In this document: one piece after another, positions 1-64,000 of the stretch | Numbering within the stretch: the stretch's first letter is position 1 | Layout: every line of letters begins with the position of its first letter | Assembly (NCBI GenBank): GCA_045531205.1 | Contig: JAZSDN010000050.1 | Coordinates: forward strand, 6,407-70,406 | Direction: 5' to 3' | DNA: 64,000 nt | Source of the DNA: Clostridia bacterium | GTDB lineage: Bacteria > Bacillota > Clostridia > UMGS1883 > UMGS1540 | Made by a program: the position numbers and the translations under genes | Notes under the pieces: generated by a model | The model's database searches: none | What the model saw: the letters and a program-made list of their open reading frames with translations, nothing else | What the model was told of the DNA's origin: nothing

Positions 1-1408
1 TAATGTGTATACTAACAAATAACTCTGCGTTGTTTTGATTTGCTATTTTGGTTCTGTCAAGTAATTCCACAAAAGTGTCATCTGTTCTTGTCATTATATT
101 TTTAACGCCTGCAGATGTTAAATATTCGCTTAAATAGGTTGAAATATCAAGATTTACATCTTTTTCCATAAGGTCAATAACTTCGCCTTCTTTACCTAAA
201 GCACCACAGTCTTCCCCTCCGTGTCCGGGGTCTATAACTACAAGCATATCCTTGGCTTTGTTATCTAATTTTACACTCAAAGCATCAGAAGCAACACTTT
301 CTCTTTGGAAAGTTATATATTGACTTTGACCGTTCTTTGTTATCTGATATTTCATTTTTTCTGTTGCATATACAGATAAGGTTGTTTTTTTATTTTCTTG
401 TGTGACAATTATTTTTTCTATATAAGTATCATCAGTTTCAATAGTTCCAAAACCTAAATTCTGTGAGTTTATTGTGAATATATATACATTGTTTTTTGAT
501 GATACAAAAGAAATTGCAGACAAATCATCGATTTCTATCTTGCTACCGCCAAGATTTGTATAATCAATATTTTTGTAAGTAGCGCCATCAAGTAAAATTT
601 CGTAACTGTTTGCACCTTTTTTTATAGAATATTTAGATTGTGTTTTTAAGTCTATAACTATACGAAAATAATCTTCGTGAACTGCATATCTTACATTAGT
701 AAGCCACTTTCCTGATTTTCCTGTACTTCCATCGGGAAAATCGGCATCAAATTCTTCAAAATCCAGAATTAGTCTGTCAGGCGCTGATAATGTTGAAATT
801 TTAGGTTCCTTACCGAATTTATTTACTTTTATTGTTACAGTATCGCCTTTTTTATCATAAGTGTTTAAAATATCTGTAATTATATATTCGGATTTTTTCT
901 CTTCGTCAATTTTATCATCAGGAGGAGTTCCTTCTTCTGTTGTGACAAAAACGGTATATGTCTTTTCATCCCATTCAACATTGTAACCGAGATTTTCCGA
1001 AATAAATCTTATAGGAATAAGCGTTCGTCCTGCCCCGGAAACATCTGTTAAAATTTTTGCAGGAACATCCAATGTTTTCTTTATTCCGTTTACCAGTACA
1101 GTTTTGCTGTTGATAGTAAGCTTTATACTGTGCTGATTTCCGGCTACTGTAACAGTTTGTGACGCTTGATTCCAGGTTACCTTTGCACCTGCCTTTTCAA
1201 AAAAAGCTCTTGCAGGAACCATTGTTCTGTCACCTATTATAACAGGAAGTACATCAAAATTTATTTTTTCTCCATTAAGTTTAACTGTTATATTTTCGCT
1301 ATGTATATTCCATGCGTTATCATAATAATAAAGATTTGATGCTGCAAAAACATTATAAGGAATTAACAGTATAATAAATATCAGTAATGTATATAAAAAT
1401 TTTTTCAT
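1..1408 (-). CDS. N-acetylmuramoyl-L-alanine amidase, partial (C-terminus runs off the window). It has a signal peptide, a copper-amine-oxidase-like stalk domain and a repeat region, then the start of an Amidase_3 domain.
   Basis: My translation of the minus strand from the ATG at 1408 (SD GAGGAG upstream). It reads MKKFLYTLLIFIILLIPYNVFAA..., then ...GDRTMVPARAFFEKAGAKVTWN... and ...GRTLIPIRFISENLGYNVEWD... (CuAO-N-like repeats), then ...MLVVIDPGHGGEDCGALGKEG...DRTKIANQNNAELFVSIH (Amidase_3 signature). Not in the ORF track because it is open at the window edge. Confidence 0.8.
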   Translation of the reverse strand, partial: MKKFLYTLLIFIILLIPYNVFAASNLYYYDNAWNIHSENITVKLNGEKINFDVLPVIIGDRTMVPARAFFEKAGAKVTWNQASQTVTVAGNQHSIKLTINSKTVLVNGIKKTLDVPAKILTDVSGAGRTLIPIRFISENLGYNVEWDEKTYTVFVTTEEGTPPDDKIDEEKKSEYIITDILNTYDKKGDTVTIKVNKFGKEPKISTLSAPDRLILDFEEFDADFPDGSTGKSGKWLTNVRYAVHEDYFRIVIDLKTQSKYSIKKGANSYEILLDGATYKNIDYTNLGGSKIEIDDLSAISFVSSKNNVYIFTINSQNLGFGTIETDDTYIEKIIVTQENKKTTLSVYATEKMKYQITKNGQSQYITFQRESVASDALSVKLDNKAKDMLVVIDPGHGGEDCGALGKEGEVIDLMEKDVNLDISTYLSEYLTSAGVKNIMTRTDDTFVELLDRTKIANQNNAELFVSIHI

Positions 1409-1519
1409 AAGTAGATAAAACTCCTCGAAATTAAGGTTATACTGTCTTTTTTCTATGTTTGATTTTTCAAATCCTTCAAAAAAATTAAAACGTAATAAAC
1501 CTATAATAAACGTGTAATA

Positions 1520-2527
1520 TTAATCTTCTTTGGCAATTCCAAAATATTCGTAACAGCTTTTGGTTATTACTCTGCCTCTCGGTGTTCTGTTTAAAAATCC
1601 AAGCTGCATAAGATATGGTTCGTATACATCTTCTATAGTAGAAACGTCTTCTCCGATGGTTGCTGACAAGGTTTCTACACCGACAGGCCCTCCGTCAAAA
1701 AAGTCTATTATAGCCATTATCATACGTCTGTCTACCATATCAAGACCTTTTTTGTCAATTTCAAGCATAGAAAGACCTAAATCAGCTACCTCACCTGTTA
1801 TTACACCATTTGCTTTTATTTGTGCAAAATCTCTTAAACGTTTCAAAAGTCTGTTTGCTATTCTGGGTGTTCCTCTTGAACGCATTGCAATTTCTCTTGC
1901 TCCGTCTTCTGTGATTTGAAGCTTTAATATAGATGCTGAACGTGTAACAATTTGCATAAGTTCTTCAGGAGTATAAAGCTCAAGGCGTGAGATTATACCA
2001 AATCTGTCTCTTAACGGAGCTGATAAAAGTCCTGCTCTTGTTGTTGCTCCAACCAAAGTAAATTTAGGTAAATCAAGCCTTACAGAACGTGCACTTGGAC
2101 CTTTCCCTATCATTATATCAAGCGCATAGTCTTCCATTGCAGGATAAAGAGTTTCTTCTGCTATTTTGCTGAGCCTATGAATTTCATCAATAAACAAAAC
2201 ATCATGAGGTGCAAGATTTGTAAGTATTGCAGCCAAATCTCCTGCTTTTTCTATTGAAGGACCGCTTGTAATTCGTAAATTAACACCCATTTCATTGGCA
2301 ATAATTCCAGCTAAAGTTGTTTTACCAAGACCGGGAGGTCCGTACAGCAAGCAATGGTCCAAAGGTTCTTTACGCATTTTTGCCGCTTCTATAAATATTT
2401 TAAGGTTGTCCTTTGTTTTTTGCTGACCTATATATTCGTTCATATAATGAGGACGTATTGCACTTTCGATATCGCGATCGTCATCAGTTTTCATAGAAGA
2501 AATAAGTCTTTCGTCATCAAATACCAT
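1520..2527 (-). CDS. ruvB: Holliday junction branch migration DNA helicase RuvB
   Basis: 335 aa. Walker [18 protein letters not shown], and typical RuvB N- and C-terminal sequence. Sits immediately downstream of ruvA. Confidence 0.97.
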
Positions 2528-2532
2528 TTAAC

Positions 2533-3117
2533 TCACCTCGCTAAATTTTTAAGAGCTGCCATAATTGAATCTTCAAGAGTAAGATTTTCAGGCACTGTCT
2601 GCATAGCATGTCTTGCTTCCTGTGCGGAATATCCTAACGAAACCAAAGCATTTACTGCTTCTGCAAAATTATCGGAATGAATAAAGGTTTCTGTTCCAAA
2701 AGCTGTTTCTTTTATTTCTTCGTCGCTGAGTTTTCCTTTTAACTCCAGAATAATTCTTTGTGCTATCTTTGCACCTACGCCGGGAGCTTTTGTTATAGAT
2801 TTTGTATCGTTTGATATTATAGCCAAAATAAGATCTTTCGGGGACAATGCAGAAAGGATTGCAAGCGCTGCTTTCGGCCCTACCCCACTTACAGAAATTA
2901 GATTTTCAAAAAGTCCCAGTTCTTCGGTTGTTAAAAAACCGAAGATGTCCATTATATCTTCACGAATATACATATATGTATAAAATGTAACAAAATCAGA
3001 ATTTACTGTAGCAAGATTTGATGCAGAAGTGTAAACCTTATACCCTACCCCACCTACATCAATAACTATAAAGTTTTCTCCTTTTAAGGCAGGAGTGCCT
3101 TTTAAATAATAGAACAT
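2533..3117 (-). CDS. ruvA: Holliday junction DNA helicase subunit RuvA
   Basis: The track ORF is 2533..3165. I place the start at M17 (MFYYLKG...), which gives the typical RuvA N-terminus and a TAATG overlap with the ruvC stop at 3117. HhH motifs GVGPKAA and GVGAKIAQRI are present. Confidence 0.92.
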   Translation of the reverse strand: MFYYLKGTPALKGENFIVIDVGGVGYKVYTSASNLATVNSDFVTFYTYMYIREDIMDIFGFLTTEELGLFENLISVSGVGPKAALAILSALSPKDLILAIISNDTKSITKAPGVGAKIAQRIILELKGKLSDEEIKETAFGTETFIHSDNFAEAVNALVSLGYSAQEARHAMQTVPENLTLEDSIMAALKNLAR

Positions 3118-3611
3118 TATTTTGCTCCCATCATATAATTTAACTTTGATGAATGTGCGTGGCAAATTGCAGCTGCAAGTGCATCGGCAACGTCGTCAGG
3201 CTTTGGTACTGCCTGCAGATTCAAAAAAGTTTTAACCATTTGCTGTATCTGATATTTATCTGCTCTGCCGTATCCCGTCAAGGCTTGTTTTATTTGAAGC
3301 GGTGTGTATTCAAAAATAGGAACACCGGCATTTTGTGCAGCAAGAAGAATAACTCCTCTTGCGTGTCCTACAGCTATTGCTGTTTTTACATTGGTATTAA
3401 AAAAAAGTTCTTCAACCGACATAGCGTCAGGATTATATTTTGTTATAAGTCTTTGAGTCTGATCGTAAAGACATTTTAACCTTTCAGGAAAAGGAGTCCC
3501 TGCGCAAGTTGTTATAGCACCGTAATCCAAAGCTTTAAATGAATTATTATTATATTCTATTACCCCAAAACCCTCTATTGCAAAGCCAGGGTCTACGCCA
3601 AGAATTCTCAA
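3117..3611 (-). CDS. ruvC: Crossover junction endodeoxyribonuclease RuvC
   Basis: 164 aa. MRILGVDPG..., and typical RuvC length and context (ruvC-ruvA-ruvB). Confidence 0.95.
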
Positions 3612-3732
3612 GAGAAAACTCCTTCCTTCATTCTTTATTATTAGATATAAATATAGCTACAGGAACTATTATTGCAATAGCTATTGCAAACCATGTGGCA
3701 AAGTTCATAAACATAAAATCAATCCTTTGTAA

Positions 3733-4146
3733 TTATAAAACCATAACAAGAGTCCCTAATGTAATAAAAATACAACCAATGAGTGATTTTGTTGTAAACT
3801 GCTCATGCAAGAAGACAAATGCCAATACTAGAGTTATTACAACGCTCAACTTATCTACCGGAACAACTTTGGACGCTTCTCCAACTTGTAACGCTTTATA
3901 ATAACAAAGCCATGAAGCTCCTGTTGCAAGACCAGACAAAATTAAAAAGACCCAACTTTTTGTATTGATTTCTGTTATAGTTTTTTGTGTGTTAGTTAGA
4001 AATACCATGCCCCACGCCATAATAACTACAACTACAGTACGTATTGCTGTAGCAAGATTTGAATTTACTCCATCTATACCTATTTTTGCAAGAATAGACG
4101 TAAGTGCTGCAAATACAGCAGATAAAAGTGCCAATATAAACCACAT
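3733..4146 (-). CDS. Small single-domain EamA/DMT-family membrane transporter
   Basis: 137 aa with about 4-5 predicted TM helices and EamA-like sequence (…LATGASWLCYYKALQVGEASKVVPVDKLS…). Confidence 0.6.
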   Translation of the reverse strand: MWFILALLSAVFAALTSILAKIGIDGVNSNLATAIRTVVVVIMAWGMVFLTNTQKTITEINTKSWVFLILSGLATGASWLCYYKALQVGEASKVVPVDKLSVVITLVLAFVFLHEQFTTKSLIGCIFITLGTLVMVL

Positions 4147-4270
4147 AATAAACCAAGTCCCTTTTAATTAGTCGAGTCAGATATTATACATAAATTTTAT
4201 CATATTTCGAAGATTTTTGCAATATAAATATTCCTTAAAACAATATTTATATTTTTAAATTTTCTTTATT

Positions 4271-4308
4271 TTGGTATATTTATTCATTTTTGTGAATATT
4301 TTTTCAAA
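4271..4308 (+). promoter_or_regulatory. Candidate ArgR/AhrC operator: two 18-bp ARG boxes separated by 2 bp
   Basis: TTGGTATATTTATTCATT (4271-4288) and TGTGAATATTTTTTCAAA (4291-4308), compared by hand with TNTGAATWWWWATTCANW. Box 2 has one core mismatch and box 1 has two to three. They sit just upstream of the -35 of the argG promoter. Confidence 0.45.
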
Positions 4309-4314
4309 AAGGTG

Positions 4315-4343
4315 TTGCAAAAGGAAAAATGTTGTAGTATAAT
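4315..4343 (+). promoter_or_regulatory. Sigma-A type promoter of argGH
   Basis: TTGCAA (4315-4320), 17-nt spacer, TATAAT (4338-4343). SD AGGAGG at 4361-4366 precedes the ATG at 4375. Confidence 0.55.
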
Positions 4344-4374
4344 ATATAGGAAAAATTTTTAGGAGGTCATTATT

Positions 4375-5592
4375 ATGGCAAAAGAAAAAATAGTTTTAGC
4401 ATACTCTGGCGGACTTGATACATCAATTATCATTCCCTGGCTCCACGAACATTACGATTGTGAAGTAATTTGTGTTTGTGGTGATGTTGGACAAGGTAAA
4501 GAAACAGACGGTCTTGAAGAACGTGCTCTTAAAGCAGGTGCTTCAAAGCTTTACATAGAAGATTTGCGTGATGAATACATCCGTGACTTTATCTACCCCA
4601 CTTTAAAAGCAGGTGCTGTATACGAAGGCAAATATCTCCTTGGTACATCTCACGCACGTCCTATCATTGCAAAGAGACTTGTTGAAATTGCAAAGGCTGA
4701 AGGCGCAACTGCAATCTGCCACGGCGCAACAGGTAAAGGTAACGATCAGGTTAGATTTGAGCTTACAATTAAAGCTTTAGCACCCGAAATGAAAATAATT
4801 GCTCCCTGGCGTACATGGGAACTTAAATCACGTGAAGAAGAAATTGATTATGCAATTGCTCACAATATTGAAGTTCCTGTAACAAAAGAAGATATGTATT
4901 CACGCGACAGAAACATCTGGCATATCAGCCACGAAGGCATGGACCTTGAAGATCCTGAAAATATGCCCCAGTACGATTCACTTCTTAAGCTTTCAAATCC
5001 CGTTGATAAAACTCCTGATGATAAGAAGTTTATCACAATTGATTTTGAAAAGGGTGTTCCCGTAAGCATCGACGGCAAAAAAATGGAACCCATCGAACTT
5101 GTTGAAACTCTTAATAAAATCGGTGGTGAATACGGCATAGGTATAGCTGATATTGTAGAAGACCGTCTTGTTGGAATGAAATCCCGTGGTGTATACGAAA
5201 CTCCCGGTGGTACAATTCTTTATTACGCTCACAACGAACTTGAATACCTTTGTCTTGACAGACAGACTCAGGAATTCAAGCGTCACGTTGGCATAAAGTT
5301 CTCGGAACTTGTTTACGACGGACTTTGGTTTACACCTTTGCGTGAAGCTCTTTCTGCATTTGTTGATTCTACACAGGAAACTGTAACAGGTTCAGTAAAA
5401 CTTATGCTTTATAAAGGTAATATTTATTCAGCAGGTGCTAAATCCGATTACTCACTTTACAACGAAAATATCGCAAGCTTTGGCGACAGTAAAGAACTTT
5501 ACAGCCATAAAGATTCAGAAGGATTTATAAACCTTTTTGGCTTACCGCTTAAAGTTCGTGCTCTTATGAACAAAAATAACGAGGAGAAATAA
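4375..5592 (+). CDS. argG: Argininosuccinate synthase
   Basis: 405 aa. [12 protein letters not shown]-binding motif and full-length ArgG-like sequence. Confidence 0.97.
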
Positions 5593-5595
5593 TTC

Positions 5596-6981
5596 ATGAA
5601 ATTATGGAGCGGAAGATTTGAAAAAAACACCGACAAAGCGGTTGATGATTTTAACTCTTCAATAAAATTTGACAGCCGTATGTACCGCGAAGATATACAC
5701 GGCAGTATGGCTCACGCAAAAATGCTTGGCAAACAAAATATAATTTCGCAGAGCGAAGCTGACCTTATAGTTAAAACTCTTGGCGAAATTCTTGAAGATA
5801 TCGAATGCGGTAAGCTTGAAATTTCGGCTACCGCAGAAGATATTCATATGTTTATCGAAACTGTACTTACCGAAAGAATCGGTGATGCTGGAAAACGCCT
5901 TCATACAGGAAGAAGCCGTAACGACCAGGTTGCTCTTGATATAAGAATGTATCTTATGAATCAGGAAACCGAAATAGCTGCACTTATAAAAGAATTAGTG
6001 CAAACTCTGCTTTCAAAGGCACGTGAGAATACCAAAACTTTTATGCCCGGTTATACTCATATGCAAAAGGCGCAGCCTATAACTTTAGCACACCATTTTC
6101 TTGCTTATTCGCAAATGTTTGTGCGAGATATATCACGCCTTGAAGATGCGAAAAAACGTACAAATGTTATGCCTTTGGGGTCAGGTGCTTTAGCCGGCAC
6201 AACTTATCCTCTTGACCGAGAATTTGTTGCAAATGAGCTTGGTTTTTCAGAGATTACATTAAATTCTATAGACGGAGTAAGCGACAGAGATTTTGTAATA
6301 GAGCTTGCCTCTGCCCTCTCTCTTGTAATGATGCATCTTTCACGTTTTTGCGAAGAGCTTATTTTGTGGAACACAAACGAGTTTTCTTTTGTTGAAATGG
6401 ACGATGCATATTCAACAGGAAGCAGTATAATGCCACAAAAGAAAAATCCTGATGTTGCAGAGCTGATAAGAGGAAAAAGCGGTAGAGTTTTCGGTGATCT
6501 TATAGGTCTTTTAAGTATGATGAAGGGTCTTCCTTTAGCATATAACAAAGATATGCAGGAAGATAAAGAAGCTATTTTTGATTCTATTGACACAGTAAAG
6601 CTTTGCTTGCCTGTATTTACTAAAATGATAGACACAATGAAGGTAAATCAAGAAAATATGCGAAAAGGTGCAGCGGGAGGATTTACAAATGCAACTGATG
6701 CTGCAGATTATCTTGTTAAAAAAGGTGTTCCCTTCCGCCAGGCTCACGAAATAGTAGGAAAACTTGTTTTATATTCAATAAAAAATAATAAATCACTTGA
6801 AGAACTTTCTTTAACAGAATATCAAGAGATTTACGAAGGTTTTTCCGACGATATATACGATGCAATAAGCATAGAAACTTGTGTTGAAAAACGTACTATT
6901 CCCGGTTCTCCGGCAGAAAAAACGGTACTGCTTGCAATAAACAGTACCGAAGAAAAACTAAATAGTTTCAATATTATTTAA
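5596..6981 (+). CDS. argH: Argininosuccinate lyase
   Basis: 461 aa. MKLWSGRF..., the fumarate-lyase signature [12 protein letters not shown]. Follows argG after a 3-nt gap. Confidence 0.97.
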
Positions 6982-7767
6982 TTCTTCAAGCGCTGCTTTA
7001 GTAATATAAGGCAGCGTTTTCTTTTGTGAAACTCTTTTAAGCGTAGCTTTTGCCTCTTTTTCTTTTCCTATTTTAAAAAGTGTTTTGCCTATGTATAATT
7101 CATTAAGATATACGCTGTGTTTATTTGTAAAACCGATTTTTTTTGCATCGTCAAACATTGATTTTGCAGTTTTATATTCTCCTTCCGAAAAAGCAACCAT
7201 ACCTTTTGTTAATAGAAAATTCTCTTCTGGTAAATACTTTTTCGCTTTTTTCATATACTTTTCAGCAATTTTAAGAGAATTTGCAGCATTATCACTGTCG
7301 TCAAGTTCTGCATAAAACATAGCCAGATTATTGTAATAAATTGCCCACGATATCTTGTCTGTCGCTTTAATGTTTGCTTTTTTTGTGACAACAATGGCTT
7401 TTGCAGGTTTTTCTATTGCTTCATATCCCAAAGCAAGATTAAGTCTTAGTGATGTTAAAAATCTTTTTGTCTTTGTTTTTGAAATAAGTGCTTCGGATTC
7501 CGCAATAAATTTTTCGGCATTACATTCCTTATAAAGAATTTCTAAAAGTGCCTCTATTTTTTTGTTTTCCTTTCCGTTTCTTATAAAAGTAAATATTGCT
7601 ACAAAAACAGAAACCAGAAAAAGTGCTCCTGCAAAAGGAATTCTGTACGCTGCCGGTGACGAAAACATTATTATTAATATTGCTATCAAACTAACCAGTA
7701 TTAACACAACAGTTGATACTGTTCTTAAAATATTGTTAACACTTTCGCGGTCTATTGCAATTCTCAC
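6958..7767 (-). CDS. Hypothetical membrane-anchored protein with a TPR-like helical repeat region
   Basis: 269 aa. Two N-terminal TM segments, then repeated A/Y/K-rich helical units (…[34 protein letters not shown]…). No specific family recognised. Confidence 0.4.
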
Positions 7768-8909
7768 TTCAGTTCCTCCAAAACAGACTTAATATCATTG
7801 CTGCCAAGCAATTCTTTTGCTTTTAAAATGCTATCGTAATTTGAAAGCTGACTGATTGTTTTTAAGATGTCTTCTGATGACATTTCGTTTACAGTTTCGT
7901 CGTGCTTAAATAAAAGTGCAGCTGCAATACCTGCTTCAATGAAGGTTGTATCAACATTTTGTTCTTTGCACATATTGTAAGCACCAATAAGTCTGTCAGA
8001 AGGTGAAAGCTTACGTTTTAAGTCATTGCCAACTCTCTTAACTGTATCGCCAAGCTGACGGTTACCAAAACGGCTTATTAAATCATTTACATGGTCGAAA
8101 AGCTCAGAAACATCTGTATTATGACGTTTTGCTAAAGCAATAGCAGACTCAGTCATTGCACGGATAACAATAAGTTCGATATACGGATTTTCTATAGCTT
8201 CCCATATATATTCATATCCACAAAGATTTCCAAGATATGCGGTTATTGCGTGTCCCATATTATGAATATAGAGCTTTCTTTCTATATAAAATTCAAATGG
8301 TGTAAAGAGAATAGCATTTTTAATTTCAGGAATTTCTCCCTTGAAAGCAGCTTTGTCAAGAGGTAACTTATCAAAGGCTTCAACACATACTCTTAAGGGA
8401 TTATCGCCCTGCATCTCGGGTGTTTGAACAGGAACCATTCTGCCTATAGAAGCTTCTACAAAACCAACATTTTCAAGAACTGATACATCATCAAGATACT
8501 GTGATATAAGCTCTTTTAAAATTTTATCTGCACCTATTAAGTTTTCGCAGATAATTATATTAAGAGGTCTGTTACCTTCTGAAAAACGCAATTTTATACC
8601 TTCGGCTAAAGGTTTTGCGATGAATTTTAAAATATTTACGCCTACAGCAGTTGCCATAATATCAGTATCAGCAATTGCTCTTGCTACAGCATTTATATCT
8701 TTTCCGTCAATACAGGAAACGTTTTTTACCATAGTTTCTTTTGCGCCCTGTTTATAAAGAATGTTTACAGGGTATTCGCCAGCTTCATTTATTGCATTTA
8801 TAACTTCGTCTTTAACATCAACAAATGCAACATCATAACCAGATTCATAAAAAAGCTGTCCTATAAATCCTCTTCCAATATTTCCTGCTCCGTACATTAT
8901 TGCTTTCAT
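7764..8909 (-). CDS. mtlD: Mannitol-1-phosphate 5-dehydrogenase family oxidoreductase
   Basis: 381 aa. N-terminus MKAIMYGAGNIGRGFIGQLF matches the MtlD Rossmann signature (xxFGAGNIGRGFIG). No adjacent mannitol PTS genes. Confidence 0.72.
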   Translation of the reverse strand: MKAIMYGAGNIGRGFIGQLFYESGYDVAFVDVKDEVINAINEAGEYPVNILYKQGAKETMVKNVSCIDGKDINAVARAIADTDIMATAVGVNILKFIAKPLAEGIKLRFSEGNRPLNIIICENLIGADKILKELISQYLDDVSVLENVGFVEASIGRMVPVQTPEMQGDNPLRVCVEAFDKLPLDKAAFKGEIPEIKNAILFTPFEFYIERKLYIHNMGHAITAYLGNLCGYEYIWEAIENPYIELIVIRAMTESAIALAKRHNTDVSELFDHVNDLISRFGNRQLGDTVKRVGNDLKRKLSPSDRLIGAYNMCKEQNVDTTFIEAGIAAALLFKHDETVNEMSSEDILKTISQLSNYDSILKAKELLGSNDIKSVLEELK

Positions 8910-8926
8910 CTTGTAATCTCATCCTT

Positions 8927-10588
8927 TCAAACTTCATTTATAACGGGAAGTATCATTGGTTTACGTTTTGTCTTATCGTATATAAAATCGGTAAGAGCAT
9001 TTCGTATATATGTTTTCTTTATATTCCAGTCACCCTTTGCTTTAGGCGACAAGATTGTGTTTTCTGCGACCTCTCTTACTTCGCTCATAAGGTCTTCAGA
9101 TTCCCTGACATACACAAATCCTCTTGAAATAACGTCAGGTCCTGAAATAATTTCGCCTGTTTCGGCAGACAGAGTAGTTACAACTATTATAATACCATCT
9201 TCACTTAAATGCTTTCTGTCACGAAGAACAATGTTTCCTACATCCCCTACTCCATACCCGTCAACCAAAACTTTGCCGGCGGTGACATTCTGTCCCATAG
9301 ATGTTCCTCTTTCGTTAAGCTCCAGCACATCTCCCAAAGACAAAATGAATATATTTTTCTTTTTTACTCCCATAAGCTCGCCAAGTTCGGCGTGTCGTAC
9401 CAAATGACGATGTTCTCCGTGTACAGGAATAAAATATTTAGGCTTTACAAGTCCAAGCATAAGCTTTAATTCTTCGCTTCTGGCATGGCCTGAAACGTGT
9501 ACTTCTGCCAAAGATTCATAAATAACCTCTGCGCCCTTTTTAAACAATTCATTAATAAGATTAAACACGGCTTTTTCGTTTCCGGGGATAGGATTTGCTG
9601 AAATTATAATAAGGTCTCCTGATACAATTTCAACGTTTTTATGCCCGGAATATGCCATTCGGCTTAAAGCACTCATAGGCTCTCCCTGACTGCCTGTTGT
9701 TATAATGACTAACCTTGAAGGATTATGCTGATTGATTTCTTCTAACGGTATTAATGTTCCTTTAGGTATTTTCATATAACCAAGCTCGGAAGCAACTTCA
9801 ATCACATTTTCCATGCTTCTTCCTGAAAGAGCAACTTTTCTGTTATATTTAACTGCTGAATTTATAATCTGCTGTATTCTGTGAATGTTAGAAGAAAATG
9901 ACGCAACAATTATTCTTTGCTTTGAGCCTGCAAAAATATCATCAAATCTTTCTCCTACACTTCTTTCCGACATGGTATAACCCGCGCGTTCAACATTTGT
10001 ACTGTCAGAAAGCAATGCTAAAACGCCGGCATTTCCAAGTTCCCCGAATCTTGTAAGATTTATCATTTCGCCTTCAATAGGTGTAGTATCAATTTTAAAG
10101 TCACCTGTGTGTACAATAACACCTGCAGGTGTAGTAACCGCCATACCTACAGAATCAACAATACTGTGATTAACTCTTATAAATTCAATTTTAAAATTCT
10201 TGCCAAGCTTAATTTTTTGTCCGGCATTAACTGTACAAAGCTTGCATTCTGAAAGCATACCATGTTCTTTGAGTTTGTACTCAACAAGGCCTAATGTAAG
10301 CTTTGTTCCGTAAATAGGAACATTTATATCCCTTAATACATAAGGAAGCGCTCCTATATGATCCTCGTGTCCGTGAGTAAGTAATATACCCTTTATTTTT
10401 TCCTTGTTTTTTGTAAGATATGTTATATCCGGAATAACAAGGTCAATACCAAGCATATCCTCATCAGGAAAAGCAAGCCCGCAATCAATAACTATAATTT
10501 CGTCTGAATACTCAATTACAGTCATATTTTTTCCTATCTCGTCAAGCCCGCCAAGAGGAATAATCTTCACTTTTTCAATTTTTGACAC
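8927..10588 (-). CDS. rnj: Ribonuclease J
   Basis: 553 aa. Metallo-beta-lactamase motif HGHEDHIG, beta-CASP region, and typical RNase J N-terminus (KVKIIPLGGLDEIGKNM). Confidence 0.93.
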   Translation of the reverse strand: MSKIEKVKIIPLGGLDEIGKNMTVIEYSDEIIVIDCGLAFPDEDMLGIDLVIPDITYLTKNKEKIKGILLTHGHEDHIGALPYVLRDINVPIYGTKLTLGLVEYKLKEHGMLSECKLCTVNAGQKIKLGKNFKIEFIRVNHSIVDSVGMAVTTPAGVIVHTGDFKIDTTPIEGEMINLTRFGELGNAGVLALLSDSTNVERAGYTMSERSVGERFDDIFAGSKQRIIVASFSSNIHRIQQIINSAVKYNRKVALSGRSMENVIEVASELGYMKIPKGTLIPLEEINQHNPSRLVIITTGSQGEPMSALSRMAYSGHKNVEIVSGDLIIISANPIPGNEKAVFNLINELFKKGAEVIYESLAEVHVSGHARSEELKLMLGLVKPKYFIPVHGEHRHLVRHAELGELMGVKKKNIFILSLGDVLELNERGTSMGQNVTAGKVLVDGYGVGDVGNIVLRDRKHLSEDGIIIVVTTLSAETGEIISGPDVISRGFVYVRESEDLMSEVREVAENTILSPKAKGDWNIKKTYIRNALTDFIYDKTKRKPMILPVINEV

Positions 10589-10704
10589 AATTTAACCTCC
10601 ATAAAAATTTTCCGCTCAAAATCAATCTTGCATATTATATCACAAAAAAATAGTCAAGTCAATTCTTTTTAAATATTATATCCAATTTATGGAAAATATG
10701 TACA

Positions 10705-10740
10705 AAAAGTTCCGATAAAAAATTATCGGAACTTTTTTAG
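10705..10740. terminator. Bidirectional rho-independent terminator (serves the SASP gene on the minus strand)
   Basis: AAAAAGTTCCGATAAAAAATTATCGGAACTTTTTT: a roughly 10-bp stem flanked by an A-run and a T-run. Confidence 0.65.
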
Positions 10741-10752
10741 GCTATTTTATAT

Positions 10753-10944
10753 TTATTTTATGCTGTTTTCGTAAGCCTGAACCATCTTTTTAACCATCTG
10801 TCCGCCTACAGAACCTGCCTGCTTTGAGGTAAGGTCACCGTTGTAACCGTTCTTAAGGTTAACACCTACTTCGTTAGCAGCTTCCATCTTGAACTTGTCA
10901 AGTGCTGCACGAGCTTCGGGAACTAACTGTCTGTTATTTGCCAT
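10753..10944 (-). CDS. Alpha/beta-type small acid-soluble spore protein
   Basis: 63 aa. ...LVPEARAALDKFKMEAANEVGV...LTSKQAGSVGGQMVKKMV... is the canonical alpha/beta SASP signature. Confidence 0.92.
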   Translation of the reverse strand: MANNRQLVPEARAALDKFKMEAANEVGVNLKNGYNGDLTSKQAGSVGGQMVKKMVQAYENSIK

Positions 10945-11042
10945 TGTAATTTCATCTCCTTAATTTGATTTTTGCTTTTTTTCTTGGTGCATTCTTATTT
11001 TTAGCATAGCAAAAATTTATATTCAGGAAAAGATTTGAAATT

Positions 11043-11399
11043 CTAATTTTTTTCTTTGCATTTTTTGCCAAAAAACACGTTAGTATCAATAAACATTCTT
11101 TCGCCATCTTCGGAGAATCCTATTTTTCTCATATAAGGAAATAAATCTTTATTGAAACTGAAAACCTCAAACACAGAATGAACATCCATATAGTTTATAA
11201 CCGATTTAATCATTCCGTCATATAAAAACATATCATCAACTTTTATATAAACAATTTCTCCGTTTTCACTGCAGGCTGCTACAGCAATAATTTTGTTGTT
11301 ATCGCCTGTGTCACGTGCAGAAAGATGAATGTAATTCCCTTCCTTTTCTGTATAAGCATAAATTTCTTCTAATTTTTCGTCGTATTTTATAGCTATCAT
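11043..11399 (-). CDS. Hypothetical protein
   Basis: The track ORF is 11043..11447. A start at MIAIKYDE (11399) gives an ATGA-type 4-nt overlap with the stop of the upstream pseudouridine synthase gene. No family recognised. Confidence 0.35.
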   Translation of the reverse strand: MIAIKYDEKLEEIYAYTEKEGNYIHLSARDTGDNNKIIAVAACSENGEIVYIKVDDMFLYDGMIKSVINYMDVHSVFEVFSFNKDLFPYMRKIGFSEDGERMFIDTNVFFGKKCKEKN

Positions 11400-12109
11400 T
11401 TTATCTTCCTCAAGCTTTCTATTTCGTATGATGTCATGTGACGCCATCTGCCTTCGGGCAGATTTCCCAATATAACACTTCCTACAGCAATTCTTTTAAG
11501 TTTTAAAACACGAAAACCTATCGCTTCAAACATTCTTCTTACCTGTCTGTTTTTTCCTTCGTGGATAGAAATTTGAATTTCTGATTCTTTATTATTAAAC
11601 AGTGTTAATACTTCAACTTTTGCAGGTGCAGTAAGTCCGTCGTTTAATTTTACACCGCGTCTTAATTTGTTGAGTTCACTTTCTTTTAAAGTTCCGTTTA
11701 TTCTTGCAATATATGTTTTATATACATTGTTTTTAGGGTGAGTTACAATGTTTGCAAAATCTCCGTCGTTAGTCATTATAAGAAGTCCTGATGTATTATA
11801 ATCAAGTCTTCCAACAGGATAAATACGTGTATTTATATCCGAAACAAGGTCCATAACAGAATCTCTGTCAAACTGGTCTTTTGCAGAAGTAATATATCCT
11901 TCGGGCTTGTTTAATACAATATAGTATTTTTTTGTTACTAAAGAGATAATTTCGCCTTCATATTCAACTTTATCAAAGCTTTCATCCACTTCTGTAGCAA
12001 GCTCTGTAACTTTCTCTCCGTTTATTTTTATTTTTCCTTGTCTTATAAGCTCATCGGCAGCTCTTCTTGAGCAGATTCCCGCTGTTGCTATAAATTTATT
12101 CAGTCTCAT
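11396..12109 (-). CDS. rluB: RsuA/RluB-family 16S/23S rRNA pseudouridine synthase (S4 domain plus catalytic domain)
   Basis: 237 aa. MRLNKFIATAGICSRRAADELI (S4 domain) and GRLDYNTSGLL (catalytic Asp motif). Confidence 0.9.
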   Translation of the reverse strand: MRLNKFIATAGICSRRAADELIRQGKIKINGEKVTELATEVDESFDKVEYEGEIISLVTKKYYIVLNKPEGYITSAKDQFDRDSVMDLVSDINTRIYPVGRLDYNTSGLLIMTNDGDFANIVTHPKNNVYKTYIARINGTLKESELNKLRRGVKLNDGLTAPAKVEVLTLFNNKESEIQISIHEGKNRQVRRMFEAIGFRVLKLKRIAVGSVILGNLPEGRWRHMTSYEIESLRKIK

Positions 12110-12131
12110 AATAGTCCTCTCAAAAATCTTC

Positions 12132-13232
12132 TTATGTACTTTTTACCTGACAAAGCCATGTTATAACTATTTTTGTCAGATTTTCGAAAAACTGATTAAA
12201 TATTTTTTCTTTACTTTCTTCTTGTGCGACAATGTCAATTTCGGTAAATATTGTACCATCTTTTTCAATTCTCGCAGTTCCTAATTTTTGCCCTTTTTCT
12301 ACAGGGGCATCAATGTATTCAGGGCAGTTTATTTTAATGTCTACTTGTTCATCATCTGTCAAATTCATAGAAAAACTGTTTTTATATACTGCATTTATTT
12401 TTTCGGTTTCCCCGTTTTTTACAGTTATTTCTTTTATTGTTTGGTTTTCAGTAATAATATTTCTTGGTTTATAATTGTTGAAAGCGTAGTCAAAAAGATA
12501 AATATGGTCATTCCAATCATCGGGTGCTGATAATGTTACCGCTATTACAGAAAAACCGTCTTTTGTAGCAGAAGATACAAGGCACCTGCCACTTTTCTTT
12601 GTGTACCCTGTTTTTATGCCTGTGCAATAAGGATATTTGTATAATAATTTATTGTGATTATAGTATGTATTTGAATTTACTTCTATTTTGCTTTTTGAAA
12701 CAATTTCGCAAAACACAGGATTTTGCATACAATATCTTGCAATTAGTGCTAAATCATACGCGGTGGTATAATGCCCTTTTTCATCAAGTCCGTTTGGGTT
12801 TTTGAAAGAAGTGTTGTTTGCCCCTATTTCTTTTGCTTTTTGCGTCATTTTTTGTGCAAATGACGTAACATCTCCCGATATATGCTCTGCAATAGCAACG
12901 GCAGCATCGTTTCCCGATACCATCATAAGCCCGCATATAAGCTCATATAAAGAAATTTTTTGCCCCGCTGCAAGGTACATAGAGCTTCCCTCCTGCCCTG
13001 CTGCATTTGCACTCACCGTTACAATTTCGTCTGTGTTTTGATATTCCAATGCTAAAATTGCAGTCATAATCTTGGTAGTGCTTGCCATTGTTTTTTCGGA
13101 AAATGCATTTTTTTCATAAAGTATTCTACCCGTTTGTGCATCAAGTAATACGGCACTTTGGGCAGAAAAAGCACTTACGTTTAAAATTTTTACACATAGG
13201 AAAAACAACACAAATAATGTAAGCCTTTTCAT
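12132..13232 (-). CDS. D-alanyl-D-alanine carboxypeptidase (PBP5/DacB-DacF type)
   Basis: 366 aa. Signal peptide, plus the SxxK (ASTTK), SGN and KTG motifs of low-molecular-weight PBPs. Confidence 0.88.
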   Translation of the reverse strand: MKRLTLFVLFFLCVKILNVSAFSAQSAVLLDAQTGRILYEKNAFSEKTMASTTKIMTAILALEYQNTDEIVTVSANAAGQEGSSMYLAAGQKISLYELICGLMMVSGNDAAVAIAEHISGDVTSFAQKMTQKAKEIGANNTSFKNPNGLDEKGHYTTAYDLALIARYCMQNPVFCEIVSKSKIEVNSNTYYNHNKLLYKYPYCTGIKTGYTKKSGRCLVSSATKDGFSVIAVTLSAPDDWNDHIYLFDYAFNNYKPRNIITENQTIKEITVKNGETEKINAVYKNSFSMNLTDDEQVDIKINCPEYIDAPVEKGQKLGTARIEKDGTIFTEIDIVAQEESKEKIFNQFFENLTKIVITWLCQVKST

Positions 13233-13269
13233 TTAATCACCTTGTAAATTATATGAAAAGGCTTTTTTC

Positions 13270-13659
13270 TTATTCGTTTTTCTTGGATTTCTTTTCTATA
13301 AAAGCGTTTAATTTGTCAATTGCTGCGGGAATATAGTCAACAAGCTTGTCTACCGCTGTTATACTTCCGCCCGTCGGGATAAAACGAACATTTGTGCTGC
13401 TGCAAACTAAAAACCCTACTGGATTTATAGTAACACCGCCACCTGTTCCGCCACCAAATAAGGGGTCAGAATCTTTATCTTTGTTTTTGTGGCCGTATTC
13501 ACTTCCACCTGCACCAAATCCGAATGCAACCTTGGAAACAGGAATTATAGTTACACCTTCGGCTGTTTGCACGGGTTCTCCAATTATTGTATTTGCATCA
13601 ACCATTGTTTTTATGTTCTGCATTGAAGTAGACACGAGTTCAGAAATTTTATTTTCCAT
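13270..13659 (-). CDS. ytfJ: Sporulation protein YtfJ (GerW family)
   Basis: 129 aa. ...IIGEPV...TIIPVSKVAFGFGAGGSEY... with a glycine-rich centre, typical of YtfJ/GerW. Downstream of a DUF2953 gene, as in the ytfI-ytfJ arrangement. Confidence 0.85.
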   Translation of the reverse strand: MENKISELVSTSMQNIKTMVDANTIIGEPVQTAEGVTIIPVSKVAFGFGAGGSEYGHKNKDKDSDPLFGGGTGGGVTINPVGFLVCSSTNVRFIPTGGSITAVDKLVDYIPAAIDKLNAFIEKKSKKNE

Positions 13660-13664
13660 TCATA

Positions 13665-14228
13665 TCACCCTTTCAAAATTTTTAATATTTTTATAAGCAA
13701 TTTAAATGCATGTGCAACCTTTATATGAATTTTTGTGTTGAAGTTTATATAAAAACATACATTTTCAAAATCAGGAGTAACACTTTCATAATGCTCTTTT
13801 AAAACAAAAAGCCTATCAAGCGTTGAAACCATTTGCGAAAACAAGGCATAAGCTGCTCCCGTGGCTATTCCTGTCAATGCTGCATCAGTCGTACCTTCTC
13901 TTATTTTTATTTCAAATAAGTCAATAAACAGTCTCTTTTTTAAATATTTTAAAGCATCAACCGCTTTATCAAAACTTTCTTCAATTCTTTCTAAGTTAAG
14001 GTTAAAATCTTTTTTATCAGAATTTTTATCTTGCTTAGTTTTTATGTCTTTATTATCCTTTTTTGCACAAGAATCAAAAAAAGTTATATTAAAAAACAAT
14101 ATCTTTCCTTTTAACAGGAATCTGTTTTTGTTCGGTTCAAGCTTATATTCAGCATCAATATAAATTTTAAGATTTAAAATAATAAAAAAAACAACAAAAA
14201 CAGCCGCTAAAATATAAAGAGTCATCAA
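13665..14228 (-). CDS. DUF2953/YtfI-like sporulation membrane protein
   Basis: 187 aa with an N-terminal TM segment. Call rests on position immediately upstream of ytfJ and general resemblance; sequence-level assignment is weak. Confidence 0.5.
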   Translation of the reverse strand: MMTLYILAAVFVVFFIILNLKIYIDAEYKLEPNKNRFLLKGKILFFNITFFDSCAKKDNKDIKTKQDKNSDKKDFNLNLERIEESFDKAVDALKYLKKRLFIDLFEIKIREGTTDAALTGIATGAAYALFSQMVSTLDRLFVLKEHYESVTPDFENVCFYINFNTKIHIKVAHAFKLLIKILKILKG

Positions 14229-14239
14229 AATTATCCCCT

Positions 14240-14776
14240 TTACAATTCTTCTTCCGGCATTTCGGGAATTTCCGGAATTTCAGGCAAATCATTTAGGCTC
14301 TCAAGTCCGAAACAACGCAGAAACTCTTCTGTAGTAATATATAAAATGGGTTTTCCTGGCGCATCAAGTCTGCCTGCCTCCTCAATAAACCCTCTCTCAA
14401 TAAGCCTTGACACGGAATAAGAACTGTCCACTCCCCGAATTACTTCTATTCTTCCCTTTGTTATGGGCTGATTATACGCAATTATGGAAAGAGTTTCTAA
14501 AGCCGAAGGAGAAAGTGCCTGTTTTCTTCTTGGTTCAAATATTTTTTGAATAACATCGGCATAATCTTCTCTTGAACACATCTGGTAAGAATTTTCAAGC
14601 TTTATTATTCTGAGTCCTCTTTTTTCTTTGTCATAGCTTTCTGCAAGTGAGTTTGTCGCTTTGATAATTACTTCAGGTTCAAGTTCCATAGCTTCTGCTA
14701 TATCATTTACTAAAACAGAGTCTCCTGCTCCGAATAAAATGGCTTCAATATATTTTTCTATTTCAGTTTCTTTCAT
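14240..14776 (-). CDS. scpB: Segregation and condensation protein B
   Basis: 178 aa. ...IEAILFGAGDSV...LSPSALETLSIIAYNQPITKGRIEVIRGV... is typical ScpB. 4-nt overlap with scpA. Confidence 0.92.
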   Translation of the reverse strand: MKETEIEKYIEAILFGAGDSVLVNDIAEAMELEPEVIIKATNSLAESYDKEKRGLRIIKLENSYQMCSREDYADVIQKIFEPRRKQALSPSALETLSIIAYNQPITKGRIEVIRGVDSSYSVSRLIERGFIEEAGRLDAPGKPILYITTEEFLRCFGLESLNDLPEIPEIPEMPEEEL

Positions 14777-15480
14777 TGTTCCTCACCGTTTTTTATCAGA
14801 TAGATTTTTAAACCTTCTTCTTTTATTTTTAAATGACCCTGACTTACTACGTGCAAAAGTGCAACAAAAGCAGAAACAATTTCATATCTGTCGTCAAGTC
14901 CTTCAAAAATATCTTCAAACAGCATTGAAGGCTTTATTTTAAATAGTGCGTGTATGTATTTTATACTGTATTCAATGGGCGTTCTTTCTCTGCCTACAAT
15001 GCCCGAAAAAGCACTTTTTGGCGGAGGCATAAAAGCCTCTTTTCTTTGCAGTAAAAGTTCAAAGGCGTTTAAAAGACTTTCTGCCTGCATAGGAATATTT
15101 TCTATAATTGTTTTGCCCATTTTTTCGGGCATTTTAAAATAATTATCTATGGTAGAAAATTGTACTTCCGAAAGTTTTTGTGCCGCCTGCTTTACTTTTT
15201 TGTATTCTATTAAACGGGCTTGTAAGTCTTCTTTTAACTCTTCTACTTCTTCTTGCTCTGCAGGTATAAGAGTTTTGGATTTCATATACAAAAGATGAGA
15301 TGCCATAACCAAAAACTCGCTTGTAATTTCAAGGTCAAAGTTTTGTATTACCTCCATATACTGGTTTGTTATTTCGGCAATAGGAATATCTTCTATATTT
15401 AGTTTGTTTTTTTGTATTAAATACAAAAGCAAATCCAGAGGACCTTCAAACATTTCAAGTTTAAAGCTTGGTGCATACAT
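14773..15480 (-). CDS. scpA: Segregation and condensation protein A
   Basis: 235 aa. ...FEGPLDLLLYLIQKNKLNIEDIPIAEIT... is the ScpA signature. Confidence 0.92.
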   Translation of the reverse strand: MYAPSFKLEMFEGPLDLLLYLIQKNKLNIEDIPIAEITNQYMEVIQNFDLEITSEFLVMASHLLYMKSKTLIPAEQEEVEELKEDLQARLIEYKKVKQAAQKLSEVQFSTIDNYFKMPEKMGKTIIENIPMQAESLLNAFELLLQRKEAFMPPPKSAFSGIVGRERTPIEYSIKYIHALFKIKPSMLFEDIFEGLDDRYEIVSAFVALLHVVSQGHLKIKEEGLKIYLIKNGEEQ

Positions 15481-16136
15481 TAAAACAACCCCGCAATAAT
15501 ATTAATAAAATCAAATAAAAAATCGTAAATTTTTCCTGATATAAACCCAAGAACCGGTGTAAGTATATTAAAGAATAAGAGTATCATAAGTATGGGCATA
15601 GCATAACGCTCATACCTCATAAGATTATAATAAGCCTTGTCAGGCAATACAACCGCAAGGATTTTTGAGCCGTCAAGCGGAGGTATGGGTATGAGGTTAA
15701 ATACTGCCAAACCAACATTAAGTGCCATAATTGCTGATAACACATTAAGTAAAAAATCTACAAAAATACTTTCCAAAGCATGTAATCCAAAACCAAAAAA
15801 TACACCCAAAAGCAATGCAGAAATTAAAGCCATAAAAAGGTTTGACATAGGTCCTGCAAGACCTACAAGACTCATTCCCTGTTTTCTGTTTTTAAAATAT
15901 AACGGATTTACAGGTACAGGCTTTGCCCAGCCAAATCCAAATAAAAGCATACATATAACACCCATTATATCAAGGTGGTCTAAGGGATTAAGCGAAAGTC
16001 TGCCCATGTTTTTCGCTGTCGGGTCACCTAATTTGTATGCCACATATCCGTGAGCTGTTTCGTGTATTGAAATTGCTATTAAAACAGCAGGGATACGAAA
16101 AAGTATTTCTGTTATATTAAAACCTGAAAGTAACAT
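15480..16136 (-). CDS. Site-2 protease family (peptidase M50) membrane metalloprotease
   Basis: 218 aa, polytopic, with HETAHG (HExxH) in the first TM region and a later ...PPLDGS... motif. Confidence 0.8.
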   Translation of the reverse strand: MLLSGFNITEILFRIPAVLIAISIHETAHGYVAYKLGDPTAKNMGRLSLNPLDHLDIMGVICMLLFGFGWAKPVPVNPLYFKNRKQGMSLVGLAGPMSNLFMALISALLLGVFFGFGLHALESIFVDFLLNVLSAIMALNVGLAVFNLIPIPPLDGSKILAVVLPDKAYYNLMRYERYAMPILMILLFFNILTPVLGFISGKIYDFLFDFINIIAGLF

Positions 16137-17422
16137 TATAAATCATTCCTTAATAAATCTTCATAGGTTTCACGTTTTACAATAATGCGTGACTTACCAT
16201 CTTTAATCATAACAACGGCAGGTCTTGGAAGTCTGTTGTAATTACTGCTCATAGAGTAATTATAAGCACCCGTTGAAAGTACCGCTACCAAATCGCCTCT
16301 GTTTATTTTGGGCATCTTTGCATCCTTAATTATAATATCGCCCGATTCACAACACTTACCGCATAAAGTTACAGTTTCTGTTTTTTCGTCAAGCGGACGG
16401 GATGGAAGCAACGCTTCATATTTTGAGCCATACATAATAAAACGTGGGTTATCCCCCATTCCACCATCAAGTGAAACATATTTTCTTATTCCAGGTAAAT
16501 CTTTAATAACGCCTGCAGTATATAACGTAATACCTGCAGCACCTACTATTGACCTTCCGGGTTCGAACATAAGGAAGGGTAATTGTACTGAATACTTTTT
16601 AGCTGAAATTTTAAGAGCTTTAATTGTTTTGCTCATATAATCGCTGTAATGAGAATGCTTGTCCTCTTCGGTGTATCTGATTCCAAAGCCACCGCCTAAA
16701 TCAAGCTCGTCTATTTTAGTATCAAGCTCTGAAATGAATTTTACCATTACATCTGCTGTTTTTTCAAAAGGCTCTGTATCAAATATCTGCGAGCCTATAT
16801 GGCAATGTATACCGCCTAAAATTATATTTTCGCACTGTGTGGCAAAAGCTATTGCTTTTTTTGCTTCTCCTGTTTTAATTGAAATACCGAATTTTGAATC
16901 TTCCCCGCCTGTCATAACAAACTCATGGGTAGAAGCTTCTATTCCCGGAGTTACCCTTACAAGAATCTTTTGTTTTTTGCCTAATCTGCCTGCAATTTCG
17001 TTAACTCTTTCAATATCATCAAAGCTGTCTGCCATAATTCTGCCTATACCATTAGTTATTGCAAACTCAAGCTCGTCGTAGCCTTTATTATTTCCATGGA
17101 AACAAATCACAGAAGGCGAAACTCCTGCCGAAAGAGCAGTAAACATTTCACCGCCTGAAACAACGTCAATTCCGAGTCCTTCTCTCGCTGCAATACGGCA
17201 TGTTTCCTTAGTGCACATGGATTTTGACGCAAAAAAGATAAGTCCGTTTCCGTCATATTCTTTATCTATAACATCCTTATAGGCACGCATATTGGATACA
17301 ATAGTATTTTCGTCCATAACATATAATGGTGTTCCGTATTCTTTTGCAAGCTCTACAGTGTCCGCTCCGCCTATTGTAAGGTGATTTTTTTCGTTAATAT
17401 TAAGTGCATCTGAAATAAACAT
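16136..17422 (-). CDS. lysA: Diaminopimelate decarboxylase
   Basis: The track ORF extends to 17467. I place the start at MFISDALN (17422), which has GGAGG 5 nt upstream. PLP-dependent Orn/DAP/Arg decarboxylase features are present (...GGGFGI..., ...CESGD...). Confidence 0.93.
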   Translation of the reverse strand: MFISDALNINEKNHLTIGGADTVELAKEYGTPLYVMDENTIVSNMRAYKDVIDKEYDGNGLIFFASKSMCTKETCRIAAREGLGIDVVSGGEMFTALSAGVSPSVICFHGNNKGYDELEFAITNGIGRIMADSFDDIERVNEIAGRLGKKQKILVRVTPGIEASTHEFVMTGGEDSKFGISIKTGEAKKAIAFATQCENIILGGIHCHIGSQIFDTEPFEKTADVMVKFISELDTKIDELDLGGGFGIRYTEEDKHSHYSDYMSKTIKALKISAKKYSVQLPFLMFEPGRSIVGAAGITLYTAGVIKDLPGIRKYVSLDGGMGDNPRFIMYGSKYEALLPSRPLDEKTETVTLCGKCCESGDIIIKDAKMPKINRGDLVAVLSTGAYNYSMSSNYNRLPRPAVVMIKDGKSRIIVKRETYEDLLRNDL

Positions 17423-17512
17423 ATTATCCTCCGTTCTATTTTTTAAATTATAACATAACTTAACCATATTTGTAAAGAATTTTCAAAAACAAAAATTTTT
17501 TCAAAAAAACTA

Positions 17513-17541
17513 TTGACAAAGATTTTTTACGGTGTTATACT
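17513..17541 (+). promoter_or_regulatory. Sigma-A type promoter of the ctsR-mcsA-mcsB-clpC operon
   Basis: TTGACA (17513-17518), 17-nt spacer ending in TGT (extended -10), TATACT (17536-17541). Confidence 0.7.
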
Positions 17542-17543
17542 AA

Positions 17544-17566
17544 AGTCAAAGAAAGTCAAAGTCAAT
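17544..17566 (+). promoter_or_regulatory. CtsR operator (heptad direct repeat)
   Basis: AGTCAAAGAAAGTCAAAGTCAA. The first 17 nt fit the CtsR box A/GGTCAAANANA/GGTCAAA exactly, and a third partial heptad follows. It starts 3 nt after the -10. Confidence 0.8.
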
Positions 17567-17583
17567 TCAAAGAGGTGTTTTTT

Positions 17584-18030
17584 ATGGGAATAAGTGATAT
17601 AATAGAAAACTTTTTAAGAGAAATGATTGATTCTGAAGGCTCGGTTGAAATAAAAAGAAATAATCTTGCAAACCATTTTGGCTGTGTTCCTTCACAAATA
17701 AATTATGTTATACAAACAAGATTTACCAACGAACGCGGCTATATAGTAGAAAGCAGACGCGGCGGTGGCGGATATGTAAAAATATCCCGTGTTACTCTCC
17801 CCGGAAAGAATTATCTTATGCACATTGTTAATAATATTGGAAAATCAATTGACTTTGAAACTGCCCGCATATTTATAGAAAATATGGTGGCTTACGAACA
17901 TCTTTCTGTGCGAGAGGGTAAGCTTATTTTAAACGCAATAAGCGATAAAGCGCTTGCTGTTCCCTCAATAATGCAGGATCAGCTTCGTGCATCAATACTT
18001 AAAAATATGATAGTAGGACTCGGTGTTTAA
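17584..18030 (+). CDS. ctsR: Class III stress gene repressor CtsR
   Basis: The track ORF starts at the GTG at 17575. The ATG at 17584 (MGISDIIENFL...) has AGAGGTG 6 nt upstream and matches typical CtsR N-termini. The glycine-rich RRGGGGYV loop is present. Confidence 0.93.
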   Translation: MGISDIIENFLREMIDSEGSVEIKRNNLANHFGCVPSQINYVIQTRFTNERGYIVESRRGGGGYVKISRVTLPGKNYLMHIVNNIGKSIDFETARIFIENMVAYEHLSVREGKLILNAISDKALAVPSIMQDQLRASILKNMIVGLGV

Positions 18031-18042
18031 GGAGGTTTTTAT

Positions 18043-18513
18043 ATGTTGTGTGAAAAATGCGGAATGAATACCGCAAATATTTTCTTATCCCAGACAATAA
18101 ACGGCAAAAAAAGTGAAATGCACGTTTGCTCGAAATGTGCCGCACAGATGGGTTATTTTGGAGATGGAATGAATTTAAGCCTTGATTTATTAGGGGCATT
18201 CTCCCCTGCTTTAAAAACTGTAAAATCCTGCCCTGTATGCGGTAAAACATACGAACAGATAAAAAAGAGTCAACGTTTTGGTTGCGAAGAATGTTATGTT
18301 CATTTTTCAAATATAACAGACGGAGTGCTTGAGAGAATACACGGCAAGACACTTCACACAGGCAAGCTTCCCGACAAAGTCGATGCAAAGCTTAAAACAA
18401 AAAGACATCTTGACGATTTAAAACGCAAACTCAAAGAAGCTGTTTTAAACGAAAAATATGAAGATGCAGCAAAATTCCGTGACGAAATAAAATCAATTGA
18501 GGAGGGACTTTAA
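18043..18513 (+). CDS. mcsA: McsA (CtsR modulator with zinc-finger CxxC pairs and a UVR motif)
   Basis: 156 aa. CEKCG/CSKCA/CPVCG/CEEC cysteine pairs and a C-terminal UVR-like ...EKYEDAAKFRDEI... Confidence 0.9.
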   Translation: MLCEKCGMNTANIFLSQTINGKKSEMHVCSKCAAQMGYFGDGMNLSLDLLGAFSPALKTVKSCPVCGKTYEQIKKSQRFGCEECYVHFSNITDGVLERIHGKTLHTGKLPDKVDAKLKTKRHLDDLKRKLKEAVLNEKYEDAAKFRDEIKSIEEGL

Positions 18514-19520
18514 TGAGCTGGTACGAAAACACAGGAAAACAAAATGATTTAATAATAAGTACCCGTGCGAGATTAGCACGCAATATTTCTAAATACCCTT
18601 TCCCCGGCTCTATGAGTGCAAAAGACGCCGAAGAAGTTATTTCTCTTGTATGGGATGCTATAACTCCTCTTCAAAGCGAATTTACACTTTACAGAATGGA
18701 TAAAATTTCGCAAAGCGAAAGACAAAAGCTTATAGAAAAGCATTTAATAAGCCCTAATTTTACTTCTGATTTTCCAAGAGCAGCCATTATAAACAAAGAT
18801 GAAACCCTTTCTCTTATGGTAAACGAAGAAGACCATATAAGAATTCAATGTCTGCTCCCCGGGTATGATGCTTATTCTGCATACGAAACAGCTGACAAAA
18901 TAGATACTCTTTTAAACGAAAAAATAGAATACGCCTTTCATGAAAAGTACGGATATCTTACTTCGTGCCCAACAAACACAGGTACAGGTATGAGAATATC
19001 GGTAATGATGCACCTTCCTGCCCTTTCTCTTTCGGGTGGGATGAACTCACTTCTTACAAAAGCCGCAAAGCTCGGTATGACTGCACGCGGTCTTTTTGGT
19101 GAAGGCAGTGATGCTTTAGGCAATTTTTATCAGCTTTCAAATCAGATAACACTCGGGCTTTCGGAACACGAAATTATAGAGAATTTTTCATCTCTTGTAC
19201 AAATTGCAGTTAATGCAGAAAATGCTTTGAGAGATAATCTTAGAAAAGAAACTCCCTCTAAACTTCGTGATAAGCTTTTACGTTCTTACGGAATTATAAA
19301 GAATGCTTATCTCATTTCTACAGGAGAAATTCTTAATCTTATAAGTGATGTCAGGTTCGGGATATATTTGGGTATAATTAAACCGATTCCCTTTGAGAGA
19401 TTAACAAAACTTATGGTAATGTCTATGCCCGCAAATATATCTTCGGACAAAGCATTATCAAGCGAAGAAAGGGATATAAAACGTGCACAAACGGCACAGG
19501 AAATCTTTAAGGAGGTATAA
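18513..19520 (+). CDS. mcsB: Protein arginine kinase McsB
   Basis: 335 aa. Phosphagen-kinase-like core (...NEEDHIRIQ..., ...TNTGTGMR...). Overlaps the mcsA stop. Confidence 0.95.
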   Translation: MSWYENTGKQNDLIISTRARLARNISKYPFPGSMSAKDAEEVISLVWDAITPLQSEFTLYRMDKISQSERQKLIEKHLISPNFTSDFPRAAIINKDETLSLMVNEEDHIRIQCLLPGYDAYSAYETADKIDTLLNEKIEYAFHEKYGYLTSCPTNTGTGMRISVMMHLPALSLSGGMNSLLTKAAKLGMTARGLFGEGSDALGNFYQLSNQITLGLSEHEIIENFSSLVQIAVNAENALRDNLRKETPSKLRDKLLRSYGIIKNAYLISTGEILNLISDVRFGIYLGIIKPIPFERLTKLMVMSMPANISSDKALSSEERDIKRAQTAQEIFKEV

Positions 19521-19523
19521 AAT

Positions 19524-21959
19524 ATGAATTCAAATAAATTCACACCAAAAGCAAAAGAAGCTCTCTCTTTGGCACAACAGAGTGCCGCAAGTCTTGGTCA
19601 CTCATATCTTGGCAGCGAGCATCTTCTCTTAGGACTTATAAAAGAAGGCTCGGGTGCGGCAGCTGCTGCTCTTTCATCAAACGGCATAACAGAAGAAAAG
19701 GTTTTAAATCAAATAAGTGCAATGCTTGATACTGCTCCCGGTGCCCCTGTTGCAACACTGGAATTTACACCCAGAACACGTCGTATATTACAAATCAGTG
19801 CAATGGAAGCGGCAAAATCAAACCTTTCGGCAATAGGAACAGAACATATTCTTTTAGGAATACTTAAAGAAGGAAATAATGTTGCTTGTACAATTCTTGC
19901 TTCGCTTGGAGTTCAGGCTCAAACAATCTACAATTCTCTTATGCATTCTTCAAATTCAGACAGCGAAGATTTTTCTGCGCCTTCGCCAGAAAAGAAAAAT
20001 GCTTCCACCCCTACCCTTGACCAGTTTGGAAGGGATTTGACGCAACTTGCAAGAGAAGATAAATTTGACCCCGTTATAGGCAGAGAAAAAGAAATTGAAC
20101 GTGTTGTTCAAATTCTTTCCAGAAGAACCAAAAACAACCCCTGCCTTATAGGTGAACCCGGTGTTGGCAAAACCGCTATAGCAGAAGGTCTTGCGCAGAG
20201 AATTGTTAAAGGAGATATACCTGAAATATTAAAGGATAAAAGAGTGTTCACTCTTGATATATCATCAATGATTGCAGGAGCAAAATACCGTGGCGAATTT
20301 GAAGAAAGACTTAAAAAAGCTATGGAAGAAATAACTGCATCGGGCAATGTAATCCTTTTTATAGATGAAATGCACACTCTTATAGGTGCGGGTGCTGCGG
20401 AAGGAGCAATAGATGCATCTAACATATTAAAGCCTGCCCTTGCAAGAGGTGAAATACAGCTTATAGGTGCAACAACTATATCTGAATACAGAAAATACGT
20501 TGAAAAAGATGCTGCTTTAGAAAGACGTTTTCAGCCTGTAACTGTAGGCGAGCCCACAATTGATGAAACCATTCTTATTTTAAAAGGCTTACGCGAAAAG
20601 TATGAAGCTCATCACGGCATAAAAATAACAGATTCAGCGCTTTCTGCAGCAGCAAAGCTTTCTGCCCGTTATATAACCGACAGATTTTTGCCCGATAAAG
20701 CAATAGACCTTATGGATGAAGCGGCTTCCCGCTCACGTCTTTCAACTCTTACTGCTCCCGATGAATTAAATCAGCTCGAAGGCAAAATCAAAACAGCATT
20801 AGAAGAAAAAGAGGAAGCTATAAAAACGCAGGACTTTGAAAAAGCTGCAAAATTAAGAGATGAAGAAAATAAGCTTTCTGCCGAGCTTGAAGAAAAACGT
20901 AAAGCCTGGAAAGCTGATAACGCAGTAAACAAAACAGAAATCGATGAAAACGATATTGCTCACATAGTTTCTTCATGGACAGGAATCCCTGTAAACCGCC
21001 TTGCAGAAACAGAAAGCTACAGACTTAAGAATATGGAAAACATTCTTCACGAAAGAGTTGTAGGACAGCATCAGGCAGTATCAGCTGCAGCAAGAGCTAT
21101 CCGCCGTGGAAGAGTTGGTTTAAAAGACCCAAAACGTCCCATAGGTTCATTTATCTTTTTAGGCCCTACGGGTGTTGGTAAAACCGAACTTTCCAAAGCT
21201 ATTGCCGAAGCAATATTCGGTGACGAAGATTCTATGATAAGAATTGATATGTCGGAATATATGGAAAAGCATACCGTTTCACGTCTTGTAGGCTCCCCTC
21301 CAGGATATGTGGGCTTTGACGAAGGCGGTCAGCTTACCGAAAAGGTTCGCAGAAAGCCATATTCCGTTCTTCTTTTTGACGAAATTGAAAAGGCTCATCC
21401 TGATGTGTTTAATATACTTCTCCAAATTCTTGAAGATGGTATTTTAACAGACGCACAAGGCAGAAAAGTTGATTTTCGAAACACAATAATTATTATGACA
21501 TCAAATGTAGGTGCACGCCTTATAACAGACCAGAAGCGTTCTTTAGGCTTTGCAGAGGAAAAAGACCCTGAAGCTGCAACTTACGAAAACATCAAAAAGA
21601 ATGTAATGGGCGAATTGAAACAGCTTTTCCGCCCCGAATTTTTAAACCGTGTTGATGATATTATAGTATTTACACAGCTTAATCAGGAAAACATAAAAAG
21701 TGTAGCTAAAATAATGCTTTCTTCACTTCAAAAACGACTTGAAAGCATTGGAATAAAAGCAGAATTTACAGAGAATGCTTTAGAAGAACTTGCAAAAGAA
21801 GGTTATGACCCTGTATATGGTGCAAGGCCGCTGCGTCGTGCTATACAAACTAAAATTGAAGATCTGCTTGCTGAAAAAATGCTTGATAAAGCAGTAGAAG
21901 AAGGCGACTCAATTTTAATTGATTTTGAAAACGAAAGCTTTACTGTAACAAAGAAATAA
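19524..21959 (+). CDS. clpC: ATP-dependent Clp protease ATP-binding subunit ClpC
   Basis: 811 aa. Clp-N repeats, two AAA+ modules (GEPGVGKT and GPTGVGKT), and a UVR linker motif. Confidence 0.97.
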
Positions 21960-21961
21960 TT

Positions 21962-22000
21962 AAAAATCCGCAATTCTTTTTAAGATTTGCGGATTTTTTT
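21962..22000 (+). terminator. Rho-independent terminator after clpC
   Basis: AAAAATCCGCAA-loop-TTGCGGATTTTTTT. Confidence 0.75.
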
Positions 22001-22067
22001 GTAGACTAATTCAAAAAAATCTGTTATAATTTAGAGCGTTAATATTTTACACAGGAGAAATTTTAAA

Positions 22068-22919
22068 ATGCAGTATTACGCTTTGCTTATTATAGCAGTA
22101 GTTTTTTCGTCATTTCAAAGTATTTTTAATCAAAAATTTCAAAAATACGAAGGTAACAATGTAACAAGTGCATTGAATTTTGCAGGTTTTAGTTATTTTA
22201 CTATTTTTATTATAATCCTTTTTATGTCGGGCTTTAAAATACGTTTTAATTTTTTTGCACTTTTTATTGCTCTTTTTTACGGCTGTCTTAATGTGGGACA
22301 TTGCTATTTTGCATTAAAAGCATTTTCAAAAGTAAATTTATCAGTATTTTCTATATTTAATATGCTCGGCGGAATGCTTCTCCCCTTTTGTGCAGGAATA
22401 ATTTTTTCAAACGAAAACATTACCTTATTTAAGTTATTTTCGTGTTTTACAATAATTTTATCTATTATTTTGCAATTCAGAAAAGGCAAATCCTTTTTTT
22501 CGGGTATATTATATTGCCTGGCTGTATTTTTCTGTAACGGAATATGTGGAGTTTTGTCATTTATTCATCAGTCAAACCAAAGTCTTGCAACAGATTCATT
22601 AAGCTTTATGGCGTCTTATTCACTATTTACTGCAATAATATGCTTTGTATGGCTTATGTGTAAAAATAAAAAAATAGTTTTACCTTCAAGGCAAGGCTTG
22701 TCTTGTTCCTTTGGATACGCAGTATGTTGCGGAACAGGTAATCTTTTATCATTAATTGCTTTAAAACATCTGCCTGCATCCGTACAATATCCATTCTTAA
22801 CAGGTGGCGTAATTATTTTCTCGTTTATAATAAGCATACTGCAAAAAGAAAAGGTTTCTTTAAAATCTGTTGTGTCGGTCCTTCTTGCATTTTTGGCAAC
22901 ATTATTTATAGTTCTTTAA
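22068..22919 (+). CDS. Polytopic membrane protein, probably DMT/EamA-like
   Basis: 283 aa with about 10 hydrophobic segments. The family call rests on topology and length only. Confidence 0.35.
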   Translation: MQYYALLIIAVVFSSFQSIFNQKFQKYEGNNVTSALNFAGFSYFTIFIIILFMSGFKIRFNFFALFIALFYGCLNVGHCYFALKAFSKVNLSVFSIFNMLGGMLLPFCAGIIFSNENITLFKLFSCFTIILSIILQFRKGKSFFSGILYCLAVFFCNGICGVLSFIHQSNQSLATDSLSFMASYSLFTAIICFVWLMCKNKKIVLPSRQGLSCSFGYAVCCGTGNLLSLIALKHLPASVQYPFLTGGVIIFSFIISILQKEKVSLKSVVSVLLAFLATLFIVL

Positions 22920-22944
22920 AAACACGCCCGCATGGGCGTTTTTT
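22917..22944. terminator. Bidirectional terminator between convergent genes
   Basis: AAAAACACGCCCGCATGGGCGTTTTTT: a GC-rich 6-bp stem with flanking A and T runs. Confidence 0.6.
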
Positions 22945-24223
22945 AGTCTATAATGTATTCTTTTTCTTCGGTAACAGGATTCCCTAACAGGCTTTCCCAC
23001 CAGAACACTTTTATCTTATTGCCTGCTTTTATATTTTTTAAAGAAACAGGCAAAACTTCAAGTGCGTTATGATATTCCAACTTTAAAAATCTATCATCAC
23101 CATCATATACTGCAACAATTACAAGTCCTTTGGTAAGGCTTGAATTTATATCAAAATCCAGATTTCCATCTGCAAAAATTACATTTGAAATTGAAAAATT
23201 GATTCCCAAAACATCTTCAAAAGCCATAACTTTTCCGGAATCAGCAAAGAATGCTGCGTCCTTTATAATTAAATCTGACGCATAAGGCGTTTCTTTTTTT
23301 TCAAAACACAAATATACCATTGTGTCATTTTCAAAATTATATAAATTATGTCTTGCAAAAACAAGGTTTAGTCTGCCTTGCACGTTTTTTGTAAAAACAG
23401 AGCCAAAATCAGACTCACAAGACACAAATTCAAGCTTGCTCGAATTATATTCAATAACTAATTCTGCAGCATTCATTTCGCCTGTTACCTTTATGGGAAC
23501 CTTGTATCCGTTTTTGTAAGAAATGAATTCAGCAGGTTTTATGCTTGTGCTGGCAATTTTTTCAGCACAAGAAAAATTATTCAAATTATTTACTATATGT
23601 TCACCAAGAAGATTAAAATCTGTTTTATCGGTTATTCCGCTGTCATCAATATCCCCGGCAGTTATGTCACGGTATTCTTTTGGATGCAAAAATATTACCA
23701 AATCGTGTGCCGAAATTTTTTCGTCAGCATCGGTATCGCCTTTTGAATAAAGCAAGCTTCTGCCATTTGAATTATGCATACTTACAAGCTTTTCGTCCAA
23801 AGACTCTATGCTTGCATCATTTGACAAAACCTTTAAATCAAAAGAATACAAAAGCCCGTCCAAAGCCCTGCAGTTAGAAGGTTTTACCCATACAAATTTC
23901 ACAAACTCAAGGTCTTCGACGTTGTTTCCTGCATTCGGATCAATATTTGTTGCGGCAGAGCCACCGGCAAAAACATTGTTTGATTTTCTTAAGCTTCCCA
24001 TTACAGGCTCAAGCTTTCCTTTTTCAAACCAAACTTCGTAAACCATAGTGGCAAATCCCGGATTGTTTTTTATGTAAACGTTACAGGTAATTGTATTCCC
24101 TTCAAAAAAGTCTCCATCAAATTCAGCATAAACAGTAGGCGGCTCTGCCCCTATTTGCGCAAATGAAATTAATGGACACAGCAGAATTATTATTGCTGTA
24201 AATACACTTATAAATTTTTTCAT
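22943..24223 (-). CDS. Secreted protein with an internal dockerin module flanked by beta-rich (cohesin-like?) modules
   Basis: 426 aa with a signal peptide (MKKFISVFTAIIILLCPLISFA). There are two EF-hand-like Ca-binding dockerin repeats, GDTDADEKISAHDLVIF and GDIDDSGITDKTDFNLLGEHIV. Assignment of the flanking modules is tentative. Confidence 0.6.
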   Translation of the reverse strand: MKKFISVFTAIIILLCPLISFAQIGAEPPTVYAEFDGDFFEGNTITCNVYIKNNPGFATMVYEVWFEKGKLEPVMGSLRKSNNVFAGGSAATNIDPNAGNNVEDLEFVKFVWVKPSNCRALDGLLYSFDLKVLSNDASIESLDEKLVSMHNSNGRSLLYSKGDTDADEKISAHDLVIFLHPKEYRDITAGDIDDSGITDKTDFNLLGEHIVNNLNNFSCAEKIASTSIKPAEFISYKNGYKVPIKVTGEMNAAELVIEYNSSKLEFVSCESDFGSVFTKNVQGRLNLVFARHNLYNFENDTMVYLCFEKKETPYASDLIIKDAAFFADSGKVMAFEDVLGINFSISNVIFADGNLDFDINSSLTKGLVIVAVYDGDDRFLKLEYHNALEVLPVSLKNIKAGNKIKVFWWESLLGNPVTEEKEYIID

Positions 24224-24241
24224 AACTGTTCCTTTCGATAA

Positions 24242-25159
24242 TTAAATTACCTTTTCAAAAACTCTTTTAAAATTATGGAAGGTTATTTTTCTTATAATTT
24301 CTTCGCTGTAGTTTAATTTAAGAAGTTCATTTATTACTTTTAAATGGTCTCTGACTCCGTTTATTCCTGCGGGTAGATTTCCGTCTACTCCGTCAAAGTC
24401 GGCGCCAAATCCCACGTTATTTTCACCGCCAAGTTCCATAAAATGTTCAATATGCTTTATAATATCAGAAATTTTTGCTCTTGTTTTACTGTTCAAAAAA
24501 TTCGAACAGTAATTTATTCCCGCAACACCGCCTGATGAAATCAAAGCTTTAAATTGTTCGTCAGTAAGATTTCTTGAATGCGGGCATACAGCATACGAGT
24601 TTGAGTGGGATGCTATTACAGGTTTTGTTGCTAATTCCAAAACATCATAAAAGCCTTTTTCGGATATGTGAGATAAATCAATCATTATCCCCTTTTCTTG
24701 CATTTGTAAAACAAGTTCTCTTCCAAACCGGGTAAGACCGGGCACTTCGGCAGATGTGCAGTTTGTATCGCTTACCCCGTTTAAATTATTCCAGGTAAGT
24801 GTCATACATCTTACACCTTTATTGTAGAGTATGTCAAGATTTTTTAAATCTTTATTTAATGCCTCTGCCCCTTCAATTCCAATAATTACACTGTTTTTAT
24901 GTTTGGAAAAATCAGATGCTTTTCTTATTATTTTAAAAATTCCAAAATCTTCCTGCGTAGCAAAAAACGAAAGTTTTTCCAATATGGTGCTCCATTTGTC
25001 ACCATTTATTGATGCAGGACAAATATTTGATACTGCAACAGTGCTATTATAAACCGAAGCTTTCTCGAAGCTGAACTCACACTCTGTATTGTAAAGGTTT
25101 TCACCTTTTTTCATTTCTAAAATTGTGTCATTATGTCCGTCAAATAAATCAAAATGCAT
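24242..25159 (-). CDS. Membrane dipeptidase family (peptidase M19)
   Basis: 305 aa. ...FDGHNDT... N-terminal metal-binding motif, and ...DLSH... and ...GADFDG... motifs typical of the renal-dipeptidase family. Confidence 0.85.
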   Translation of the reverse strand: MHFDLFDGHNDTILEMKKGENLYNTECEFSFEKASVYNSTVAVSNICPASINGDKWSTILEKLSFFATQEDFGIFKIIRKASDFSKHKNSVIIGIEGAEALNKDLKNLDILYNKGVRCMTLTWNNLNGVSDTNCTSAEVPGLTRFGRELVLQMQEKGIMIDLSHISEKGFYDVLELATKPVIASHSNSYAVCPHSRNLTDEQFKALISSGGVAGINYCSNFLNSKTRAKISDIIKHIEHFMELGGENNVGFGADFDGVDGNLPAGINGVRDHLKVINELLKLNYSEEIIRKITFHNFKRVFEKVI

Positions 25160-25511
25160 TCTTAATTACCTCTATGCTGTCGGGTTTGAATATTTTTTTG
25201 CCTGCATCTCCCGTTATTGCAACAACGTCAAACCTTACAGGAATGTCAGGATTTTTTATTATATAAAGATTAGCTGTTTTTCGTATTTTTTCTATTTTTG
25301 AAGGTGTGATAGCACCAAGTGCTCCCCCAAAATCATTACTTTTGCGAAGCTTAACCTCAATAAAAACAAGATATTCTTTATCTTTGGCAATAATGTCTAT
25401 TTCCCCAAAGCGACAAGAAAAATTTCTTTCTATAATCTTGTATCCGTGGCGTTTTAAATAACGCACTGCGGCTTTTTCGCCTATATCTCCTAAAAATCTT
25501 TTAAGTATCAT
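25149..25511 (-). CDS. yraN: YraN family (UPF0102) endonuclease-like protein
   Basis: 120 aa. ...GEKAAVRYLKRHGYKIIERNFSCRFGEIDIIA...VFIEVK... is the YraN signature. Follows rnhB, as is common. Confidence 0.85.
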   Translation of the reverse strand: MILKRFLGDIGEKAAVRYLKRHGYKIIERNFSCRFGEIDIIAKDKEYLVFIEVKLRKSNDFGGALGAITPSKIEKIRKTANLYIIKNPDIPVRFDVVAITGDAGKKIFKPDSIEVIKNAF

Positions 25512-26137
25512 TTTTCAAGTATCTTTCCTATAAAGGTTTTTCTGTGTATTTCACACGGACCATATTCCTTTAAAGCTTTTATATGTTCAGCTGTGCCATA
25601 TCCCTTGTGCTTTGCAAAATTATATTCAGGATATTTTTCGGAAAGTGCAACAATTTCTCTGTCCCTCGAAACCTTTGCAAGTATTGATGCTGCAGATATA
25701 CTTATGCTTTTTGAATCACCTTTTACAACACATTCGAAAGGAATTTCACTTTTGTAAAAACGGTTACCGTCAACAAGTAAAAATTCAGGTTTTACCGAAA
25801 GTGCATCTACTGCTCTTTTCATTGCAAGATATGTAGCATTAAGAATATTGTATTCATCTATTTCTTCAGCACTTGCTCTTCCGACTCCCCAGGAAATTGC
25901 ATTGCTTGTTATCACGTCAAAAAGTAATTCCCTCTTTTTTTCGGAAAGCTTTTTAGAATCGTTTATGCCTTCAATTATTAAACCCTTCGGTAAAATAACT
26001 GCTCCCGCAAAAACATCTCCTGCCAAAGGTCCTCTGCCTGCTTCATCAATACCTGCAATAACGCTGTAGCCTTTATTGAAAAAGTCTTGCTCAAAACTTA
26101 TCATTTCAAGAACTCTTTCCTTTTCTCCTTCTTTCAA
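25508..26137 (-). CDS. rnhB: Ribonuclease HII
   Basis: AGIDEAGRGPLAGDV catalytic motif. The start is uncertain: TTG at 26137 per the track, or ATG at 26104 (MISFEQD...). Confidence 0.93.
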   Translation of the reverse strand: MKEGEKERVLEMISFEQDFFNKGYSVIAGIDEAGRGPLAGDVFAGAVILPKGLIIEGINDSKKLSEKKRELLFDVITSNAISWGVGRASAEEIDEYNILNATYLAMKRAVDALSVKPEFLLVDGNRFYKSEIPFECVVKGDSKSISISAASILAKVSRDREIVALSEKYPEYNFAKHKGYGTAEHIKALKEYGPCEIHRKTFIGKILEK

Positions 26138-26219
26138 ATAAAATACCTTCTTTCAGTATACATATAATATTTATATTAACTTACACTAGCTACAATTTTT
26201 TAAAAACCTCAAATCATTC

Positions 26220-26248
26220 TTGCAATTTTCTTTACAGTGTGTTATACT
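26220..26248 (+). promoter_or_regulatory. Sigma-A type promoter upstream of pnuC
   Basis: TTGCAA (26220-26225), 17-nt spacer ending in TGT, TATACT (26243-26248). Confidence 0.55.
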
Positions 26249-26296
26249 GCAATAAATTAAATATTTAAACTGCCACCGGGTAGTCGATGTTTTTTA

Positions 26297-26354
26297 GCAT
26301 TCGTTTGTATATCGTTAGGTCTTAGAAGATATACTTGCGAATGTTTGTTTTTTA
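26297..26354 (+). terminator. Leader terminator/attenuator hairpin immediately upstream of the pnuC SD
   Basis: GCATTCGTTTGTATATC...GATATACTTGCGAATG. This is an approximately 16-bp imperfect stem with a 2x2 internal loop, followed by TTTGTTTTTTAT. SD GGAGG and the GTG start follow within 15 nt. Confidence 0.55.
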
Positions 26355-26366
26355 TGGAGGTTTATT

Positions 26367-27053
26367 GTGAATAAATTAAAAACATATTTTTCAAAAACTG
26401 ACTTTGCTTTATGGGTATCTTCTGCAATACTTATTATAGTTTCATTCTGTATATTTGACAGAAAAAGTTATCTGACCCTTTGTGCATCACTTATTGGTGT
26501 TACATCGCTTATTTTTAATGCTAAAGGAAACCCTTTGGGGCAGTTTCTAATGATAATTTTTAGTATTATTTACGGAATTATCTCCTATACTTTTCGTTAT
26601 TACGGAGAAATGATAACCTATCTTGGCATGACAATGCCTATGGCTTTTTTGGCACTTATTTCATGGCTTAAAAATCCGTATAACGGAAACAAAGCGGAAG
26701 TAAAGGTAAATACATTAACTGTAAAAGAAAATGTTTTTTTATGGTTAATTACCGCTATAGTTACTGTTATTTTTTATTTTATACTAAAATACTTTAACAC
26801 CGCAAATATAATTCCAAGCACTCTTTCTGTTACAACAAGCTTTCTTGCTGTATATCTTACATTCAGACGAAGCCCCTATTTTGCTTTGGCTTATGCTGCA
26901 AACGATATTGTACTGATAGCGTTGTGGGTGTTAGCTAGTTTTTATGATATACGATACATATCTGTAGTCGTTTGCTTTGTATCCTTTCTTTTTAACGATA
27001 TATATGGCTACATAAACTGGCAAAAAATGAAAGTTCGGCAAAACAAATCATAA
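26367..27053 (+). CDS. pnuC: PnuC-family nicotinamide riboside transporter
   Basis: 228 aa with about 7-8 TM segments. PnuC-like features (...ISWLKNPY..., ...AANDIVLIALWV..., ...FLFNDIYGYINWQKM). GTG start. Confidence 0.72.
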   Translation: MNKLKTYFSKTDFALWVSSAILIIVSFCIFDRKSYLTLCASLIGVTSLIFNAKGNPLGQFLMIIFSIIYGIISYTFRYYGEMITYLGMTMPMAFLALISWLKNPYNGNKAEVKVNTLTVKENVFLWLITAIVTVIFYFILKYFNTANIIPSTLSVTTSFLAVYLTFRRSPYFALAYAANDIVLIALWVLASFYDIRYISVVVCFVSFLFNDIYGYINWQKMKVRQNKS

Positions 27054-27060
27054 ATTTAAT

Positions 27061-28719
27061 TTATTTTGTAGAGTCTTTTTCAGATAATTTTCTTGCCATT
27101 TCAAGTGCTTCGTCAATATTTAGGGCAAAGTTTTCTTCTCCTACTTTATCATAAAAGCCTGATTTTTTCATTACCGAAAGCGGTTGCTCGTTAACGTGTG
27201 AGAAAATAACTGCAATTTTGTTTTCTGCACAAAAATCGTAAACCTTAATAAGAGTTTGAAGTGCCGAAACGTCAATTGTAGGCACGCTTCTCATTCTAAG
27301 AATAATTGCTTTGTAACCTGATTTTATAGGAATTGAAGCAACAATATCACTTGTTGCAAAAAACATAGGTCCGTCAATTTCGAAAACCTGTGTTTTCTTT
27401 GGAACCTCTTTTAATCTTTCTCTTGCATTTTCTTCTGCTTCATCAGCCTTTGTCCACGGTCTTACGTGGGTAACCTCTGTCATTCTTTTCATAAAAAGAA
27501 TGACTGCAAGCAAAAGCCCAATTTCAATAGCAACCACCAAATCAAATACAACTGTTAAAACAAAGGTTAAAACAAGTACTATAATATCGCTTTTGGGTGC
27601 AGTTTTGCAGATTTTAACAAACTGACGCCACTCGCTCATATTATAAGCTACCATAAACAATACAGCCGCAATAACAGGCATTGGAATCCATGCTGCATAA
27701 GGCATTAAAACAACTAAAACAAGAAGTAATACAATAGCGTGAACAATGCCTGATACGGGTGTTTTTCCACCGTTTTTAACATTTGCTGCAGTTCTTGCAA
27801 TGGCGCCCGTTGCGGGAATTCCGCCAAATAATCCAGAGAAAATGTTACCTGCACCCTGGGCTATCAGCTCTGTATTTGAATGATGCTTATCCCATATCAT
27901 TCCGTCCGAAACAACGCACGAAAGAAGTGATTCAATAGCCGCAAGTATTGCAATTGTAAATGCACTTGGCACAAGCTGTTTTATCATTGCAAAATTTATC
28001 TCGGGCACGGAAAAAGCAGGAAGTGATTTTGAAATTGTATATAAATCACCAATTGTATTTACCTGCATTTGCAAAGCTTTTACCATTACTGTTCCTACAA
28101 TAACCGCAATAAGAGATCCGGGTATTTTTTTTGACACCTTTGGCCATATAATTAAAATTAAAAGTGCAACAGCTCCAACCAAAACAGCTTGCCAGTTTAT
28201 TGTGAATAAAGACTTTGCAACACAGGATAGCTTCTCTATAGTTTCAACCGCGTGTGCACCTTCCGGGAATGTAAGTCCCATAAAGTCTTTAAGCTGACCT
28301 ATTAAAATTGTAACCGCGATACCTGATGTAAAGCCCGTTGTAATTGTGTGAGGTATGTACTTTATTAAAGCTCCAAGTCTGAATAAACCCATTAAAATCA
28401 GAATAATGCCTGCCATAATGGTTGCAATAACAAGTCCCTCTGTGCCAAATGTTGCTACAATTCCTGCAACAATTGTAGCAAAAGCAGCGGTAGGACCTGA
28501 AATATTTACTTTACTTCCGCCTAAAAGGGCAATTACAAAGCCTGCTACAATCGCAGTATAAAGTCCTTTTTCGGGAGCAACCCCTGATGCAATTGCTAAA
28601 GCTATTGAAAGCGGCAATGCTATAATTGCTACAATAATACCTGCTACCACATCGGAAGCAAATGTCTTCATATTATAATTTTTAAGTTCCGAAAAAAGCT
28701 TAGGACTGAAAATGTTCAT
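27061..28719 (-). CDS. SulP family inorganic anion transporter with a C-terminal STAS domain
   Basis: 552 aa. N-terminus ...DVVAGIIVAIIALPLSIALAIASGV... and a C-terminal STAS-like region. Confidence 0.9.
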   Translation of the reverse strand: MNIFSPKLFSELKNYNMKTFASDVVAGIIVAIIALPLSIALAIASGVAPEKGLYTAIVAGFVIALLGGSKVNISGPTAAFATIVAGIVATFGTEGLVIATIMAGIILILMGLFRLGALIKYIPHTITTGFTSGIAVTILIGQLKDFMGLTFPEGAHAVETIEKLSCVAKSLFTINWQAVLVGAVALLILIIWPKVSKKIPGSLIAVIVGTVMVKALQMQVNTIGDLYTISKSLPAFSVPEINFAMIKQLVPSAFTIAILAAIESLLSCVVSDGMIWDKHHSNTELIAQGAGNIFSGLFGGIPATGAIARTAANVKNGGKTPVSGIVHAIVLLLVLVVLMPYAAWIPMPVIAAVLFMVAYNMSEWRQFVKICKTAPKSDIIVLVLTFVLTVVFDLVVAIEIGLLLAVILFMKRMTEVTHVRPWTKADEAEENARERLKEVPKKTQVFEIDGPMFFATSDIVASIPIKSGYKAIILRMRSVPTIDVSALQTLIKVYDFCAENKIAVIFSHVNEQPLSVMKKSGFYDKVGEENFALNIDEALEMARKLSEKDSTK

Positions 28720-28754
28720 AGTTTACGCTCCTTATGTCAATAAATCAAGAGAAG

Positions 28755-29288
28755 TTATTTGCAAAACTTTTCTACGTAGTTGTTAATGGCTTTATCAATT
28801 ATTTTAATTGACGTTTCGTGACCGCTTACTTCGTTTACAGCGGTTTCTTTATTTTCAAGATTTTTATATACGCTGAAAAAGTGACTCATTTCGTCAAAAA
28901 CATGCCCCGGAAGTTCTGTTATATCTTTATACATATTATAGTTCGGATCACTAAATGGAATTGCAATGATTTTTTCGTCATTACGTCCATTATCTATCAT
29001 TGAAATAACCCCTATAGGATACGCACGGACAAGTGTCATTGGTTCAATTTGCTCTGAACAAAGCAAAAGCACATCCAGAGGGTCGTTATCATCGCCATAA
29101 GTACGAGGAATAAAGCCATAGTTTGCAGGATAATGAGTTGAGGTGTACAAAATTCTGTCCAGCATAAGATAACCCGTTTCCTTATCCAGCTCGTATTTTT
29201 TCTTACTTCCTTTTGAAATTTCTATAACGCAAATAAAATCTTCTGCGTGTATTCTTTTCGGGGAAATATCGTGCCATATATTCGACAT
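28755..29288 (-). CDS. ppa: Inorganic diphosphatase (family I)
   Basis: 177 aa. ...YPANYGFIP...DNDPLDVLLL... active-site motifs. Confidence 0.93.
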   Translation of the reverse strand: MSNIWHDISPKRIHAEDFICVIEISKGSKKKYELDKETGYLMLDRILYTSTHYPANYGFIPRTYGDDNDPLDVLLLCSEQIEPMTLVRAYPIGVISMIDNGRNDEKIIAIPFSDPNYNMYKDITELPGHVFDEMSHFFSVYKNLENKETAVNEVSGHETSIKIIDKAINNYVEKFCK

Positions 29289-29480
29289 TTTTCTAACTCC
29301 TTTTTAATTATGCTTTAATTGTTAATGTATTTTTCACAAGAGCTTTTATCTTCTTGCAGATTTAATATTGTATATTCTATAAAATTAAGTAAATTCCTTT
29401 ATATAAAGACTGTAGAATCTAGATGCCAGTTGTTTAAGTTGAAAGTTCGTGTTAAGTTAGAAACAAAGAGCTTTATTTTC

Positions 29481-30245
29481 TTAATCTACATACTCGCCAA
29501 GTTCTTTTAATTTTGTGATAATATCCTCTTTTTCTTTTTCAAGTTCTTTTATCTCTTTTTTATACCTATCAACATCACTTTTATATGTATTTATACTTAC
29601 ATTGCGTGTTTCTATTGTTCCGTAGCACACCTCCTGAGCTCCTCTTAACACACCAATATCCCCACTTTTAGTTGGACTAGTGCTTTTTTCCAATTCTGTA
29701 ATCCTCTTTTCATATTCCGCGATTTCATTATATTCGTCTTGTATATCATTTTCTAATTCAATGATTCTTTCTTCATTGTTAGATATATCGTTAGTCCGAT
29801 ATGAAATTGTACTATCAATCGACTCTAACCGATTTTTCAATTTATTCACATACTCCGCATATTCTTTCTTTTCTTGAGCAAGGTTTTCTTGCTTTTCTTT
29901 TTCAGCCTTAATCTTGTTCAAATTTGTTTGAATTTCTTGTTGTTTTTCTTCATTTCTATAGAAAATGCTTGTTGTCTTTTCCTTTAAATCAATCAAAGTG
30001 AGTACATCATTTTTCACTGTATACCTATATTCTGATGCCATACCCCAAAAGGAAATTGAAAGGTTATCTTCACCATATAATGAATAATCCATAGACATAC
30101 CATCAGATATTACTTTTCCATTAGAGTTAAATGATATTGTTTCTCCATTTTCAGCCATCCAATATCCCTCTACGGTTTCTTGCTCTTTGGTACATCCTGA
30201 AAGGATTAAAACCATCATTAATAATCCAATTATAAGTTTTCTCAT
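29481..30245 (-). CDS. Lipoprotein with an N-terminal beta-rich module and a long C-terminal coiled coil
   Basis: 254 aa. Lipobox LILSGC at residues 13-18. The C-terminal half is E/K-rich with heptad character (…EKEKQENLAQEKKEYAEYVNKLKNRLE…KKEIKELEKEKEDIITKLKEL). No family recognised. Confidence 0.55.
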   Translation of the reverse strand: MRKLIIGLLMMVLILSGCTKEQETVEGYWMAENGETISFNSNGKVISDGMSMDYSLYGEDNLSISFWGMASEYRYTVKNDVLTLIDLKEKTTSIFYRNEEKQQEIQTNLNKIKAEKEKQENLAQEKKEYAEYVNKLKNRLESIDSTISYRTNDISNNEERIIELENDIQDEYNEIAEYEKRITELEKSTSPTKSGDIGVLRGAQEVCYGTIETRNVSINTYKSDVDRYKKEIKELEKEKEDIITKLKELGEYVD

Positions 30246-30268
30246 TCGTTACACCTCTCAGTTATTCT

Positions 30269-30285
30269 TTCGACAATATTCGACA
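30269..30285 (-). promoter_or_regulatory. Two tandem perfect Spo0A boxes (TGTCGAA-TAT-TGTCGAA) at the lipoprotein gene promoter
   Basis: The minus strand reads TGTCGAATATTGTCGAA. Each heptamer fits the 0A box TGNCGAA, and spacing is 10 bp centre to centre. A TTGACA hexamer lies 17 nt upstream of TCGAAT, so the boxes overlap the -10/start region. The repeat ends about 24 nt before the ATG. Confidence 0.5.
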
Positions 30286-30442
30286 CTCTTTCTATGATTT
30301 TGTCAAGTCAGGTTAAAAAATATATAAATTGCAAATTTTTAATTTAATTTGTTTCTTAGCAAAAGAGCGTATTTAAAAATAAATTTATTTTCTAAAAAGT
30401 GGCTCGTTTGTCCCATTAGACAAGCATAAAATTTCGTAACAT

Positions 30443-31111
30443 TTATATTTTATAAGCCTTTTCGGTAGGAATGGCAAATACTATACCTCTTGCCTCGGAA
30501 TTAAGACCGAATTCTTTGTTTAAATCAAGCATAATCTGTTTACTTGTTTTAAGAGGTGCAAGAATACAAAGTATTTCGCGTTCACCTTGCATATCATCTT
30601 TTCCTAATGTTGCAAATTGTTCTGCTTCTGCCAATCTTCCTTTAATAACAGTTCCGCCGGTTGCTCCTGCTTTTCTTGCAACATGCATTACATCGTCGGA
30701 ATATCCTTCGTTCACAGATATAATAATCAAATTGTTATGATGTTCGTTTTTCATTGAACCGTCTCCCTTTTCTGCGTTTTTATCACTGTTAAAATTCAGC
30801 ATCTCGCTCAGAATTCTGCTTGCGGCAGAAACTTCTAAAATTATCATAAGTCCGCCATATTTTGAATGGCTTGCAAATGTGGTTCCAAAATTAGCCATCA
30901 TATTCTTTACAACACTTTCTGATCCAAGACTTATAATTATATCCTTGTCGTTTGTTCCAAGACCGAAAATGTCCATCATTTCAGTCGGTGCAGTGCCAAA
31001 CCCAACCGACTGAAAGTTTATTTTTATGTTGAGGTTTTCTAATTCTTTAATAAGCTTTTTCCCTTTATCACGTTCAACTATTGATAAAAGAAGCATAGGT
31101 TTTTTACTCAT
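30443..31111 (-). CDS. Tandem P-II-like (nitrogen regulatory protein P-II family) protein
   Basis: The track ORF extends to 31147. I place the start at MSKKPMLLL (31111), which has GAGGAGG upstream. There are two roughly 105-aa P-II-like halves (...LLLSIVERDKGKKLIKELE... and ...LIIISVNEGYSDDVMHVARKAGATGGTVIKGR...). Confidence 0.7.
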   Translation of the reverse strand: MSKKPMLLLSIVERDKGKKLIKELENLNIKINFQSVGFGTAPTEMMDIFGLGTNDKDIIISLGSESVVKNMMANFGTTFASHSKYGGLMIILEVSAASRILSEMLNFNSDKNAEKGDGSMKNEHHNNLIIISVNEGYSDDVMHVARKAGATGGTVIKGRLAEAEQFATLGKDDMQGEREILCILAPLKTSKQIMLDLNKEFGLNSEARGIVFAIPTEKAYKI

Positions 31112-32633
31112 AGGATTTTCCCTCCTCATCAAAGAATATAATATCATCCTCTATAGCACTTATTTCAGCATGAAGCTTTTTAATCATTTTGGCGTGTCTT
31201 CTTCTTTCAAATAAACCAAGCGTCTGAATGGTTATAAGCGGGGTCATGGCTATCATTGCAACAATTCCGAAAGCATCTGTCATAAGATTTCCGCCTATTG
31301 CTTCGCAGGCACCCATTGCAAACGGAAGCATAAATGTTGAGGTCATAGGTCCGCTTGCAACTCCGCCCGAGTCAAACGCAATGCCCGTATAAATATTTGG
31401 TACAAAAAAGCTTATAACTAACGAAATTGTATATCCAAAAATCAAAAACGGCATTATGGAGATTCCCGTTAAAACTCTGAGCATAGAAATACCAACAGAA
31501 ACAGATACGCCAACAGAAAGTGCAACGGCAACCGATTTTTGTGAAATAGCACCGTTTGTTATTTCGCTTACCTGTCTTTTAAGAGAATGTACAGCAGGCT
31601 CGGCAGAAACTACAAAGTAACCCATAATCATACCTACGGGCACAAGCATTTCCCTGAAAGAGTCTTCCGCAAGCTTTGCACCTATAAGTCTTCCTGCCGG
31701 CATAAACCCAACATTTGCTCCTGTTAAAAACATAACCAGACCTATGTATGTGTACACAAAGCCTACAGACATTTTTATAATATTGTGTATATGCGGTTTT
31801 CTTGTCGCAACCTGAAAAATAATAAACACCAAAACAATTGGTATAAAGGCAACCAAAACCTCTTTTGCATATATAGGCAATGCATTTGCAAACTGTAAAA
31901 AAGCTTCAACTGTAGTAGTAATGCTTGTTATTTCATAAGTGCTGACGGTTGGTTGCGGTTTGTAAAAAATACTAAGCAAAAGAACTGACAAAATTGGTCC
32001 TACACTGCAAAGTGCAACCAAGCCAAAGCTGTTTTCTCCGCTGTGTTTACCCTTTTTCAAAGACGCAAGACCTGCACCTAAAGCCATTATAAAAGGTACT
32101 GTAATAGGACCTGTAGTAACACCACCCGAGTCAAACGCTGTGGGCACAAATTCCTTTGGTGCAAAAAATGCTAATCCTATAACCAGAATATAAAAGATTA
32201 AAAGCAGATTGCGAAGAGGAATATTCTTTTTATTTCTTATAAGCGTAATGCTTAAGAAAATGCCAACACCTATACCTACGCAGTTTATAAGCAGTGCATT
32301 TGGAATGGTGGGGACCTGCTCTGCAAGCACCTGCAAATCAGGCTCTGAAACAGTAATAATAAAGCCAAGAACACCGCATATAAGTAACGGAATCATAATT
32401 TTATTGCTTTTATTTAAGGATTTGCCTATTCCTTCGCCCAAAGGCTCCATAGACATACCTGAACCCACCGTAAAAAAGCTCATCCCTAAAATCAGTAAAA
32501 TCGTTCCAAATAAAAACAAAACAAGCACACCTGCATCAAGTGATACAAAGGTGACTGACAAAATAAGAACTATTATCGCTATCGGTAAAACCGAGGAAAG
32601 CGATTCTTTAATTGATGCAAAAATGTGCGTCAT
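31104..32633 (-). CDS. DUF1538-family polytopic membrane protein (internally duplicated)
   Basis: 509 aa. Two homologous halves each contain ...FDSGGVxxGPxT... (AFDSGGVTTGPITVPF and AFDSGGVASGPMTSTF). Overlaps the P-II-like gene by 8 nt. Confidence 0.75.
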   Translation of the reverse strand: MTHIFASIKESLSSVLPIAIIVLILSVTFVSLDAGVLVLFLFGTILLILGMSFFTVGSGMSMEPLGEGIGKSLNKSNKIMIPLLICGVLGFIITVSEPDLQVLAEQVPTIPNALLINCVGIGVGIFLSITLIRNKKNIPLRNLLLIFYILVIGLAFFAPKEFVPTAFDSGGVTTGPITVPFIMALGAGLASLKKGKHSGENSFGLVALCSVGPILSVLLLSIFYKPQPTVSTYEITSITTTVEAFLQFANALPIYAKEVLVAFIPIVLVFIIFQVATRKPHIHNIIKMSVGFVYTYIGLVMFLTGANVGFMPAGRLIGAKLAEDSFREMLVPVGMIMGYFVVSAEPAVHSLKRQVSEITNGAISQKSVAVALSVGVSVSVGISMLRVLTGISIMPFLIFGYTISLVISFFVPNIYTGIAFDSGGVASGPMTSTFMLPFAMGACEAIGGNLMTDAFGIVAMIAMTPLITIQTLGLFERRRHAKMIKKLHAEISAIEDDIIFFDEEGKSYE

Positions 32634-32645
32634 TCTACAATACCT

Positions 32646-33530
32646 CTAACCTAAAAAATGTTTTACTTTTTCACTGTTTTCTTCACAGTATTCTATTTCG
32701 GAAGAATACATTCTTACAACCTCAAGCATTTCTTCAATGCTTTTGCAGCCTGCACAAATTGTTCCTAAACACCATAAGCTTACAAGAGTAAACCCTACCC
32801 CGCTTTCAAAATGGCGGAATACAAAGTAGCAGGCAAGCTGCTCAAATATAATCTGTAAATCTTCTCTTTTTAATGTATATTCACATTCAAAAAAATTAAG
32901 CTTATAAAGTTCTTTTTCCCAAACCTTATCAAGCCGCTCCAAAGATATATAAAAATCATACAGTTCTTTATTTGAAAACTCAAATTTAAGTCCGTATTTT
33001 TGTGCAAGATTTTTAAGTCTTTCAAAAATACTTATATCTCTGTTTTGTAAAATATCAAAAACTTCTTTTCGTTCTTTAAAAAAATCCTGATTTTTTGCCT
33101 CTTTCGGTACTTCAATGTTAAACTTTTCTTTTTGAGTAAGCAAAATTTTTGCCGCTTCTTCGCAGCAAAGACCTAAACCTGTTTCGGTAAAATCTTCGTA
33201 AAAGTTGGAAAATCTCGGATGCATATAACATATATCACATATAGCACCATCGCCAAGCTCAAGTATAATATCACAAAGACCTTTTTTGTTTAAAAACGGG
33301 CAACGATCCCCCTCTTTTAAAATAAAGTGAGGAACCTCTCCTTCAATATTATTGCGTATCCGTTCGCCCATTTCCCCATCAAGAGAATTATATAAATCCA
33401 TTGTGTCTTGGTCGATATCAATTTCCCAGCCTATGCAACAGCTGTGCTTGCACTTATCGGCAATACATTTGAATTTTTTATAATAATTTGGAAATACTTC
33501 AGTCATCATTTTCACATTCGCTGTCATCAA
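32646..33530 (-). CDS. Cys-rich YkgJ/FliB-like protein (flagellin lysine-N-methylase family resemblance)
   Basis: 294 aa. N-terminal FKCIADKCKHSCCIGW (C-x4-C-x3-CC) and a later CPFL...GLCDI motif. No flagellar genes are nearby, so the functional label is weak. Confidence 0.4.
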   Translation of the reverse strand: MMTANVKMMTEVFPNYYKKFKCIADKCKHSCCIGWEIDIDQDTMDLYNSLDGEMGERIRNNIEGEVPHFILKEGDRCPFLNKKGLCDIILELGDGAICDICYMHPRFSNFYEDFTETGLGLCCEEAAKILLTQKEKFNIEVPKEAKNQDFFKERKEVFDILQNRDISIFERLKNLAQKYGLKFEFSNKELYDFYISLERLDKVWEKELYKLNFFECEYTLKREDLQIIFEQLACYFVFRHFESGVGFTLVSLWCLGTICAGCKSIEEMLEVVRMYSSEIEYCEENSEKVKHFLG

Positions 33531-33933
33531 TTTCTACAAGACCGTCGGGTGTTTCTACCATATCGTGGCGATTAAGTAAAAATCTTCTTACTACAAAAAG
33601 AATTGCAATAGCTGCAACTGTAATAAGATTTTCTAAAGGTGATGCATGTCCTACTATAAGCTGACGCGCAAGAGCAAATGCTAAAACCTCAATAATTGTT
33701 TCAGGTGTGTGCTTGCAAAGCATTTTTATAAGCTCGGCACCGATGGCAAGAGTGATTGCCTTGTCCAAAACCATAACAAGCGAAGCAATTCCGTTTTCAA
33801 AAAATGAAAGATTAAACATATCAATAACTGCTTGCACCGCAAAAATCAATACTGCAACACCAACAAGTATTGAAATAACAAGTTCGATAAGATAGCTTAT
33901 TTCAAACATTTTGTCCTGAAGTTTTTTTCTCAT
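33499..33933 (-). CDS. PsiE-like (phosphate-starvation-inducible) membrane protein
   Basis: 144 aa, 4 TM. ...AITLAIGAELIKMLCKHTPETIIEVLAFALARQLIV... resembles the PsiE core. Confidence 0.5.
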   Translation of the reverse strand: MRKKLQDKMFEISYLIELVISILVGVAVLIFAVQAVIDMFNLSFFENGIASLVMVLDKAITLAIGAELIKMLCKHTPETIIEVLAFALARQLIVGHASPLENLITVAAIAILFVVRRFLLNRHDMVETPDGLVEIDDSECENDD

Positions 33934-33971
33934 ATTTTTTCTCCTATCTGTGCATTTTTTATATCATAAAA

Positions 33972-34658
33972 TCATTGAATAATTTCCGTGATTTTGCCAA
34001 GATCATCAATTTCGTATGTAACAGAAACCTCTGAAGTGTTAGGATTATGTGCAGGGTTAAACCAGCAAGTATCGATACCGGCAACAAATCCACCTTTCAT
34101 ATCACTTGTAAGGGAATCTCCAATTATCAGTACCTCGCTTTTGTTTGTTATGCCAAGTTTTTTAAACACATAATCAAAATATTCTTTGTTTGGTTTTTCG
34201 GCACCAACATTTTCTGATATAAAAATTGCATCAAAAATTTTATCAAGTCCCGACAAACGCAATTTCTTTTCCTGTGCAACTTTTGTGCCGTTTGTAACGG
34301 CAACAAGAGTATATTTTCCTTTCTGCGAAAGGAGTATATCCTCTGCTTTATCAACAAATTCTATATAGTCGCCAAGTGTTACCTGATAATCTTTGTTGAA
34401 TTCTTCTGCTATAGTAATATCCGCACCAATTATTCCAAAAAACTCGCGAAATCTTCCAACCAGAATTTCCGGCTTTGTAAGTTCATTTCTTTCAAGCTTC
34501 TGCCAGTATTTTGAATTTATTTTTGAATACAGTTTTATCATCTCATCACTGCATTCACCAATTTTATATTTTTCAAACAAAGTCCGTATTGCATAAGCCT
34601 CTGATGCAAGAAAATTCAATACTGTTCCGTCTATATCCCACAATAAATATTTGTACAT
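33972..34658 (-). CDS. HAD-IA hydrolase (YjjG-like nucleotidase type)
   Basis: 228 aa. DIDGT (DxDxT) motif I, ...VTNG... motif II, ...IGDSLTSDMKGG... motif IV. Confidence 0.75.
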   Translation of the reverse strand: MYKYLLWDIDGTVLNFLASEAYAIRTLFEKYKIGECSDEMIKLYSKINSKYWQKLERNELTKPEILVGRFREFFGIIGADITIAEEFNKDYQVTLGDYIEFVDKAEDILLSQKGKYTLVAVTNGTKVAQEKKLRLSGLDKIFDAIFISENVGAEKPNKEYFDYVFKKLGITNKSEVLIIGDSLTSDMKGGFVAGIDTCWFNPAHNPNTSEVSVTYEIDDLGKITEIIQ

Positions 34659-34667
34659 AACGCTTTT

Positions 34668-35069
34668 TCACGCCTTTCGTGTGTTTTCTTGATTTTTGTA
34701 TATTACAAATTTTGAAAACAAAAATTCTAACACAAAATTTGAGAGCATTGTTATTATTAAAATTATGTAATCGTTAACCCTGGCTGTTTCTGCCAGATGT
34801 CCAAGCCATGTTGACACCGGAGTAAACACTGCGTAAAAACCAAAGAGTTTCAGCATTGCAACGGGGACATTTACAGCAGATTTAAAAGTGTATCGTCTGT
34901 TAAATGTAAAATTCCAGATTATTGATATAATCAGTGATGTAAGGTAAGCCGGCCAATACCTCCAGTCAAACAACTCGTTAAATATTGTAAATGTTGCAAT
35001 TTGTATTATCCCTGCCGATACAGAAAATAACAAAAATTTTAACATTTGAAAAACTGATTCCTTTTTCAT
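34668..35069 (-). CDS. GtrA family membrane protein
   Basis: 133 aa, 4 TM. GtrA-like pattern (...FLLFSVSAGIIQIATFTIF..., ...NFVLEFLFSKFVIY). Confidence 0.6.
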   Translation of the reverse strand: MKKESVFQMLKFLLFSVSAGIIQIATFTIFNELFDWRYWPAYLTSLIISIIWNFTFNRRYTFKSAVNVPVAMLKLFGFYAVFTPVSTWLGHLAETARVNDYIILIITMLSNFVLEFLFSKFVIYKNQENTRKA

Positions 35070-35117
35070 TTTTTCTCCTTTATATCTATAAGCATATTTT
35101 ATTTTGTAAATTACAAA

Positions 35118-36080
35118 CTACATATTCCTCTCAAATATTTCGCGTACGTACTGTTTCATTTGTTCTTTGTTTGTTGCTGTATTTATAAGACATTTTGATT
35201 CTGCAGCGTTTTTAAGACCTTTAATATACCACGCCATATGTTTGCGTGCTTCTAAAATTCCTATATGCTCTCCCTTGTCTTCTATCAGCATATCAAGATG
35301 TAAAAGGGCTGTATCCATTTTTTCCTGCAAAGTTACTTTTGTGACAGGTTTGCCTTCTAAAAACTCGTTTATTTCTCTGAATATAAACGGATTACCCATA
35401 CTGCCTCTGCCAACCATTACGGCGTCACAGCCTGTTTTTTGTATCATTTCAAAAGCGTCTTTTCCGCTTTGTATATCTCCGTTTCCAATGACAGGGATAC
35501 TAACATTACTTTTAACCTCTGCTATAATTTCTCTGTCAGCCTTACCTAAGTACATTTGCTCGGTAGTTCTTCCGTGTACCGTTATTGCGGCAGCACCGCA
35601 CTCTTCGGCAATTTTTGCTATTTCAACAGCGTTTACATGCTCGCTATCTACGCCTTTTCTTATTTTTACAGTTACAGGGATTGAAACCGCTTTCGATACT
35701 TTTTCAATAATCTTGCCCGCAAGTAGCGGTGTTTTCATAAGGGCGCTTCCTTCCCCATTCTTAAATATTTTAGGTGCAGGGCATCCCATGTTAATATCTA
35801 TAATCGAAAAGTCATTTTCAATTCTTTTTGCAGTCTCTGCCATTATTTCAGGCGATGTACCGAAAATCTGTACCGCTCGCTGAATTTGTGTGTCATTTTT
35901 TCCTAAAAGCGTAAACGTTTTTTTGTCGTTATACGACATTGCTTTTGCGCTTATCATTTCGGTGTATGTAAGTCCTGCACCAAAATCACGGCAAATGGTA
36001 CGAAAAGAATAATCAGTTACCCCTGCCATGGGTGCAAGAAAAGCTATATTATTAAGTTCAATATTTCCTATTTTTATCAT
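35118..36080 (-). CDS. dusB: tRNA-dihydrouridine synthase
   Basis: 320 aa. ...LAPMAGVTD..., ...IDINMGCP..., ...TVHGRT... Dus family motifs. Confidence 0.93.
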   Translation of the reverse strand: MIKIGNIELNNIAFLAPMAGVTDYSFRTICRDFGAGLTYTEMISAKAMSYNDKKTFTLLGKNDTQIQRAVQIFGTSPEIMAETAKRIENDFSIIDINMGCPAPKIFKNGEGSALMKTPLLAGKIIEKVSKAVSIPVTVKIRKGVDSEHVNAVEIAKIAEECGAAAITVHGRTTEQMYLGKADREIIAEVKSNVSIPVIGNGDIQSGKDAFEMIQKTGCDAVMVGRGSMGNPFIFREINEFLEGKPVTKVTLQEKMDTALLHLDMLIEDKGEHIGILEARKHMAWYIKGLKNAAESKCLINTATNKEQMKQYVREIFERNM

Positions 36081-36150
36081 AAAAAACCTCTAAAATTTAT
36101 TACCTATTTATTATATAATAACTAACTGATTAAGTCAATTTATTTTTAAC

Positions 36151-36179
36151 TTGCATTTTAAAAAAAAGTGTTGTATAAT
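36151..36179 (+). promoter_or_regulatory. Sigma-A type promoter
   Basis: TTGCAT (36151-36156), 17-nt spacer, TATAAT (36174-36179), upstream of the EIIC-like gene. Confidence 0.55.
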
Positions 36180-36211
36180 AATAGCATTATTTTTACAGAA
36201 GGTGATTTTAA

Positions 36212-37264
36212 GTGAAAGATTTTTTAAAACGCAAAGACGTCGTATTTTCTTTTAAAAGATATTTTATCGACGCCTTGGGAAGTATGGCACAGGGTCTTTT
36301 TGCCTCTTTGCTTATTGGTACAATTATAGGAACTATTGGCTCACAGCTTCATATTGAGGCACTTGTAACGGTGTCAAACTATGCAAAAGCCGCAACAGGT
36401 CCCGCAATGGCAATAGCTATAGGTGCCGCTTTAAACTCCCCTCCACTTGTTTTGTTTTCGCTTGTAACAGTTGGTCTTGCCGCAAATGAGCTTGGCGGTG
36501 CAGGCGGTCCTTTAGCCGTTTTGTTTATGACTATAATAAGTGCTGAATGCGGAAAGCTTGTAAGCAAAGAAACCAAAATAGATATTATTGTTACACCTCT
36601 TGTTACAATATGTGTTGGTGTTTTGCTTTCTGTTTTGTGTGCTAAATATATAGGTCTTGCAGCATCATGGGTTGGCAATGCAATTATGTGGGCAACAGAG
36701 CTTCATCCTTTTATAATGGGCATAATAATTTCCGTTGTAGTAGGTATTGCCCTTACATTACCTATAAGCAGTGCCGCAATATGCGCAGCACTTGGTCTTA
36801 CAGGGCTTGCAGGCGGTGCAGCTTTAGCAGGTTGTTGTGCCAACATGATAGGTTTTGCTGTAATGAGTTTTAAAGAAAATGGATGGGGCGGATTTTTTGC
36901 GCAAGGAATAGGCACAAGTATGCTCCAGATGGGAAACATTGTTAAGAATCCTAAAATTTGGATCCCTCCCATTATAGCCTCTGCAATAACAGGTCCTTTG
37001 GCAACATGCGTTTTTGGTTTACAAATGAACGGTGCCGCAGTTTCTTCAGGAATGGGTACTTGCGGTCTTGTTGGTCAGATAGGTGTTTATACAGGTTGGT
37101 TAAACGATATTGCGCAAGGACTTAAAGCTTCGGTTACTTTCTTTGACTGGGCCGGACTTATACTTATATCCTTTATACTCCCTGCAATTATTACATATTT
37201 GTTTGGTATTTTGTGCAGAAAAATCGGCTGGATAAAAGAAAACGATTTAAAACTTGATTTATAA
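36212..37264 (+). CDS. PTS EIIC-like (PTS_EIIC_2 type) membrane protein, orphan
   Basis: 350 aa, polytopic and glycine/alanine-rich (…ISSAAICAALGLTGLAGGAALAGCCANMIGF…). GTG start. No EIIA, EIIB or sugar-catabolic partner is adjacent. Confidence 0.5.
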   Translation: MKDFLKRKDVVFSFKRYFIDALGSMAQGLFASLLIGTIIGTIGSQLHIEALVTVSNYAKAATGPAMAIAIGAALNSPPLVLFSLVTVGLAANELGGAGGPLAVLFMTIISAECGKLVSKETKIDIIVTPLVTICVGVLLSVLCAKYIGLAASWVGNAIMWATELHPFIMGIIISVVVGIALTLPISSAAICAALGLTGLAGGAALAGCCANMIGFAVMSFKENGWGGFFAQGIGTSMLQMGNIVKNPKIWIPPIIASAITGPLATCVFGLQMNGAAVSSGMGTCGLVGQIGVYTGWLNDIAQGLKASVTFFDWAGLILISFILPAIITYLFGILCRKIGWIKENDLKLDL

Positions 37265-37272
37265 AAAGCAGT

Positions 37273-37299
37273 AAAAGTTCTCTTTTTTAGAGAACTTTT
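37273..37299 (+). terminator. Possible terminator hairpin after the EIIC-like gene
   Basis: AAAAGTTCTC-TTTTTTA-GAGAACTTTT. The T-run is part of the stem, so it is only moderately convincing. Confidence 0.4.
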
Positions 37300-37381
37300 A
37301 TGTCATGTAAAACATTTTTAACAATTTTACCATATCATAAGTGTAAGCAGACAAATTTCTTTTTTTGAAAGGATTTATAAA

Positions 37382-38740
37382 ATGAATATAATTATTGTAG
37401 GTTGCGGTAAAGTAGGTCAAAAAATTGCCGAAAGCCTTTCCGAAGAAAAAGCTCACAATATAAGAGTTATCGATCCAAGATACGATGTTATACAAAATCT
37501 TACAAATTACTTTGATATAATGGGTGTTGCAGGCAGCGGTGTTAATATTGAGAGTTTAAAAGATGCAGGTATAGAAGATGCCGATCTTCTTATTGCAGCA
37601 ACAGGTTCTGACGAAGTCAATATTCTAGCTTGCCTTATGGCAAAAAAACTTGGCAACTGCGGCACTATTGCCAGAGTAAGAAAGCCTGAATATGCTAAAA
37701 TAATGCATCTTTTAAAGGATGATTTAGGGCTTACACTTATTATAAACCCTGAAAGAACTGCTGCAAACGAAATTGCAAGAATACTGCGGTTCCCCTCTGC
37801 TATACAAATTGATACTTTCGCTAAGGGTAGAGTTGAAATTTTAAAATTCAAAGTGCCCGAAGATTCTGTTTTAAATAATCTTTCTGTAAGTGAAATTGTT
37901 TCAAAGCTCAACTGCGACATTTTAGTCTGCGGTGTTGAAAGAGGCGAAGATGCTTTTATTCCCAGCGGTGATTTTGTTTTAAAAAGCGGTGACCTTATAA
38001 GCATTGTTGCATCAATTCAAAACGGCACATATTTCTTCAAAAAAATAGGCATAAAAACAAACCGCGTAAAAGATACAATGATAATAGGTGGTGGTGCAAC
38101 CTCGTATTATCTTGCCGAACAGCTTATAGAAACCGGGATAAATGTTAAAATAATAGAACATAATTCCGAAAAATGCGATGCTTTGTGTGAAAATTTACCT
38201 AAAGCATCTATAATAAACGGCGACGGAACAGACGAACGTCTTTTAATGGAAGAAGGAATTGAAAAGGCTGAATCCTTTGTTTCTCTTACAAACATAGATG
38301 AAGAAAATATCCTTCTTTCGCTTTTTGCAAAAAGTAAATCAAACGCAAAAATAGTTACCAAAATCAATAAAATTGCTTATGATGAAGTCATAGACAGGCT
38401 TGATTTAGGAACAACTATTTGCCCAAAAAATATTGCAGCTGCATATATTTTGCGTTTTGTTCGTGCAATGCACAACTCCATAGGCAGCAACATAGAAACA
38501 ATGCATATTATTCTTGACGGAAAAGCAGAAGCTTTGGAATTTAACATAAAAGAAAATTCACCCGTTGCCAATATGTCACTTGAAGAATTAAAGCTTAAAA
38601 GCAATATTCTCATTGCCTGCATATCAAGAAATGGCAAGGTAATAATTCCAAGAGGTAAAGATATTCTTATGCCGGGTGATACTGTTGTTATAGTAACATT
38701 ACGTTCGGGCTTTAACGACATAAGCGATATACTTGCGTAG
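37382..38740 (+). CDS. trkA: Trk system potassium uptake protein TrkA (two RCK/NAD-binding modules)
   Basis: 452 aa. MNIIIVGCGKVGQ and a second IIGGGATSYYLA Rossmann motif. Confidence 0.93.
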   Translation: MNIIIVGCGKVGQKIAESLSEEKAHNIRVIDPRYDVIQNLTNYFDIMGVAGSGVNIESLKDAGIEDADLLIAATGSDEVNILACLMAKKLGNCGTIARVRKPEYAKIMHLLKDDLGLTLIINPERTAANEIARILRFPSAIQIDTFAKGRVEILKFKVPEDSVLNNLSVSEIVSKLNCDILVCGVERGEDAFIPSGDFVLKSGDLISIVASIQNGTYFFKKIGIKTNRVKDTMIIGGGATSYYLAEQLIETGINVKIIEHNSEKCDALCENLPKASIINGDGTDERLLMEEGIEKAESFVSLTNIDEENILLSLFAKSKSNAKIVTKINKIAYDEVIDRLDLGTTICPKNIAAAYILRFVRAMHNSIGSNIETMHIILDGKAEALEFNIKENSPVANMSLEELKLKSNILIACISRNGKVIIPRGKDILMPGDTVVIVTLRSGFNDISDILA

Positions 38741-38767
38741 CATTGTATAAAATATGAGGAAAAAGGT

Positions 38768-40207
38768 ATGAATTATAAAATTGTAAGGTATATTCTGGGG
38801 TCTGTGCTTAAAATAGAAGCATTATGTATGCTTCTCCCCCTTATATGTGCTTTTATTTATAAAGAACAAACAGAAATTTATTCTTTTTTGGCAACAATAA
38901 TATTGTGTGCTGTAATAGGATTTACTTTTGCAAGTCGTGCACCTGAAAATAAATCTATGTACGCAAAGGGTGGCTTTGTTGCTGTAGCTTTAAGCTGGTG
39001 TATTATAAGTGTTTTTGGTGCTCTCCCCTTTGTTTTATCGGGACACATTCCGAATTTTATTGATGCACTTTTTGAAACTGTTTCAGGTTTTACAACCACC
39101 GGAGCCTCTATTCTTAATACGTTGGAAAATATGCCGTATAGCCTGCTATTCTGGCGCAGTTTTACGCATTGGATAGGTGGTATGGGAGTTTTGGTGTTTC
39201 TGGTTGCTATTCTCCCTGTTGCCGGCAGCGACAATTTCTTTTTAATGAAGGCTGAAAGCCCGGGTCCTGCCGTAAGCAAGCTTGTTCCTAATGTGCGTTC
39301 AACCGCAAAAATTTTATATTTAATATATATGGCTTTTACGCTTGTTGAAATTGTTCTTCTTTTATTAGGAGGAATGACTCTGTTTGAAGCATTGACTCTT
39401 TCCTTCGGTACTGCAGGAACCGGCGGTTTTGCTATTCTTGATTCCGGTATTGCAGATTATTCATCATATTCACAAATAATTATAACAATGTTTATGATTA
39501 TTTTCGGCGTTGACTTTGCAGTTTATCATTTAATTTTAATTAAAAAAGCAAACTATGCATTTAAGTCAAATGAAGTAAGATGGTATTTAGGAATAATTTT
39601 GTCTGCAATAATAATTATAAGTATTGATTCTTTTGGATTTTTTGGTAATGTTTTTGAAACTGTAAAGCATAGTGCGTTTCAGGTAGCATCAATTATTACT
39701 ACAACAGGGTACTCGACCTACGATTTTAATACCTGGAACTCCCTTTCCAAAACAATTCTGGTTATACTAATGTTTATTGGTGCTTGTGCCGGAAGTACCG
39801 GTGGTGGTATTAAAGTTTCAAGAATTATTATTCTTATAAAAAGTGTTATAAAAGAAATTAAACTTGCTGTACATCCTAAAGCAACTGTAAAAGTAAGTAT
39901 GAACGGAAAACTTGTTGAACACGAAACTGTACGTGCTATAAATACTTTTATTGCTGCATATCTTGCTATTTTTGCTGCATCTTTGTTGATTATAAGTATT
40001 GATAATTTTGATTTTACAACAAACTTTACAGCAGTAGCCGCAACTTTAAATAATATAGGTCCAGGGCTTTCTTTGGTTGGTCCTGCAAGTAATTTTTCAT
40101 TGTTCTCGCCTTTGTCCAAAATTGTATTGATTTTAGATATGCTTATAGGAAGACTTGAAATTTTCCCGATTTTATTATTACTTTCTCCATATACTTGGAA
40201 AAAATAA
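38768..40207 (+). CDS. trkH: TrkH family potassium uptake membrane protein
   Basis: 479 aa. Repeated selectivity-filter-like ...GFTTTGAS..., ...TAGTGGF..., ...TTTGYST..., ...GSTGGGIK.... Confidence 0.93.
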   Translation: MNYKIVRYILGSVLKIEALCMLLPLICAFIYKEQTEIYSFLATIILCAVIGFTFASRAPENKSMYAKGGFVAVALSWCIISVFGALPFVLSGHIPNFIDALFETVSGFTTTGASILNTLENMPYSLLFWRSFTHWIGGMGVLVFLVAILPVAGSDNFFLMKAESPGPAVSKLVPNVRSTAKILYLIYMAFTLVEIVLLLLGGMTLFEALTLSFGTAGTGGFAILDSGIADYSSYSQIIITMFMIIFGVDFAVYHLILIKKANYAFKSNEVRWYLGIILSAIIIISIDSFGFFGNVFETVKHSAFQVASIITTTGYSTYDFNTWNSLSKTILVILMFIGACAGSTGGGIKVSRIIILIKSVIKEIKLAVHPKATVKVSMNGKLVEHETVRAINTFIAAYLAIFAASLLIISIDNFDFTTNFTAVAATLNNIGPGLSLVGPASNFSLFSPLSKIVLILDMLIGRLEIFPILLLLSPYTWKK

Positions 40208-40216
40208 TTTACAAAA

Positions 40217-40251
40217 AAGAGCTGTAAAAAATTATTTTTTTACAGCTCTTT
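40217..40251. terminator. Bidirectional rho-independent terminator (trkH on one side, epimerase operon on the other)
   Basis: AAGAGCTGTAAAAA-ATTAT-TTTTTACAGCTCTT with flanking A and T runs. Confidence 0.7.
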
Positions 40252-40262
40252 TCTTATATCTT

Positions 40263-41147
40263 TTAATAATTCATATATTTTTTCAACATATTCTTTTCAA
40301 AATTCAACAGATATTTTGCTTCTTCGTCAATTCTTTTTTCCGAAATGGAATCAATTAAATTGCGGTATACATGTATATCCCTGCCTACTTCTCCTCCTTC
40401 CATAACAAACGGTTCTGAGACTATTCTACCTCTATAGTTTATATCGGCAAGAGCTTTAAATATCTCGTCCCAATCAAGATGTCCTCTTCCAGGTGCTGTA
40501 CGATTATTTTCACCTGTATGAAAACTTGTAAGTTTATCTCCCACAAGTCTTATTGCATCACCTATATTATTTTCTTCAATATTCATATGATATGTGTCAA
40601 GAAGCACACCAATATTTGGGCTATCTATTTCTTCTGTATACATAAGAGCTTCTGCTGCAGTGTTAATAAGACAAGTTTCAAAACGGTTAACAGCTTCAAC
40701 ACAGTATGTAACTCCATTATCTTCGGCAGTTTTGATAATTTCTTTCATACTTTTAATGCTTTGTTCCCAATATGGACGTTTATCCCCCTGATAATTATCT
40801 GGAGTCCCCCATCCTGCATAGCTTACACCAGACAGTAATGTGCCATTCATAAACCCTATTCTTTCAACTATTCTTTTTAAATAATCAACTCCGCCAAGTC
40901 TTATTTTTTCATTCAGAGAGGATACATCATAATTTCTGTCAAGGCCAAGGCTGTATGTTAGTTCAATATTATATTCTTCGGCTAACTTAACTAAATCTTT
41001 CATGTGTTCTTTACTCATTTCAAGCAAAGGTTGTGCCTGAAATTCAAGAACATCAAACCCTATCTCGGATGCCTTTTTTATATATTTTTTATGGTCAGCA
41101 TCCCAGTTTTTCTCCCAAAAATTCATAAAAATACCAAACTTATTCAT
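40263..41147 (-). CDS. Ketose 3-epimerase (D-psicose/D-tagatose 3-epimerase family, xylose-isomerase-like TIM barrel)
   Basis: 294 aa. N-terminus MNKFGIFMNFWEKNWDADHKKYIKKASEIGFDVLEF parallels the DTE/DPE family N-terminus (…GIYYxYWExxWxxDxxxYIxKxxxLGFDxLE…). ...VEAVNRFE..., ...LLDTYHMNIEE... and ...VSEPF... metal-ligand regions are present. Confidence 0.8.
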   Translation of the reverse strand: MNKFGIFMNFWEKNWDADHKKYIKKASEIGFDVLEFQAQPLLEMSKEHMKDLVKLAEEYNIELTYSLGLDRNYDVSSLNEKIRLGGVDYLKRIVERIGFMNGTLLSGVSYAGWGTPDNYQGDKRPYWEQSIKSMKEIIKTAEDNGVTYCVEAVNRFETCLINTAAEALMYTEEIDSPNIGVLLDTYHMNIEENNIGDAIRLVGDKLTSFHTGENNRTAPGRGHLDWDEIFKALADINYRGRIVSEPFVMEGGEVGRDIHVYRNLIDSISEKRIDEEAKYLLNFEKNMLKKYMNY

Positions 41148-41163
41148 TTTATCTTACTCCTTA

Positions 41164-42564
41164 TTATAAAACATCTATATCGTATCCAAGATATTTCACA
41201 AGCGCTTCCTTCACACATTCTGACCATTCTCCTTTTGCAATGGCAACATGGTGTTTGTATCCGTTTTCGCACATATACTTAAATACATTTTTAAGATTAT
41301 CTTTTTCAAAAACAATACCTGTTCCAAAAAACTCTTTGTCAAACTTATCTTCTGTCAATGTGCCATTAGTTGTAAATCCATAAAGTTTTCCATTTTCGGT
41401 TTTAATGCTTGCAACTGTAACCTTTCCTGATTTTATTTTTCCGTTAAGAATTCCAACTCCGGTTCCTTCTCCGTAAGATTTTTTAAACATAAGATGTTCA
41501 TTTATAAAAGTATCATTTTCAAAGAATGAATTTGGAACTGCCGAGCAATGAAACATAATGACTTTATTTTCTTCATTTCCGTAATTATTGTTTACATCCA
41601 AAAGCATAACAGGATGATTTGAGGCTAAAGTTAACGCATACATCATAACAGCATTGTTAACATCAAGTTCACATGCGGCAGGTATTCCTTTTTCATTCAT
41701 ATCACTCAAAATAAGACAAGGTGCTATATTATACTGTGTAACAAATTCGTCCCAGCATCTTACTGCCATAGCATCAAGAGAATAGTCCTTAACCAATTTA
41801 TCTACTGCTACACCAAGCTTTGCAATATTTGTAAGCTTTTCTTCAGAATAACTTCCAAAAGATGTAACAGAAGAATAATATCTTTTTTTCTCATCTAATT
41901 CGGTTTTGTCAACTCTTTCCATTAAATCAAATATATACGATAAATCTATTGATTCAACATTTATATTTTTGTTTTGCAATGCCACTTCATCTGTACGTAC
42001 AGTTTTAAAAGCAGTTGTTCTAGCTCCTAACGTTCCAATGTTAACATTTCTCATTCCTTTAACAATTCTGCATATTGCAGCAAAGTTTTTTAAGTCTTTT
42101 GCAAAAGCTTCATCAAGAGGTGAAACTGCCATTTTTTCTGTTAAAGTGAATTTAATATTGCATTGACGCAAAAGATTACACATAGCAAATTTTCCGCACA
42201 CAGCATCTCTTCTTTGTGAAAAATCCATCTTCCCTATTTCGTCAGGATATGCTTGAACTAAAATTGGTACACTTACATTTTTAAATGCTTCTGCCGCACC
42301 ATTTTCATCCGAAAAGTTCGGCATACATAAAATTATACCGTCAAACCTTCCCTTGTTATTTTCTAAAAAATCTTTGAACAAACGTCCTTCTTCTCTTGTT
42401 TCTACCGCACCGTATCTTGTTAAATTTTTATCCATACAAATATAACTAAAACCATTATCGACTACAGCTTTTATCATTTCTTCTCTGGCTTTCGCTATAA
42501 CTTCTCCTGGAAAAAAACCTCTGTTTCCAAAAAATAATGCGAATGTAATTTCTATTTTCCTCAA
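41164..42564 (-). CDS. L-fucose/L-arabinose isomerase family protein (COG2407-type, substrate unknown)
   Basis: 466 aa. Family-typical features (...GARTTAFKTVR..., ...ACELDVNNAVMM..., ...MFHCSAVP...). Forms an operon with the epimerase. Confidence 0.72.
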   Translation of the reverse strand: MRKIEITFALFFGNRGFFPGEVIAKAREEMIKAVVDNGFSYICMDKNLTRYGAVETREEGRLFKDFLENNKGRFDGIILCMPNFSDENGAAEAFKNVSVPILVQAYPDEIGKMDFSQRRDAVCGKFAMCNLLRQCNIKFTLTEKMAVSPLDEAFAKDLKNFAAICRIVKGMRNVNIGTLGARTTAFKTVRTDEVALQNKNINVESIDLSYIFDLMERVDKTELDEKKRYYSSVTSFGSYSEEKLTNIAKLGVAVDKLVKDYSLDAMAVRCWDEFVTQYNIAPCLILSDMNEKGIPAACELDVNNAVMMYALTLASNHPVMLLDVNNNYGNEENKVIMFHCSAVPNSFFENDTFINEHLMFKKSYGEGTGVGILNGKIKSGKVTVASIKTENGKLYGFTTNGTLTEDKFDKEFFGTGIVFEKDNLKNVFKYMCENGYKHHVAIAKGEWSECVKEALVKYLGYDIDVL

Positions 42565-42602
42565 ATTTCTCCCTCCTTTTTATATATCTTACATTGCCTT
42601 TT

Positions 42603-42618
42603 TCACTATTTATAGTGA
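42603..42618. promoter_or_regulatory. Perfect 16-bp palindrome in the divergent promoter region
   Basis: TCACTATTTATAGTGA (7-bp arms, 2-bp centre), between the isomerase operon start (42564) and the PocR-AraC gene start (42717). Confidence 0.3.
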
Positions 42619-42716
42619 CTTTCTTGTTAAAAATAAGCACTATCTTACTTTTTTATTTTGCTAATATTGATTTTATTTGTTTTATTGTGTTAATATAAAA
42701 ACAAGGAGTGATATAT

Positions 42717-43565
42717 ATGATCTATAGTTTTGATAAAATAAAACTGCATAATATGTTTAAAGATTTTTACACTCTTTTAAAAATAACAATAAGTATTTGG
42801 GACTCGGATTTTAATCAGTTACTTTTTTATCCAAATCCCATGCCTTCAATATGTGCAAAAATAAAATCGTCGCCAACAGGCAAACAAAAATGTCTGGAAT
42901 CTGATATAAACGCCTGCAAAAAAGCTGCTTTAATAAAAAAACCTTATACCTTTACATGTCATGCAGGTCTTGTTGATACTGCTTTTCCGATTTATTATAA
43001 CGACGAAATAATTGCCTACATTATGTTTGGACAACTGCGCGATGTAGAAAATAAATTATCTACCATAGAAAATGTAAAAATTTTATGTAAGAAATATGGT
43101 TTAGATGAAAAAAGTATAGATAAATATTATAATGATTTACCGTTGCTTAATCATAATCAAATAAATGCCATTATACATCTATTTGAAATGTGTATTCCTT
43201 ATTTTTACACAAGTGAAGCGATAAAATTTGAAGAAAATATGCTTGCTTCAGAAATAGATAACTATATATCGCAAAACCTTTCTTCCTCTTTATCTCTTGA
43301 ACAATTAACTAAAAAATTTATGATTTCGACAAACGAATTATATCAGATATCACACAAATTTTTTGGCACTTCAATAAAAGACTATATAATTCAAAAAAGA
43401 ATTATCAAAGCGAAACACTATCTTGCAACAACTAATTTACCTGTTTCTGAAATAAGTATTAAAATTGGATATAATGATTACAACTATTTTATCCGCACCT
43501 TTAAAAATCGAACAGGGTACACTCCGCTTTCATACAGAAAAAATTTTCCGCTTAACACTTTGTAA
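42717..43565 (+). CDS. AraC family transcriptional regulator with an N-terminal PocR sensory domain
   Basis: The track ORF starts at the GTG at 42708. The ATG at 42717 has AAGGAG 8 nt upstream. PocR-like Cys pattern (...PSICAKIKSSPTGKQKCLESDINACKKA...TFTCHAGL...) and a C-terminal HTH_AraC (...IGYNDYNYFIRTFKNRTGYTPLSYRK). Confidence 0.85.
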   Translation: MIYSFDKIKLHNMFKDFYTLLKITISIWDSDFNQLLFYPNPMPSICAKIKSSPTGKQKCLESDINACKKAALIKKPYTFTCHAGLVDTAFPIYYNDEIIAYIMFGQLRDVENKLSTIENVKILCKKYGLDEKSIDKYYNDLPLLNHNQINAIIHLFEMCIPYFYTSEAIKFEENMLASEIDNYISQNLSSSLSLEQLTKKFMISTNELYQISHKFFGTSIKDYIIQKRIIKAKHYLATTNLPVSEISIKIGYNDYNYFIRTFKNRTGYTPLSYRKNFPLNTL

Positions 43566-43572
43566 AACATAT

Positions 43573-43605
43573 AAAAACTCACCTATATTTTGTAGGTGAG
43601 TTTTT
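43573..43605. terminator. Bidirectional terminator between convergent regulator and activase genes
   Basis: AAAAACTCACCTA-TATTTTG-TAGGTGAGTTTTT. Confidence 0.7.
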
Positions 43606-43664
43606 AATCTTTATACATAATAACATTTTATCTTACTTTTCTATATATGTAATAAGACAACAGG

Positions 43665-44573
43665 TTAAACAAAATAGCAGCTTATATTGCATTTTTCATT
43701 AAGTATTGAACAGATTTTTTTCATTTCGCCATCTGTTTGTGAGCTGTCTGCGAATTTCGTGTATTCTTTTCCTGCAATCTTATATTTTGACTCAGCAAGA
43801 TTGTTGTATTTTAATAATTCAATCTCTTTTATTCCTTTTCCGAAGGTTTTTATGATTTCAGCAAAGGCATAAATATCATCATCAGAATCATTCACTCCGG
43901 GTATTACAGGAATTCGTAAAATGATATTACTGTGTTTGTTTGATAATTTAGTGATATTTTCGATTATCAGTCTGTTGTCCTGCCCTGTAAATTTGCGATG
44001 TTTTTCGGAATTTGGAATTTTCAAATCAGCAAAGAACAAGTCTACAAAGGGTAACACCTCTTCAACCTTTTCCCAAGGAACGAAAAAAGCACTTTCAATT
44101 GCTGTGTGAATCCCATGTTCTTTACACATTCTTGTAACTTCTGCCACAAAGTCTGAATACAACAAACACTCTCCGCCCGAAAAGGTTACTCCTCCGCCTG
44201 AGGAAATATAATAGTGAGCGTCTTTTTTAATTTCTTCAAAAAGTTCCGGAGCAGTCTTTTCCTCACCACACAGGCTAAGTGCAAGCGAAGGACAGCTTAC
44301 CGCGCATTTGCCGCAAGCTGCGCAACCTTCGCGCAGAAAAGCCATATCATTTCCCAGTATTTTATGATGTTGTGGACAAAGCTCAATACATTTACCGCAA
44401 TGAATACATTTTGTAGGTATGTAAAGAATTTGCTTTTTTGAAGACAATGTTTCCGGATTATGACACCATTTGCATCTAAGGGCGCATCCTTTGAAATATA
44501 CAACTGTTCTGACGCCCGGTCCATCATGCAAAGAACCTCTTGATATATTTGTAATTGTTGCACTTACAGACAT
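43665..44573 (-). CDS. Glycyl-radical enzyme activating protein (radical SAM) with a two-ferredoxin-motif insert
   Basis: 302 aa. Radical SAM CALRCKWCHNPE, plus CIHCGKCIELCP and CAACGKCAVSCP. The start overlaps the stop of the upstream GRE by 10 nt. Confidence 0.92.
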   Translation of the reverse strand: MSVSATITNISRGSLHDGPGVRTVVYFKGCALRCKWCHNPETLSSKKQILYIPTKCIHCGKCIELCPQHHKILGNDMAFLREGCAACGKCAVSCPSLALSLCGEEKTAPELFEEIKKDAHYYISSGGGVTFSGGECLLYSDFVAEVTRMCKEHGIHTAIESAFFVPWEKVEEVLPFVDLFFADLKIPNSEKHRKFTGQDNRLIIENITKLSNKHSNIILRIPVIPGVNDSDDDIYAFAEIIKTFGKGIKEIELLKYNNLAESKYKIAGKEYTKFADSSQTDGEMKKICSILNEKCNISCYFV

Positions 44574-47200
44574 GAATGCTTTGTCCTTCCGATAATATGA
44601 TTCTGAAGTTCAGGAGAAAGCAGGTTAAATTTTTGACTGAATCCAGAAACTCTTACTGCAAGGTTATTATATTTTTCCGGATATTTTTGTGCATCAATAA
44701 GAGTGTCTGCATCAATGGTATTAAACTGTACATTTTCCAGACCTTTTTCGCTGCTTGCAATTAAAATATCCGCAAGCATGGGTATATTTTTGTCAGTAAA
44801 CAATTTTGGATCAACTTCAACAATTGCCGAAGTTGTACCCGGAGTGCGTTTGGTTGGCAGTTTAGCAATTGAGTTAAGCAAAGCTGTTAAGCCGTTAAAA
44901 TCACGTCCCTGCATTGGAGAAACACTATAAGCTATAATTTCGCCTTTGCGTCTTCCGTCAGGAGTTGCGGCACTTTCTCGTCCGTAGTCAACCATCCAAA
45001 GGAATGTAAATGGTTGTGCATGGAATGAAAGTCCGTATTTTTCAGACAATTCTTCAAGATAATCGCAAGCAGTATTTACTATATCAACCGCAATTGAGTC
45101 TACACTTTCAATATCATTACCAAATTTTGCAGCTTTATTTATAAATTCAAGCCTTATACTTTCATCCGGAAAATTGTTAACTAATATATCTTTTAATTCT
45201 TCAAGTGTATATTTTTGTTGTATGTACACAAATTCACGAATAACCTCAAGTGAGTCGGCAAGGTTTGGTATTCCGCCAAGCATAATTTGGTAATAATCAT
45301 ACTTCGCTCCTGCATCATTAAAGTCTTTTCCTGTTTCAATACAACCGTCTGTCAGTAACGACTTGTAAGGTCTTGGGCTGTTGATAACAGAACAATCCCT
45401 GTGTTTTTTTACAGAAGAACAGGTCAAATCAAGAATATGATAAATTTGTTTTTTGACCGAATCATAAAACTTGTTATAGGTGTCAAACGAATTAAGCTCA
45501 CCGGTTTTTACACCTGTGTTAAAATCAGGATACATCATACTGCTGCCGTTACATAGCACATACTCAACTGCTTTAAGCAAATTGGTTTCTCCTGTTACGG
45601 CATGAGGATTGGATTTTCCCGGTATAACAGTTTCAACACATCCAATTTGAGTGTAGTCGCAGGCATCCTCATAAGATATTCCTTTGCTTGTAAGTGCAGG
45701 AATCATTACATCATCATTAAAGAAGAACGGAACACCTTTCTGGACATGACCTACCACCTCAAGGGCACGTTTTATAAATTCCTTTTCCGTATTTTTTGAG
45801 TAACGCACTGACATGCAACGTATAAAATCAAGCTGTTCGGTAGCATCGAGCATCATATAAGAAAGTTCATTGACCTGACTGCTTCCATCGGGAGAAGTCC
45901 CGCCGACACACGACTGCTGAACATCGTAATTTAAGTATAGTTTAATCCACAAGCAGCATATCAGTTCAAAAGCATCTTCTTTTGTCAAAATGCCTTTTTC
46001 AATATCCGCTTTGTAATATGGATAAAGTATCTGATCAAGTCTGCCGAGTGAATTTGCGTTTATATGGTCCTCCCATGTGTTGATGATATGCGCAAACCAT
46101 AAAGACTGTACTGCTTCTCTGAAGTTTGAAGCAGGATTTTCGGGAACATTTTCACACGCACTTATAATATAATCCAAATCCTTTTCAAGATAAAGTTCGT
46201 CACCAGATTCTTTAATTCTTTGAGCTTCTTTTGCATATTTTTTGCCCATTTCACAAGCTGCTACGCAAATACTTTTCATTGAAGAATAAAGCGGATTTGT
46301 TCCGTTTTTCTTTTCGTGCGCTATAACTTCGTCAAGCAGGCCTTTAAACCCAAGCTTCAATACTTTTTCATAGTTTATTACACTGTGATTAGAGTCGGTA
46401 CATCTTCCTATTGCAGCCCATTCTCCGCACGAATCCTGCTCGTCTTTTGTAAGAATCGGCGATACATATTCAAGAAAATTAGGCTCTTGTTTAGTCAGCT
46501 CAAAGTATTTTTCCAAATCGCTATCACTGATACCATTTAATTTGGCTAACCTGCGATTTTCTTCCGTGTCATCAGGTGAAAACCATTCATCGTATTTAGA
46601 GTCAGGAAAATTAAAACCAACAATTAGTTCTCCAGGAATAATTACAGGAGTAAATTTATCTAAAACATTAATAGCTCTTGCCGCGCTGATTTCTGTATTC
46701 GAAAGATTCTTTTTTGCTGCTTCAGCCATCCCAATATAAGAGTAAACTTTATTTTGCATACAATAATAATCTTCATAGTCGTTTGTGCCAACAACTAAGC
46801 GACGCAAAGCTTCACATCTGTCAGTCAGAGAATACATAGTAATTCTTTTCCTTTCATAATAAAATTGAGTTTCTTTTGCTTGCTTTTTATATTCTCTGGG
46901 CAAGCAACCGAATTCTGCCAAAAAGGCTTTGTTGAACCCGCCTAACGTTTCATATCCATAAGCTATTGCTACATCGGTTATTTTTTTGCCAGAGATTATA
47001 TCAATTGCAGCCAATTGGAGACGGTAATGTCGAACATATTTTACAAAAGACTTTCCGGTATATTTATGAAATTTCGAGCAAAAATGCCATTTAGAATACC
47101 CAAACTGATTTGCAACATCTGATAGGTCTAAACGCTTCTCGATATTATTATGAATATACTTTAAAACTTCATACACAACACCATCTCCTTTCATTTTCAT
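44564..47200 (-). CDS. Fusion protein: N-terminal AraC-type HTH DNA-binding domain plus a full glycyl radical enzyme (C-x-E thiyl-loop class)
   Basis: One uninterrupted 878-codon ORF. Residues about 10-110 are HTH_AraC (…LSDVANQFGYSKWHFCSKFHKYTGKSFVKYVRHYRL…ITDVAIAYGYETLGGFNKAFLAEFGCLPREYKK). From M122 there is a GRE core with IGCVETVIPGK and C-terminal RVSGFSQKFNLLSPELQNHIIGRTKH. The exact start is uncertain (ATG at 47200, or GTG at 47176 after AAAGGAG). Confidence 0.88.
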   Translation of the reverse strand: MKMKGDGVVYEVLKYIHNNIEKRLDLSDVANQFGYSKWHFCSKFHKYTGKSFVKYVRHYRLQLAAIDIISGKKITDVAIAYGYETLGGFNKAFLAEFGCLPREYKKQAKETQFYYERKRITMYSLTDRCEALRRLVVGTNDYEDYYCMQNKVYSYIGMAEAAKKNLSNTEISAARAINVLDKFTPVIIPGELIVGFNFPDSKYDEWFSPDDTEENRRLAKLNGISDSDLEKYFELTKQEPNFLEYVSPILTKDEQDSCGEWAAIGRCTDSNHSVINYEKVLKLGFKGLLDEVIAHEKKNGTNPLYSSMKSICVAACEMGKKYAKEAQRIKESGDELYLEKDLDYIISACENVPENPASNFREAVQSLWFAHIINTWEDHINANSLGRLDQILYPYYKADIEKGILTKEDAFELICCLWIKLYLNYDVQQSCVGGTSPDGSSQVNELSYMMLDATEQLDFIRCMSVRYSKNTEKEFIKRALEVVGHVQKGVPFFFNDDVMIPALTSKGISYEDACDYTQIGCVETVIPGKSNPHAVTGETNLLKAVEYVLCNGSSMMYPDFNTGVKTGELNSFDTYNKFYDSVKKQIYHILDLTCSSVKKHRDCSVINSPRPYKSLLTDGCIETGKDFNDAGAKYDYYQIMLGGIPNLADSLEVIREFVYIQQKYTLEELKDILVNNFPDESIRLEFINKAAKFGNDIESVDSIAVDIVNTACDYLEELSEKYGLSFHAQPFTFLWMVDYGRESAATPDGRRKGEIIAYSVSPMQGRDFNGLTALLNSIAKLPTKRTPGTTSAIVEVDPKLFTDKNIPMLADILIASSEKGLENVQFNTIDADTLIDAQKYPEKYNNLAVRVSGFSQKFNLLSPELQNHIIGRTKHSCL

Positions 47201-47254
47201 TATAGCAAAACCTAAATAATATTTCTACTCCAAAATTGTGTTTTTCAAAATGTT

Positions 47255-47286
47255 AAAAATGCTCGCCTGAAACAACAGACGAGCAT
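47255..47286 (-). terminator. Terminator hairpin belonging to the spoIVB 3' remnant
   Basis: The minus strand reads ATGCTCGTCTG-TTGTTT-CAGGCGAGCAT followed by TTTTTAA. This is an 11-bp stem with one G-U pair, in the same position relative to the remnant stop codon as the terminator of the intact spoIVB. Confidence 0.55.
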
Positions 47287-47291
47287 TCATC

Positions 47292-47417
47292 TTAATTTTT
47301 CTCTGATTCTGCTAACATATTTTCAATAAATATTCCATACCCACGCGTGGGATCGTTTACGAATACGTGAGTGACTGCACCGATGAGCTTGCTATTTTGG
47401 ACAATGGGGCTGCCCGA
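47292..47417 (-). pseudogene. Remnant of a spoIVB 3' end (last 41 codons plus stop), orphaned
   Basis: Minus-strand translation is [41 protein letters not shown], against intact SpoIVB ...[42 protein letters not shown] at 51115-51243. Homology stops abruptly upstream of the SGSP codons, and there is no start codon or N-terminal part. Confidence 0.8.
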
Positions 47418-47448
47418 TAGGTGTGATGTCAATATGGGACAACAAATT

Positions 47449-48282
47449 CTACGCTTTTTTAACTAATATATTTGTTTTTGCTCTGATATAATTAATTATT
47501 TCATTAATCTGTTCATCAGTTTGCATTGAAATTTCAAGCGGTTGTTTTCCTAATGCCAAGTACTTATTTTCGCCAAAAGCGTGATAAGGCTCTATTTCAA
47601 TCCCTATGATTGATGTAAGTGTATTTGCAAGTTCGCATATTTTGTCATAGTTTTCTTTTCTGTCATTATAGCCGGGAATTACAGGACAACGGAGAATAAT
47701 ATCTTTTTTTAACTCATTTAATAAATATAAGTTTTTCTTTATTAAAATATTGTCCACTCCTGTATAGGTCTTATGTAATTCAGGATTACTTTCCTTGAAA
47801 TCAAACAAAAACAAATCGGTGTATTCTGCAATTTGTTTTATTTTATCGCTATCGGCAAAGCCACAGGTTTCTATAGCAGTGTGCAGGTCATTTTCTTTAG
47901 CTTTTTTTAAAATGTCCAATGCAAACTCAAACTGAAACAACGGCTCACCACCCGAAAGTGTAATTCCGCCACCGGAATTTTTATAAAATTCATAGTCTTT
48001 CATAACTTCGTCAATAACATAATCTGACAATACTGTTTTTCCGCAGATTTCCTTCGCATTATTAAAACATATAAAATCCGAATTGTCAGCTGTTAAGTTT
48101 CGACATCTTCCACAGCCCGAACATTTATCCGGATAAAACATGATTTGTTTTTCTTGCGTCTGACTTTCAGGATTATGACACCATTCACAACGCAAAGGAC
48201 AGCCTTTGAAAAAAACAGTTGTGCGTATTCCCGGACCATCATTAACACAAAATTTTTGAATGTTAAATATTTCACCGGTCAT
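47449..48282 (-). CDS. Glycyl-radical enzyme activating protein (radical SAM), reduced auxiliary-cluster insert
   Basis: 277 aa. [12 protein letters not shown] radical SAM motif and only one CxxCxxC (CSGCGRC) in the insert region. Starts 2 nt after the GRE stop. Confidence 0.9.
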
Positions 48283-48284
48283 TT

Positions 48285-50234
48285 TTATTTCTCCTGCACT
48301 GCTCGTTCAATTACAGCGTCCTGAATTTTTTCATTCAATGTTGTAAACTGTGTACTGTAACCACTGATTTTAACAATAATATCCGTGTGTTCTGACGGAT
48401 TTTGTTTGGCTTCTTCTAACAATTTTGCATCTATAGTATTAACAGCAAGATGAAAACCGCCGGCTTCAAAAAATGTCTTTATTAGAGGTGTAAGTACACT
48501 GCTTTTTTCAATATCTTTTTTATTCAAACTTATCATAACAGGGCATCCGTTGGGAAAATATTTGGCAGAGATATTTGCGCATGACATCAGAGTTGATGTT
48601 AAGGTGCTTTTGTGAGGCGTTGCGCAAGGCATCACTCCGTAGGATAACAGTTCTCCTTTTTTTCTTCCGTTAACCATTCCGCTACAATCCCGCTGCCATA
48701 TATCCGCAGTAAAACGAAACAGTGCCGGCGAAGAAAGAACATTATCATCTATAGGATATTTTTGAATTACTTTTCCTATAAACTCGGTTATATCTTTAGC
48801 TAACTGATTACTTTCTTCGCTGTTGGAACCGTAATAAGTTTTTAAGCCTGCTATTTTATTATATAAAGATACATCCTCAAAATCTTTTTCTGCCTGCATC
48901 CTTAGATTTTTAATTGTTGTATGATTTTCGTCAAATACAAGCCTTTTTATAGTGTAAATACTGTCAATTAAAATGCCGATTCCCAAGATATTTATGCCAA
49001 ACAGGTATTTTTCCCGGTTTAATACACAGTTTGCAAATGGTGATACTGCGTTTCTATCTTGATTTGCAATACTCTTAAATTCAGGAAGTAAAGAGTTTGC
49101 ATAATAAAATTCAAAATAATTTTTGTATGCATTAAGAAAGTCTTTGAAAGAAGAATAATCAGACTTTTGCTCCAAAAACTCTTTGAAGGAATCATATAGG
49201 TTAACGGCTGCGGCAACTGTGTTTGAAAACGAGCCTTGGGGAGCTGGTTCGTAACAGCCAACAATTCCGTAATCCATTGCTCTCTTATCATCAATTCCCA
49301 ATTTTTTTAAACCTTCAATAATAGTATCATCATTGAAATATGCCGGCATACCGCTTCCGTTTAAAACCAGCCGAGTTGCTTTATTTAAAACATCGGTACT
49401 TGTTATTTTTGATACTCTCAGGGCAATGGATGGCTGGCGCATACTGATTTGTGTTTGAGCTTCAATAAATAACGATGTCAATTCATTTTCAATATCTCCA
49501 CCCACGGTCAGCATGCACGACTCATCACCCTCGGAATTTTTTATGTAAAAGCACATAATAAGTTCTAACGCTTCTTCCGGCGTAAGAATACCTTTTTCGA
49601 TATCATTTTTATAATATGGATACAGGTATGAATCTGCTCTGCCTAAAGATATTGCAGCGCCGCCCGCTTCTGTATATAAAAAGCATTGAATAAACCATAC
49701 AAGCTGTAACGCCTGACGAAAACTCACAGGAGGGTTTTCCGATATGAATTCACAGTCATTTGCGATGTTTAAAAGTCTTTCTTTATCTTCATTCTGCGAT
49801 AAAACATAAGCTTTTCTTGCAGTGTCAGCATAATTTTTTATGTAATTTGAAAAAGCCTTTAACGTATTTACCAAAGCTGTTTTATTAGAGTTTTTATTGA
49901 CTTCATTTATTTTCCCTTTAATTCCTTTTTCCAAGAAATCCTGAAAATCTGCAATGAAGTGCCCTCTATTCTGAGGTTTTACAGTTTCGCCAAGAGACCT
50001 TTGCCATTGCCAATGCCAGTTTGTTCCTACAATGTATTCCTTTTCATAAATTTCGGTTGAAAAGTTTTCTGAAAAATACTGATAGAAACCACTGTATAAA
50101 AGCCCTTTATCTTCTTCAACGTTTTTGTTTGAAATATATTGCTGATAAAGATTACATAAATGCTTTTTGTGTTGCTCTCTTTTTTCTTCAAACATAGCAA
50201 GGTGCTGTTTTTTTAAAAAAATTGTGTTATTCAT
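48285..50234 (-). CDS. Short glycyl radical enzyme homologue (about 649 aa)
   Basis: The track ORF starts at the GTG at 50255. The ATG at 50234 (MNNTIFL...) follows GGAAAGGAG. Thiyl loop VGCYEPAPQG and C-terminal glycine loop IVKISGYSTQFTTLNEKIQDAVIERA. Shares DIEKGILTxEEAxELI and FNDD motifs with the upstream GRE. Confidence 0.85.
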   Translation of the reverse strand: MNNTIFLKKQHLAMFEEKREQHKKHLCNLYQQYISNKNVEEDKGLLYSGFYQYFSENFSTEIYEKEYIVGTNWHWQWQRSLGETVKPQNRGHFIADFQDFLEKGIKGKINEVNKNSNKTALVNTLKAFSNYIKNYADTARKAYVLSQNEDKERLLNIANDCEFISENPPVSFRQALQLVWFIQCFLYTEAGGAAISLGRADSYLYPYYKNDIEKGILTPEEALELIMCFYIKNSEGDESCMLTVGGDIENELTSLFIEAQTQISMRQPSIALRVSKITSTDVLNKATRLVLNGSGMPAYFNDDTIIEGLKKLGIDDKRAMDYGIVGCYEPAPQGSFSNTVAAAVNLYDSFKEFLEQKSDYSSFKDFLNAYKNYFEFYYANSLLPEFKSIANQDRNAVSPFANCVLNREKYLFGINILGIGILIDSIYTIKRLVFDENHTTIKNLRMQAEKDFEDVSLYNKIAGLKTYYGSNSEESNQLAKDITEFIGKVIQKYPIDDNVLSSPALFRFTADIWQRDCSGMVNGRKKGELLSYGVMPCATPHKSTLTSTLMSCANISAKYFPNGCPVMISLNKKDIEKSSVLTPLIKTFFEAGGFHLAVNTIDAKLLEEAKQNPSEHTDIIVKISGYSTQFTTLNEKIQDAVIERAVQEK

Positions 50235-51018
50235 AAATAACAAACTCCTTTCCACAATACCCTAAATTTGCCGAGATTTCAGCGGAAGCATTTCTTATTA
50301 GATCAAGTTTTTCATTAATTAAAGAGTCAATATCGTCATATAGCGTCAGGCTTGAAACACCTATAGTTGCCACCACATTTCCTGTATAGTCAAAAATAGG
50401 TACTGCAATACAAATTATGCCTTTGGCAAACTCTTCATTATCAATAGCAAAACCTGCTTTTTTTATCTTATAAGCTTCAATAATAAAACTATCAAAATCC
50501 GTAATGGTATTTTCTGTTCTTTTGTCAACCGGTATATTAAAGTAATTCTTTATCTCATCTGTATCTGAATAACTTAAAAGAATCTTACCGGGGGCAGAAC
50601 AGTTAAGTGGGTATTCTCCACCTATACACCCATTAATTCTGACTTCCTTTGTGGAATCATAATGCAAAAGATAAAGGACGTTTCTTTCGTTTTTAACCCC
50701 AAGATAGACAGAATCACCAAGCTCATTATTTAACTGTTCTATGTAAGGAGTTGCAATTTTTGCAATGCTGTTATTATTAACATAACCTGATATAAGTGAA
50801 AAGGGACGGAGCGTTAATCTGTATTTTTTTTGAGTATTATCACTCATATAAATCCAATTTTTCTCGAGCAAAGCTTCCAACACCCTTGAAACAGCATTTT
50901 TATTTATATTAAGAGCATTACTTATATCAGCAATTCCTATTTCAGAATTTTTACTTGCAAAAAATTCAATTATTTCCAAAGCGTAATCTACAGCAGGAGC
51001 TTTAGACAACTTTATCAC
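50227..51018 (-). CDS. IclR family transcriptional regulator
   Basis: 263 aa. N-terminal wHTH (...ALEIIEFFASKNSEIGIADISNALNINKNAVSRVLEALLEKNWI...) and a C-terminal IclR effector domain. The likely true start is the TTG at 51009, 6 nt after GAGGTG. The stop overlaps the GRE start by 8 nt. Confidence 0.9.
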   Translation of the reverse strand: MIKLSKAPAVDYALEIIEFFASKNSEIGIADISNALNINKNAVSRVLEALLEKNWIYMSDNTQKKYRLTLRPFSLISGYVNNNSIAKIATPYIEQLNNELGDSVYLGVKNERNVLYLLHYDSTKEVRINGCIGGEYPLNCSAPGKILLSYSDTDEIKNYFNIPVDKRTENTITDFDSFIIEAYKIKKAGFAIDNEEFAKGIICIAVPIFDYTGNVVATIGVSSLTLYDDIDSLINEKLDLIRNASAEISANLGYCGKEFVIYE

Positions 51019-51046
51019 CTCATAATATATTTATTCTACAATTATA

Positions 51047-51075
51047 AGTATATCACGTAAAGATATATATGTCAA
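51047..51075 (-). promoter_or_regulatory. Sigma-A type promoter of the IclR-GRE-activase cassette
   Basis: The minus strand reads TTGACA (51075-51070), a 17-nt spacer ending in TGA, then TATACT (51052-51047). It directly abuts the spoIVB terminator. Confidence 0.6.
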
Positions 51076-51110
51076 CAAAAATGCTCACTTATATAAAACA
51101 AGTGAGCATT
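51076..51110 (-). terminator. Rho-independent terminator of spoIVB
   Basis: The minus strand reads ATGCTCACTT-GTTTTATAT-AAGTGAGCAT followed by TTTTTGTT. Confidence 0.7.
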
Positions 51111-51114
51111 TATC

Positions 51115-52086
51115 TTATTTGTTTTTCTCTGCTTCAGTTAACATATTCTCTATAAATATCCCATAACCTCTTGTTGGATCATTCACAAATACGTGTGTCA
51201 CAGCTCCGATGAGCTTTCCGTTCTGAACTAAAGGTGACCCCGACATACCTTGGACAATTCCACCCGTTATCGAAAGAAGTTTTGGGTCTGTAACTTTTAT
51301 TATCATATTTTTATTTTCTTCATAATTTTTATTTAAAATCTTTTCAATTAAAACTGTATATTTTTGTACACCTTCTCCTAAAACATCCGCATATATAAAA
51401 GCATTTCCTTCCTTCACTTCGTCTGATGTTGAAGTAAAAACAGTTTCTCCTTCACTTTTTTTAAGCAGTGTTCCGAATAATCCGCTTTTTGAATTTTTGT
51501 TTATTATGCCACTTTTAACATTTAAAAAATCCCCTTGCAAACCACCGGGGCTCCCCTCTTTCCCTCTTATTACATACATATTTTCACAAAAACGTATATC
51601 GCCCGAATTTCCTGAAGGCATTATGCCTGTTTCTGTATCTTCTACCTTGTGCCCTAACGCAGCAAATTTTAAGGTTTCGGGTTCGATATAAGTTATAGTT
51701 CCTATCCCGGCTATACTGTCTCTTACCCATGCGCCTATTTTATATTTATAAGCATCGTCATAAAATACAGGTGTAACCTTTTTGGTTAAAATTTTATTTT
51801 CTCTCTTTATTCCTAAATTAAGATTTTTTCCTTCTGACTGTTCAACAAGCTTGCTGAATTCATCACTCTTTGATATCTTTTTGCCGTTTACTAAATAAAT
51901 TATATCTCCCTTTTTAATTCCTGATGCCTTGGCAGGAGATATATTTTTTCCATTTGAAACTATATCAGAAAATCCAACCACCAATACACCTTCAAAATAC
52001 ATGGATATTCCTATGGTGTTTCCTCCTAATATTACTTGTTTTGGTTCGCTCTCTTCTGTTGCTTCAATATTGTTTTGGCCGCACAA
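51115..52086 (-). CDS. spoIVB: SpoIVB peptidase (S55), stage IV sporulation signalling protease
   Basis: PDZ-like region (...GIKKGDIIYLVNGKKI...) and the serine protease motif GMSGSPL. The coordinates are the track ORF (TTG start, no SD). The reading frame stays open upstream to 52173 and encodes a signal/TM segment, so the true start is probably near 52157/52158 (see findings). Confidence 0.88.
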   Translation of the reverse strand: MCGQNNIEATEESEPKQVILGGNTIGISMYFEGVLVVGFSDIVSNGKNISPAKASGIKKGDIIYLVNGKKISKSDEFSKLVEQSEGKNLNLGIKRENKILTKKVTPVFYDDAYKYKIGAWVRDSIAGIGTITYIEPETLKFAALGHKVEDTETGIMPSGNSGDIRFCENMYVIRGKEGSPGGLQGDFLNVKSGIINKNSKSGLFGTLLKKSEGETVFTSTSDEVKEGNAFIYADVLGEGVQKYTVLIEKILNKNYEENKNMIIKVTDPKLLSITGGIVQGMSGSPLVQNGKLIGAVTHVFVNDPTRGYGIFIENMLTEAEKNK

Positions 52087-52217
52087 AAGAGAAAGCAGGG
52101 TTACTGTCAGTAAAAGTGCAAAAAATATTTTTAATAAATTAACACTTTTTTTTGCAATATAAAACCACCCCCCTTAATTTAATTTTTACAGAGAGCGGTT
52201 TTTATATTCATTGCAAT

Positions 52218-52997
52218 TTATCGGTATTCTGTTAAAGATTTAAATGTATAGCCTTGGCTTTTTGCATCTTTTATTACTCTGTCAAGAGCTTTTGCGTTAT
52301 CGGCAGATACTGCGTGAAGCAATATAACTGCACCATTATGTAAGCCTTTCATTATGTTATTATATGCTGCTTCCTCTCCTATTGGATTTTCTGCTTCCCA
52401 GTCTTTGTATGCAAAGCTCCAGAAACAACTTATAAAGCCCATTTCGTTTGCCTTTTTTAAAACTTTTTCGTTGTACTCTCCCATTGGAGGACGGAAAAAT
52501 TTCATTTTACTGCCAAGTTCATTTTCAAATTTTTCCGAAAGAGTCAAAATTTCTTTTTCCATTTCTTCTTCCGAAATTTTTGGCATTGAAGGATGATTCC
52601 ACGTATGATTTCCTACAATATGACCTTCATCATGCATTCTTGCTACCAAATCAAAGCTGCGAGTAAAATAATCTCCTGTAATAAAAAATGCTGCCGTAAC
52701 CTCATTTTCTTTTAGTGTGTCCAGAATATCGTCTGTGTATCCGTTTTCGTAACCTTCGTCGAATGTAAGATATAAAGTTTTTTCTTCCTTATTTCCCATG
52801 TAAATGCAATTATTTTTTGTCATCATTTCTGTTTGAGATGCTGTAAATTCAGGTCCTTCCTCTGTTGGTCTGAATCCCCAACCAAAAACATCTGTTTGAT
52901 AAGATATTTCCTTTGAGGTTTCTGTTACATTATCTGTGCACGATGTAAAAAGTAAAACACTTAAAAGTAAAATAAATATTTTTTTAATAATCTCCAC
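52218..52997 (-). CDS. Polysaccharide deacetylase (NodB domain) lipoprotein, PdaA-like
   Basis: 259 aa. Lipobox LLFTSC. ...LTFDEGYENGYT... (TFDD-type motif), ...GNHTWNHP... and ...ILLHAVS... NodB motifs. Sporulation-gene neighbourhood. Confidence 0.8.
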   Translation of the reverse strand: MEIIKKIFILLLSVLLFTSCTDNVTETSKEISYQTDVFGWGFRPTEEGPEFTASQTEMMTKNNCIYMGNKEEKTLYLTFDEGYENGYTDDILDTLKENEVTAAFFITGDYFTRSFDLVARMHDEGHIVGNHTWNHPSMPKISEEEMEKEILTLSEKFENELGSKMKFFRPPMGEYNEKVLKKANEMGFISCFWSFAYKDWEAENPIGEEAAYNNIMKGLHNGAVILLHAVSADNAKALDRVIKDAKSQGYTFKSLTEYR

Positions 52998-53053
52998 CTC
53001 CAGATAAATTTATACTCAAAATAATTTAAAAAAAGAACCTTGCGTTGCAAGGT

Positions 53054-53782
53054 TCACTCTAAAATATAATTTATTGCTTTTTGAATATATTTATCCCAGA
53101 AATCCCAGGTATGGTCGCCTATTCCTTCTTCGTAAAAATATTCAAAGTCAGTTTTTTCTATTACCTGTTTGAATTTTTGATTTCCTTCATACAGAAAATC
53201 GCTTTTACCTATAGCCTGATAAATTTTGGGTTTTACGGGTGCACCGTTCATCTTTTTAACAAGATAAACAGTATTTTCATTGCTTTTTGATAAATCAGTA
53301 TCTTCTCCAAGTATTATTTTTGAAAGTTCAGGTTCTTTGTTTACTATTGCCTCTATATCCAAACACCCAGATAAAGATGCCGCTGCACTGAAAATTTCAG
53401 GTCTTCTTAATGCTATTTTTACAGCACCGTATCCACCCATAGAAAGACCTGCAATAAATGTGTCATCCCGCCTTGTGCTTAAGTTAAAAAGTTTTCTTGT
53501 ATACTCAAGAATTTCATAAGCTATATGAGTAAAATATTTATCACCATACACCATATCTGCATAAAAGCTTTTTGCAGCATCCGGCATAATTACAGCTATG
53601 TTATTAAGCTTTGCGTATCGTTCTATCGACGAAAATCTTGACCATGCTGTTGAATTTTGCGAAAAGCCATGTAAAAGATACAAGGTCTTTGCCCCGTTTT
53701 CACAACCTTCGGGTATAATTGCATTAAACTCAACATTTTTAGAAAGCACTTCAGATGCAAAATTACAAGTCAAAAATGCCAT
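53054..53782 (-). CDS. Esterase family protein (esterase D/tributyrin esterase type alpha/beta hydrolase)
   Basis: 242 aa. GLSMGGYGA nucleophile elbow and a ...GDHTWDFW... C-terminal His region. Confidence 0.7.
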   Translation of the reverse strand: MAFLTCNFASEVLSKNVEFNAIIPEGCENGAKTLYLLHGFSQNSTAWSRFSSIERYAKLNNIAVIMPDAAKSFYADMVYGDKYFTHIAYEILEYTRKLFNLSTRRDDTFIAGLSMGGYGAVKIALRRPEIFSAAASLSGCLDIEAIVNKEPELSKIILGEDTDLSKSNENTVYLVKKMNGAPVKPKIYQAIGKSDFLYEGNQKFKQVIEKTDFEYFYEEGIGDHTWDFWDKYIQKAINYILE

Positions 53783-53795
53783 GAATGTTCTCCTT

Positions 53796-55094
53796 TCAGG
53801 AAACAGATTCCTCGTTTATCCTTTGTTTTTTGGGAGCGGGTCTTTTGATTTTTCTTACCCCATCGCCTCTTGTGATTTCAGGCTGTCCTTCTTTATTATT
53901 TACACAGTTTTCTGTTATGAGTACCTTCTCAATAGTTTCATCCGAAGGAATTTCAAACATAATATCTGTCAAAGTTTCTTCCATTATCGCACGCAAGCCT
54001 CTTGCCCCTGTTTTTCTTGCAATTGCACTTTCTGCCATCTTTACAAGAGCTTTTTCGTCAAACTCAAGTTCAACCCCATCAAGCGAAAACAACTTTTCAT
54101 ATTGCTTTGTAAGTGCGTTTTTAGGTTCTTTCAATATGCTTACAAGTGCATCCTTATCTAAAGCCGAAAGTGCTGCTATTACAGGAATTCTGCCTACAAA
54201 TTCGGGAATTAAACCAAATTTTAATAAATCTTCAGGTTCAATAAGTTTAAAGAGTTCAGAAATATCTTTTGTAGCTTTTGATGATATTTCCGACCCAAAG
54301 CCCATGGTCTTTTTGCCTATTCTTCTCTCAATTATTTTTTCAAGTCCGTCAAACGCTCCGCCTACAATAAAGAGAATATTAGTAGTATCTATCTGTATGA
54401 ATTCCTGATGAGGATGCTTTCTTCCACCCTGCGGAGGTACTGACGCAACAGTCCCTTCCAAAATCTTCAAAAGTGCCTGCTGAACACCTTCACCACTTAC
54501 ATCTCTTGTGATAGACGGATTTTCGCTTTTTCTTGTTATTTTATCTATTTCATCAATATAAATTATGCCTTTTGATGCTCTTTCAATATCATAATCAGCT
54601 GCCTGAATAAGACGAAGCAAAATATTTTCAACATCTTCACCTACATAGCCCGCTTCGGTCAATGATGTCGCATCTGCTATTGCAAAAGGAACATTTAAAA
54701 CTTTTGCCAAAGTCTGTGCAAGCAATGTTTTTCCTGAACCTGTAGGACCCATAAGTAAAATGTTGCTCTTTTGTATTTCTACATCGCTTTCAACCTGTGC
54801 TGATATTCTCTTATAATGGTTATAAACTGCAACTGATAAGAGTTTTTTTGCAGTATCCTGACCGATTACATAGTCGTCAAGTGCTTTCTTTATATCGTAG
54901 GGTTTTGGAATATCATCATAATATACATCTGCATTTGAAGAATCTAAAATTTCTTCATCAATGATTTCATAACAAAGCTCTATACATTCGTCACAAATAT
55001 ATACCCCGGGACCGGCAACAAGTCTTTTTACCTGATCCTGACTTTTTCCGCAAAAAGAACACTTTAACTGTGCCTGTTCGTTAAATTTAGACAT
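53796..55094 (-). CDS. clpX: ATP-dependent Clp protease ATP-binding subunit ClpX
   Basis: 432 aa. Zinc finger CSFCGK...CDECI, Walker [15 protein letters not shown]. Confidence 0.97.
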
Positions 55095-55151
55095 TTTAAT
55101 GCTGTCCTCCCTTAAAGGATTAACGCCAACCGTTTCCGATTGGCGTAAAAA

Positions 55152-55733
55152 TTAATGTTTTGTAATAATTTTATCTACAAGGCCGTACTCAACTGCCTGC
55201 TGTGCTGTCAAGAAGTTATCTCTGTCAGTATCTTTTTCAATAATTTCCAAAGGCTTGCCTGTAACTTCACTCAAAATAGTGTTTAACTTAGTACGCATTT
55301 GAATTATTCTGTCAGCATGAATTTTAATATCAGAAGCCTGACCTTGCATTCCGCCAAGGGGCTGGTGAATCATTACTTCGCTGTTAGGCAAAACAAAACG
55401 TTTTCCTTTTGCTCCTGCAGCAAGCAAAAACGCGCCCATACTTGCTGCCATACCTACACAAATTGTAGATACGTCACATTTTATATACTGCATTGTATCA
55501 TAAATAGCCATACCTGCTGTTATTGAACCGCCGGGGCTGTTTATGTAAAGACTTATATCCTTTTCGGGGTCTTCACTTTCCAAAAACAGCATTTGAGCTA
55601 CAACTAAGCTTGCAGTTGTATCGTTAACTTCTTCTCCTAAAAATATTATTCTGTCTTTAAGCAAACGTGAAAAGATGTCGTAAGAACGTTCTCCTCTATT
55701 AGTCTGCTCTATTACCATCGGCACCAGACTCAT
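55152..55733 (-). CDS. clpP: ATP-dependent Clp protease proteolytic subunit ClpP
   Basis: 193 aa. [32 protein letters not shown]... and the catalytic GMAASMGA region. Confidence 0.97.
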
Positions 55734-57045
55734 CTTTTTCTTCTCCTTTACTCTTTGCCTTTTTAGTTATTTTTGCATTGTCAACCAAGAATGTCAGAGT
55801 TTTGTTTACAGATAAATCAGCCTTTAAGCCGTCCATGGAATTCTTCATAATGTTCTTAACCTTCTTAAGTTCCATGTTATACTGTTCTGACATTTTCTTA
55901 AGTTCTTCTTCTATTTCTTCTTTTGTAATTTCAATCTTTTCAATTTCAGCAATTTTTTCTAAAATAAGGTTAATCTTTACAGATCTTGCTGCACCTTCTT
56001 TAAACTGACCGCGCATTGTCGCTTCGTCAATGCCTGTAATCTGCTGATACTGTTCTAAAGTAATTCCCTGTGCAGAAATTCTGTATTCAAAATCCTGCAA
56101 CATTCTGTCTATCTGTGCTTCTACCATGCATTCAGGAATATCAATTTCTGTTTTTTCTGCAATGGCATCAACTATTTTATCTTCAGTTTCTCTCTTTGCA
56201 CGAACATTGTTAGCTTCTGTCATTTTAGCCTTAATGTCTGCTTTTAATTCATCAAGTGTATCAAATTCACTTACATCTTTTGCAAATTCATCATCAGCTG
56301 CAGGAAGTTCTTTCTTCTTAACTTCGTTAATCTTTACCTTGAATACAGCTTCTTTGCCAGCAAGGTCTTCAGCATGATATTCTGTGGGGAATGTAACATT
56401 TACTTCAACTTCCTGACCTGCCTTTTTACCGATAAGCTGGTCTTCAAATCCGGGGATAAACTGTCCTGAACCAAGTTCAAGGTTGTGGTTTTCACCCTTA
56501 CCGCCGTCAAATGCAACACCGTCAACAAAGCCTTCGTAATCAATAACAGCAATGTTGCCCTTCTTTGCAGCTGTTTCGATTGAAACGAGTCTTGCATTCT
56601 GTTCGCGACGTCTGTCTATTTCAGCATTAACATCTTTTGCCAATACTTTATATTCTATTTTATCCAGTTTGATTCCTTTGTATTCAGCAACTTCAAATTC
56701 AGGCTTAACTGTAACTGTAGCGGTAAACACAAATGCTTTGCCTGTTTCAAGCTGTTCAATATCAACTTCAGGTCGATCAACAGGGTTTATGCCGCTTTTT
56801 GCTACTGCTTTATCATATGCATCGGGGCATACAAAGTTTATAGCATCTTCATAAAAAACGCCTTCTCCATAGTATTTTTCGCAAACTTTACGGGGAGCTT
56901 TACCCTTGCGGAAGCCGGGAACAGATATGTATTTTACATTTTTACGATATGCTTTTTCCACACCTTCTTCAAATGCCTGCTTGTCAACTTCAATAGTTAA
57001 CTTAACCTTATTGTTTTCTAACTTTTCAACGTTTTTTACTTTCAT
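55699..57045 (-). CDS. tig: Trigger factor
   Basis: 448 aa. N-terminal ribosome-binding GFRKGKAP motif and an FKBP-type PPIase domain. The charged C-terminal tail overlaps the clpP start by 35 nt. Confidence 0.95.
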
Positions 57046-57151
57046 TAGTTATTCCTCCAAGCTTTATAATACAATTTAATATTATAACACAAAAAATTAA
57101 AATTTCAATAGTTAAATGTAAAATTTTTCAATATTTTTAAGCTTTTTGTAT

Positions 57152-57180
57152 AATAAAAGCGCCTTTTAAAAGGCGCATTC
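57152..57180 (-). terminator. Rho-independent terminator after abrB
   Basis: GCGCCTTTTAAAAGGCGC palindrome followed, on the minus strand, by TTTTATT. Confidence 0.65.
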
Positions 57181-57194
57181 ATTTTTATATGCTT

Positions 57195-57434
57195 TTATTT
57201 TGAAAGCTCTGCCGCACAAGTTGGGCAAATATTTTTGCCGCGGAATAAAAAAACATCTTTTGCATCACCGCAGAATACGCACGAAGGTTCATATTTTTTT
57301 AAGATTATGCTGTTACCGTCAACATAAATCTCCAAAGAATCTTTTTCAGCTATATCCAAAGTTCTTCTTAATTCAATAGGAAGAACTACCCTTCCGAGTT
57401 CATCAACTTTTCTTACTACGCCTGTAGCTTTCAT
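57195..57434 (-). CDS. abrB: AbrB/SpoVT-family transition state regulator with a C-terminal Cys4 motif
   Basis: The track ORF extends to 57449. The start at MKATGVVRKVDELGRVVLPIELRRTL (57434) follows GGAGGGG. The SpoVT-AbrB swapped-hairpin N-domain is canonical. The C-terminus has CVFCG...CPTC. Confidence 0.88.
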   Translation of the reverse strand: MKATGVVRKVDELGRVVLPIELRRTLDIAEKDSLEIYVDGNSIILKKYEPSCVFCGDAKDVFLFRGKNICPTCAAELSK

Positions 57435-57470
57435 TATTTTCCCCTCCAAATATTTTCTTTAACAAAATTA

Positions 57471-57499
57471 ATAGTATCACATAAAAAAAGGCTTGTCAA
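57471..57499 (-). promoter_or_regulatory. Sigma-A type promoter of abrB
   Basis: The minus strand reads TTGACA (57499-57494), a 17-nt spacer ending in TGA, then TACTAT (57476-57471). Confidence 0.55.
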
Positions 57500-57574
57500 T
57501 CAGTAATTTGAAAAAAATGTAAATTTTATCATATAAAAATACAAAAAGACATATTTTTTCAAGAGGTGTTTTTT

Positions 57575-58156
57575 ATGCTTAATTTTATATGGCCGGCTTT
57601 AGTTATATTCTCGCTTGCTGTATCTTTTTTCACAGGCAACCCAGAGGAAGTTTGCATTGCCGGCATCGAAGGTGCAAAAAACGGAATTTTATTTACTATA
57701 GAGCTTTGTGGGATTATGTGTTTTTGGACAGGGCTTATGAAAATTGCAGAAAAAGCAGGACTTATAAATTTTTTATCACGCTTGCTTTCTCCACTTATAA
57801 AAGTTCTTTTTCCCGATGTTAAAAATCAAAGCACAAAAAATGCTATTGTAATGAATATGGCGGCAAATATATTTGGAATGAGTAATGCAGCAACTCCTCT
57901 TGGCTTAAAAGCAATGCAAGAGCTTGACAAAGAAAACCACTACAGCAAAACAGCGTCAAATGCAATATGTATGTTTGTACTTATAAATACTGCTTCAATA
58001 CAGCTTATCCCATCTACACTTATTGCCTTGCGTGCCCAAAACTCATCCTCTGCACCTTCAGAAATAATTGTACCCGTATGGATTGTTTCTTTTTTATCGT
58101 TATTTATAGCGATAATTTTTGCTAAAATTGCAGAAAAAAGGAGTAAATTATTTTGA
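57575..58156 (+). CDS. spmA: Spore maturation protein A (nucleoside-recognition domain membrane protein)
   Basis: The ATG at 57575 (MLNFIWPALV...) is 6 nt after AGAGGTG. SpmA-like sequence, followed by an overlapping spmB. Confidence 0.88.
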   Translation: MLNFIWPALVIFSLAVSFFTGNPEEVCIAGIEGAKNGILFTIELCGIMCFWTGLMKIAEKAGLINFLSRLLSPLIKVLFPDVKNQSTKNAIVMNMAANIFGMSNAATPLGLKAMQELDKENHYSKTASNAICMFVLINTASIQLIPSTLIALRAQNSSSAPSEIIVPVWIVSFLSLFIAIIFAKIAEKRSKLF

Positions 58157-58674
58157 GTATATCTTCTTACATTGTTCCTTTTGTGATAATTTGCGTAATT
58201 GTTTTTGGATTCTGTAAAGGCTTATCTTTATACGATTTATTTATTGATGGTGCAAATGATGCTTTAAAAACTGCTATTAAAATAATAGCTCCCATGACTG
58301 CACTTATGTCTGCAGTTAGTATGCTTCGTGCAGCGGGAGTTATAGATATTATTTCAAATTTATTTTCTCCTATTGCCAAAATGACGGGATTCCCTATAGA
58401 AGTTCTTCCTTTTGCTTTAATGCGTCCTGTATCAGGGAGTGCATCACTTGCAATTTTAGAAGATATTTTTTCGGTATACGGTCCCGACAGTATTGCAGGG
58501 CGTGTTGCTTCTGTAATATCAGGCTCAAGCGAAACTACATTTTACGCTTTAAGTGTATACTTTGCAGCTACAAAAATAAAAAACACAAGGCACACCTTGA
58601 AAGCCGCATTGATAGCAGATTTTGCAGGAATGGTTCTCGGTACAGCCTCGGTTTATTTATTTTTTAATTTATAA
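58153..58674 (+). CDS. spmB: Spore maturation protein B
   Basis: 173 aa. SpmB-like (...PFALMRPVSGSASLA...). 4-nt overlap with spmA. Confidence 0.88.
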   Translation: MSISSYIVPFVIICVIVFGFCKGLSLYDLFIDGANDALKTAIKIIAPMTALMSAVSMLRAAGVIDIISNLFSPIAKMTGFPIEVLPFALMRPVSGSASLAILEDIFSVYGPDSIAGRVASVISGSSETTFYALSVYFAATKIKNTRHTLKAALIADFAGMVLGTASVYLFFNL

Positions 58675-59620
58675 GTGCATTTATTTCTTCGTGGCTTATG
58701 CCTTTGTGCATAGAATAGTTTATTCCGTTTGCAAGTATTTTTGATGTTCTCATAATAATTGTATCTATTTCCTTTGGCGTTACAATTGATTTACCTGTTT
58801 TTTCGGCATTGAATTCTGTAAGTATTCTTTCTTTTTGTTTTTCAAAAGCTTCATTTTCTTTTTCTGAATTTCCTGTTAATACTTCAATTGCTTTATCTAT
58901 TGCATCAGCGGCAATTGTTGCACTGTCGCAAACCATAGGAACACCTATAGCTATTACCGGCACTCCAAGAGTTTCCCTGTCAAGACTTTTACGGTTGTTC
59001 CCTACCCCGCTTCCGGGATTTATTCCTGTATCAGAAATCTGAATTGTAGTGCTCACTCTTTTTGGACTTCTTGATGCAAGTGCATCTATTGCTATAACTA
59101 AAGAAGGCTTTACTCTTTCACATACACCTTTTATTATTTCTCCTGTTTCTATTCCTGTAATTCCAAGCACTCCGGGCGAAACTGCACATACAGAACCAAG
59201 TCCTTCGGCGGTTCCTTTTGGCATATATTCAAAAATATGTCTTGTTACAAGCAATGCTTCCACTGTTTTTGGACCCAGGGCATCGGGTGTTATTTTTTCA
59301 TTTCCTAATCCAACTATTAAAACATTGTTTCTGTCATTTCCTATAAGCTTGTCAAGTTCTTCCGCTAAAAGCTGTGCTGTTTTTTCGTGTGTTTCAGGAT
59401 TTGCCTGTGCGGGGTTTGGAAATTCTATTGTGATATACCTACCACACTTTTTCCCTAAAGCTTCTGCTGTTTTATCATCTTTGATTTGTACATTCGTTAT
59501 TTTTATGCCTTCTATCTCTTTTTCTGTGCTTTCTATCCCTGAAAGTTCTCCCGAAGTTTCTATATAAAAATTCATAGATTCAAGTGCAAGGTCAGTTCTT
59601 ACATAGCTCAAAAAAATCAC
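58664..59620 (-). CDS. gpr: GPR endopeptidase (spore germination protease)
   Basis: 318 aa. ...VRTDLALES... N-terminal motif, ...LIVGLGN...TPDALGP... and ...AIDALA... GPR signatures. Confidence 0.9.
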   Translation of the reverse strand: MIFLSYVRTDLALESMNFYIETSGELSGIESTEKEIEGIKITNVQIKDDKTAEALGKKCGRYITIEFPNPAQANPETHEKTAQLLAEELDKLIGNDRNNVLIVGLGNEKITPDALGPKTVEALLVTRHIFEYMPKGTAEGLGSVCAVSPGVLGITGIETGEIIKGVCERVKPSLVIAIDALASRSPKRVSTTIQISDTGINPGSGVGNNRKSLDRETLGVPVIAIGVPMVCDSATIAADAIDKAIEVLTGNSEKENEAFEKQKERILTEFNAEKTGKSIVTPKEIDTIIMRTSKILANGINYSMHKGISHEEINALIN

Positions 59621-59656
59621 CTCTTAATGCATTGTTTGCAAAAAGAGGTGATTTTA

Positions 59657-61531
59657 TTACGATAGTTCAAACATTCCCATATAAAGCTGATAATATTTAC
59701 CTTTTTGTTTTAATAGTTCCTCGTGATCACCACGTTCAATAATTTCGCCGTTTTCAAGCACCATAATAGCATTTGAATTACGCACAGTAGAAAGTCTGTG
59801 TGCTATAACAAAAACAGTTCTTCCTTTCATAAGGGTGTCCATTCCCTTTTCTATTAAAGCTTCTGTTCTTGTATCTATAGAGCTTGTTGCTTCATCAAGT
59901 ACCAAAACAGGCGGGTTTGCAATTGCTGCTCTTGCAATAGCTAAAAGCTGACGTTGTCCCTGACTTAAATTTGCTCCGTCCGCAGTTATTTTTGTTTCGT
60001 ATCCTTTTGGAAGTCTGCGGATAAAGGAATCTGCGTTTGCGAGCTTTGCCGCATAAATTATTTCTTCGTCTGTTGCATCAAGCTTTCCGTAACGGATATT
60101 ATCTGCAACTGTTCCGGTAAACAAATGTGTATCCTGTAAAACAAAGGCTTGCGAGCGTCTTAAATCTGATTTTTTGATTTCATTAATTTTTATTCCGTCG
60201 TATAAGATATTACCTTCGTTAATATCATAAAATCGGTTTATAAGGTTTGTTATAGTAGTTTTTCCTGCTCCTGTTGAGCCTACAAAAGCAATTTTCTGTC
60301 CCGGCTTTGCATAAAGAGATATGCCTTTTAAAACAGTTTTTTCACTTGTGTATCCGAATTTTACATTATCAAAAGAAACATTTCCTTTTACTTCAATATA
60401 GCTTATATTTCCATTTTCGTCTGTAGTTTTCCATGCAAAAACTCCGTTTTCGCTTTCAATATATTCTTTGCCGTTATTTGTAACCTTTACAAGTGTAACT
60501 TTTCCGTTATCTTCTTCGGGTGTTTCGTCCATTATCTCAAATATTCTTTCTGCACCCGCAAGAGCGTTCAGTATTGAGTTAAACTGCTGTGACATTTGAG
60601 TTATAGGTTGCGAAAATGAACGTGTATACTGCAAAAATGCAGCAAGTGAACCTAAATCAAAGCCCCATAAAATCGACATTACTGCACCCACCATTGCAGT
60701 TAGTGCGTAATGCATATATGAAATGTTGCCCATTATAGGCATCAGTATACTTGCAAAGGTATGTGCACCCTTTGCAGTTTCAAAAAGCTGCTCGTTTACC
60801 TTGTCAAAGTTTTCTTTAGCCTTTTGTTCATGATTGAATATTTTTACTACCTTCTGCCCTTCAATCATTTCTTCAATGTATCCGTTTACCTGTCCTATTG
60901 CCTTTTGCTGCTTCATAAAATAGGTTCCGCTTTTTTTACCAAGAACACTTATAAGATTAAGTATCAATATAAGTATTAATACAACAAGAACCGTTAATGC
61001 AGGGCTTAAAATAAGCATTGTGCAAAATACGCCTATAACAGTTAAAATAGAAACACAAAGCTGCATTATAACCTGACTTAAAAGGTCGCGTATTGCGTCT
61101 ATATCATTTGTAAAGCGGCTCATTATTTCGCCATGAGTGTGAGTGTCAAAGTATTTTATAGGTAAGGTTTGCAGTTTTTCAAACAAGTCTTCACGCAAAC
61201 GGCGAAGCGTACTTGTTGATACATGAAGCATAATTCGGTTGCCTGCATAGTTTGCCGCAGCCCCCGCTATATAAAGCGCCGCCATCATAATAACAGCATT
61301 TGAAAATGCAGACAAATCAGGATTTTTATGTCCTATAAAAGGAACAATATACTCATTTATAAGAGGCTTTAAAAAATATGTTCCCATTATACTTGCTGCG
61401 GAATTTATAAATATAAGTACCACTAATATTGCAAGTAAAAGCTTATAGGGTTTAAGATATGAAAAGAGCTTTTGAAGGGTTTTCTTTAAATCTTTAGGCT
61501 TTCTCATGCCTTTATTTCTGGGTCCCGGCAT
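59657..61531 (-). CDS. ABC transporter ATP-binding/permease protein (type I exporter half-transporter)
   Basis: The track ORF extends to 61582. I place the start at MPGPRNKG (61531), 6 nt after GGGGGTGG. Six-TM domain plus NBD with GSTGAGKTT, LSQGQRQL and LVLDEATSSID. Confidence 0.9.
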   Translation of the reverse strand: MPGPRNKGMRKPKDLKKTLQKLFSYLKPYKLLLAILVVLIFINSAASIMGTYFLKPLINEYIVPFIGHKNPDLSAFSNAVIMMAALYIAGAAANYAGNRIMLHVSTSTLRRLREDLFEKLQTLPIKYFDTHTHGEIMSRFTNDIDAIRDLLSQVIMQLCVSILTVIGVFCTMLILSPALTVLVVLILILILNLISVLGKKSGTYFMKQQKAIGQVNGYIEEMIEGQKVVKIFNHEQKAKENFDKVNEQLFETAKGAHTFASILMPIMGNISYMHYALTAMVGAVMSILWGFDLGSLAAFLQYTRSFSQPITQMSQQFNSILNALAGAERIFEIMDETPEEDNGKVTLVKVTNNGKEYIESENGVFAWKTTDENGNISYIEVKGNVSFDNVKFGYTSEKTVLKGISLYAKPGQKIAFVGSTGAGKTTITNLINRFYDINEGNILYDGIKINEIKKSDLRRSQAFVLQDTHLFTGTVADNIRYGKLDATDEEIIYAAKLANADSFIRRLPKGYETKITADGANLSQGQRQLLAIARAAIANPPVLVLDEATSSIDTRTEALIEKGMDTLMKGRTVFVIAHRLSTVRNSNAIMVLENGEIIERGDHEELLKQKGKYYQLYMGMFELS

Positions 61532-63257
61532 TTTCGTCCACCCCCTTCTGCTGCGATTCATATACTTCTCTGTATATTTCATTTGATGCCATCAGTTCTT
61601 CATGATTTCCTATTCCGTTTATCATCCCATTATCCATAACTATTATTTTATCGGCATCACAAACAGAGGATATTCTCTGTGCAACAATTATTGTCGTTGT
61701 AGCTTTTAAATGAGTTTTTAAAGCTTCACGGATAGATTTATCTGTAGCAGTATCAACAGCGCTTGTGCTATCATCCATAATAATTATTTTAGGTTTTTTC
61801 AAAAGTGCCCTTGCAATACAAAGTCTTTGCTTTTGTCCACCCGAAACATTTACACCGCCCTGCCCTAAATTTGTGTCATATCCATCAGGAAAAGCGGTTA
61901 TAAAATCGTGTGCATTGGCAATTTTGCACGCTTTTTCTATTTCCTCCTGCGAAGCGTTTGTATCTCCCCACTTAAGATTTTCTCTTATTGTGCCGGAAAA
62001 TAAAACATTCTTTTGTAAAACCATTGCCACCGCTTCACGCAGTTCAAAAAGTGAATAATCCTTTACATTTTTTCCACCTACATATATTTCGCCATTCGTT
62101 ACATCATAAAGTCTTGGAATAAGATTTACAAGTGAGCTTTTTGCAGAGCCTGTTCCTCCTATTATTCCAACTGTTTCGCCTGATTTAATTTCGAAATTTA
62201 TATCCTTCAAAACCATATCGTTTGCTTTTTCGTTATAAGCAAAATCAACATTTTTAAAAGATATTGAACCATCAGAAACCTTTATATCGCTTGATTTGTT
62301 ATCTTTCAGCGAAATATCTTCGTCCAAAGCTTCGTTAATACGTGTTATAGAGGCTTTTGTAAGCACAAGCATAACAAATACCATCGAAATCATCATAAGC
62401 GCCATAAGTATTTGCGAAACATAACTTACAAACCCCATAAATTCACCTGTTTGCATTCCTCCGGCAATTATAAGGTTACCGCCAAACCAATAAACAGCCA
62501 GCATACAGGAATACATTACCATCTGCATTATAGGTCCGTTTAAAATAATAAGCTTTTCAGCATTTATCTGTGTACGCTGTACCTGACGTGCAACATCATT
62601 AAAGTTTTCTTTTTCATATTCTTCTCTTACAAAGGCTTTTACAACTCTTATAGCTATTAAGTTTTCCTGCACTTTAGAGTTTAAAAGGTCATATTTTTTA
62701 AGCATTTCTCCAAAACGGGGAAACGCACGTGTTGCTATTAAATATAAAGCTATACCCAACACGGGAACTGCTGCAAAAAATATACAAGCAAGACTTGCAT
62801 TCATTTTAAATGCCATAATTACTGCAAACACAAGCATAAATGGCGAACGGATGCAAACACGTATCAGCATCATAAATGCGTGCTGAGTATTATTTACGTC
62901 GGTTGTAAGCCTTGTAACCAAAGATGCAGTGCTGAACTTATCCATATTTGCAAATGAATATTCCTGCAATTTATAAAAAAGCTTCTGCCTTAAGTTTTTG
63001 GCAAAGCCTGTTGCCGCAACAGCCGAGCATCTTGCCGCACCTGCACCAAAGCTTAATGATATAAGCGACATTAAAACCATCAAAGCACCTGTTTTGATTA
63101 TATAACTCATATCTTTGTTTGCTATACCAATATCAATTATATTAGCCATAAGTATAGGTATAAGCACCTCAAGTATAACCTCGCCTATAACAAGCAAGGG
63201 TGACAGGATGGTTTGCTTTTTATATTCTTTTATACACGGAATTAAGTGTTTGAACAA
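61512..63257 (-). CDS. ABC transporter ATP-binding/permease protein (partner half-transporter)
   Basis: 581 aa. TMD plus NBD with GGTGSAKSS (the usual Walker A Gly before Lys is Ala), VSGGQKQRL and IIMDDSTSAVD. TTG start after GGAGG. Confidence 0.9.
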   Translation of the reverse strand: MFKHLIPCIKEYKKQTILSPLLVIGEVILEVLIPILMANIIDIGIANKDMSYIIKTGALMVLMSLISLSFGAGAARCSAVAATGFAKNLRQKLFYKLQEYSFANMDKFSTASLVTRLTTDVNNTQHAFMMLIRVCIRSPFMLVFAVIMAFKMNASLACIFFAAVPVLGIALYLIATRAFPRFGEMLKKYDLLNSKVQENLIAIRVVKAFVREEYEKENFNDVARQVQRTQINAEKLIILNGPIMQMVMYSCMLAVYWFGGNLIIAGGMQTGEFMGFVSYVSQILMALMMISMVFVMLVLTKASITRINEALDEDISLKDNKSSDIKVSDGSISFKNVDFAYNEKANDMVLKDINFEIKSGETVGIIGGTGSAKSSLVNLIPRLYDVTNGEIYVGGKNVKDYSLFELREAVAMVLQKNVLFSGTIRENLKWGDTNASQEEIEKACKIANAHDFITAFPDGYDTNLGQGGVNVSGGQKQRLCIARALLKKPKIIIMDDSTSAVDTATDKSIREALKTHLKATTTIIVAQRISSVCDADKIIVMDNGMINGIGNHEELMASNEIYREVYESQQKGVDENAGTQK

Positions 63258-63293
63258 AACGGTTTTTCCTCCCCAGTGCTTTATAATATTTTT

Positions 63294-63333
63294 ATACTAT
63301 AACTTTAAATAAGATATGTCAATACAAATTGAC
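63294..63333 (-). promoter_or_regulatory. Promoter of the ABC exporter operon with an inverted repeat over the -35
   Basis: The minus strand reads GTCAAT-TTGT-ATTGAC (63333-63318), overlapping TTGACA (63322-63317). A 17-nt spacer and TAGTAT (63299-63294) follow. Confidence 0.4.
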
Positions 63334-63408
63334 GATTATTAACAAAAGTTTCATTTTTATAAAAGAAAAATACGCAATTTCAAAACAAAACTGCGTATTT
63401 TATTATTT

Positions 63409-63750
63409 TTACTTAAAAGAAACAAATCCGTAGCTTTCTAAAATCTTAAAGTACTTTGCAAGCCTTTCATAAAGAGGATGTGCTTTTTCTCCAAAACCTT
63501 CTTCAAGTATAGTGCCAAGCTCTGTAATACTTTTTTCTCCGTCTATTAAAGGCCACACAAAGCTTCCAAGCTCATCAAGGTGAATATAGCTTATTTTAGG
63601 TTTTTTAAAAAGCTTCTGGCAAATTCTGTTCATAATGCCCTTGTTTTCAATTTCAAGAGTAACTATATTTTCGTCATTGCTTTTCCATGCAATATTTTCG
63701 TTTTTTACAGGAATACGTTCAAGATAATTTTCAGATATAACCTTCTTCAT
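63409..63750 (-). CDS. PqqD-family (RRE-like) small protein
   Basis: 113 aa. ...IHLDELGSFVWPLIDGEKSITELGTILEEGFG... resembles the PqqD/RRE core (LNxxGxxIWxLIDGxxSxxEI). Confidence 0.5.
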   Translation of the reverse strand: MKKVISENYLERIPVKNENIAWKSNDENIVTLEIENKGIMNRICQKLFKKPKISYIHLDELGSFVWPLIDGEKSITELGTILEEGFGEKAHPLYERLAKYFKILESYGFVSFK

Positions 63751-63752
63751 AA

Positions 63753-64000
63753 TTATTTACGTTTTCTCCATAACGAAAATTTTAAAACAGTAAGAATTGT
63801 TATTGCAAAAAGTACAATTCCGCCTATATTTGAAACTGCGGCAGGAATGCCAAGTATTGCCGATAAATTAAATAAAGAATCAACTCCGAATACTGCCAAA
63901 AGTGCAAGTAAAATACCAACAAGACCTTCACCTGCTATCATTCCTGAACAGAAAAGAATACCGTCGTTTACTATTTCTTTCTTTTCTTCTTCGTCTTTTT
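63753..64000 (-). CDS. OPT family oligopeptide transporter, C-terminal part (partial; continues beyond the window)
   Basis: The frame is open to the window edge. ...NDGILFCSGMIAGEGLVGILLALLAVFG... and the final TM plus basic tail are typical of OPT C-termini. Confidence 0.7.
   Translation of the reverse strand, partial: KDEEEKKEIVNDGILFCSGMIAGEGLVGILLALLAVFGVDSLFNLSAILGIPAAVSNIGGIVLFAITILTVLKFSLWRKRK

Follow-up and report, generated by a model that had tools for sequence, protein, structure and literature searches.

A self-contained, conserved cassette of gut Clostridia combining a predicted aldose-ketose isomerase, a ketose 3-epimerase and a PocR-AraC regulator

Ketose 3-epimerases are industrial enzymes for the low-calorie sweetener allulose. 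For the characterized members of the family, including C. cellulolyticum DPE (PDB 3VNI) and Pseudomonas cichorii DTE (2QUL), no physiological pathway is stated in the literature that we searched. The combination of an aldose isomerase with a ketose 3-epimerase is known as 'Izumoring', a man-made in-vitro scheme for rare sugars. AraA (araBAD) and FucI (fucPIKUR) each catalyze the first step encoded by a sugar operon under AraC-family control, and in their routes a kinase acts next, after which comes an aldolase or a 4-epimerase. PocR of Salmonella, the regulator of pdu and cob, combines a PocR sensory domain with an AraC HTH, and the classical role associated with PocR domains is the sensing of propanediol. 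A FucI-like isomerase of about 440 aa, SftI, has been described in Firmicutes as the sulfoquinovose isomerase of the sulfo-transaldolase pathway (PMC7491151).

The locus analyzed here lies in a 64-kb stretch of DNA from a Clostridia bacterium, which we refer to as the window and whose numbering is used throughout (Table 1). A sequence-only reading of this DNA had described a two-gene operon for an isomerase and an epimerase, divergent from a regulator with a PocR domain and an AraC HTH. Both the ORFs, all of which were confirmed as earlier described, and the family matches bear this out. The two enzyme genes are 16 nt apart. At each end, the block is bordered by a bidirectional terminator hairpin. 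The left one separates the epimerase gene from the convergent trkH (+), while the right one is located between the genes of the regulator and of the GRE activase, the regulator being convergent with the HTH-GRE/activase operon, just as previously described. The same ends are apparent from blastn comparisons, in which similarity to loci L120, L001 and L008 is confined to positions 40270–43570. Moreover, the closest relative of the cassette (84%) has the same three genes amid unrelated neighbors and without a GRE. Since the genes are intact, match their families strongly and retain conserved synteny, chance is not an issue. Positions 40263–43565 are thus a self-contained, conserved sugar-converting cassette of gut Clostridia, consisting of regulator, isomerase and epimerase.

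Table 1. Features of the cassette and of the adjacent GRE units (positions in the window)
Feature	Position	Strand	Evidence or remark
trkH/epimerase bidirectional terminator hairpin	40215–40252	.	Terminator scan: 17-pair stem, then T run
Predicted ketose 3-epimerase, 294 aa, second operon gene	40263–41147	-	NF051856, AP_endonuc_2
Predicted aldose-ketose isomerase, AraA/FucI superfamily, 466 aa, TTG start, first operon gene	41164–42564	-	Fucose_iso_C
Divergent control region, isomerase/regulator, 152 nt	42565–42716	.	Aligned with eight related intergenic regions
Operator-like box, proposed PocR-AraC site	42612–42646	-	Intergenic conservation
PocR-sensor/AraC-HTH regulator, 282 aa	42717–43565	+	Pfam PocR, HTH_18
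Regulator/GRE activase bidirectional terminator hairpin	43572–43606	.	Terminator scan, both strands
GRE unit, outside the cassette: activase, HTH-GRE and spoIVB 3' remnant	43657–47432	-	Similarity to L119, L129, L130
GRE activase	43665–44573	-	
HTH-GRE	44564–47200	-	Has its own AraC HTH
spoIVB 3' remnant	47295–47432	-	Matches the C-terminus of intact SpoIVB over 46 codons at 80% identity
Second activase/GRE/IclR unit	47449–51018		Between spoIVB remnant and intact spoIVB
Intact spoIVB	51115–52086		

The epimerase scores 382.7 bits (cut-off 300) against the NCBIfam model NF051856, 'D-psicose 3-epimerase', over residues 2–288, and 134.5 bits against the Pfam TIM-barrel family AP_endonuc_2. Its gapless identity to the C. 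cellulolyticum and P. cichorii enzymes, members of the same TIM-barrel family, is 40–41% (41% for 3VNI). Metal ligands, catalytic glutamates and O1–O3 binding residues are identical. E151, D184, H210 and E245 correspond to the metal ligands Glu150, Asp183, His209 and Glu244 (C. cellulolyticum numbering), whereas E157, H187 and R216 correspond to the O1–O3 recognition residues Glu156, His186 and Arg215. In contrast, the lining of the O4–O6 pocket, on which the preference for a substrate depends, differs. Out of the D-psicose-type residues Tyr6, Trp14, Gly65, Ala107, Trp112 and Phe246, the window enzyme keeps W15, W113 and F247, but shows the changes Y6F, G65S and A107V (F7, S66 and V108 in its own numbering). 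By its sequence, the protein is a ketose 3-epimerase of the DTE/DPE family, and its predicted activity is C3 inversion of free ketoses. While the characterized DPE and DTE are known as industrial catalysts, the gene of this enzyme forms a conserved operon with that of a partner isomerase and has its own dedicated regulator.

The isomerase gene starts with TTG preceded by the ribosome-binding site GGAGGGAG. The only Pfam match of its product is Fucose_iso_C (56.3 bits, cut-off 29.3, residues 337–464). Neither the N-terminal domains of FucI in Pfam nor the AraA models (Pfam Arabinose_Isome and NCBIfam) matched, sequence comparison detected no similarity to E. coli AraA or FucI, and neither a phmmer search nor a profile search produced a PDB match. 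On the other hand, a Foldseek search with the AlphaFold model (pLDDT 91.7) returned L-arabinose isomerases as the best folds (4R1O and 7CHL; TM 0.82, E = 7e-25, 13–15% identity), followed by FucI (TM 0.74), with 12–15% identity across the AraA and FucI matches. Furthermore, the invariant residues E299, D323, H339 and H438/H439 have a spacing (24, 16 and 99–100) close to that of the catalytic/metal tetrad of AraA, E306, E333, H350 and H450 (27, 17 and 100); E299 aligns with AraA E306, at very low alignment probability. The predicted fold together with these residues suggests that the protein is most likely an aldose-ketose isomerase of the AraA/FucI superfamily, representing an uncharacterized clade. 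It would thus resemble AraA and FucI in catalyzing the initial reaction encoded by a sugar operon under AraC-family control, but the next step would fall to a 3-epimerase acting on the free ketose.

Three better-known identities were considered and rejected. Canonical FucI shares Fucose_iso_C, but the window protein is shorter (466 versus ~590 aa), is devoid of the N-terminal domains and aligns with E. coli FucI in hhalign with a probability of 0.3%. Canonical AraA shares the fold, but there is no match to an AraA model and no adjacent araB or araD. SftI (NF048012) is the closest characterized family by profile (E = 1.8e-33, residues 64–453), yet the score, 116 bits, is far below the cut-off of 700, and genes for the transaldolase, the sulfolactaldehyde dehydrogenase/reductase and the sulfoquinovosidase are absent around the window isomerase and its relatives. 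With the best characterized profile relative scoring so far below its cut-off, the stereochemistry of the substrate is not readable from homology.

Of 8,000 candidates tested, more than 5,000 were isomerase relatives with E ≤ 0.001, and for 80 genomic loci we inspected flanks of up to 10 kb. In a neighbor-joining tree the family splits into clade A, which is epimerase-linked and includes the window protein, and clade B. It turned out that the epimerase directly follows the isomerase in about 25 of the 29 loci with at least 52% isomerase identity. Clade B isomerases (L030–L080), likewise uncharacterized, are 45–50% identical to that of the window. A full-length PocR-like AraC regulator is encoded upstream of them, on the opposite strand in most loci, but instead of the epimerase there are an FGGY kinase, a class II ketose-bisphosphate aldolase and DUF4432, corresponding to the classical isomerase-kinase-aldolase route. 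In the window and in clade A no kinase or 4-epimerase adjoins the isomerase, and kinase and aldolase families are absent among the 25 most frequent neighbor families listed for clade A. The lack of a kinase, an aldolase or a transporter, remarked upon in the sequence-only reading, is real and characterizes clade A as a whole.

The 90 nearest neighbors in clade A include GH36/Melibiase (7), GH51 (6), LacI (4) and GH127, GH31 and GH2 (2 each). In nine clade A loci a GH27-like protein is encoded within 8 kb of the isomerase, directly flanking the pair in most of them. The pair is often found amid arabinose- and galactose-releasing glycosidases, frequently in the same operon. GH88, ThuA-like proteins and phosphoesterases are sometimes present as well. 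In the window itself, no glycosidase adjoins the cassette.

These commonest neighbors, along with the AraA-like fold, size and residue spacing, would fit an isomerase that acts on L-arabinose or D-galactose freed by GH51, GH127, GH27-like and GH36 enzymes. The epimerase would then convert L-ribulose to L-xylulose or D-tagatose to D-sorbose, in a non-AraBAD handling of these sugars that might have a polyol as its final electron sink. We regard this as unlikely. The surroundings contain no conserved reductase or kinase, the Arabinose_Isome match and adjacent araB/araD genes are missing, the cassette of the window lacks an adjacent glycosidase, and L-xylulose and D-sorbose are not known to serve anaerobes as entry points.

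A different kind of alternative is that the cassette is not catabolic or uses another type of substrate. Flux might run in reverse and supply a surface glycan with a rare sugar, or an IolO-like keto-acid/inosose epimerase might work with a sugar-acid isomerase. Indeed, among NCBIfam models the epimerase matches 5-keto-L-gluconate epimerase IolO second best (137 bits), SftI acts on a sulfonated sugar, and the occasional GH88, ThuA-like and phosphoesterase neighbors would suit such chemistry. However, the epimerase lies above the cut-off of the D-psicose 3-epimerase equivalog and keeps every O1–O3 ligand of the ketose, and neither glycosyl- or nucleotidyl-transferases nor iol genes were found nearby. 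In addition, an inducible divergent AraC-type regulator in a glycosidase context is typical of catabolism, making this alternative quite improbable.

The regulator ORF opens at a GTG (42708), but it is the ATG at 42717 that is preceded by an AAGGAG site, and the product starting there is the form present in the public protein collection. It matches Pfam PocR (PF10114; 117.5 bits) and HTH_18 (PF12833; 65.5 bits), as well as HTH_AraC, and thus has the domain composition of Salmonella PocR. Identity with the propanediol regulator itself was rejected: the score with the PocR equivalog NF047788, 93.5 bits, does not reach its cut-off of 500, and the scanned part of the window contains no pdu or cob genes. 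In L001, L008–L011, L018, L020 and L120, homologs of the regulator (49–66% identity) are encoded divergently from the isomerase, and full-length homologs accompany the isomerase in both clades. Whereas Salmonella PocR belongs to a pdu/cob/microcompartment context, these contexts are plain sugar ones without pdu or GRE genes. As a pointer to a diol, the PocR domain is therefore weak.

When nine intergenic regions between isomerase and regulator genes were aligned, the only invariant columns were those of a box, AAGATAGTGCTTATTTTT...(N)...CACTAT, with two CTAT-type half-sites about 21–22 nt from each other and a -10-like TAAGAT downstream of the box. The box is unique within the window. It occurs upstream of the isomerase only in those clade A loci that have a divergent PocR gene, and clade B is devoid of it. 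We propose this box as a candidate PocR-AraC operator.

Is the cassette linked to the GRE next to it? The earlier reading had suggested a joint anaerobic pathway, in which a sugar, deoxy-sugar or polyol is isomerized and epimerized by the cassette and then attacked by the HTH-GRE. In such a model, the GRE would cleave or dehydrate the product, and PocR would sense a diol-like intermediate. The two units do adjoin in the window, the regulator converges on the activase and its sensory domain is of the propanediol-associated type. Moreover, since GH51 arabinofuranosidases are found beside both kinds of unit elsewhere, each of the two might be a trait of plant-glycan degraders. However, within flanks of about 10 kb, over which linkage was assessed, a GRE or activase is encoded near the isomerase in none of the 80 genomic loci. 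Conversely, none of 38 metagenomic GRE loci, at least nine of which extend 3–9 kb past the activase, contains the isomerase, the epimerase or the PocR regulator. Neither unit accompanies the closest relatives of the other: at the three closest GRE relatives (L119, L129 and L130; 91–93% identical) there are other neighbors and no sugar genes, and DNA similarity ends at the activase stop codon. The terminator between the units, the absence of the candidate operator upstream of either GRE operon in the window and the GRE's own AraC HTH also argue against a common pathway. The sequence-only reading had called for a co-occurrence check and held that frequent separation in other genomes would mean no functional connection. 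Since sugar and GRE genes turned out to be separate in every other locus examined, its inference fails on its own terms. The joint pathway is close to refuted, and we give it hardly any credence. A functional tie between the cassette and the adjacent GRE is not supported; they are neighbors in this genome only.

The GRE unit has a distinct history. Its nucleotide similarity (84–88%) to L119, L129 and L130 is confined to about 43656–47414. In L129 and L130 the unit is preceded by an intact spoIVB, whose product is 42–49% identical to SpoIVB of the window. The spoIVB remnant recognized earlier is genuine, and since the unit carries this foreign 3' fragment, it was probably acquired separately from the cassette. 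The second activase/GRE/IclR unit had gone unmentioned. Of the single island described earlier as beginning after the trkH terminator and ending at the spoIVB remnant, the terminator and the remnant are real, but the block between trkH and spoIVB combines three or more units that are independent of one another.

Taken together, we consider it probable that the cassette performs an autonomous sugar conversion in gut Clostridia, isomerization followed by 3-epimerization, with no tie to the GRE. The PocR-AraC protein would sense a sugar or a related small polyol and probably activate the divergent promoter through the direct-repeat box. The metal-dependent isomerase would convert a free, unphosphorylated aldose into a 2-ketose, and the DTE/DPE-type epimerase would then invert C3. 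The product may be a ketose that is taken by housekeeping kinases or PTS systems, which would explain the absence of a kinase, an aldolase and a dedicated transporter in the clade. D-fructose and D-xylulose would be the chemically most sensible endpoints, with D-allose or D-altrose to D-psicose to D-fructose, and D-arabinose or D-ribose to D-ribulose to D-xylulose, as candidate routes.

The glycosidase neighbors in other genomes point to a plant-glycan-derived sugar. The sugars that they suggest, L-arabinose or D-galactose, would yield L-xylulose or D-sorbose, which are not obvious entry points into central metabolism; the logic of funneling into a common ketose and the glycosidase context thus point different ways. 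We tentatively suggest, with less than even confidence, that the cassette represents a natural phosphorylation-independent route by which an uncommon plant or diet sugar is isomerized and then 3-epimerized to fructose or xylulose. The two-enzyme logic is that of Izumoring, but here the pair forms a natural regulated operon conserved in many gut Clostridia.

For the HTH-GRE, our analysis means that it is best studied alone and that no sugar-derived substrate should be assigned to it from its adjacency to the cassette. For ketose 3-epimerases, the conserved operon partner and regulator provide a testable handle on their role in the host bacteria. The cassette also bears on the question of whether allulose-like sugars can be consumed by common gut Clostridia, and its isomerase belongs to a large family without a solved structure or an assigned substrate. 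Should the phosphorylation-independent route prove true, it would provide the industrial DTE/DPE enzymes with a physiological role and a third, structurally unsolved branch of the AraA/FucI superfamily with a function, and it would establish that PocR domains sense sugars.

Open reading frames and family models bore out the gene assignments made from sequence alone for the region 40263–43565 and for the neighboring genes of the activase and the glycyl-radical enzyme (GRE). The spoIVB remnant noticed at the same time is also real. The arrangement of these features is summarized in the table below.

Features of the region between trkH and the intact spoIVB gene (window positions)
Feature	Position	Strand	Description
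Bidirectional hairpin, strong	40215–40252		Between trkH and epimerase
Ketose 3-epimerase	40263–41147	-	294 aa, ORF list
Isomerase	41164–42564	-	466 aa, ORF list
PocR-AraC regulator	42708/42717–43565	+	285 or 282 aa, ORF list
Bidirectional hairpin, strong	43572–43606		Between regulator and activase
GRE activase	43665–44573	-	302 aa, ORF list
HTH-GRE, N-terminal AraC HTH	44564–47200	-	878 aa, ORF list
spoIVB remnant	47295–47432	-	46 codons, 80% identical to end of intact SpoIVB
Second activase/GRE/IclR unit	47449–51018	-	Between spoIVB remnant and intact spoIVB
Intact SpoIVB gene	51115–52086	-	323-aa ORF

The isomerase starts with a TTG codon preceded by GGAGGGAG and is separated from the epimerase by 16 nt. 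For the regulator, the most likely start is the ATG at 42717, which is preceded by AAGGAG; a public protein collection carries the 282-aa version. The nearest candidate sugar permease to this three-gene cassette is a solitary membrane protein of the PTS_EIIC_2 family (36212–37264, + strand; 350 aa, GTG start), encoded immediately 5′ of trkA. Both trkA and trkH lie in between, and it has no genes for EIIA, EIIB or sugar enzymes next to it.

The 294-aa epimerase is a xylose-isomerase-like TIM barrel and, at 382.7 bits, exceeds the cut-off (300) of the NCBI equivalog model for D-psicose 3-epimerase. It can be aligned without gaps to both Clostridium cellulolyticum D-psicose 3-epimerase (PDB 3VNI; 41% identity) and D-tagatose 3-epimerase (8XIV; 40% identity). 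The metal ligands and catalytic residues (E151, D184, H210 and E245) are all conserved, as are the residues that hold O1–O3 of the ketose (E157, H187 and R216). In the O4–O6 pocket, the window protein differs from 3VNI at three positions (Y6F, G65S and A107V), so that the pocket does not point to one substrate preference. The epimerase adds a member to a well-known family.

The sole family match of the 466-aa isomerase was the L-fucose isomerase C-terminal domain model (56.3 bits), and PDB yielded no matches either by sequence search or with a 45-sequence profile. The AlphaFold model, which is confident (pLDDT 91.7, pTM 0.92), superimposed best on L-arabinose isomerases (TM 0.82), followed by L-fucose/D-arabinose isomerases (TM 0.74), at sequence identities of 12–15%. 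Invariant residues E299, D323, H339 and H438/H439, which are predicted to be catalytic, are 24, 16 and 99–100 residues apart, compared with 27, 17 and 100 for E306, E333, H350 and H450 of AraA. A profile alignment (hhalign) of very low probability hints that E299 corresponds to AraA E306, and the same procedure applied to E. coli FucI produced no usable alignment. The nearest characterized family by profile was sulfoquinovose isomerase SftI, with a score of 116 bits against a cut-off of 700. In membership tests, the protein did not qualify as a strict FucI, AraA or SftI. Taken together, the lack of PDB matches, the AraA/FucI-like fold at such low identity and the SftI score below the cut-off indicate that the isomerase is a distinct, uncharacterized branch of the AraA/FucI superfamily.

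A scan for isomerase relatives, restricted to one genome per species, identified 80 loci, each with flanks of at most 10 kb in either direction. Their sources are without exception gut or rumen Clostridia and related MAGs. Comparison of the window proteins with these loci by tblastn placed the epimerase immediately after the isomerase in some 25 of the 29 loci in which isomerase identity is at least 52%. A divergent PocR-AraC gene, 49–66% identical to that of the window, is present in eight loci (L001, L008–L011, L018, L020 and L120, the last of which was added from a separate look at the closest relative). Both neighbor clustering and a distance tree split the isomerase family cleanly into two clades. 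Clade A, which includes the window, is epimerase-linked. Loci of clade B, with isomerases at 45–50% identity, encode an FGGY kinase (38 loci), a class II ketose-bisphosphate aldolase (32) and a DUF4432 protein (27), and never the epimerase. Full-length PocR-like AraC regulators are common to both clades.

Pfam families assigned to the 90 nearest neighbors in clade A included GH36/Melibiase (7), GH51 arabinofuranosidase (6), LacI regulators (4) and GH127, GH31 and GH2 (2 each), with few transporters; the list of the 25 commonest families contained no kinase or aldolase. The initial observation that a kinase, an aldolase and a transporter are missing here holds, and it turns out to be a property of the whole clade A. 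A 700-aa protein distantly related to GH27 β-L-arabinopyranosidase is encoded near the isomerase–epimerase pair in nine loci, directly flanking it in most, and further clade A neighbors include GH88, GH4, esterases and phosphoesterases. As to clade B (L030–L080), its set of FucI-like isomerase, FGGY kinase nearest to xylulokinase, aldolase, DUF4432 protein and PocR-like AraC regulator apparently represents a widespread uncharacterized pathway in Lachnospiraceae and other Clostridia.

DNA similarity of the window to the three-gene loci L120, L001 and L008 is confined to approximately 40270–43570, ending at both gene ends. In the closest relative (L120–L125; isomerase 84% identical), the three genes are surrounded by NanA-like lyases, an AGE-family epimerase and BNR proteins. 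In GC and GC3 (0.28–0.34 and 0.21–0.24, respectively), the sugar genes do not differ clearly from housekeeping neighbors, and base composition gives no sign of a foreign island. Searches for tRNA genes and for repeats flanking the cassette found none.

In the regulator, a PocR sensory domain is combined with an AraC-type HTH. Membership tests rejected it as a propanediol regulator, with which it has only the PocR architecture in common. When nine PocR/isomerase intergenic regions were aligned, a single conserved block emerged, AAGAnAGTGCT(T)ATTTTT, followed about 21–22 nt further on by (C/T)ACTAT. Its two CTAT-type half-sites are separated by two helical turns and lie 5′ of a −10-like hexamer. 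Half-sites two helical turns apart upstream of the −10 element are the typical layout of AraC-family activators. In the window, this box is located at 42612–42646, its single occurrence in 64 kb, and is absent upstream of the GRE operons. Among the 80 loci, it is found upstream of the isomerase only together with a divergent PocR gene, and is absent both from clade A loci under glycosidase operons or LacI and from clade B. The comparison favors, short of proof, this candidate box as the site through which the operon is controlled by the PocR-AraC protein. The regulator-proximal side of the divergent region also contains an AT-rich 17-nt direct repeat (TTTTATTTTGCTAATAT at 42651–42667 and TTTTATTGTGTTAATAT at 42680–42696, 29 nt apart), which could be an autoregulatory site or a chance occurrence.

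According to the sequence-only reading, the cassette and the HTH-GRE genes look like a single island, in which a sugar may be isomerized and epimerized and then attacked by the GRE. Neither a GRE nor an activase was detected by tblastn in any of the 80 isomerase loci within the flanks of up to 10 kb. A metagenome scan with the HTH-GRE identified 38 loci, and the activase follows the GRE in every one whose contig runs on. None of the 38 contains the isomerase, the epimerase or a PocR regulator, with at least nine loci reaching 3–9 kb past the activase. A Pfam census of 92 GRE neighbors revealed no recurrent partner. Three of the 92 matched AP_endonuc_2, and none of them is an epimerase orthologue. 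One, encoded roughly 3 kb beyond the activase in the GRE locus L094, is a distant TIM barrel that scores 30 bits against the epimerase, and no other GRE neighbor gave a meaningful epimerase score. Co-localization of sugar and GRE genes was seen neither in these two sets of loci nor in the closest relatives, and the idea of a joint island and pathway now appears very unlikely.

The closest GRE relatives (91–93%) point in the same direction. In L119, an AraC gene and GH51 lie upstream, and the gene on the downstream side is unrelated. The gene order in L129 and L130 is intact spoIVB, GRE, activase and a convergent cupin-type AraC regulator. Their DNA is 84–88% identical to the window only from 43656/43657 to 47399/47414, a stretch covering the activase, the GRE and the spoIVB 3′ fragment. 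The window remnant shares 84–87% nucleotide identity with the end of intact spoIVB in these two loci, whereas their whole SpoIVB proteins are only 42–49% identical to the window's own SpoIVB, which argues that the remnant is the tail of the donor's spoIVB, carried along with the GRE unit. The GRE/activase unit appears to have moved between distant Clostridia together with this tail and, since the cassette lies outside it, to have been acquired separately from the cassette. The trkH–spoIVB stretch is a patchwork of at least three units (40263–43565, 43657–47432 and 47449–51018).

Several other features of the GRE and spoIVB genes were observed. In L130, a second spoIVB 3′ fragment (4776–4883, + strand; 36 aa, 89% identical to residues 281–316 of the window SpoIVB) is located just after the activase. 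The GRE unit there is therefore flanked on both sides by spoIVB ends, a hint that the 3′ end of spoIVB has been an insertion site more than once. The intact window SpoIVB is shorter as listed than its counterparts in L129/L130 (349–358 aa); its true start may be upstream, or the N-terminus may be shorter in the window. The second window GRE (656 aa) has no HTH, is about 26% identical to the first and is accompanied by an IclR regulator; its activase (277 aa) lacks the ferredoxin-like insert, and the exact GRE sequence is absent from the protein collection. Many HTH-GRE relatives (L087–L089, L092–L094 and L100) are without the fused N-terminal HTH, their matches beginning at query residue 115–123, and in several of them a separate ORF of about 299 aa immediately precedes the GRE. 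L119 has the HTH fusion plus a separate AraC gene. From these patterns, the HTH may have been either fused or split during evolution. In L129 (NCBI MAG, 7601–9951), gene calling splits the GRE orthologue in two, one gene of 212 aa with the HTH and one of 571 aa, with about 80 residues between them unmatched; a frameshift or deletion, and hence a pseudogene, is possible.

For the cassette itself, the analysis established that the ketose 3-epimerase is intact and its active site complete, that the isomerase has the AraA/FucI fold, that tight co-transcription of the two is conserved, that a dedicated regulator goes with a conserved candidate operator, and that the cassette is autonomous. In the mechanism that we propose, the PocR-AraC regulator would sense the substrate sugar and activate the operon, the isomerase would convert the free aldose into a 2-ketose, and the epimerase would invert C3 to give a ketose acceptable to general kinases or PTS systems. 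We consider this general aldose–ketose–3-epimer route under the PocR-AraC regulator fairly probable. The presence of a dedicated kinase and aldolase in place of the epimerase in the sister clade B fits the epimerase as an alternative means of ketose disposal.

Any single substrate, taken on its own, is unlikely to be the right one. 3-Epimerization turns ketoses of the D-psicose, D-ribulose and L-tagatose types into D-fructose, D-xylulose and L-sorbose, respectively, and on stereochemical grounds any of these outcomes makes metabolic sense. The arabinose- and galactose-releasing neighbors would suggest L-ribulose or D-tagatose instead, the 3-epimers of which are, to our knowledge, not obvious metabolites. 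Since the glycosidase context (arabinose/galactose) conflicts with the chemical "funnel" logic (psicose/ribulose), we assign no substrate.

Our search of the literature on ketose 3-epimerase physiology, DPE-plus-FucI operons, gut allulose use, DUF4432 and PocR with isomerase or epimerase found no description of the gene pair or its regulator; the allulose paper that was found deals with AlsE, a different, phospho-sugar enzyme. The gene arrangement is a new version of a familiar AraC-controlled sugar operon. The most exciting element of the original proposal, coupling to a radical enzyme, is not supported by the data. If, on the other hand, the cassette turns out to be how gut Clostridia naturally process allulose-like sugars, its significance would rise.

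What the first reader, a model, noticed from the sequence alone, without database searches (positions are those of the whole stretch)
44564..47200. AraC-type HTH DNA-binding domain fused in frame to a complete glycyl radical enzyme
Seen in sequence:
- A single 878-codon ORF with no stop or frame break.
- The first roughly 110 residues carry both helix-turn-helix units of an AraC/XylS DNA-binding domain (…FGYSKWHFCSKFHKYTGKSFVKYVRHYRL… and …ITDVAIAYGYETLGGFNKAFLAEFGCLPREYKK).
- From M122 (MYSLTDRCEALRR…) the protein is a full GRE. It has an intact thiyl-radical loop (IGCVETVIPGK) and an intact glycine-radical motif (RVSGFSQKFNLLSPELQNHIIGRTKH).
- Its stop overlaps by 10 nt the start of a dedicated activase that has two ferredoxin-type motifs.

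Established knowledge: characterised GREs (PFL, glycerol and propanediol dehydratases, CutC, HypD, IslA, arylacetate decarboxylases) are stand-alone catalytic subunits. AraC-family proteins with an N-terminal HTH (Rob-like layout) normally carry a small-molecule-binding domain at the C-terminus.

Inference: a whole roughly 760-aa radical enzyme occupies the position of the effector domain. The protein could therefore be a trigger enzyme, coupling substrate binding or the oxygen-sensitive radical/activation state directly to transcription of its own operon. I do not recognise this architecture as described.

A weak purine-rich stretch precedes the internal ATG at 46837. Two products, the fusion and an HTH-less GRE, are therefore also conceivable.
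Basis: partly seen in the sequence, partly recalled or inferred. Interest (0 to 1): 0.85.

Follow-up and report, generated by a model that had tools for sequence, protein, structure and literature searches.

The report
DNA-binding glycyl radical enzyme fusion
A gut Clostridia gene really does join a MarA/Rob-type DNA-binding domain to a complete oxygen-sensitive radical enzyme; this undescribed but widespread family carries a conserved candidate binding site in its own promoter and a conserved internal start that should also yield the enzyme without the DNA-binding head.

Summary
ORF 44564..47200 (-) has an AraC-type HTH (HTH_18, E 5e-19), then a complete PFL-like/Gly_radical enzyme with Cys521-x-Glu523 and Gly853. 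The activase gene overlaps its end by 10 nt. It is not an artefact: 188 full-length homologue clusters share the architecture.

Corrections and additions:
- The real start is probably GTG 47176 (870 aa). ATG 47200 lies inside the -10 box.
- The HTH is under strong purifying selection (dN/dS 0.03-0.07; GRE part 0.055-0.106).
- Most family promoters examined carry a bipartite box, C[AG]CAA-N4-GGAGTAG. It abuts the -35 and lies 20±1 nt from an extended -10 (window 47225-47240). HTH-less sister genes lack it.
- The internal ATG (M122) is invariant. Its purine-rich stretch is held at synonymous sites: Arg117 is AGG in 16/16 orthologues, as at the activase's own Shine-Dalgarno. Two products are therefore likely.

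Best reading: a self-contained module of promoter box, HTH-GRE and activase, in which the long isoform regulates its own transcription. Sensing through the GRE body is inferred only. The substrate is unknown (eliminase class). No paper describing the fusion was found. It is a new variant of known kinds (trigger enzyme, Rob-like regulator).

The parts
47225..47240 (-). Conserved bipartite promoter box CACAATTTTGGAGTAG (family consensus C[AG]CAA-N4-(T)GGAGTAG). Candidate binding site for the protein's own HTH.
   Evidence: The only exact copy in the 64-kb window; weaker matches occur at chance level. In 27 machine-aligned promoters, information content peaks at 2.0-2.2 bits inside the box and falls to 0.1-0.5 bits in the flanks. 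33 of 39 strict matches in 750 kb of held loci lie 30-150 nt upstream of an HTH-GRE start. Absent upstream of the HTH-less sister genes.
47199..47227 (-). Sigma-70-type promoter: -35 TAGAAA (47227-47222), 17-nt spacer, TG-extended -10 TATAAT (47204-47199).
   Evidence: Scan result of 10/12 matches with TG. In most aligned promoters the -10 sits 20±1 nt after the box.
47174..47191 (-). Shine-Dalgarno AAAGGAG (47191-47185) and the probable true start codon GTG (47176-47174).
   Evidence: Sequence read. Most homologues are about 870 aa and begin at this position; residues 1-8 have occupancy 0.09.
46871..47176 (-). AraC/XylS-type DNA-binding domain (aa 9-110) of the MarA/SoxS/Rob/RamA subtype, with two HTH units. 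The recognition helices are SKWHFCSKF (aa 36-44) and GGFNKAF (aa 87-93).
   Evidence: Pfam HTH_18 and HTH_AraC. Aligns end to end with RamA, Rob, SoxS and MarA structures. dN/dS 0.03-0.07. AlphaFold pLDDT 80-90.
46838..46870 (-). Helical linker (aa 111-121). It contains the internal Shine-Dalgarno-like GAAAGGAAAAG (about 46855-46845).
   Evidence: Arg117 is AGG in 16/16 orthologues, against 12% AGG usage overall. dS is depressed in codons 111-125. The model shows a long helix of lower confidence here.
46835..46837 (-). Internal ATG (M122). Probable second translation start, giving a 757-aa HTH-less GRE.
   Evidence: Met in 120 of 121 aligned sequences. Stand-alone sister GREs start at this position.
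44567..46837 (-). Complete glycyl radical enzyme of the PFL2/eliminase class. Key residues: Cys521 and Glu523 (45614-45646), Gly853 (44633-44653), and the family-specific motif NTWEDHINANSLGRLDQ (46031-46081).
   Evidence: Pfam PFL-like and Gly_radical. No NCBIfam equivalog cut-off is reached. About 30% identity to glycerol and propanediol dehydratases, HypD and CutC.
44571..44590 (-). Shine-Dalgarno GGAAGGA (44590-44584) and ATG (44573-44571) of the activase, both inside the 3' end of the GRE gene (translational coupling).
   Evidence: Sequence read. Arg872 is AGG in 15/16 orthologues. This serves as the positive control for the internal Shine-Dalgarno.
43665..44573 (-). Dedicated GRE-activating radical-SAM enzyme with two auxiliary ferredoxin-type cluster motifs.
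   Evidence: NCBIfam TIGR02494, 336.9 bits against a cut-off of 174.35. Motifs located. Adjacent to and overlapping the GRE gene in nearly all main-clade loci.

Best explanation
The locus is a self-contained three-part module: a promoter with a dedicated operator-like box, an HTH-GRE gene, and a translationally coupled activase.

The gene most likely yields two proteins.
- From GTG 47176, an 870-aa protein. Its N-terminal MarA/Rob-type domain binds as a monomer to the asymmetric box CACAATTTTGGAGTAG that abuts the -35 of its own promoter, and so autoregulates the operon.
- From the internal ATG 46837, a 757-aa ordinary GRE. This would supply the bulk of the catalytic subunits and could form dimers with the long form.

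The enzyme part is a catalytically competent 1,2-eliminase-type GRE (Cys-x-Glu loop, glycyl loop, own activase) acting on an unidentified small polar substrate.

What is shown: the architecture, its conservation, selection on both parts, the conserved box, and the conserved internal start signals.

What is inferred: that the HTH binds that box, the sign of regulation, and any transmission of substrate or radical state from the GRE body to the HTH (a Rob- or PutA-like trigger-enzyme behaviour).

Rough sub-probabilities:
- Real conserved fusion: 0.97.
- HTH is a functional DNA binder: 0.8.
- It binds its own promoter box: 0.6.
- The internal start is used: 0.65.
- The GRE body acts as the signal input: 0.35.
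For: Architecture:
- ORF and domains confirmed.
- The same architecture in nearly all of the 120 best hits of each of two searches and in 188 full-length sequences held. It is also found in 18 species-representative genomes of Oscillospiraceae and other Clostridia, and in clusters down to 38-41% identity.

Functional HTH:
- dN/dS 0.03-0.07, against 0.055-0.106 for the GRE part.
- Recognition-helix residues are invariant or nearly so.
- Full-length alignment to RamA, Rob, SoxS and MarA.

Own-promoter site:
- The box is present at fixed spacing from the -10 in promoters whose upstream neighbours differ. These include spoIVB, a second activase, a divergent aldo-keto reductase, a thioesterase and hypotheticals.
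- The two conserved halves are about 10 bp apart centre to centre, as expected for the two HTH units of one AraC-type domain. This geometry rests on established knowledge of MarA and Rob complexes.
- 33 of 39 strict matches in 750 kb are at these promoters.
- No box upstream of the HTH-less sister GREs.
- No other regulator gene is conserved nearby.

Internal start:
- Met122 is present in 120 of 121 sequences.
- Arg117 is AGG in 16/16 orthologues. Of 14 invariant Arg columns, the only other one that is near-fixed AGG is Arg872, which forms the activase Shine-Dalgarno.
- AGG makes up 12% of Arg codons in these genes.
- dS is 0.12-0.67 in codons 111-125, against 0.8-2.0 elsewhere.
- Lineages without the internal Met, or without a coupled activase, use CGN codons at those positions.

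Competent enzyme:
- 177 of 188 sequences keep GC[VI]E and RV[SC]GF.
- The activase is coupled in nearly all main-clade loci.
- The predicted fold matches GRE eliminases.
Against: - No experiment: DNA binding, transcript start and protein isoforms are all untested.
- The box could belong to another factor.
- A TG-extended -10 means the promoter may not need an activator, so the sign of regulation is open.
- The one co-variation test between a recognition helix and box variants failed: Gly/Ser before FNKAF does not track GGAGT/GGACT.
- The internal Shine-Dalgarno in this window is the weaker variant (AAAGGAAAA, about 11 nt from the ATG).
- Its conservation could in principle reflect something other than initiation.
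- The structure model gives no information on whether the HTH can reach DNA in a GRE dimer.
- One main-clade locus (L004) lacks an adjacent activase.
Confidence: 0.5

Rival explanations
1. A regulator of other genes. The HTH is functional but its main targets lie elsewhere, for instance unlinked catabolic or transport genes for the GRE's substrate. The conserved box in its own promoter would then be bound by a different, unlinked factor.
For: Rob, MarA and SoxS control dispersed regulons (established knowledge). Deep-branch fusion proteins sit next to dockerin/cohesin or GH78-like genes rather than an activase. The helix/box co-variation test failed.
Against: The box travels with the gene through unrelated neighbourhoods and is missing at HTH-less sisters. 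No second good copy exists in the 64-kb window. No other regulator is conserved nearby.
Confidence: 0.17
2. An enzyme with a domesticated, non-DNA-binding N-terminal domain. The HTH fold would be kept for another purpose, such as docking the activase, oligomerisation or localisation. Only one product would matter.
For: There is no direct evidence of DNA binding. Base-contacting positions differ from MarA: Gln45/Arg46 become Cys/Ser, and helix 6 reads GGFNKAF instead of QQTLTRTF.
Against: The recognition helices are the best-conserved part of the domain. A fixed asymmetric DNA box of the right geometry co-occurs with the domain. Deep-branch members keep the HTH although no activase gene lies next to them in the loci looked up, which argues against activase docking.
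Confidence: 0.1
3. A regulator with a pseudo-enzyme sensor. In this protein the GRE body no longer turns over substrate and serves only as a ligand-binding domain, as the C-terminal domain does in Rob.
For: About 10 deep-branch fusion proteins have lost the Arg of RVxG, and one has lost the loop Glu. The four whose contigs were looked up have no activase gene next to them. The window protein reaches no functional equivalog cut-off.
Against: In the window protein and 177 of 188 relatives, Cys, Glu, the RVSGF motif and the coupled activase are all intact. The GRE part is under purifying selection. A conserved internal start that makes an HTH-less GRE would be pointless for a pure sensor.
Confidence: 0.08
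4. An assembly or indel artefact, or a recent pseudo-fusion of two adjacent genes.
For: Two related MAG loci (L015, L018) show the gene split into two ORFs.
Against: Those splits lie inside the GRE part, not at the junction. The junction is continuous in nearly all homologues from independent assemblies across several genera, the exceptions being products that are cut short at the N-terminus (P0057, P0082) or begin exactly at the internal Met (P0085). The linker sequence YYER(R/K)xxTM is conserved.
Confidence: 0.02

Closest known systems
Rob (and the MarA/SoxS/RamA subfamily of AraC/XylS regulators)
   Same: N-terminal two-HTH DNA-binding domain of about 100 aa, including the GYSKWH helix-3 start. 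As in Rob, a large C-terminal domain follows. The candidate site is asymmetric, about 16-20 bp, with two halves one helical turn apart, and abuts the -35 like a class II marbox (the marbox geometry is from established knowledge).
   Different: The C-terminal partner is a roughly 760-aa radical enzyme rather than a GyrI-like ligand-binding domain. Specificity residues in both recognition helices differ. The box sequence is not a marbox. DNA binding is untested.
PFL2-class glycyl radical eliminases (B12-independent glycerol and 1,2-propanediol dehydratases, HypD, CutC)
   Same: Same fold (Foldseek E about 1e-42, TM 0.73-0.81). Gly radical motif, Cys-x-Glu loop, the equivalent of glycerol dehydratase His164, and an activase with two extra ferredoxin-type motifs.
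   Different: Only 24-30% identity. All NCBIfam equivalog scores, and even the PFL2-3 subfamily score, are far below cut-off (402 against 678). Glycerol dehydratase D447, H281 and S282 are replaced, and the family has its own invariant NTWEDxINANS motif. It has an N-terminal DNA-binding domain, which no characterised GRE that I know of has.
Trigger enzymes with a fused DNA-binding domain: PutA (RHH plus proline dehydrogenase/P5C dehydrogenase), BirA, NadR; and Ada (AraC-type HTH plus methyltransferase domains)
   Same: A small DNA-binding domain is joined to a large enzyme, and (inferred here) controls the enzyme's own operon from a site in its own promoter.
   Different: These comparisons rest on my own knowledge, not on tests run here. 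None of them involves a glycyl radical enzyme. No signal coupling is shown here. An internal start giving a DBD-less isoform is not, to my knowledge, a feature of PutA or BirA.
Class III (anaerobic) ribonucleotide reductase with an N-terminal ATP-cone
   Same: A GRE carrying an N-terminal regulatory domain (PMC11226230, found).
   Different: The ATP-cone is an allosteric nucleotide-binding domain, not a DNA-binding one. The enzyme clade is different.

Membership tests
AraC/XylS family, MarA/SoxS/Rob-type DNA-binding domain | A roughly 100-aa domain with two helix-turn-helix units that matches the family profiles above the curated cut-off. | tested here: met
   HTH_18 68.9 bits (cut-off 33.6) and HTH_AraC 33.8 bits (cut-off 26.6). 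Aligns over aa 4-101 with RamA, Rob, SoxS and MarA structures, E 3e-15 to 4e-11.
AraC/XylS family, MarA/SoxS/Rob-type DNA-binding domain | Sequence-specific DNA binding and control of transcription. | not testable with these tools
   Indirect evidence only: a conserved asymmetric box in the gene's own promoter and strong purifying selection on the domain.
RamA/SoxS/MarA/Rob equivalogs (NCBIfam) | Score above the equivalog cut-off. | tested here: not met
   RamA 72 bits against 180; Rob 63 against 380; SoxS 60 against 174; MarA 47 against 202-250. The domain is the same type but not an orthologue.
Glycyl radical enzymes | PFL-like barrel plus the C-terminal glycine-radical domain with the RVxG motif. 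| tested here: met
   PFL-like 414 bits and Gly_radical 78 bits. RVSGF at aa 850-854. Fold match to solved GREs.
Glycyl radical enzymes | Catalytic thiyl-loop cysteine. | tested here: met
   Cys521 in IGCVETVIPGK aligns with Cys433 of glycerol dehydratase. It is invariant in 41 relatives.
Glycyl radical enzymes | Cognate radical-SAM activating enzyme. | tested here: met
   TIGR02494 336.9 bits against 174.35. The gene overlaps the GRE gene by 10 nt and is conserved in nearly all main-clade loci.
Glycyl radical enzymes | Formation of a stable glycyl radical and catalytic turnover. | not testable with these tools
   Needs EPR and activity assays.
GRE 1,2-eliminases (dehydratase/lyase subclass) | Glutamate two residues after the catalytic Cys (Cys-x-Glu), acting as general base. 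| tested here: met
   GCVE. 177 of 188 relatives have GC[VI]E. The role of the Glu is from established knowledge of glycerol dehydratase, CutC and HypD.
Specific characterised GREs (HypD, CutC, HpsG/HpfG, PflD/YbiW type, indoleacetate and 4-HPA decarboxylases, PFL) | Score above the NCBIfam equivalog cut-off. | tested here: not met
   The best score is 358 bits against a cut-off of 1100 (HypD). All the others are lower relative to their cut-offs.
Trigger enzymes (an enzyme that is also a transcription factor responding to its own substrate or state) | Enzyme and DNA-binding function in one polypeptide. | tested here: inconclusive
   Both domains are present and under selection. Neither activity has been demonstrated.
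Trigger enzymes (an enzyme that is also a transcription factor responding to its own substrate or state) | DNA binding modulated by substrate availability or catalytic state. | not testable with these tools
   No data. This is the inferred step.

The most novel reading that the evidence does not exclude
The GRE barrel is the signal-input domain of a transcription factor. Substrate occupancy, or the presence or oxygen-induced loss of the glycyl radical, would change the DNA binding of the tethered MarA-type domain. The cell would then read the state of a radical enzyme directly at its promoter, and the internally initiated short isoform would set the ratio of regulatory to purely catalytic subunits. 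Deep-branch relatives have lost the Arg of RVxG and, where their contigs were looked up, have no activase gene beside them. Two of them sit next to cellulosome or GH78-like genes. These would be the end point of that path: radical-enzyme-derived pseudo-enzyme sensors.
Probability: 0.3. Interest if true: 0.85.

Novelty: new variant of a known kind. Interest (0 to 1): 0.7.

Why it matters
- Glycyl radical enzymes are major players in anaerobic gut metabolism (choline, hydroxyproline, propanediol, sulfonates), and most GRE clades still have no known substrate.
- This is a large, uncharacterised clade from animal and human gut Clostridia. It comes with its own built-in regulator and a predicted operator.
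- That gives experimenters a direct handle. A reporter on the 16-bp box, or DNA binding by the purified protein, could be used to screen for the inducing or substrate molecule.
- It would also add a radical enzyme to the short list of enzymes that double as transcription factors.
- It offers a clean example of a conserved internal start that splits a fusion gene into a regulatory and a catalytic isoform.

Tried and rejected
1. Artefact or pseudo-fusion: rejected, because the junction is continuous in nearly all of the several hundred independent sequences retrieved. Three shorter products lack all or most of the HTH: two are cut short at the N-terminus (P0057, P0082) and one begins exactly at the internal Met (P0085).
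2. Co-variation between the residue before FNKAF (Gly or Ser) and the box variant (GGAGT or GGACT). It looked promising in 19 loci but failed when metagenome loci were added: Ser variants occur with GGAGTAG.
3. 'Rosetta stone' search for a separate small AraC gene upstream of the HTH-less sister GREs. None was found. The ORF upstream of P0131 looks like the C-terminus of a dehydrogenase (by eye, not searched) and shows no similarity to the HTH.
4. Functional link to the neighbouring fucose-isomerase-like and D-psicose-3-epimerase genes. These are not conserved with the HTH-GRE in other loci. The FucI_C-like protein beside sister P0131 is only 25% identical to the window's. This is a weak hint at most.
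5. Substrate assignment from glycerol dehydratase active-site residues: inconclusive.
6. Riboswitch or leader RNA: no Rfam hit in 40000-52500. The fold around the internal start is not better than shuffles (z -0.92).
7. Further copies of the box in the window (a regulon): only chance-level weak matches.
8. Literature: seven full-text searches found no paper on an HTH/AraC-GRE fusion. The library lacks most subscription journals.
9. The AlphaFold model (pLDDT 82.8) gives no inter-domain error estimate, so whether the HTH can reach DNA could not be judged.

Full report
**1. Observation**

The minus strand carries one uninterrupted ORF at 44564..47200, 878 codons long. Pfam places four domains on it:
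- HTH_18 at aa 30-107 (E 4.6e-19).
- HTH_AraC at aa 16-56.
- PFL-like at aa 158-737 (E 1.7e-123).
- Gly_radical at aa 759-859 (E 8e-22).

The thiyl loop IGCVETVIPGK (Cys521, Glu523) and the glycyl motif RVSGFSQ (Gly853) are intact. The next ORF, 43665..44573, overlaps the GRE ORF by 10 nt. It passes the NCBIfam cut-off for GRE-activating enzymes and carries CX3CX2C plus two CX2CX2CX3C motifs.

**2. Start codon**

The only strong promoter-like site upstream is -35 TAGAAA (47227-47222), a 17-nt spacer, and a TG-extended TATAAT (47204-47199). The ATG at 47200 overlaps that -10 hexamer. A second ATG (47194) would sit at or before the expected transcript start.

Most homologues are about 870 aa, and residues 1-8 of the ORF are present in only about 9% of 120 aligned relatives. 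GTG 47176, 8 nt after AAAGGAG, is therefore the probable start, giving 870 aa.

**3. Not an artefact, and not rare**

- In a search of 5.8 billion proteins, nearly all of the 120 best clusters (65-92% identity) have the same HTH_18 + PFL-like + Gly_radical architecture. The few that lack all or part of the HTH are cut short at the N-terminus or begin exactly at the internal Met.
- A profile search seeded with distant members again returned 120 of 120 fusion proteins. One is named by JGI 'pyruvate-formate lyase/AraC-like DNA-binding protein'.
- In a library clustered at 50% identity, the fusion occurs in at least five further clusters at 38-48% identity.
- Eighteen species-representative genomes carry it. 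All are MAGs, labelled Congzhengia, Ructibacterium, Faecousia, Oscillospiraceae or simply Clostridia/Clostridiales; those whose source is named come from ruminant and other animal guts. Human-gut metagenome contigs carry it too.
- Two MAG loci have the gene split, but inside the GRE part, not at the junction.

**4. Both halves are under selection**

Over 121 sequences the HTH is better conserved than the N-terminal third of the GRE: mean top-residue frequency 0.75 against 0.61. Nei-Gojobori estimates on seven pairs with unsaturated dS give dN/dS 0.03-0.07 for the HTH and 0.055-0.106 for the GRE.

The domain aligns end to end with RamA, Rob, SoxS and MarA, including the GYSKWH start of recognition helix 3. 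The specificity positions differ from MarA but are nearly invariant within the family (SKWHFCSKF, GGFNKAF).

Of the 188 full-length fusion proteins held, 177 keep GC[VI]E and RV[SC]GF.

**5. The conserved unit is small**

Across more than 25 loci, the only gene that stays with the HTH-GRE is the overlapping activase; one locus (L004) lacks it. Upstream neighbours vary: spoIVB, another GRE cassette, a divergent aldo-keto reductase operon, a thioesterase and hypothetical genes.

The fucose-isomerase-like and D-psicose-3-epimerase genes and the PocR-type regulator next to it in the window are not conserved partners.

**6. A conserved box in its own promoter**

Most main-clade promoters examined contain C[AG]CAA-N4-(T)GGAGTAG. 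The box is followed by 20±1 nt and then (TGn)TATAAT. This holds in relatives down to about 48% identity in the N-terminal region and whatever lies upstream. L019 lacks the CRCAA half.

- Window copy: CACAATTTTGGAGTAG, 47240-47225 on the minus strand. Its last three bases form the start of the -35.
- Information content reaches 2.0-2.2 bits inside the box and drops to 0.1-0.5 bits in the flanks (27 machine-aligned promoters).
- A strict pattern hits 39 times in 750 kb of held loci. Of these, 33 lie 30-150 nt upstream of an HTH-GRE start, and the remaining six are about the number I estimate would arise by chance.
- The window has no second good copy.
- HTH-less sister GRE genes have no such box.

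The box is asymmetric and its two conserved halves are about one helical turn apart. That is the geometry used by monomeric MarA/Rob-type domains at class II promoters (established knowledge). No other regulator gene is conserved nearby. The simplest reading is that the protein's own HTH binds here.

This remains an inference. A test for co-variation between a helix-6 residue and a box variant failed once more loci were added.

**7. A conserved internal start**

- Met122 is present in 120 of 121 relatives.
- The stand-alone sister GREs P0130 and P0131 begin exactly there.
- The codons five to three positions upstream read GA(A/G) AGG A(G/A)A in all 17 loci first examined.
- In a codon alignment of 16 orthologues (63-99% identity), 14 Arg columns are invariant. 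Only two are fixed or near-fixed as AGG. One is Arg117 (16/16). The other is Arg872 (15/16), which forms the GGAAGGA Shine-Dalgarno 10 nt before the overlapping activase ATG. AGG accounts for 12% of Arg codons in these genes.
- Synonymous divergence is depressed in codons 111-125, at 0.12-0.67 against 0.8-2.0 elsewhere.
- Two distant lineages lack the internal Met and the coupled activase. They use CGC, CGT or CGA at both positions.

An HTH-less 757-aa GRE is probably made alongside the 870-aa fusion.

**8. The enzyme**

The GRE part is 24-30% identical to B12-independent glycerol and 1,2-propanediol dehydratases, HypD, CutC and N-methyl-hydroxyproline dehydratase, and matches their fold. It keeps Cys, the loop Glu and the equivalent of glycerol dehydratase His164.

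It replaces other substrate-contacting residues of glycerol dehydratase, and has its own invariant NTWEDxINANSxGRLDQ motif. It reaches no NCBIfam equivalog or subfamily cut-off.

I place it in the 1,2-eliminase class with unknown substrate. An HTH-less sister gene lies between an ORF that looks like a dehydrogenase C-terminus and a FucI_C-like isomerase gene. That is a faint pointer to sugar or polyol chemistry.

**9. Deep-branch relatives**

About 10 fusion proteins at 38-51% identity have lost the Arg of RVxG, and one has also lost the loop Glu. The four whose contigs were looked up have no activase beside them:
- P0124 sits directly upstream of dockerin and cohesin genes.
- P0126 sits upstream of two GH78-like genes.
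- P0129 is flanked by unannotated genes on the opposite strand.
- P0128 lies on a short 3.6-kb contig that shows little context.

A relative with an intact motif (P0271) keeps an activase and a box-like CCCAAAAATGGATTAG upstream. This pattern suggests, but does not prove, that some lineages kept the regulator role and let the chemistry decay. It is indirect support for the HTH being a real regulator.

**10. Comparison with the known, and novelty**

In mechanism the closest models are Rob (an N-terminal MarA-type domain plus a large C-terminal domain) and fused trigger enzymes such as PutA, BirA, NadR and Ada. These parallels come from my own knowledge. The anaerobic ribonucleotide reductase is a GRE with an N-terminal regulatory domain, but that domain is an ATP-cone (PMC11226230).

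Seven full-text searches found no description of an AraC/HTH-GRE fusion. The library omits much subscription literature, so absence is not proof. Databases already hold and auto-name the architecture.

I therefore rate it a new variant of known kinds rather than categorically new. The new content here is:
- the size of the family;
- the selection on the HTH;
- the promoter box;
- the dual-start signature;
- the decayed deep branches.

**11. Verdict**

- Observation: confirmed, with a corrected start.
- Interpretation: partly supported. Regulator plus enzyme in one gene is likely. Two products are likely. The sensing mechanism is untested.
- Interest: 0.7.

Noticed in passing
window 47270-47420 (-) compared with 51085-51265 (-): A roughly 150-bp copy, about 80% identical, of the 3' end of the spoIVB-like gene lies just upstream of the HTH-GRE promoter. 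It still reads ..[26 protein letters not shown].. and includes the start of the gene's terminator hairpin. In relatives L005, L012, L015 and L022 the HTH-GRE directly follows spoIVB. In the window and in L001 a second GRE cassette has been inserted between them, with duplication of the spoIVB end.
   Followed up: yes
window 47449-51018 (-): A second, separate GRE operon: an IclR-type regulator (50227-51018), an unusually short 656-aa GRE with a GCYE loop and a KISGY motif (48285-50255; weak YjjI-like hit), and its own activase (47449-48282). In the Congzhengia relative L001 the same slot holds a different cassette: an AraC-type regulator, a 705-aa GRE and an activase. The site looks like a hot spot for GRE cassettes.
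   Followed up: partly
window 40263-43565: A PocR-sensor AraC regulator (42708-43565, +) lies next to a fucose-isomerase-C-like protein (41164-42564, -; weak match to sulfoquinovose isomerase) and a D-psicose 3-epimerase that passes its NCBIfam cut-off (40263-41147, -). This is probably a rare-sugar operon. It is not conserved with the HTH-GRE elsewhere.
   Followed up: partly
P0124 (L023/L024), P0126 (L028), P0128 (L029), P0129 (L030-L032): Deep-branch HTH-GRE proteins have the RVxG Arg replaced (QVFGY, NVSGF, NIYGF, AVSGF), and P0129 has GCSG instead of GCxE. None has an adjacent activase. P0124 sits directly upstream of dockerin and cohesin genes, and P0126 upstream of two GH78-like genes. 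These are candidate GRE-derived pseudo-enzyme regulators.
   Followed up: partly
P0142 (912 aa), from the 50%-cluster search: Another N-terminal fusion in the GRE superfamily: an F5/8 type C (discoidin, galactose-binding-like) domain at aa 123-245, ahead of a complete GRE.
   Followed up: no
L015:7577-9951 and L018:7502-10114: In two MAGs the HTH-GRE gene is broken into two ORFs inside the GRE part. This is either a pseudogene or an assembly error. The junction with the HTH is intact in both.
   Followed up: no
L104/L105: The HTH-less sister GRE P0131 (40% identical) lies in the gene order upstream ORF, GRE, activase, FucI_C-like isomerase. The upstream ORF is cut by the contig end and looks like the C-terminus of a medium-chain dehydrogenase (by eye, not searched). 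The arrangement hints at sugar or polyol metabolism for this branch of GREs.
   Followed up: partly
L004 (GCA_054292425.1 contig, 67% identical protein P0107): This main-clade HTH-GRE has no activase within 10 kb. Its promoter box is a variant (GACAACTTTGGACTAT).
   Followed up: no

Follow-up and report, generated by a model that had tools for sequence, protein, structure and literature searches.

Gene content of the spoIVB region

The window, the whole 64 kb stretch of DNA that was analysed, carries on its minus strand a spoIVB gene followed by two glycyl radical enzyme (GRE) modules and, between these, a second, orphaned copy of the spoIVB 3' end. Profile searches agree with the gene calls made in the first-pass annotation: SpoIVB (TIGR02860, 343 bits), an IclR-family regulator, two glycyl radical enzymes and two activases. 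The features are given here in the direction of transcription, with their assignment to the two cassettes, A and B, that are argued for below.

51244..52086 (-), host-derived 5' part of spoIVB, PDZ and S55 protease domains, to the codon before SGSP (Pfam, NCBIfam)
51243/51244 (-), putative attL-type junction, host 5' part and cassette B end
51115..51243 (-), replacement spoIVB 3' end SGSPLVQ...TEAEKNK*, now in use, cassette B
51074..51111 (-), intrinsic terminator of the in-use spoIVB end, cassette B (fold -18.1 kcal/mol)
51047..51075 (-), putative sigma-70-like promoter upstream of the IclR gene, TTGACA, 17 nt spacer, TG-TATACT
50227..51018 (-), IclR-family regulator, cassette B cargo (Pfam IclR_C, HTH_IclR)
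48285..50255 (-), GRE2, short (~650 aa) glycyl radical enzyme, cassette B (Pfam PFL-like, Gly_radical)
47449..48282 (-), AE2, glycyl-radical-enzyme activase, cassette B (TIGR02494, 300 bits)
47418..47443 (-), putative 26-nt element-side att arm, GTTGTCCCATATTGACATCACACCTA, closing cassette B
47417/47418 (-), putative attR-type junction, P arm and displaced spoIVB end
47292..47417 (-), orphan spoIVB 3' end, 41 codons and stop, cassette A
47252..47288 (-), terminator of the orphan end, cassette A (fold -20.1 kcal/mol, z -6.5)
47199..47227 (-), promoter-like site before GRE1 (promoter scan)
44564..47200 (-), GRE1, AraC-HTH::glycyl radical enzyme fusion, cassette A (Pfam HTH_18, PFL-like, Gly_radical)
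43665..44573 (-), AE1 activase, cassette A cargo (TIGR02494, 337 bits)
43656..43661 (-), GTTGTC, putative vestige of the distal att arm of cassette A

The spoIVB open reading frame is complete, in that the S55 domain is matched to the end of its Pfam profile and the replacement end is in frame; the true start of the gene probably lies about 70 nt further upstream than 52086. The promoter candidate before the IclR gene is the top-scoring site of the scan (11/12 positions) and is a consensus match only. GRE2 belongs to a small, unnamed family, and the architecture of GRE1 is common to at least 120 homologues.

The two copies of the spoIVB 3' end

The 41 codons that begin at SGSP were compared between the remnant (47417→47295) and the intact gene (51243→51121), both on the minus strand. 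The first-pass counts were reproduced exactly, with 31 differences in 123 nucleotides, 37 of 41 residues identical and 21 codons that differ only synonymously; the intact copy also has the extra Lys codon noted then (EKNK* versus EKN* in the remnant). The differences fall 6, 1 and 24 at codon positions 1, 2 and 3, synonymous divergence is saturated (pS 0.83) and nonsynonymous divergence is far lower (pN 0.086), and when 31 substitutions were placed at random 100,000 times, 37 or more residues were never retained. The limits of the homology are as sharp as first described: the local alignment spans the stop codon and the hairpin and stops at the T-tract, and on the other side identity upstream of SGSP is only 24/90 nt, which is the chance level. 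Both terminators still pair (-18.1 kcal/mol, z -5.4, at the intact end and -20.1 kcal/mol, z -6.5, at the remnant), so the hairpins first noted are real, although the folded stems (~51079-51111 and 47257-47288) lie a couple of bases from where they had been placed. A repeat search of the window gives a spacing of 3826 for the pair.

A conserved motif at a fixed codon of spoIVB

Between the activase stop (47449) and the remnant (47417) lie 31 nt, not the approximately 28 nt first reported, and these comprise 5 nt plus a conserved non-coding 26-nt motif (47418-47443) that had been overlooked. Of 80 species-representative spoIVB loci, 13 have this motif against the SpoIVB codon that it adjoins in the window, immediately ahead of the catalytic SGSP, and in these 13 GTDB loci as in the window the orphan remnants begin at SpoIVB residue 281. 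A pattern scan found the motif-spoIVB junction in at least 120 metagenome contigs as well, where about 35 more SpoIVB codons, absent from the search pattern, come after the motif. The conserved arm directly adjoins every complete remnant junction in the other loci. Judging from these junction sequences, many gut Clostridia have insertions at the same spoIVB site.

Within the window the motif core has a single exact match, at 47418-47443, and an nhmmer profile built without the window recovers it at E = 5.7e-7, or at E = 3e-30 when the remnant is included with it; the profile search of the 64 kb found no third motif-remnant junction. One point against reading the motif as part of an attachment site is that the window's arm ends in "TA", whereas 122 of 123 arms elsewhere end in "TG". 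Arrays contain one to three remnant junctions each, and in some loci the remnants are decaying, being shortened or carrying stop codons.

Large serine recombinases adjoin the motif

Tandem genes for large serine recombinases (LSRs), mostly as triplets, lie beside the motif at 21 of 106 junctions and in MT836038.1; they stop 12 nt short of it and are always on the same strand. The open reading frames are ~550, 570 and 529 aa long and contain Resolvase, Recombinase and Zn_ribbon_recom domains, with DUF4368 in some. LSRs next to the motif are only 46-49 % identical between loci, so the linkage of LSR and motif is conserved and not clonal. The fixed position in spoIVB, together with LSR genes that end 12 nt away, suggests that the motif is the element-side arm of an LSR att site. 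The earlier statement that no integrase is present holds for the 64 kb window, which has no LSR homology, but the cognate enzyme class is found elsewhere in these tandem LSRs. The 13 GTDB arrays contain no LSR genes or fragments, and their complete cassettes are without LSR; because neither they nor the window has one, recombination in trans is an assumption in the mechanism proposed below. LSR-bearing elements are seen at the motif end, and replacement of the spoIVB end is seen in LSR-less cassettes. An Xer-type recombinase upstream of spoIVB was also considered and rejected, as the ~280-315 aa spoIVB neighbours that were inspected resembled mostly PdaA-type deacetylases (sequence motifs judged by eye).

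Cassettes A and B recur in distant hosts

Cassette B extends from 51243 to 47418 (IclR-GRE2-activase) and cassette A from 47417 to about 43656 (orphan end, GRE1, AE1). The orphan end, its terminator, HTH-GRE1 and AE1 form one colinear unit in loci L202-L204 and L145, and in L202, L203 and L204 the spoIVB end ahead of the HTH-GRE gene aligns colinearly with the orphan end. Over ~3.6-3.8 kb the nucleotide identity of cassette A is 85 % to L203, 83 % to L202 and 79 % to L204; with L203 the similarity begins 9 nt past the in-use junction and ends at the motif. In L145 an AE1 homologue that is 80 % identical adjoins a full motif and remnant, and the window's colinearity with L145 and L203 passes the AE1 stop and is lost 6 nt into their motif. 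Cassette B has ~80 % identity with L206-L208 over a stretch that opens 6 nt ahead of the in-use junction and takes in the motif and remnant; in those loci it lies directly behind a distant spoIVB and the IclR gene is kept beside the GRE2 homologue. The window's in-use spoIVB end matches that of L206 at 40/41 residues (83 % nucleotide identity). The GRE of L056, tried as a counterpart of GRE2, was rejected, since it is only 25 % identical and represents different cargo.

The hosts that share these cassettes are distant, with SpoIVB 5' parts only 39-40 % identical in protein and without nucleotide similarity; likewise L054 and L189 share a cassette that is 84 % identical and have SpoIVB 5' parts that are just 34 % identical (protein). 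The in-use spoIVB 3' end is imported. Its third-position composition can differ strongly from the rest of the gene, GC3 of the 5' part, in-use end and remnant being 0.80, 0.31 and 0.69 in L037, 0.92, 0.51 and 0.74 in L050, and 0.86, 0.60 and 0.86 in L071, and cassette GC is lower than host GC in the loci compared. Between homologous cassettes the spoIVB ends are 70-77 % identical and the cargo 84-85 %, so end and cargo are not strictly co-inherited. In the window itself the orphan end has a GC3 of 0.49 against 0.23 for the host 5' part, which is like the background genes; the cassette genes (0.24-0.30, background 0.26 ± 0.03) are not separated from the host, and a profile of GC, GC3 and codon usage does not discriminate the cassettes. 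The first-pass view, that the remnant evolved in a functional spoIVB elsewhere rather than arising by local duplication, is borne out by the mostly synonymous differences and by the colinear unit in L202-L204 and L145.

In the closest relative (L001) SpoIVB is 85 % and the neighbouring genes 87-96 % identical, and the contig breaks inside spoIVB. Five loci of one species (L090, L130, L172, L186 and L199) all hold one cassette, with an internal indel, so that they give no presence/absence information, and L089 and L110, compared as a before/after pair for insertion of an LSR element, have related arrays and do not form a clean pair. Elsewhere the cargo at the spoIVB site is highly diverse, and most cassettes are single genes of ~1 kb. 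GRE modules do recur, but the site, first described as a hotspot for them, is not GRE-specific.

A model for serial insertion

We consider it probable that the spoIVB codon before the catalytic SGSP is the attB of integrative elements that use LSRs, and that the duplicated end in the window reflects two stacked cassettes. From the sequences we infer the recombination reaction, the position of the crossover, action in trans and the order of events as follows. A circular insert would carry the 26-nt P arm joined to a spoIVB 3' end (~41 codons), followed by a terminator and cargo. Integration would fuse the host spoIVB 5' part to the insert's 3' end, leaving the gene intact and the junction again attB-like, and on the far side the P arm would be joined to the displaced former 3' end. 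Since each insertion would regenerate an attB-like junction at the gene, arrays could grow with the newest insert beside spoIVB. Both junctions in the window are hybrid in this sense (host 5' part and cassette end at 51243/51244, P arm and displaced end at 47417/47418). P-type and B-type arms meet at the "TG" before the Ser codon, and dyad-symmetry scores show no clear centre; the crossover would lie at or just after this "TG".

In the window, cassette A (spoIVB end, terminator, promoter, AraC-HTH::GRE1 and AE1) would have entered first. Entry of cassette B (end, terminator, promoter, IclR, short GRE2 and AE2) would then have orphaned the end brought by A, and a deletion would have removed A's distal arm except for GTTGTC, plus the original native spoIVB end. 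Both cassettes were probably integrated by LSRs given in trans from a larger element of the same family. Of the two models in the first-pass annotation, entry of a segment within spoIVB with a replacement 3' end and terminator is backed by the att-arm motif at its distal end and by the recurrence of cassette B behind a distant spoIVB in L206-L208. The other, arrival of the left-hand island from a donor in which it follows spoIVB, was right in that the orphan end belongs to the HTH-GRE cassette, but the island ends after AE1 at ~43656 and not at 40.26 kb. The two apply as successive events rather than as alternatives. The idea of a reusable site with two GRE modules stacked also stands, but the point of entry lies within spoIVB itself, at the codon that precedes SGSP, and not downstream of the gene. 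Loss of the cassette by homologous recombination, as once envisaged, is unlikely with repeats that are 75 % identical; loss via a recombinase is more plausible.

A broader reading, which we put forward tentatively and do not favour outright, is that gut Clostridia may possess an integron-like LSR gene-capture platform in which the spoIVB catalytic-serine codons are a self-regenerating attB and hundreds of LSR-less cassettes are shuttled in trans. Each small cassette would bring its own spoIVB end, terminator and promoter, the shuttling would be done by the LSR triplets of resident elements, and the three recombinases might each read one type of half-site (B, P and the shared spoIVB arm).

Alternative origins of the cassettes

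It is unlikely, if not greatly so, that the cassettes are dead deletion derivatives of LSR-bearing elements that lost their own recombinases later, the LSR-less forms being immobile. There is a decay series, with an N-terminally truncated LSR adjoining the motif in L121 and a 63-aa LSR fragment within a cassette in L144, and streptococcal ICE relics that keep flanking att sites but no recombinase are usually read in just this way. However, the same LSR-less cassettes (A, B and that of L054/L189) are present in hosts whose SpoIVB 5' parts are 34-40 % identical, so that either they spread after LSR loss or identical deletions recurred; moreover, in the window just 5 nt separate the cargo from the motif and there are no LSR remains, and only a few of 47 complete cassettes have any LSR trace.

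Acquisition of a circle by homologous or homology-facilitated recombination anchored on the spoIVB 3' end (a Campbell-type single crossover that uses no recombinase) would suit both the absence of a recombinase from the window and the strong protein conservation of the SpoIVB C-terminus across Clostridia, but it is very improbable. The two copies in the window are 75 % identical with no common stretch longer than 11 nt, which is insufficient for a RecA-type crossover, the homology boundary is at the identical codon in more than 130 junctions, the conserved non-coding 26-nt arm has no counterpart within spoIVB, and LSR genes adjoin that arm.

Slightly less probable still is an origin as a prophage or as a tyrosine-integrase island like phage 21 and e14 in icd, with the integrase since lost. 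The replacement 3' end with mostly synonymous differences fits the classic icd picture, but the recombinases at the site are serine and not tyrosine enzymes (no tyrosine recombinase was found near any array), the cassettes are without phage genes, and the junction pattern has no match in 2.9 million viral contigs. BLAST searches of phage and plasmid collections found no circular or attP form; they gave just an integrated junction in MT836038.1, from a GC-rich host, and one partial match. Finally, an ancient tandem duplication of the whole spoIVB end-regulator-GRE-activase unit followed by divergence, suggested by a repeat spacing (3826) near that of the activases (3775), is ruled out by GREs that are 28 % and activases that are 36 % identical against 90 % (protein) for the spoIVB ends, by the close relatives that each module has in other genomes, and by a dN held far below dS, which a non-functional copy would not maintain.

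Significance

Our literature search found no paper on spoIVB as an integration target and none linking spoIVB with serine recombinases. What looked like a one-off scar becomes a defined and widespread putative attachment site with a recognisable 26-nt signature, which annotators can use to mark the limits of cassettes gained by horizontal transfer in uncultured Clostridia of the gut and rumen. Uncharacterised GRE modules (the AraC::GRE fusion and short GRE families) appear to move as promoter-to-terminator units between very distant hosts, which bears on the spread of anaerobic metabolic traits in the gut. The natural set of LSR attB/attP pairs, the triplet recombinases and the gene-restoring design may also interest those who use serine integrases in genome engineering.

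Comparison with known systems

The closest known kind of system is the arrays of staphylococcal SCC and pseudo-SCC elements, islands at the 3' end of rlmH (orfX) that are integrated by the LSRs CcrA/B or CcrC. Common to both are a serine-recombinase att site in the 3' part of a conserved chromosomal gene that is kept intact, serial insertion into tandem arrays bounded by repeated att sites, and many recombinase-less members with varied cargo. SCC elements target the last few codons of rlmH, whereas the spoIVB site is at the catalytic-serine codons, ~41 codons from the stop, and its cassettes, unlike SCC, bring a long replacement gene end (~125 nt) and a terminator. The spoIVB site differs further in that its recombinases are in triplets, its hosts are anaerobic gut Clostridia and its cassettes are mostly single-gene units of ~1 kb.

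Phage 21 and e14 in E. coli icd are single prophage insertions made by a tyrosine integrase, without recombinase-less cassettes. They resemble the spoIVB cassettes in supplying an alternative 3' end of the target with mostly synonymous changes and in leaving the old end as a pseudogene at the other junction; in contrast, the spoIVB site has no tyrosine integrase or prophage backbone, and has arrays and recombinase-less cassettes. Integrons share with it short arrays of mostly single-gene, recombinase-less cassettes, bounding recombination sites and proximal entry, but the spoIVB arrays lack an IntI tyrosine recombinase, are bounded by a 26-nt arm and coding sequence and not by a folded attC, have cassettes with their own promoters and terminators, and use a site that lies within a coding gene.

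In Streptococcus, ICEs that carry serine-recombinase triplets insert into mutT, traG or hsdM, and the target gene is disrupted (Ambroset et al. 2016, PMC4701971). These have in common with the spoIVB elements three tandem LSR genes at one extremity and site-specific entry into a protein-coding gene (PMC4701971); unlike them, the spoIVB elements restore the target with an element-borne end and share their site with small recombinase-less cassettes. The LSRs SpoIVCA of skin and SprA of SPβ also target sporulation genes of Firmicutes, sigK and spsM respectively, and those elements split the gene, so that excision in the mother cell is needed to reconstitute it (PMC6957869, and in part general background). 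Since spoIVB would never be functionally interrupted, no developmental excision would be required, unlike in skin and SPβ.

Duplicated end of spoIVB

The last 41 codons of spoIVB (51243 to 51121, minus strand) recur at 47417 to 47295, as the first-pass annotation had accurately described. The two copies differ at 31 of 123 nucleotides (6, 1 and 24 at the first, second and third codon positions) and share 37 of 41 residues, with 21 codons that differ only synonymously and one additional Lys codon in the intact copy. Synonymous divergence is saturated (pS = 0.83; pN = 0.086); in 100,000 trials, scattering 31 substitutions at random never left 37 or more residues unchanged. The likeness runs in local alignment past the stop codon and hairpin as far as the T-tract; upstream of the catalytic-serine motif, SGSP, it falls to 24 matches in 90 nt. 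Both terminator hairpins are strong (-18.1 kcal/mol, z -5.4, and -20.1 kcal/mol, z -6.5). The original gene identifications also hold, and the two glycyl radical enzyme (GRE) modules are not duplicates of one another (GREs 28% identical, activases 36%). The relevant features are:

44564-47200, minus strand: GRE1 fusion, an AraC-type HTH (aa 30-107) and a complete glycyl radical enzyme; 878 aa
47418-47443, minus strand: 26-nt motif, GTTGTCCCATATTGACATCACACCTA, occupying the gap between the stop codon of activase AE2 and the spoIVB remnant
48285-50255, minus strand: GRE2, a short (~650 aa) glycyl radical enzyme with a weak YjjI-like match

The listed spoIVB ORF begins at TTG 52086 (minus strand; region 52086-52175). 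Upstream of it, 26 in-frame codons specify the hydrophobic N-terminus to be expected, AKKSVNLLKIFFALLLTVTLLSLLCG, but include no ATG, GTG or TTG; a strong ribosome binding site, AAGGGGGG, stands ahead of an ATT in frame and a TTG out of frame, the TTG being followed by an A8 run. The start is either a rare ATT codon or reflects a homopolymer length error or slip.

A fixed junction within spoIVB

In 13 of the spoIVB loci retrieved from 80 species-representative genomes, the SpoIVB C-terminus recurs once or twice, 0.8-4.1 kb downstream of the intact gene and always as an orphan fragment. Apart from two further-truncated examples, these orphans start at the codon before SGSP, the same residue as in the window, and every complete one is directly preceded by a 26-nt non-coding motif consisting of GTTGTCC, four variable bases and a block resembling TTGACAAYCACTCGTG. 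A profile made without the window finds the window motif with E = 5.7e-7, and motif plus remnant with E = 3e-30. A degenerate pattern comprising only the motif and the four SGSP codons matched at least 120 metagenome stretches; among the matches listed, nearly all continue with ~35 more SpoIVB codons and have an intact spoIVB upstream where the contig extends far enough. Because some remnants are truncated or contain stop codons, they are relics and not genes. The insertion site is inside the gene, at the codon before SGSP, and not downstream of spoIVB where it was first placed.

Inserts and recombinases at the site

The 47 complete small inserts are 775-4093 nt long (median ~1.3 kb) and carry unrelated cargo: regulators, glycosidases, BspA-LRR and cell-wall proteins, a MurQ-like operon, DUF4417/ParB_N, and another AraC-GRE-activase set. 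There was no recombinase among the small-insert cargo examined. In loci with long upstream sequence, tandem ORFs of ~550, 570 and 529 aa, read in the same direction as spoIVB, stop 12 nt short of the motif; each contains Resolvase, Recombinase and Zn_ribbon_recom domains, and they are therefore large serine recombinases (LSRs). This layout is present in 21 of 106 junctions with sufficient upstream sequence, the elements being seen from the motif side, and in one faecal virome contig (MT836038.1), itself an integrated junction. From one locus to another the LSRs share just 46-49% identity, and one LSR-bearing element encodes BrxL, an Mrr nuclease, UmuC/YolD and an ImmA/ImmR-type switch. The recombinase class that goes with the site can be recognised as the LSRs. 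The 64-kb window contains none, in agreement with the absence of an integrase reported for it, and no circular form of the element was present in the viral contigs or the phage and plasmid collections searched.

We note that the recombinases occur as triplets in L142 (9371-14337; L-numbers denote spoIVB loci of other genomes or metagenome contigs), L081, L094, L152 and L201, and that the half-sites also fall into three classes: the 5' arm of spoIVB, the element's 26-nt arm and the shared 3' arm of spoIVB. It is possible that the three enzymes divide labour among these half-sites. Triplets of LSRs have been described in streptococcal ICEs, whose insertion disrupts mutT, traG or hsdM (PMC4701971); no paper tying them to spoIVB was found in the literature searched.

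The most economical reading is that an LSR would integrate each element at the codon before SGSP. Serial insertion would be allowed because the restored junction again resembles attB, and mobilisation of LSR-less cassettes in trans is assumed because the window has no LSR. The site arms converge at "TG"; symmetry analysis gave no clear crossover centre.

Two cassettes in the window

Cassette A, which begins with the orphan end, is colinear with L203 (85%, 3760 nt), L202 (83%) and L204 (79%) through orphan end, terminator, promoter, HTH-GRE1, activase AE1 and a vestige of the motif; in L203 the likeness begins 9 nt past the in-use junction of the intact spoIVB and stops at the motif. The AE1 homologue in L145 is 80% identical and is followed by the full motif and remnant; after the AE1 stop the window retains GTTGTC alone (43656-43661) and then diverges from L145. 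Cassette A stops at ~43656, and not at 40.26 kb, the limit proposed for the left-hand island. Just beyond the deletion breakpoint in the motif of cassette A, where the AE1 and PocR genes converge, a perfect 14-16 bp hairpin with A- and T-tracts (43572-43606) looks like a bidirectional terminator. Past cassette A, 40263-43565 contains the convergent PocR/AraC regulator, a fucose-isomerase-like gene and a D-psicose 3-epimerase-type gene (NF051856, 383 bits), with no counterpart among the fetched loci; these genes may be native or may belong to a further acquired block. The AraC-HTH::GRE architecture is common to at least 120 homologues (65-92% identity), named in databases just "helix-turn-helix domain-containing" or "PFL family" protein, and looks like a conserved regulator-enzyme fusion.

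Cassette B, which supplies the in-use end, is colinear at ~80% with L206-L208, starting 6 nt ahead of the in-use junction in those loci and running through motif and remnant, and the in-use end of L206 has the same distinctive SGSPLVQ...TEAEKN sequence. The GRE2 family is small (only 97 relatives at E <= 1e-60), almost all unnamed or "hypothetical" and a few with a generic formate C-acetyltransferase/pyruvate formate-lyase label; an IclR regulator adjoins the GRE2 homologue in all three loci inspected. The activase gene of L206 is interrupted by a second short GRE. The att arm of the window ends in CTA (47418-47420, minus strand), whereas the arm closes with TG in 122 of 123 metagenome junctions, found with a pattern that permitted G or A at the final position; if the variant base lies within the crossover, cassette B would be fixed in place and no longer excisable.

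On these alignments, the reading of the window as two stacked cassettes holds. Two models had been offered, entry of a segment within spoIVB and arrival of the left-hand module with a donor gene end; both are kept, as successive events and not as alternatives. Two GRE cassettes are likewise stacked in L202, and L206 has at least three such modules, so GRE modules are a recurrent, not exclusive, cargo; the proposed hotspot stands as a reused site, but not as a GRE-specific one, since cargo elsewhere is varied. The interpretation as a whole is supported, with five refinements. Different GRE-activase modules lie in series behind spoIVB at 6095-17944 in L206 (GCA_017410375.1) and 2714-13950 in L202 (GCA_045591015.1), and the L202 HTH-GRE cassette is lengthened by a GDSL lipase and RpiB ahead of the motif.

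Probable foreign ends of spoIVB

The SpoIVB 5' parts of hosts with relatives of A or B are 39-40% identical to that of the window, with no nucleotide similarity, and L054 and L189, which share an unrelated LRR cassette, show the same contrast between cassette and host. These cassettes have therefore travelled between distant hosts. Between homologous cassettes (L054/L189; window versus L203 and L202) the spoIVB 3' ends are 70-77% identical in nucleotide sequence and the cargo 83-85%, and ends within one locus may be closer to each other (85-93%), a pattern suggestive of gene conversion between the end in use and the displaced one, or else of synonymous drift at a faster rate.

If each insert brings a replacement end, one expects a foreign composition in the end that is in use and a host-like one in the distal remnant, and this is so in the high-GC hosts.

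GC3 of spoIVB parts in three high-GC hosts
Locus: 5' part, in-use end, remnant
L037: 0.80, 0.31, 0.69
L050: 0.92, 0.51, 0.74
L071: 0.86, 0.60, 0.86

The GC of cassettes is usually lower than that of the host. The window values, 0.23, 0.37 and 0.49 in the same order, suggest that its orphan end is not native, a weak test in AT-rich DNA.

Comparison with known systems

The spoIVB arrays are not skin-type intervening elements, because spoIVB is never split, nor integrons, because they have neither IntI nor attC sites. They work most like the staphylococcal SCC/ψSCC arrays at rlmH, and their replacement-end logic is like that of phage 21 and e14 in icd.
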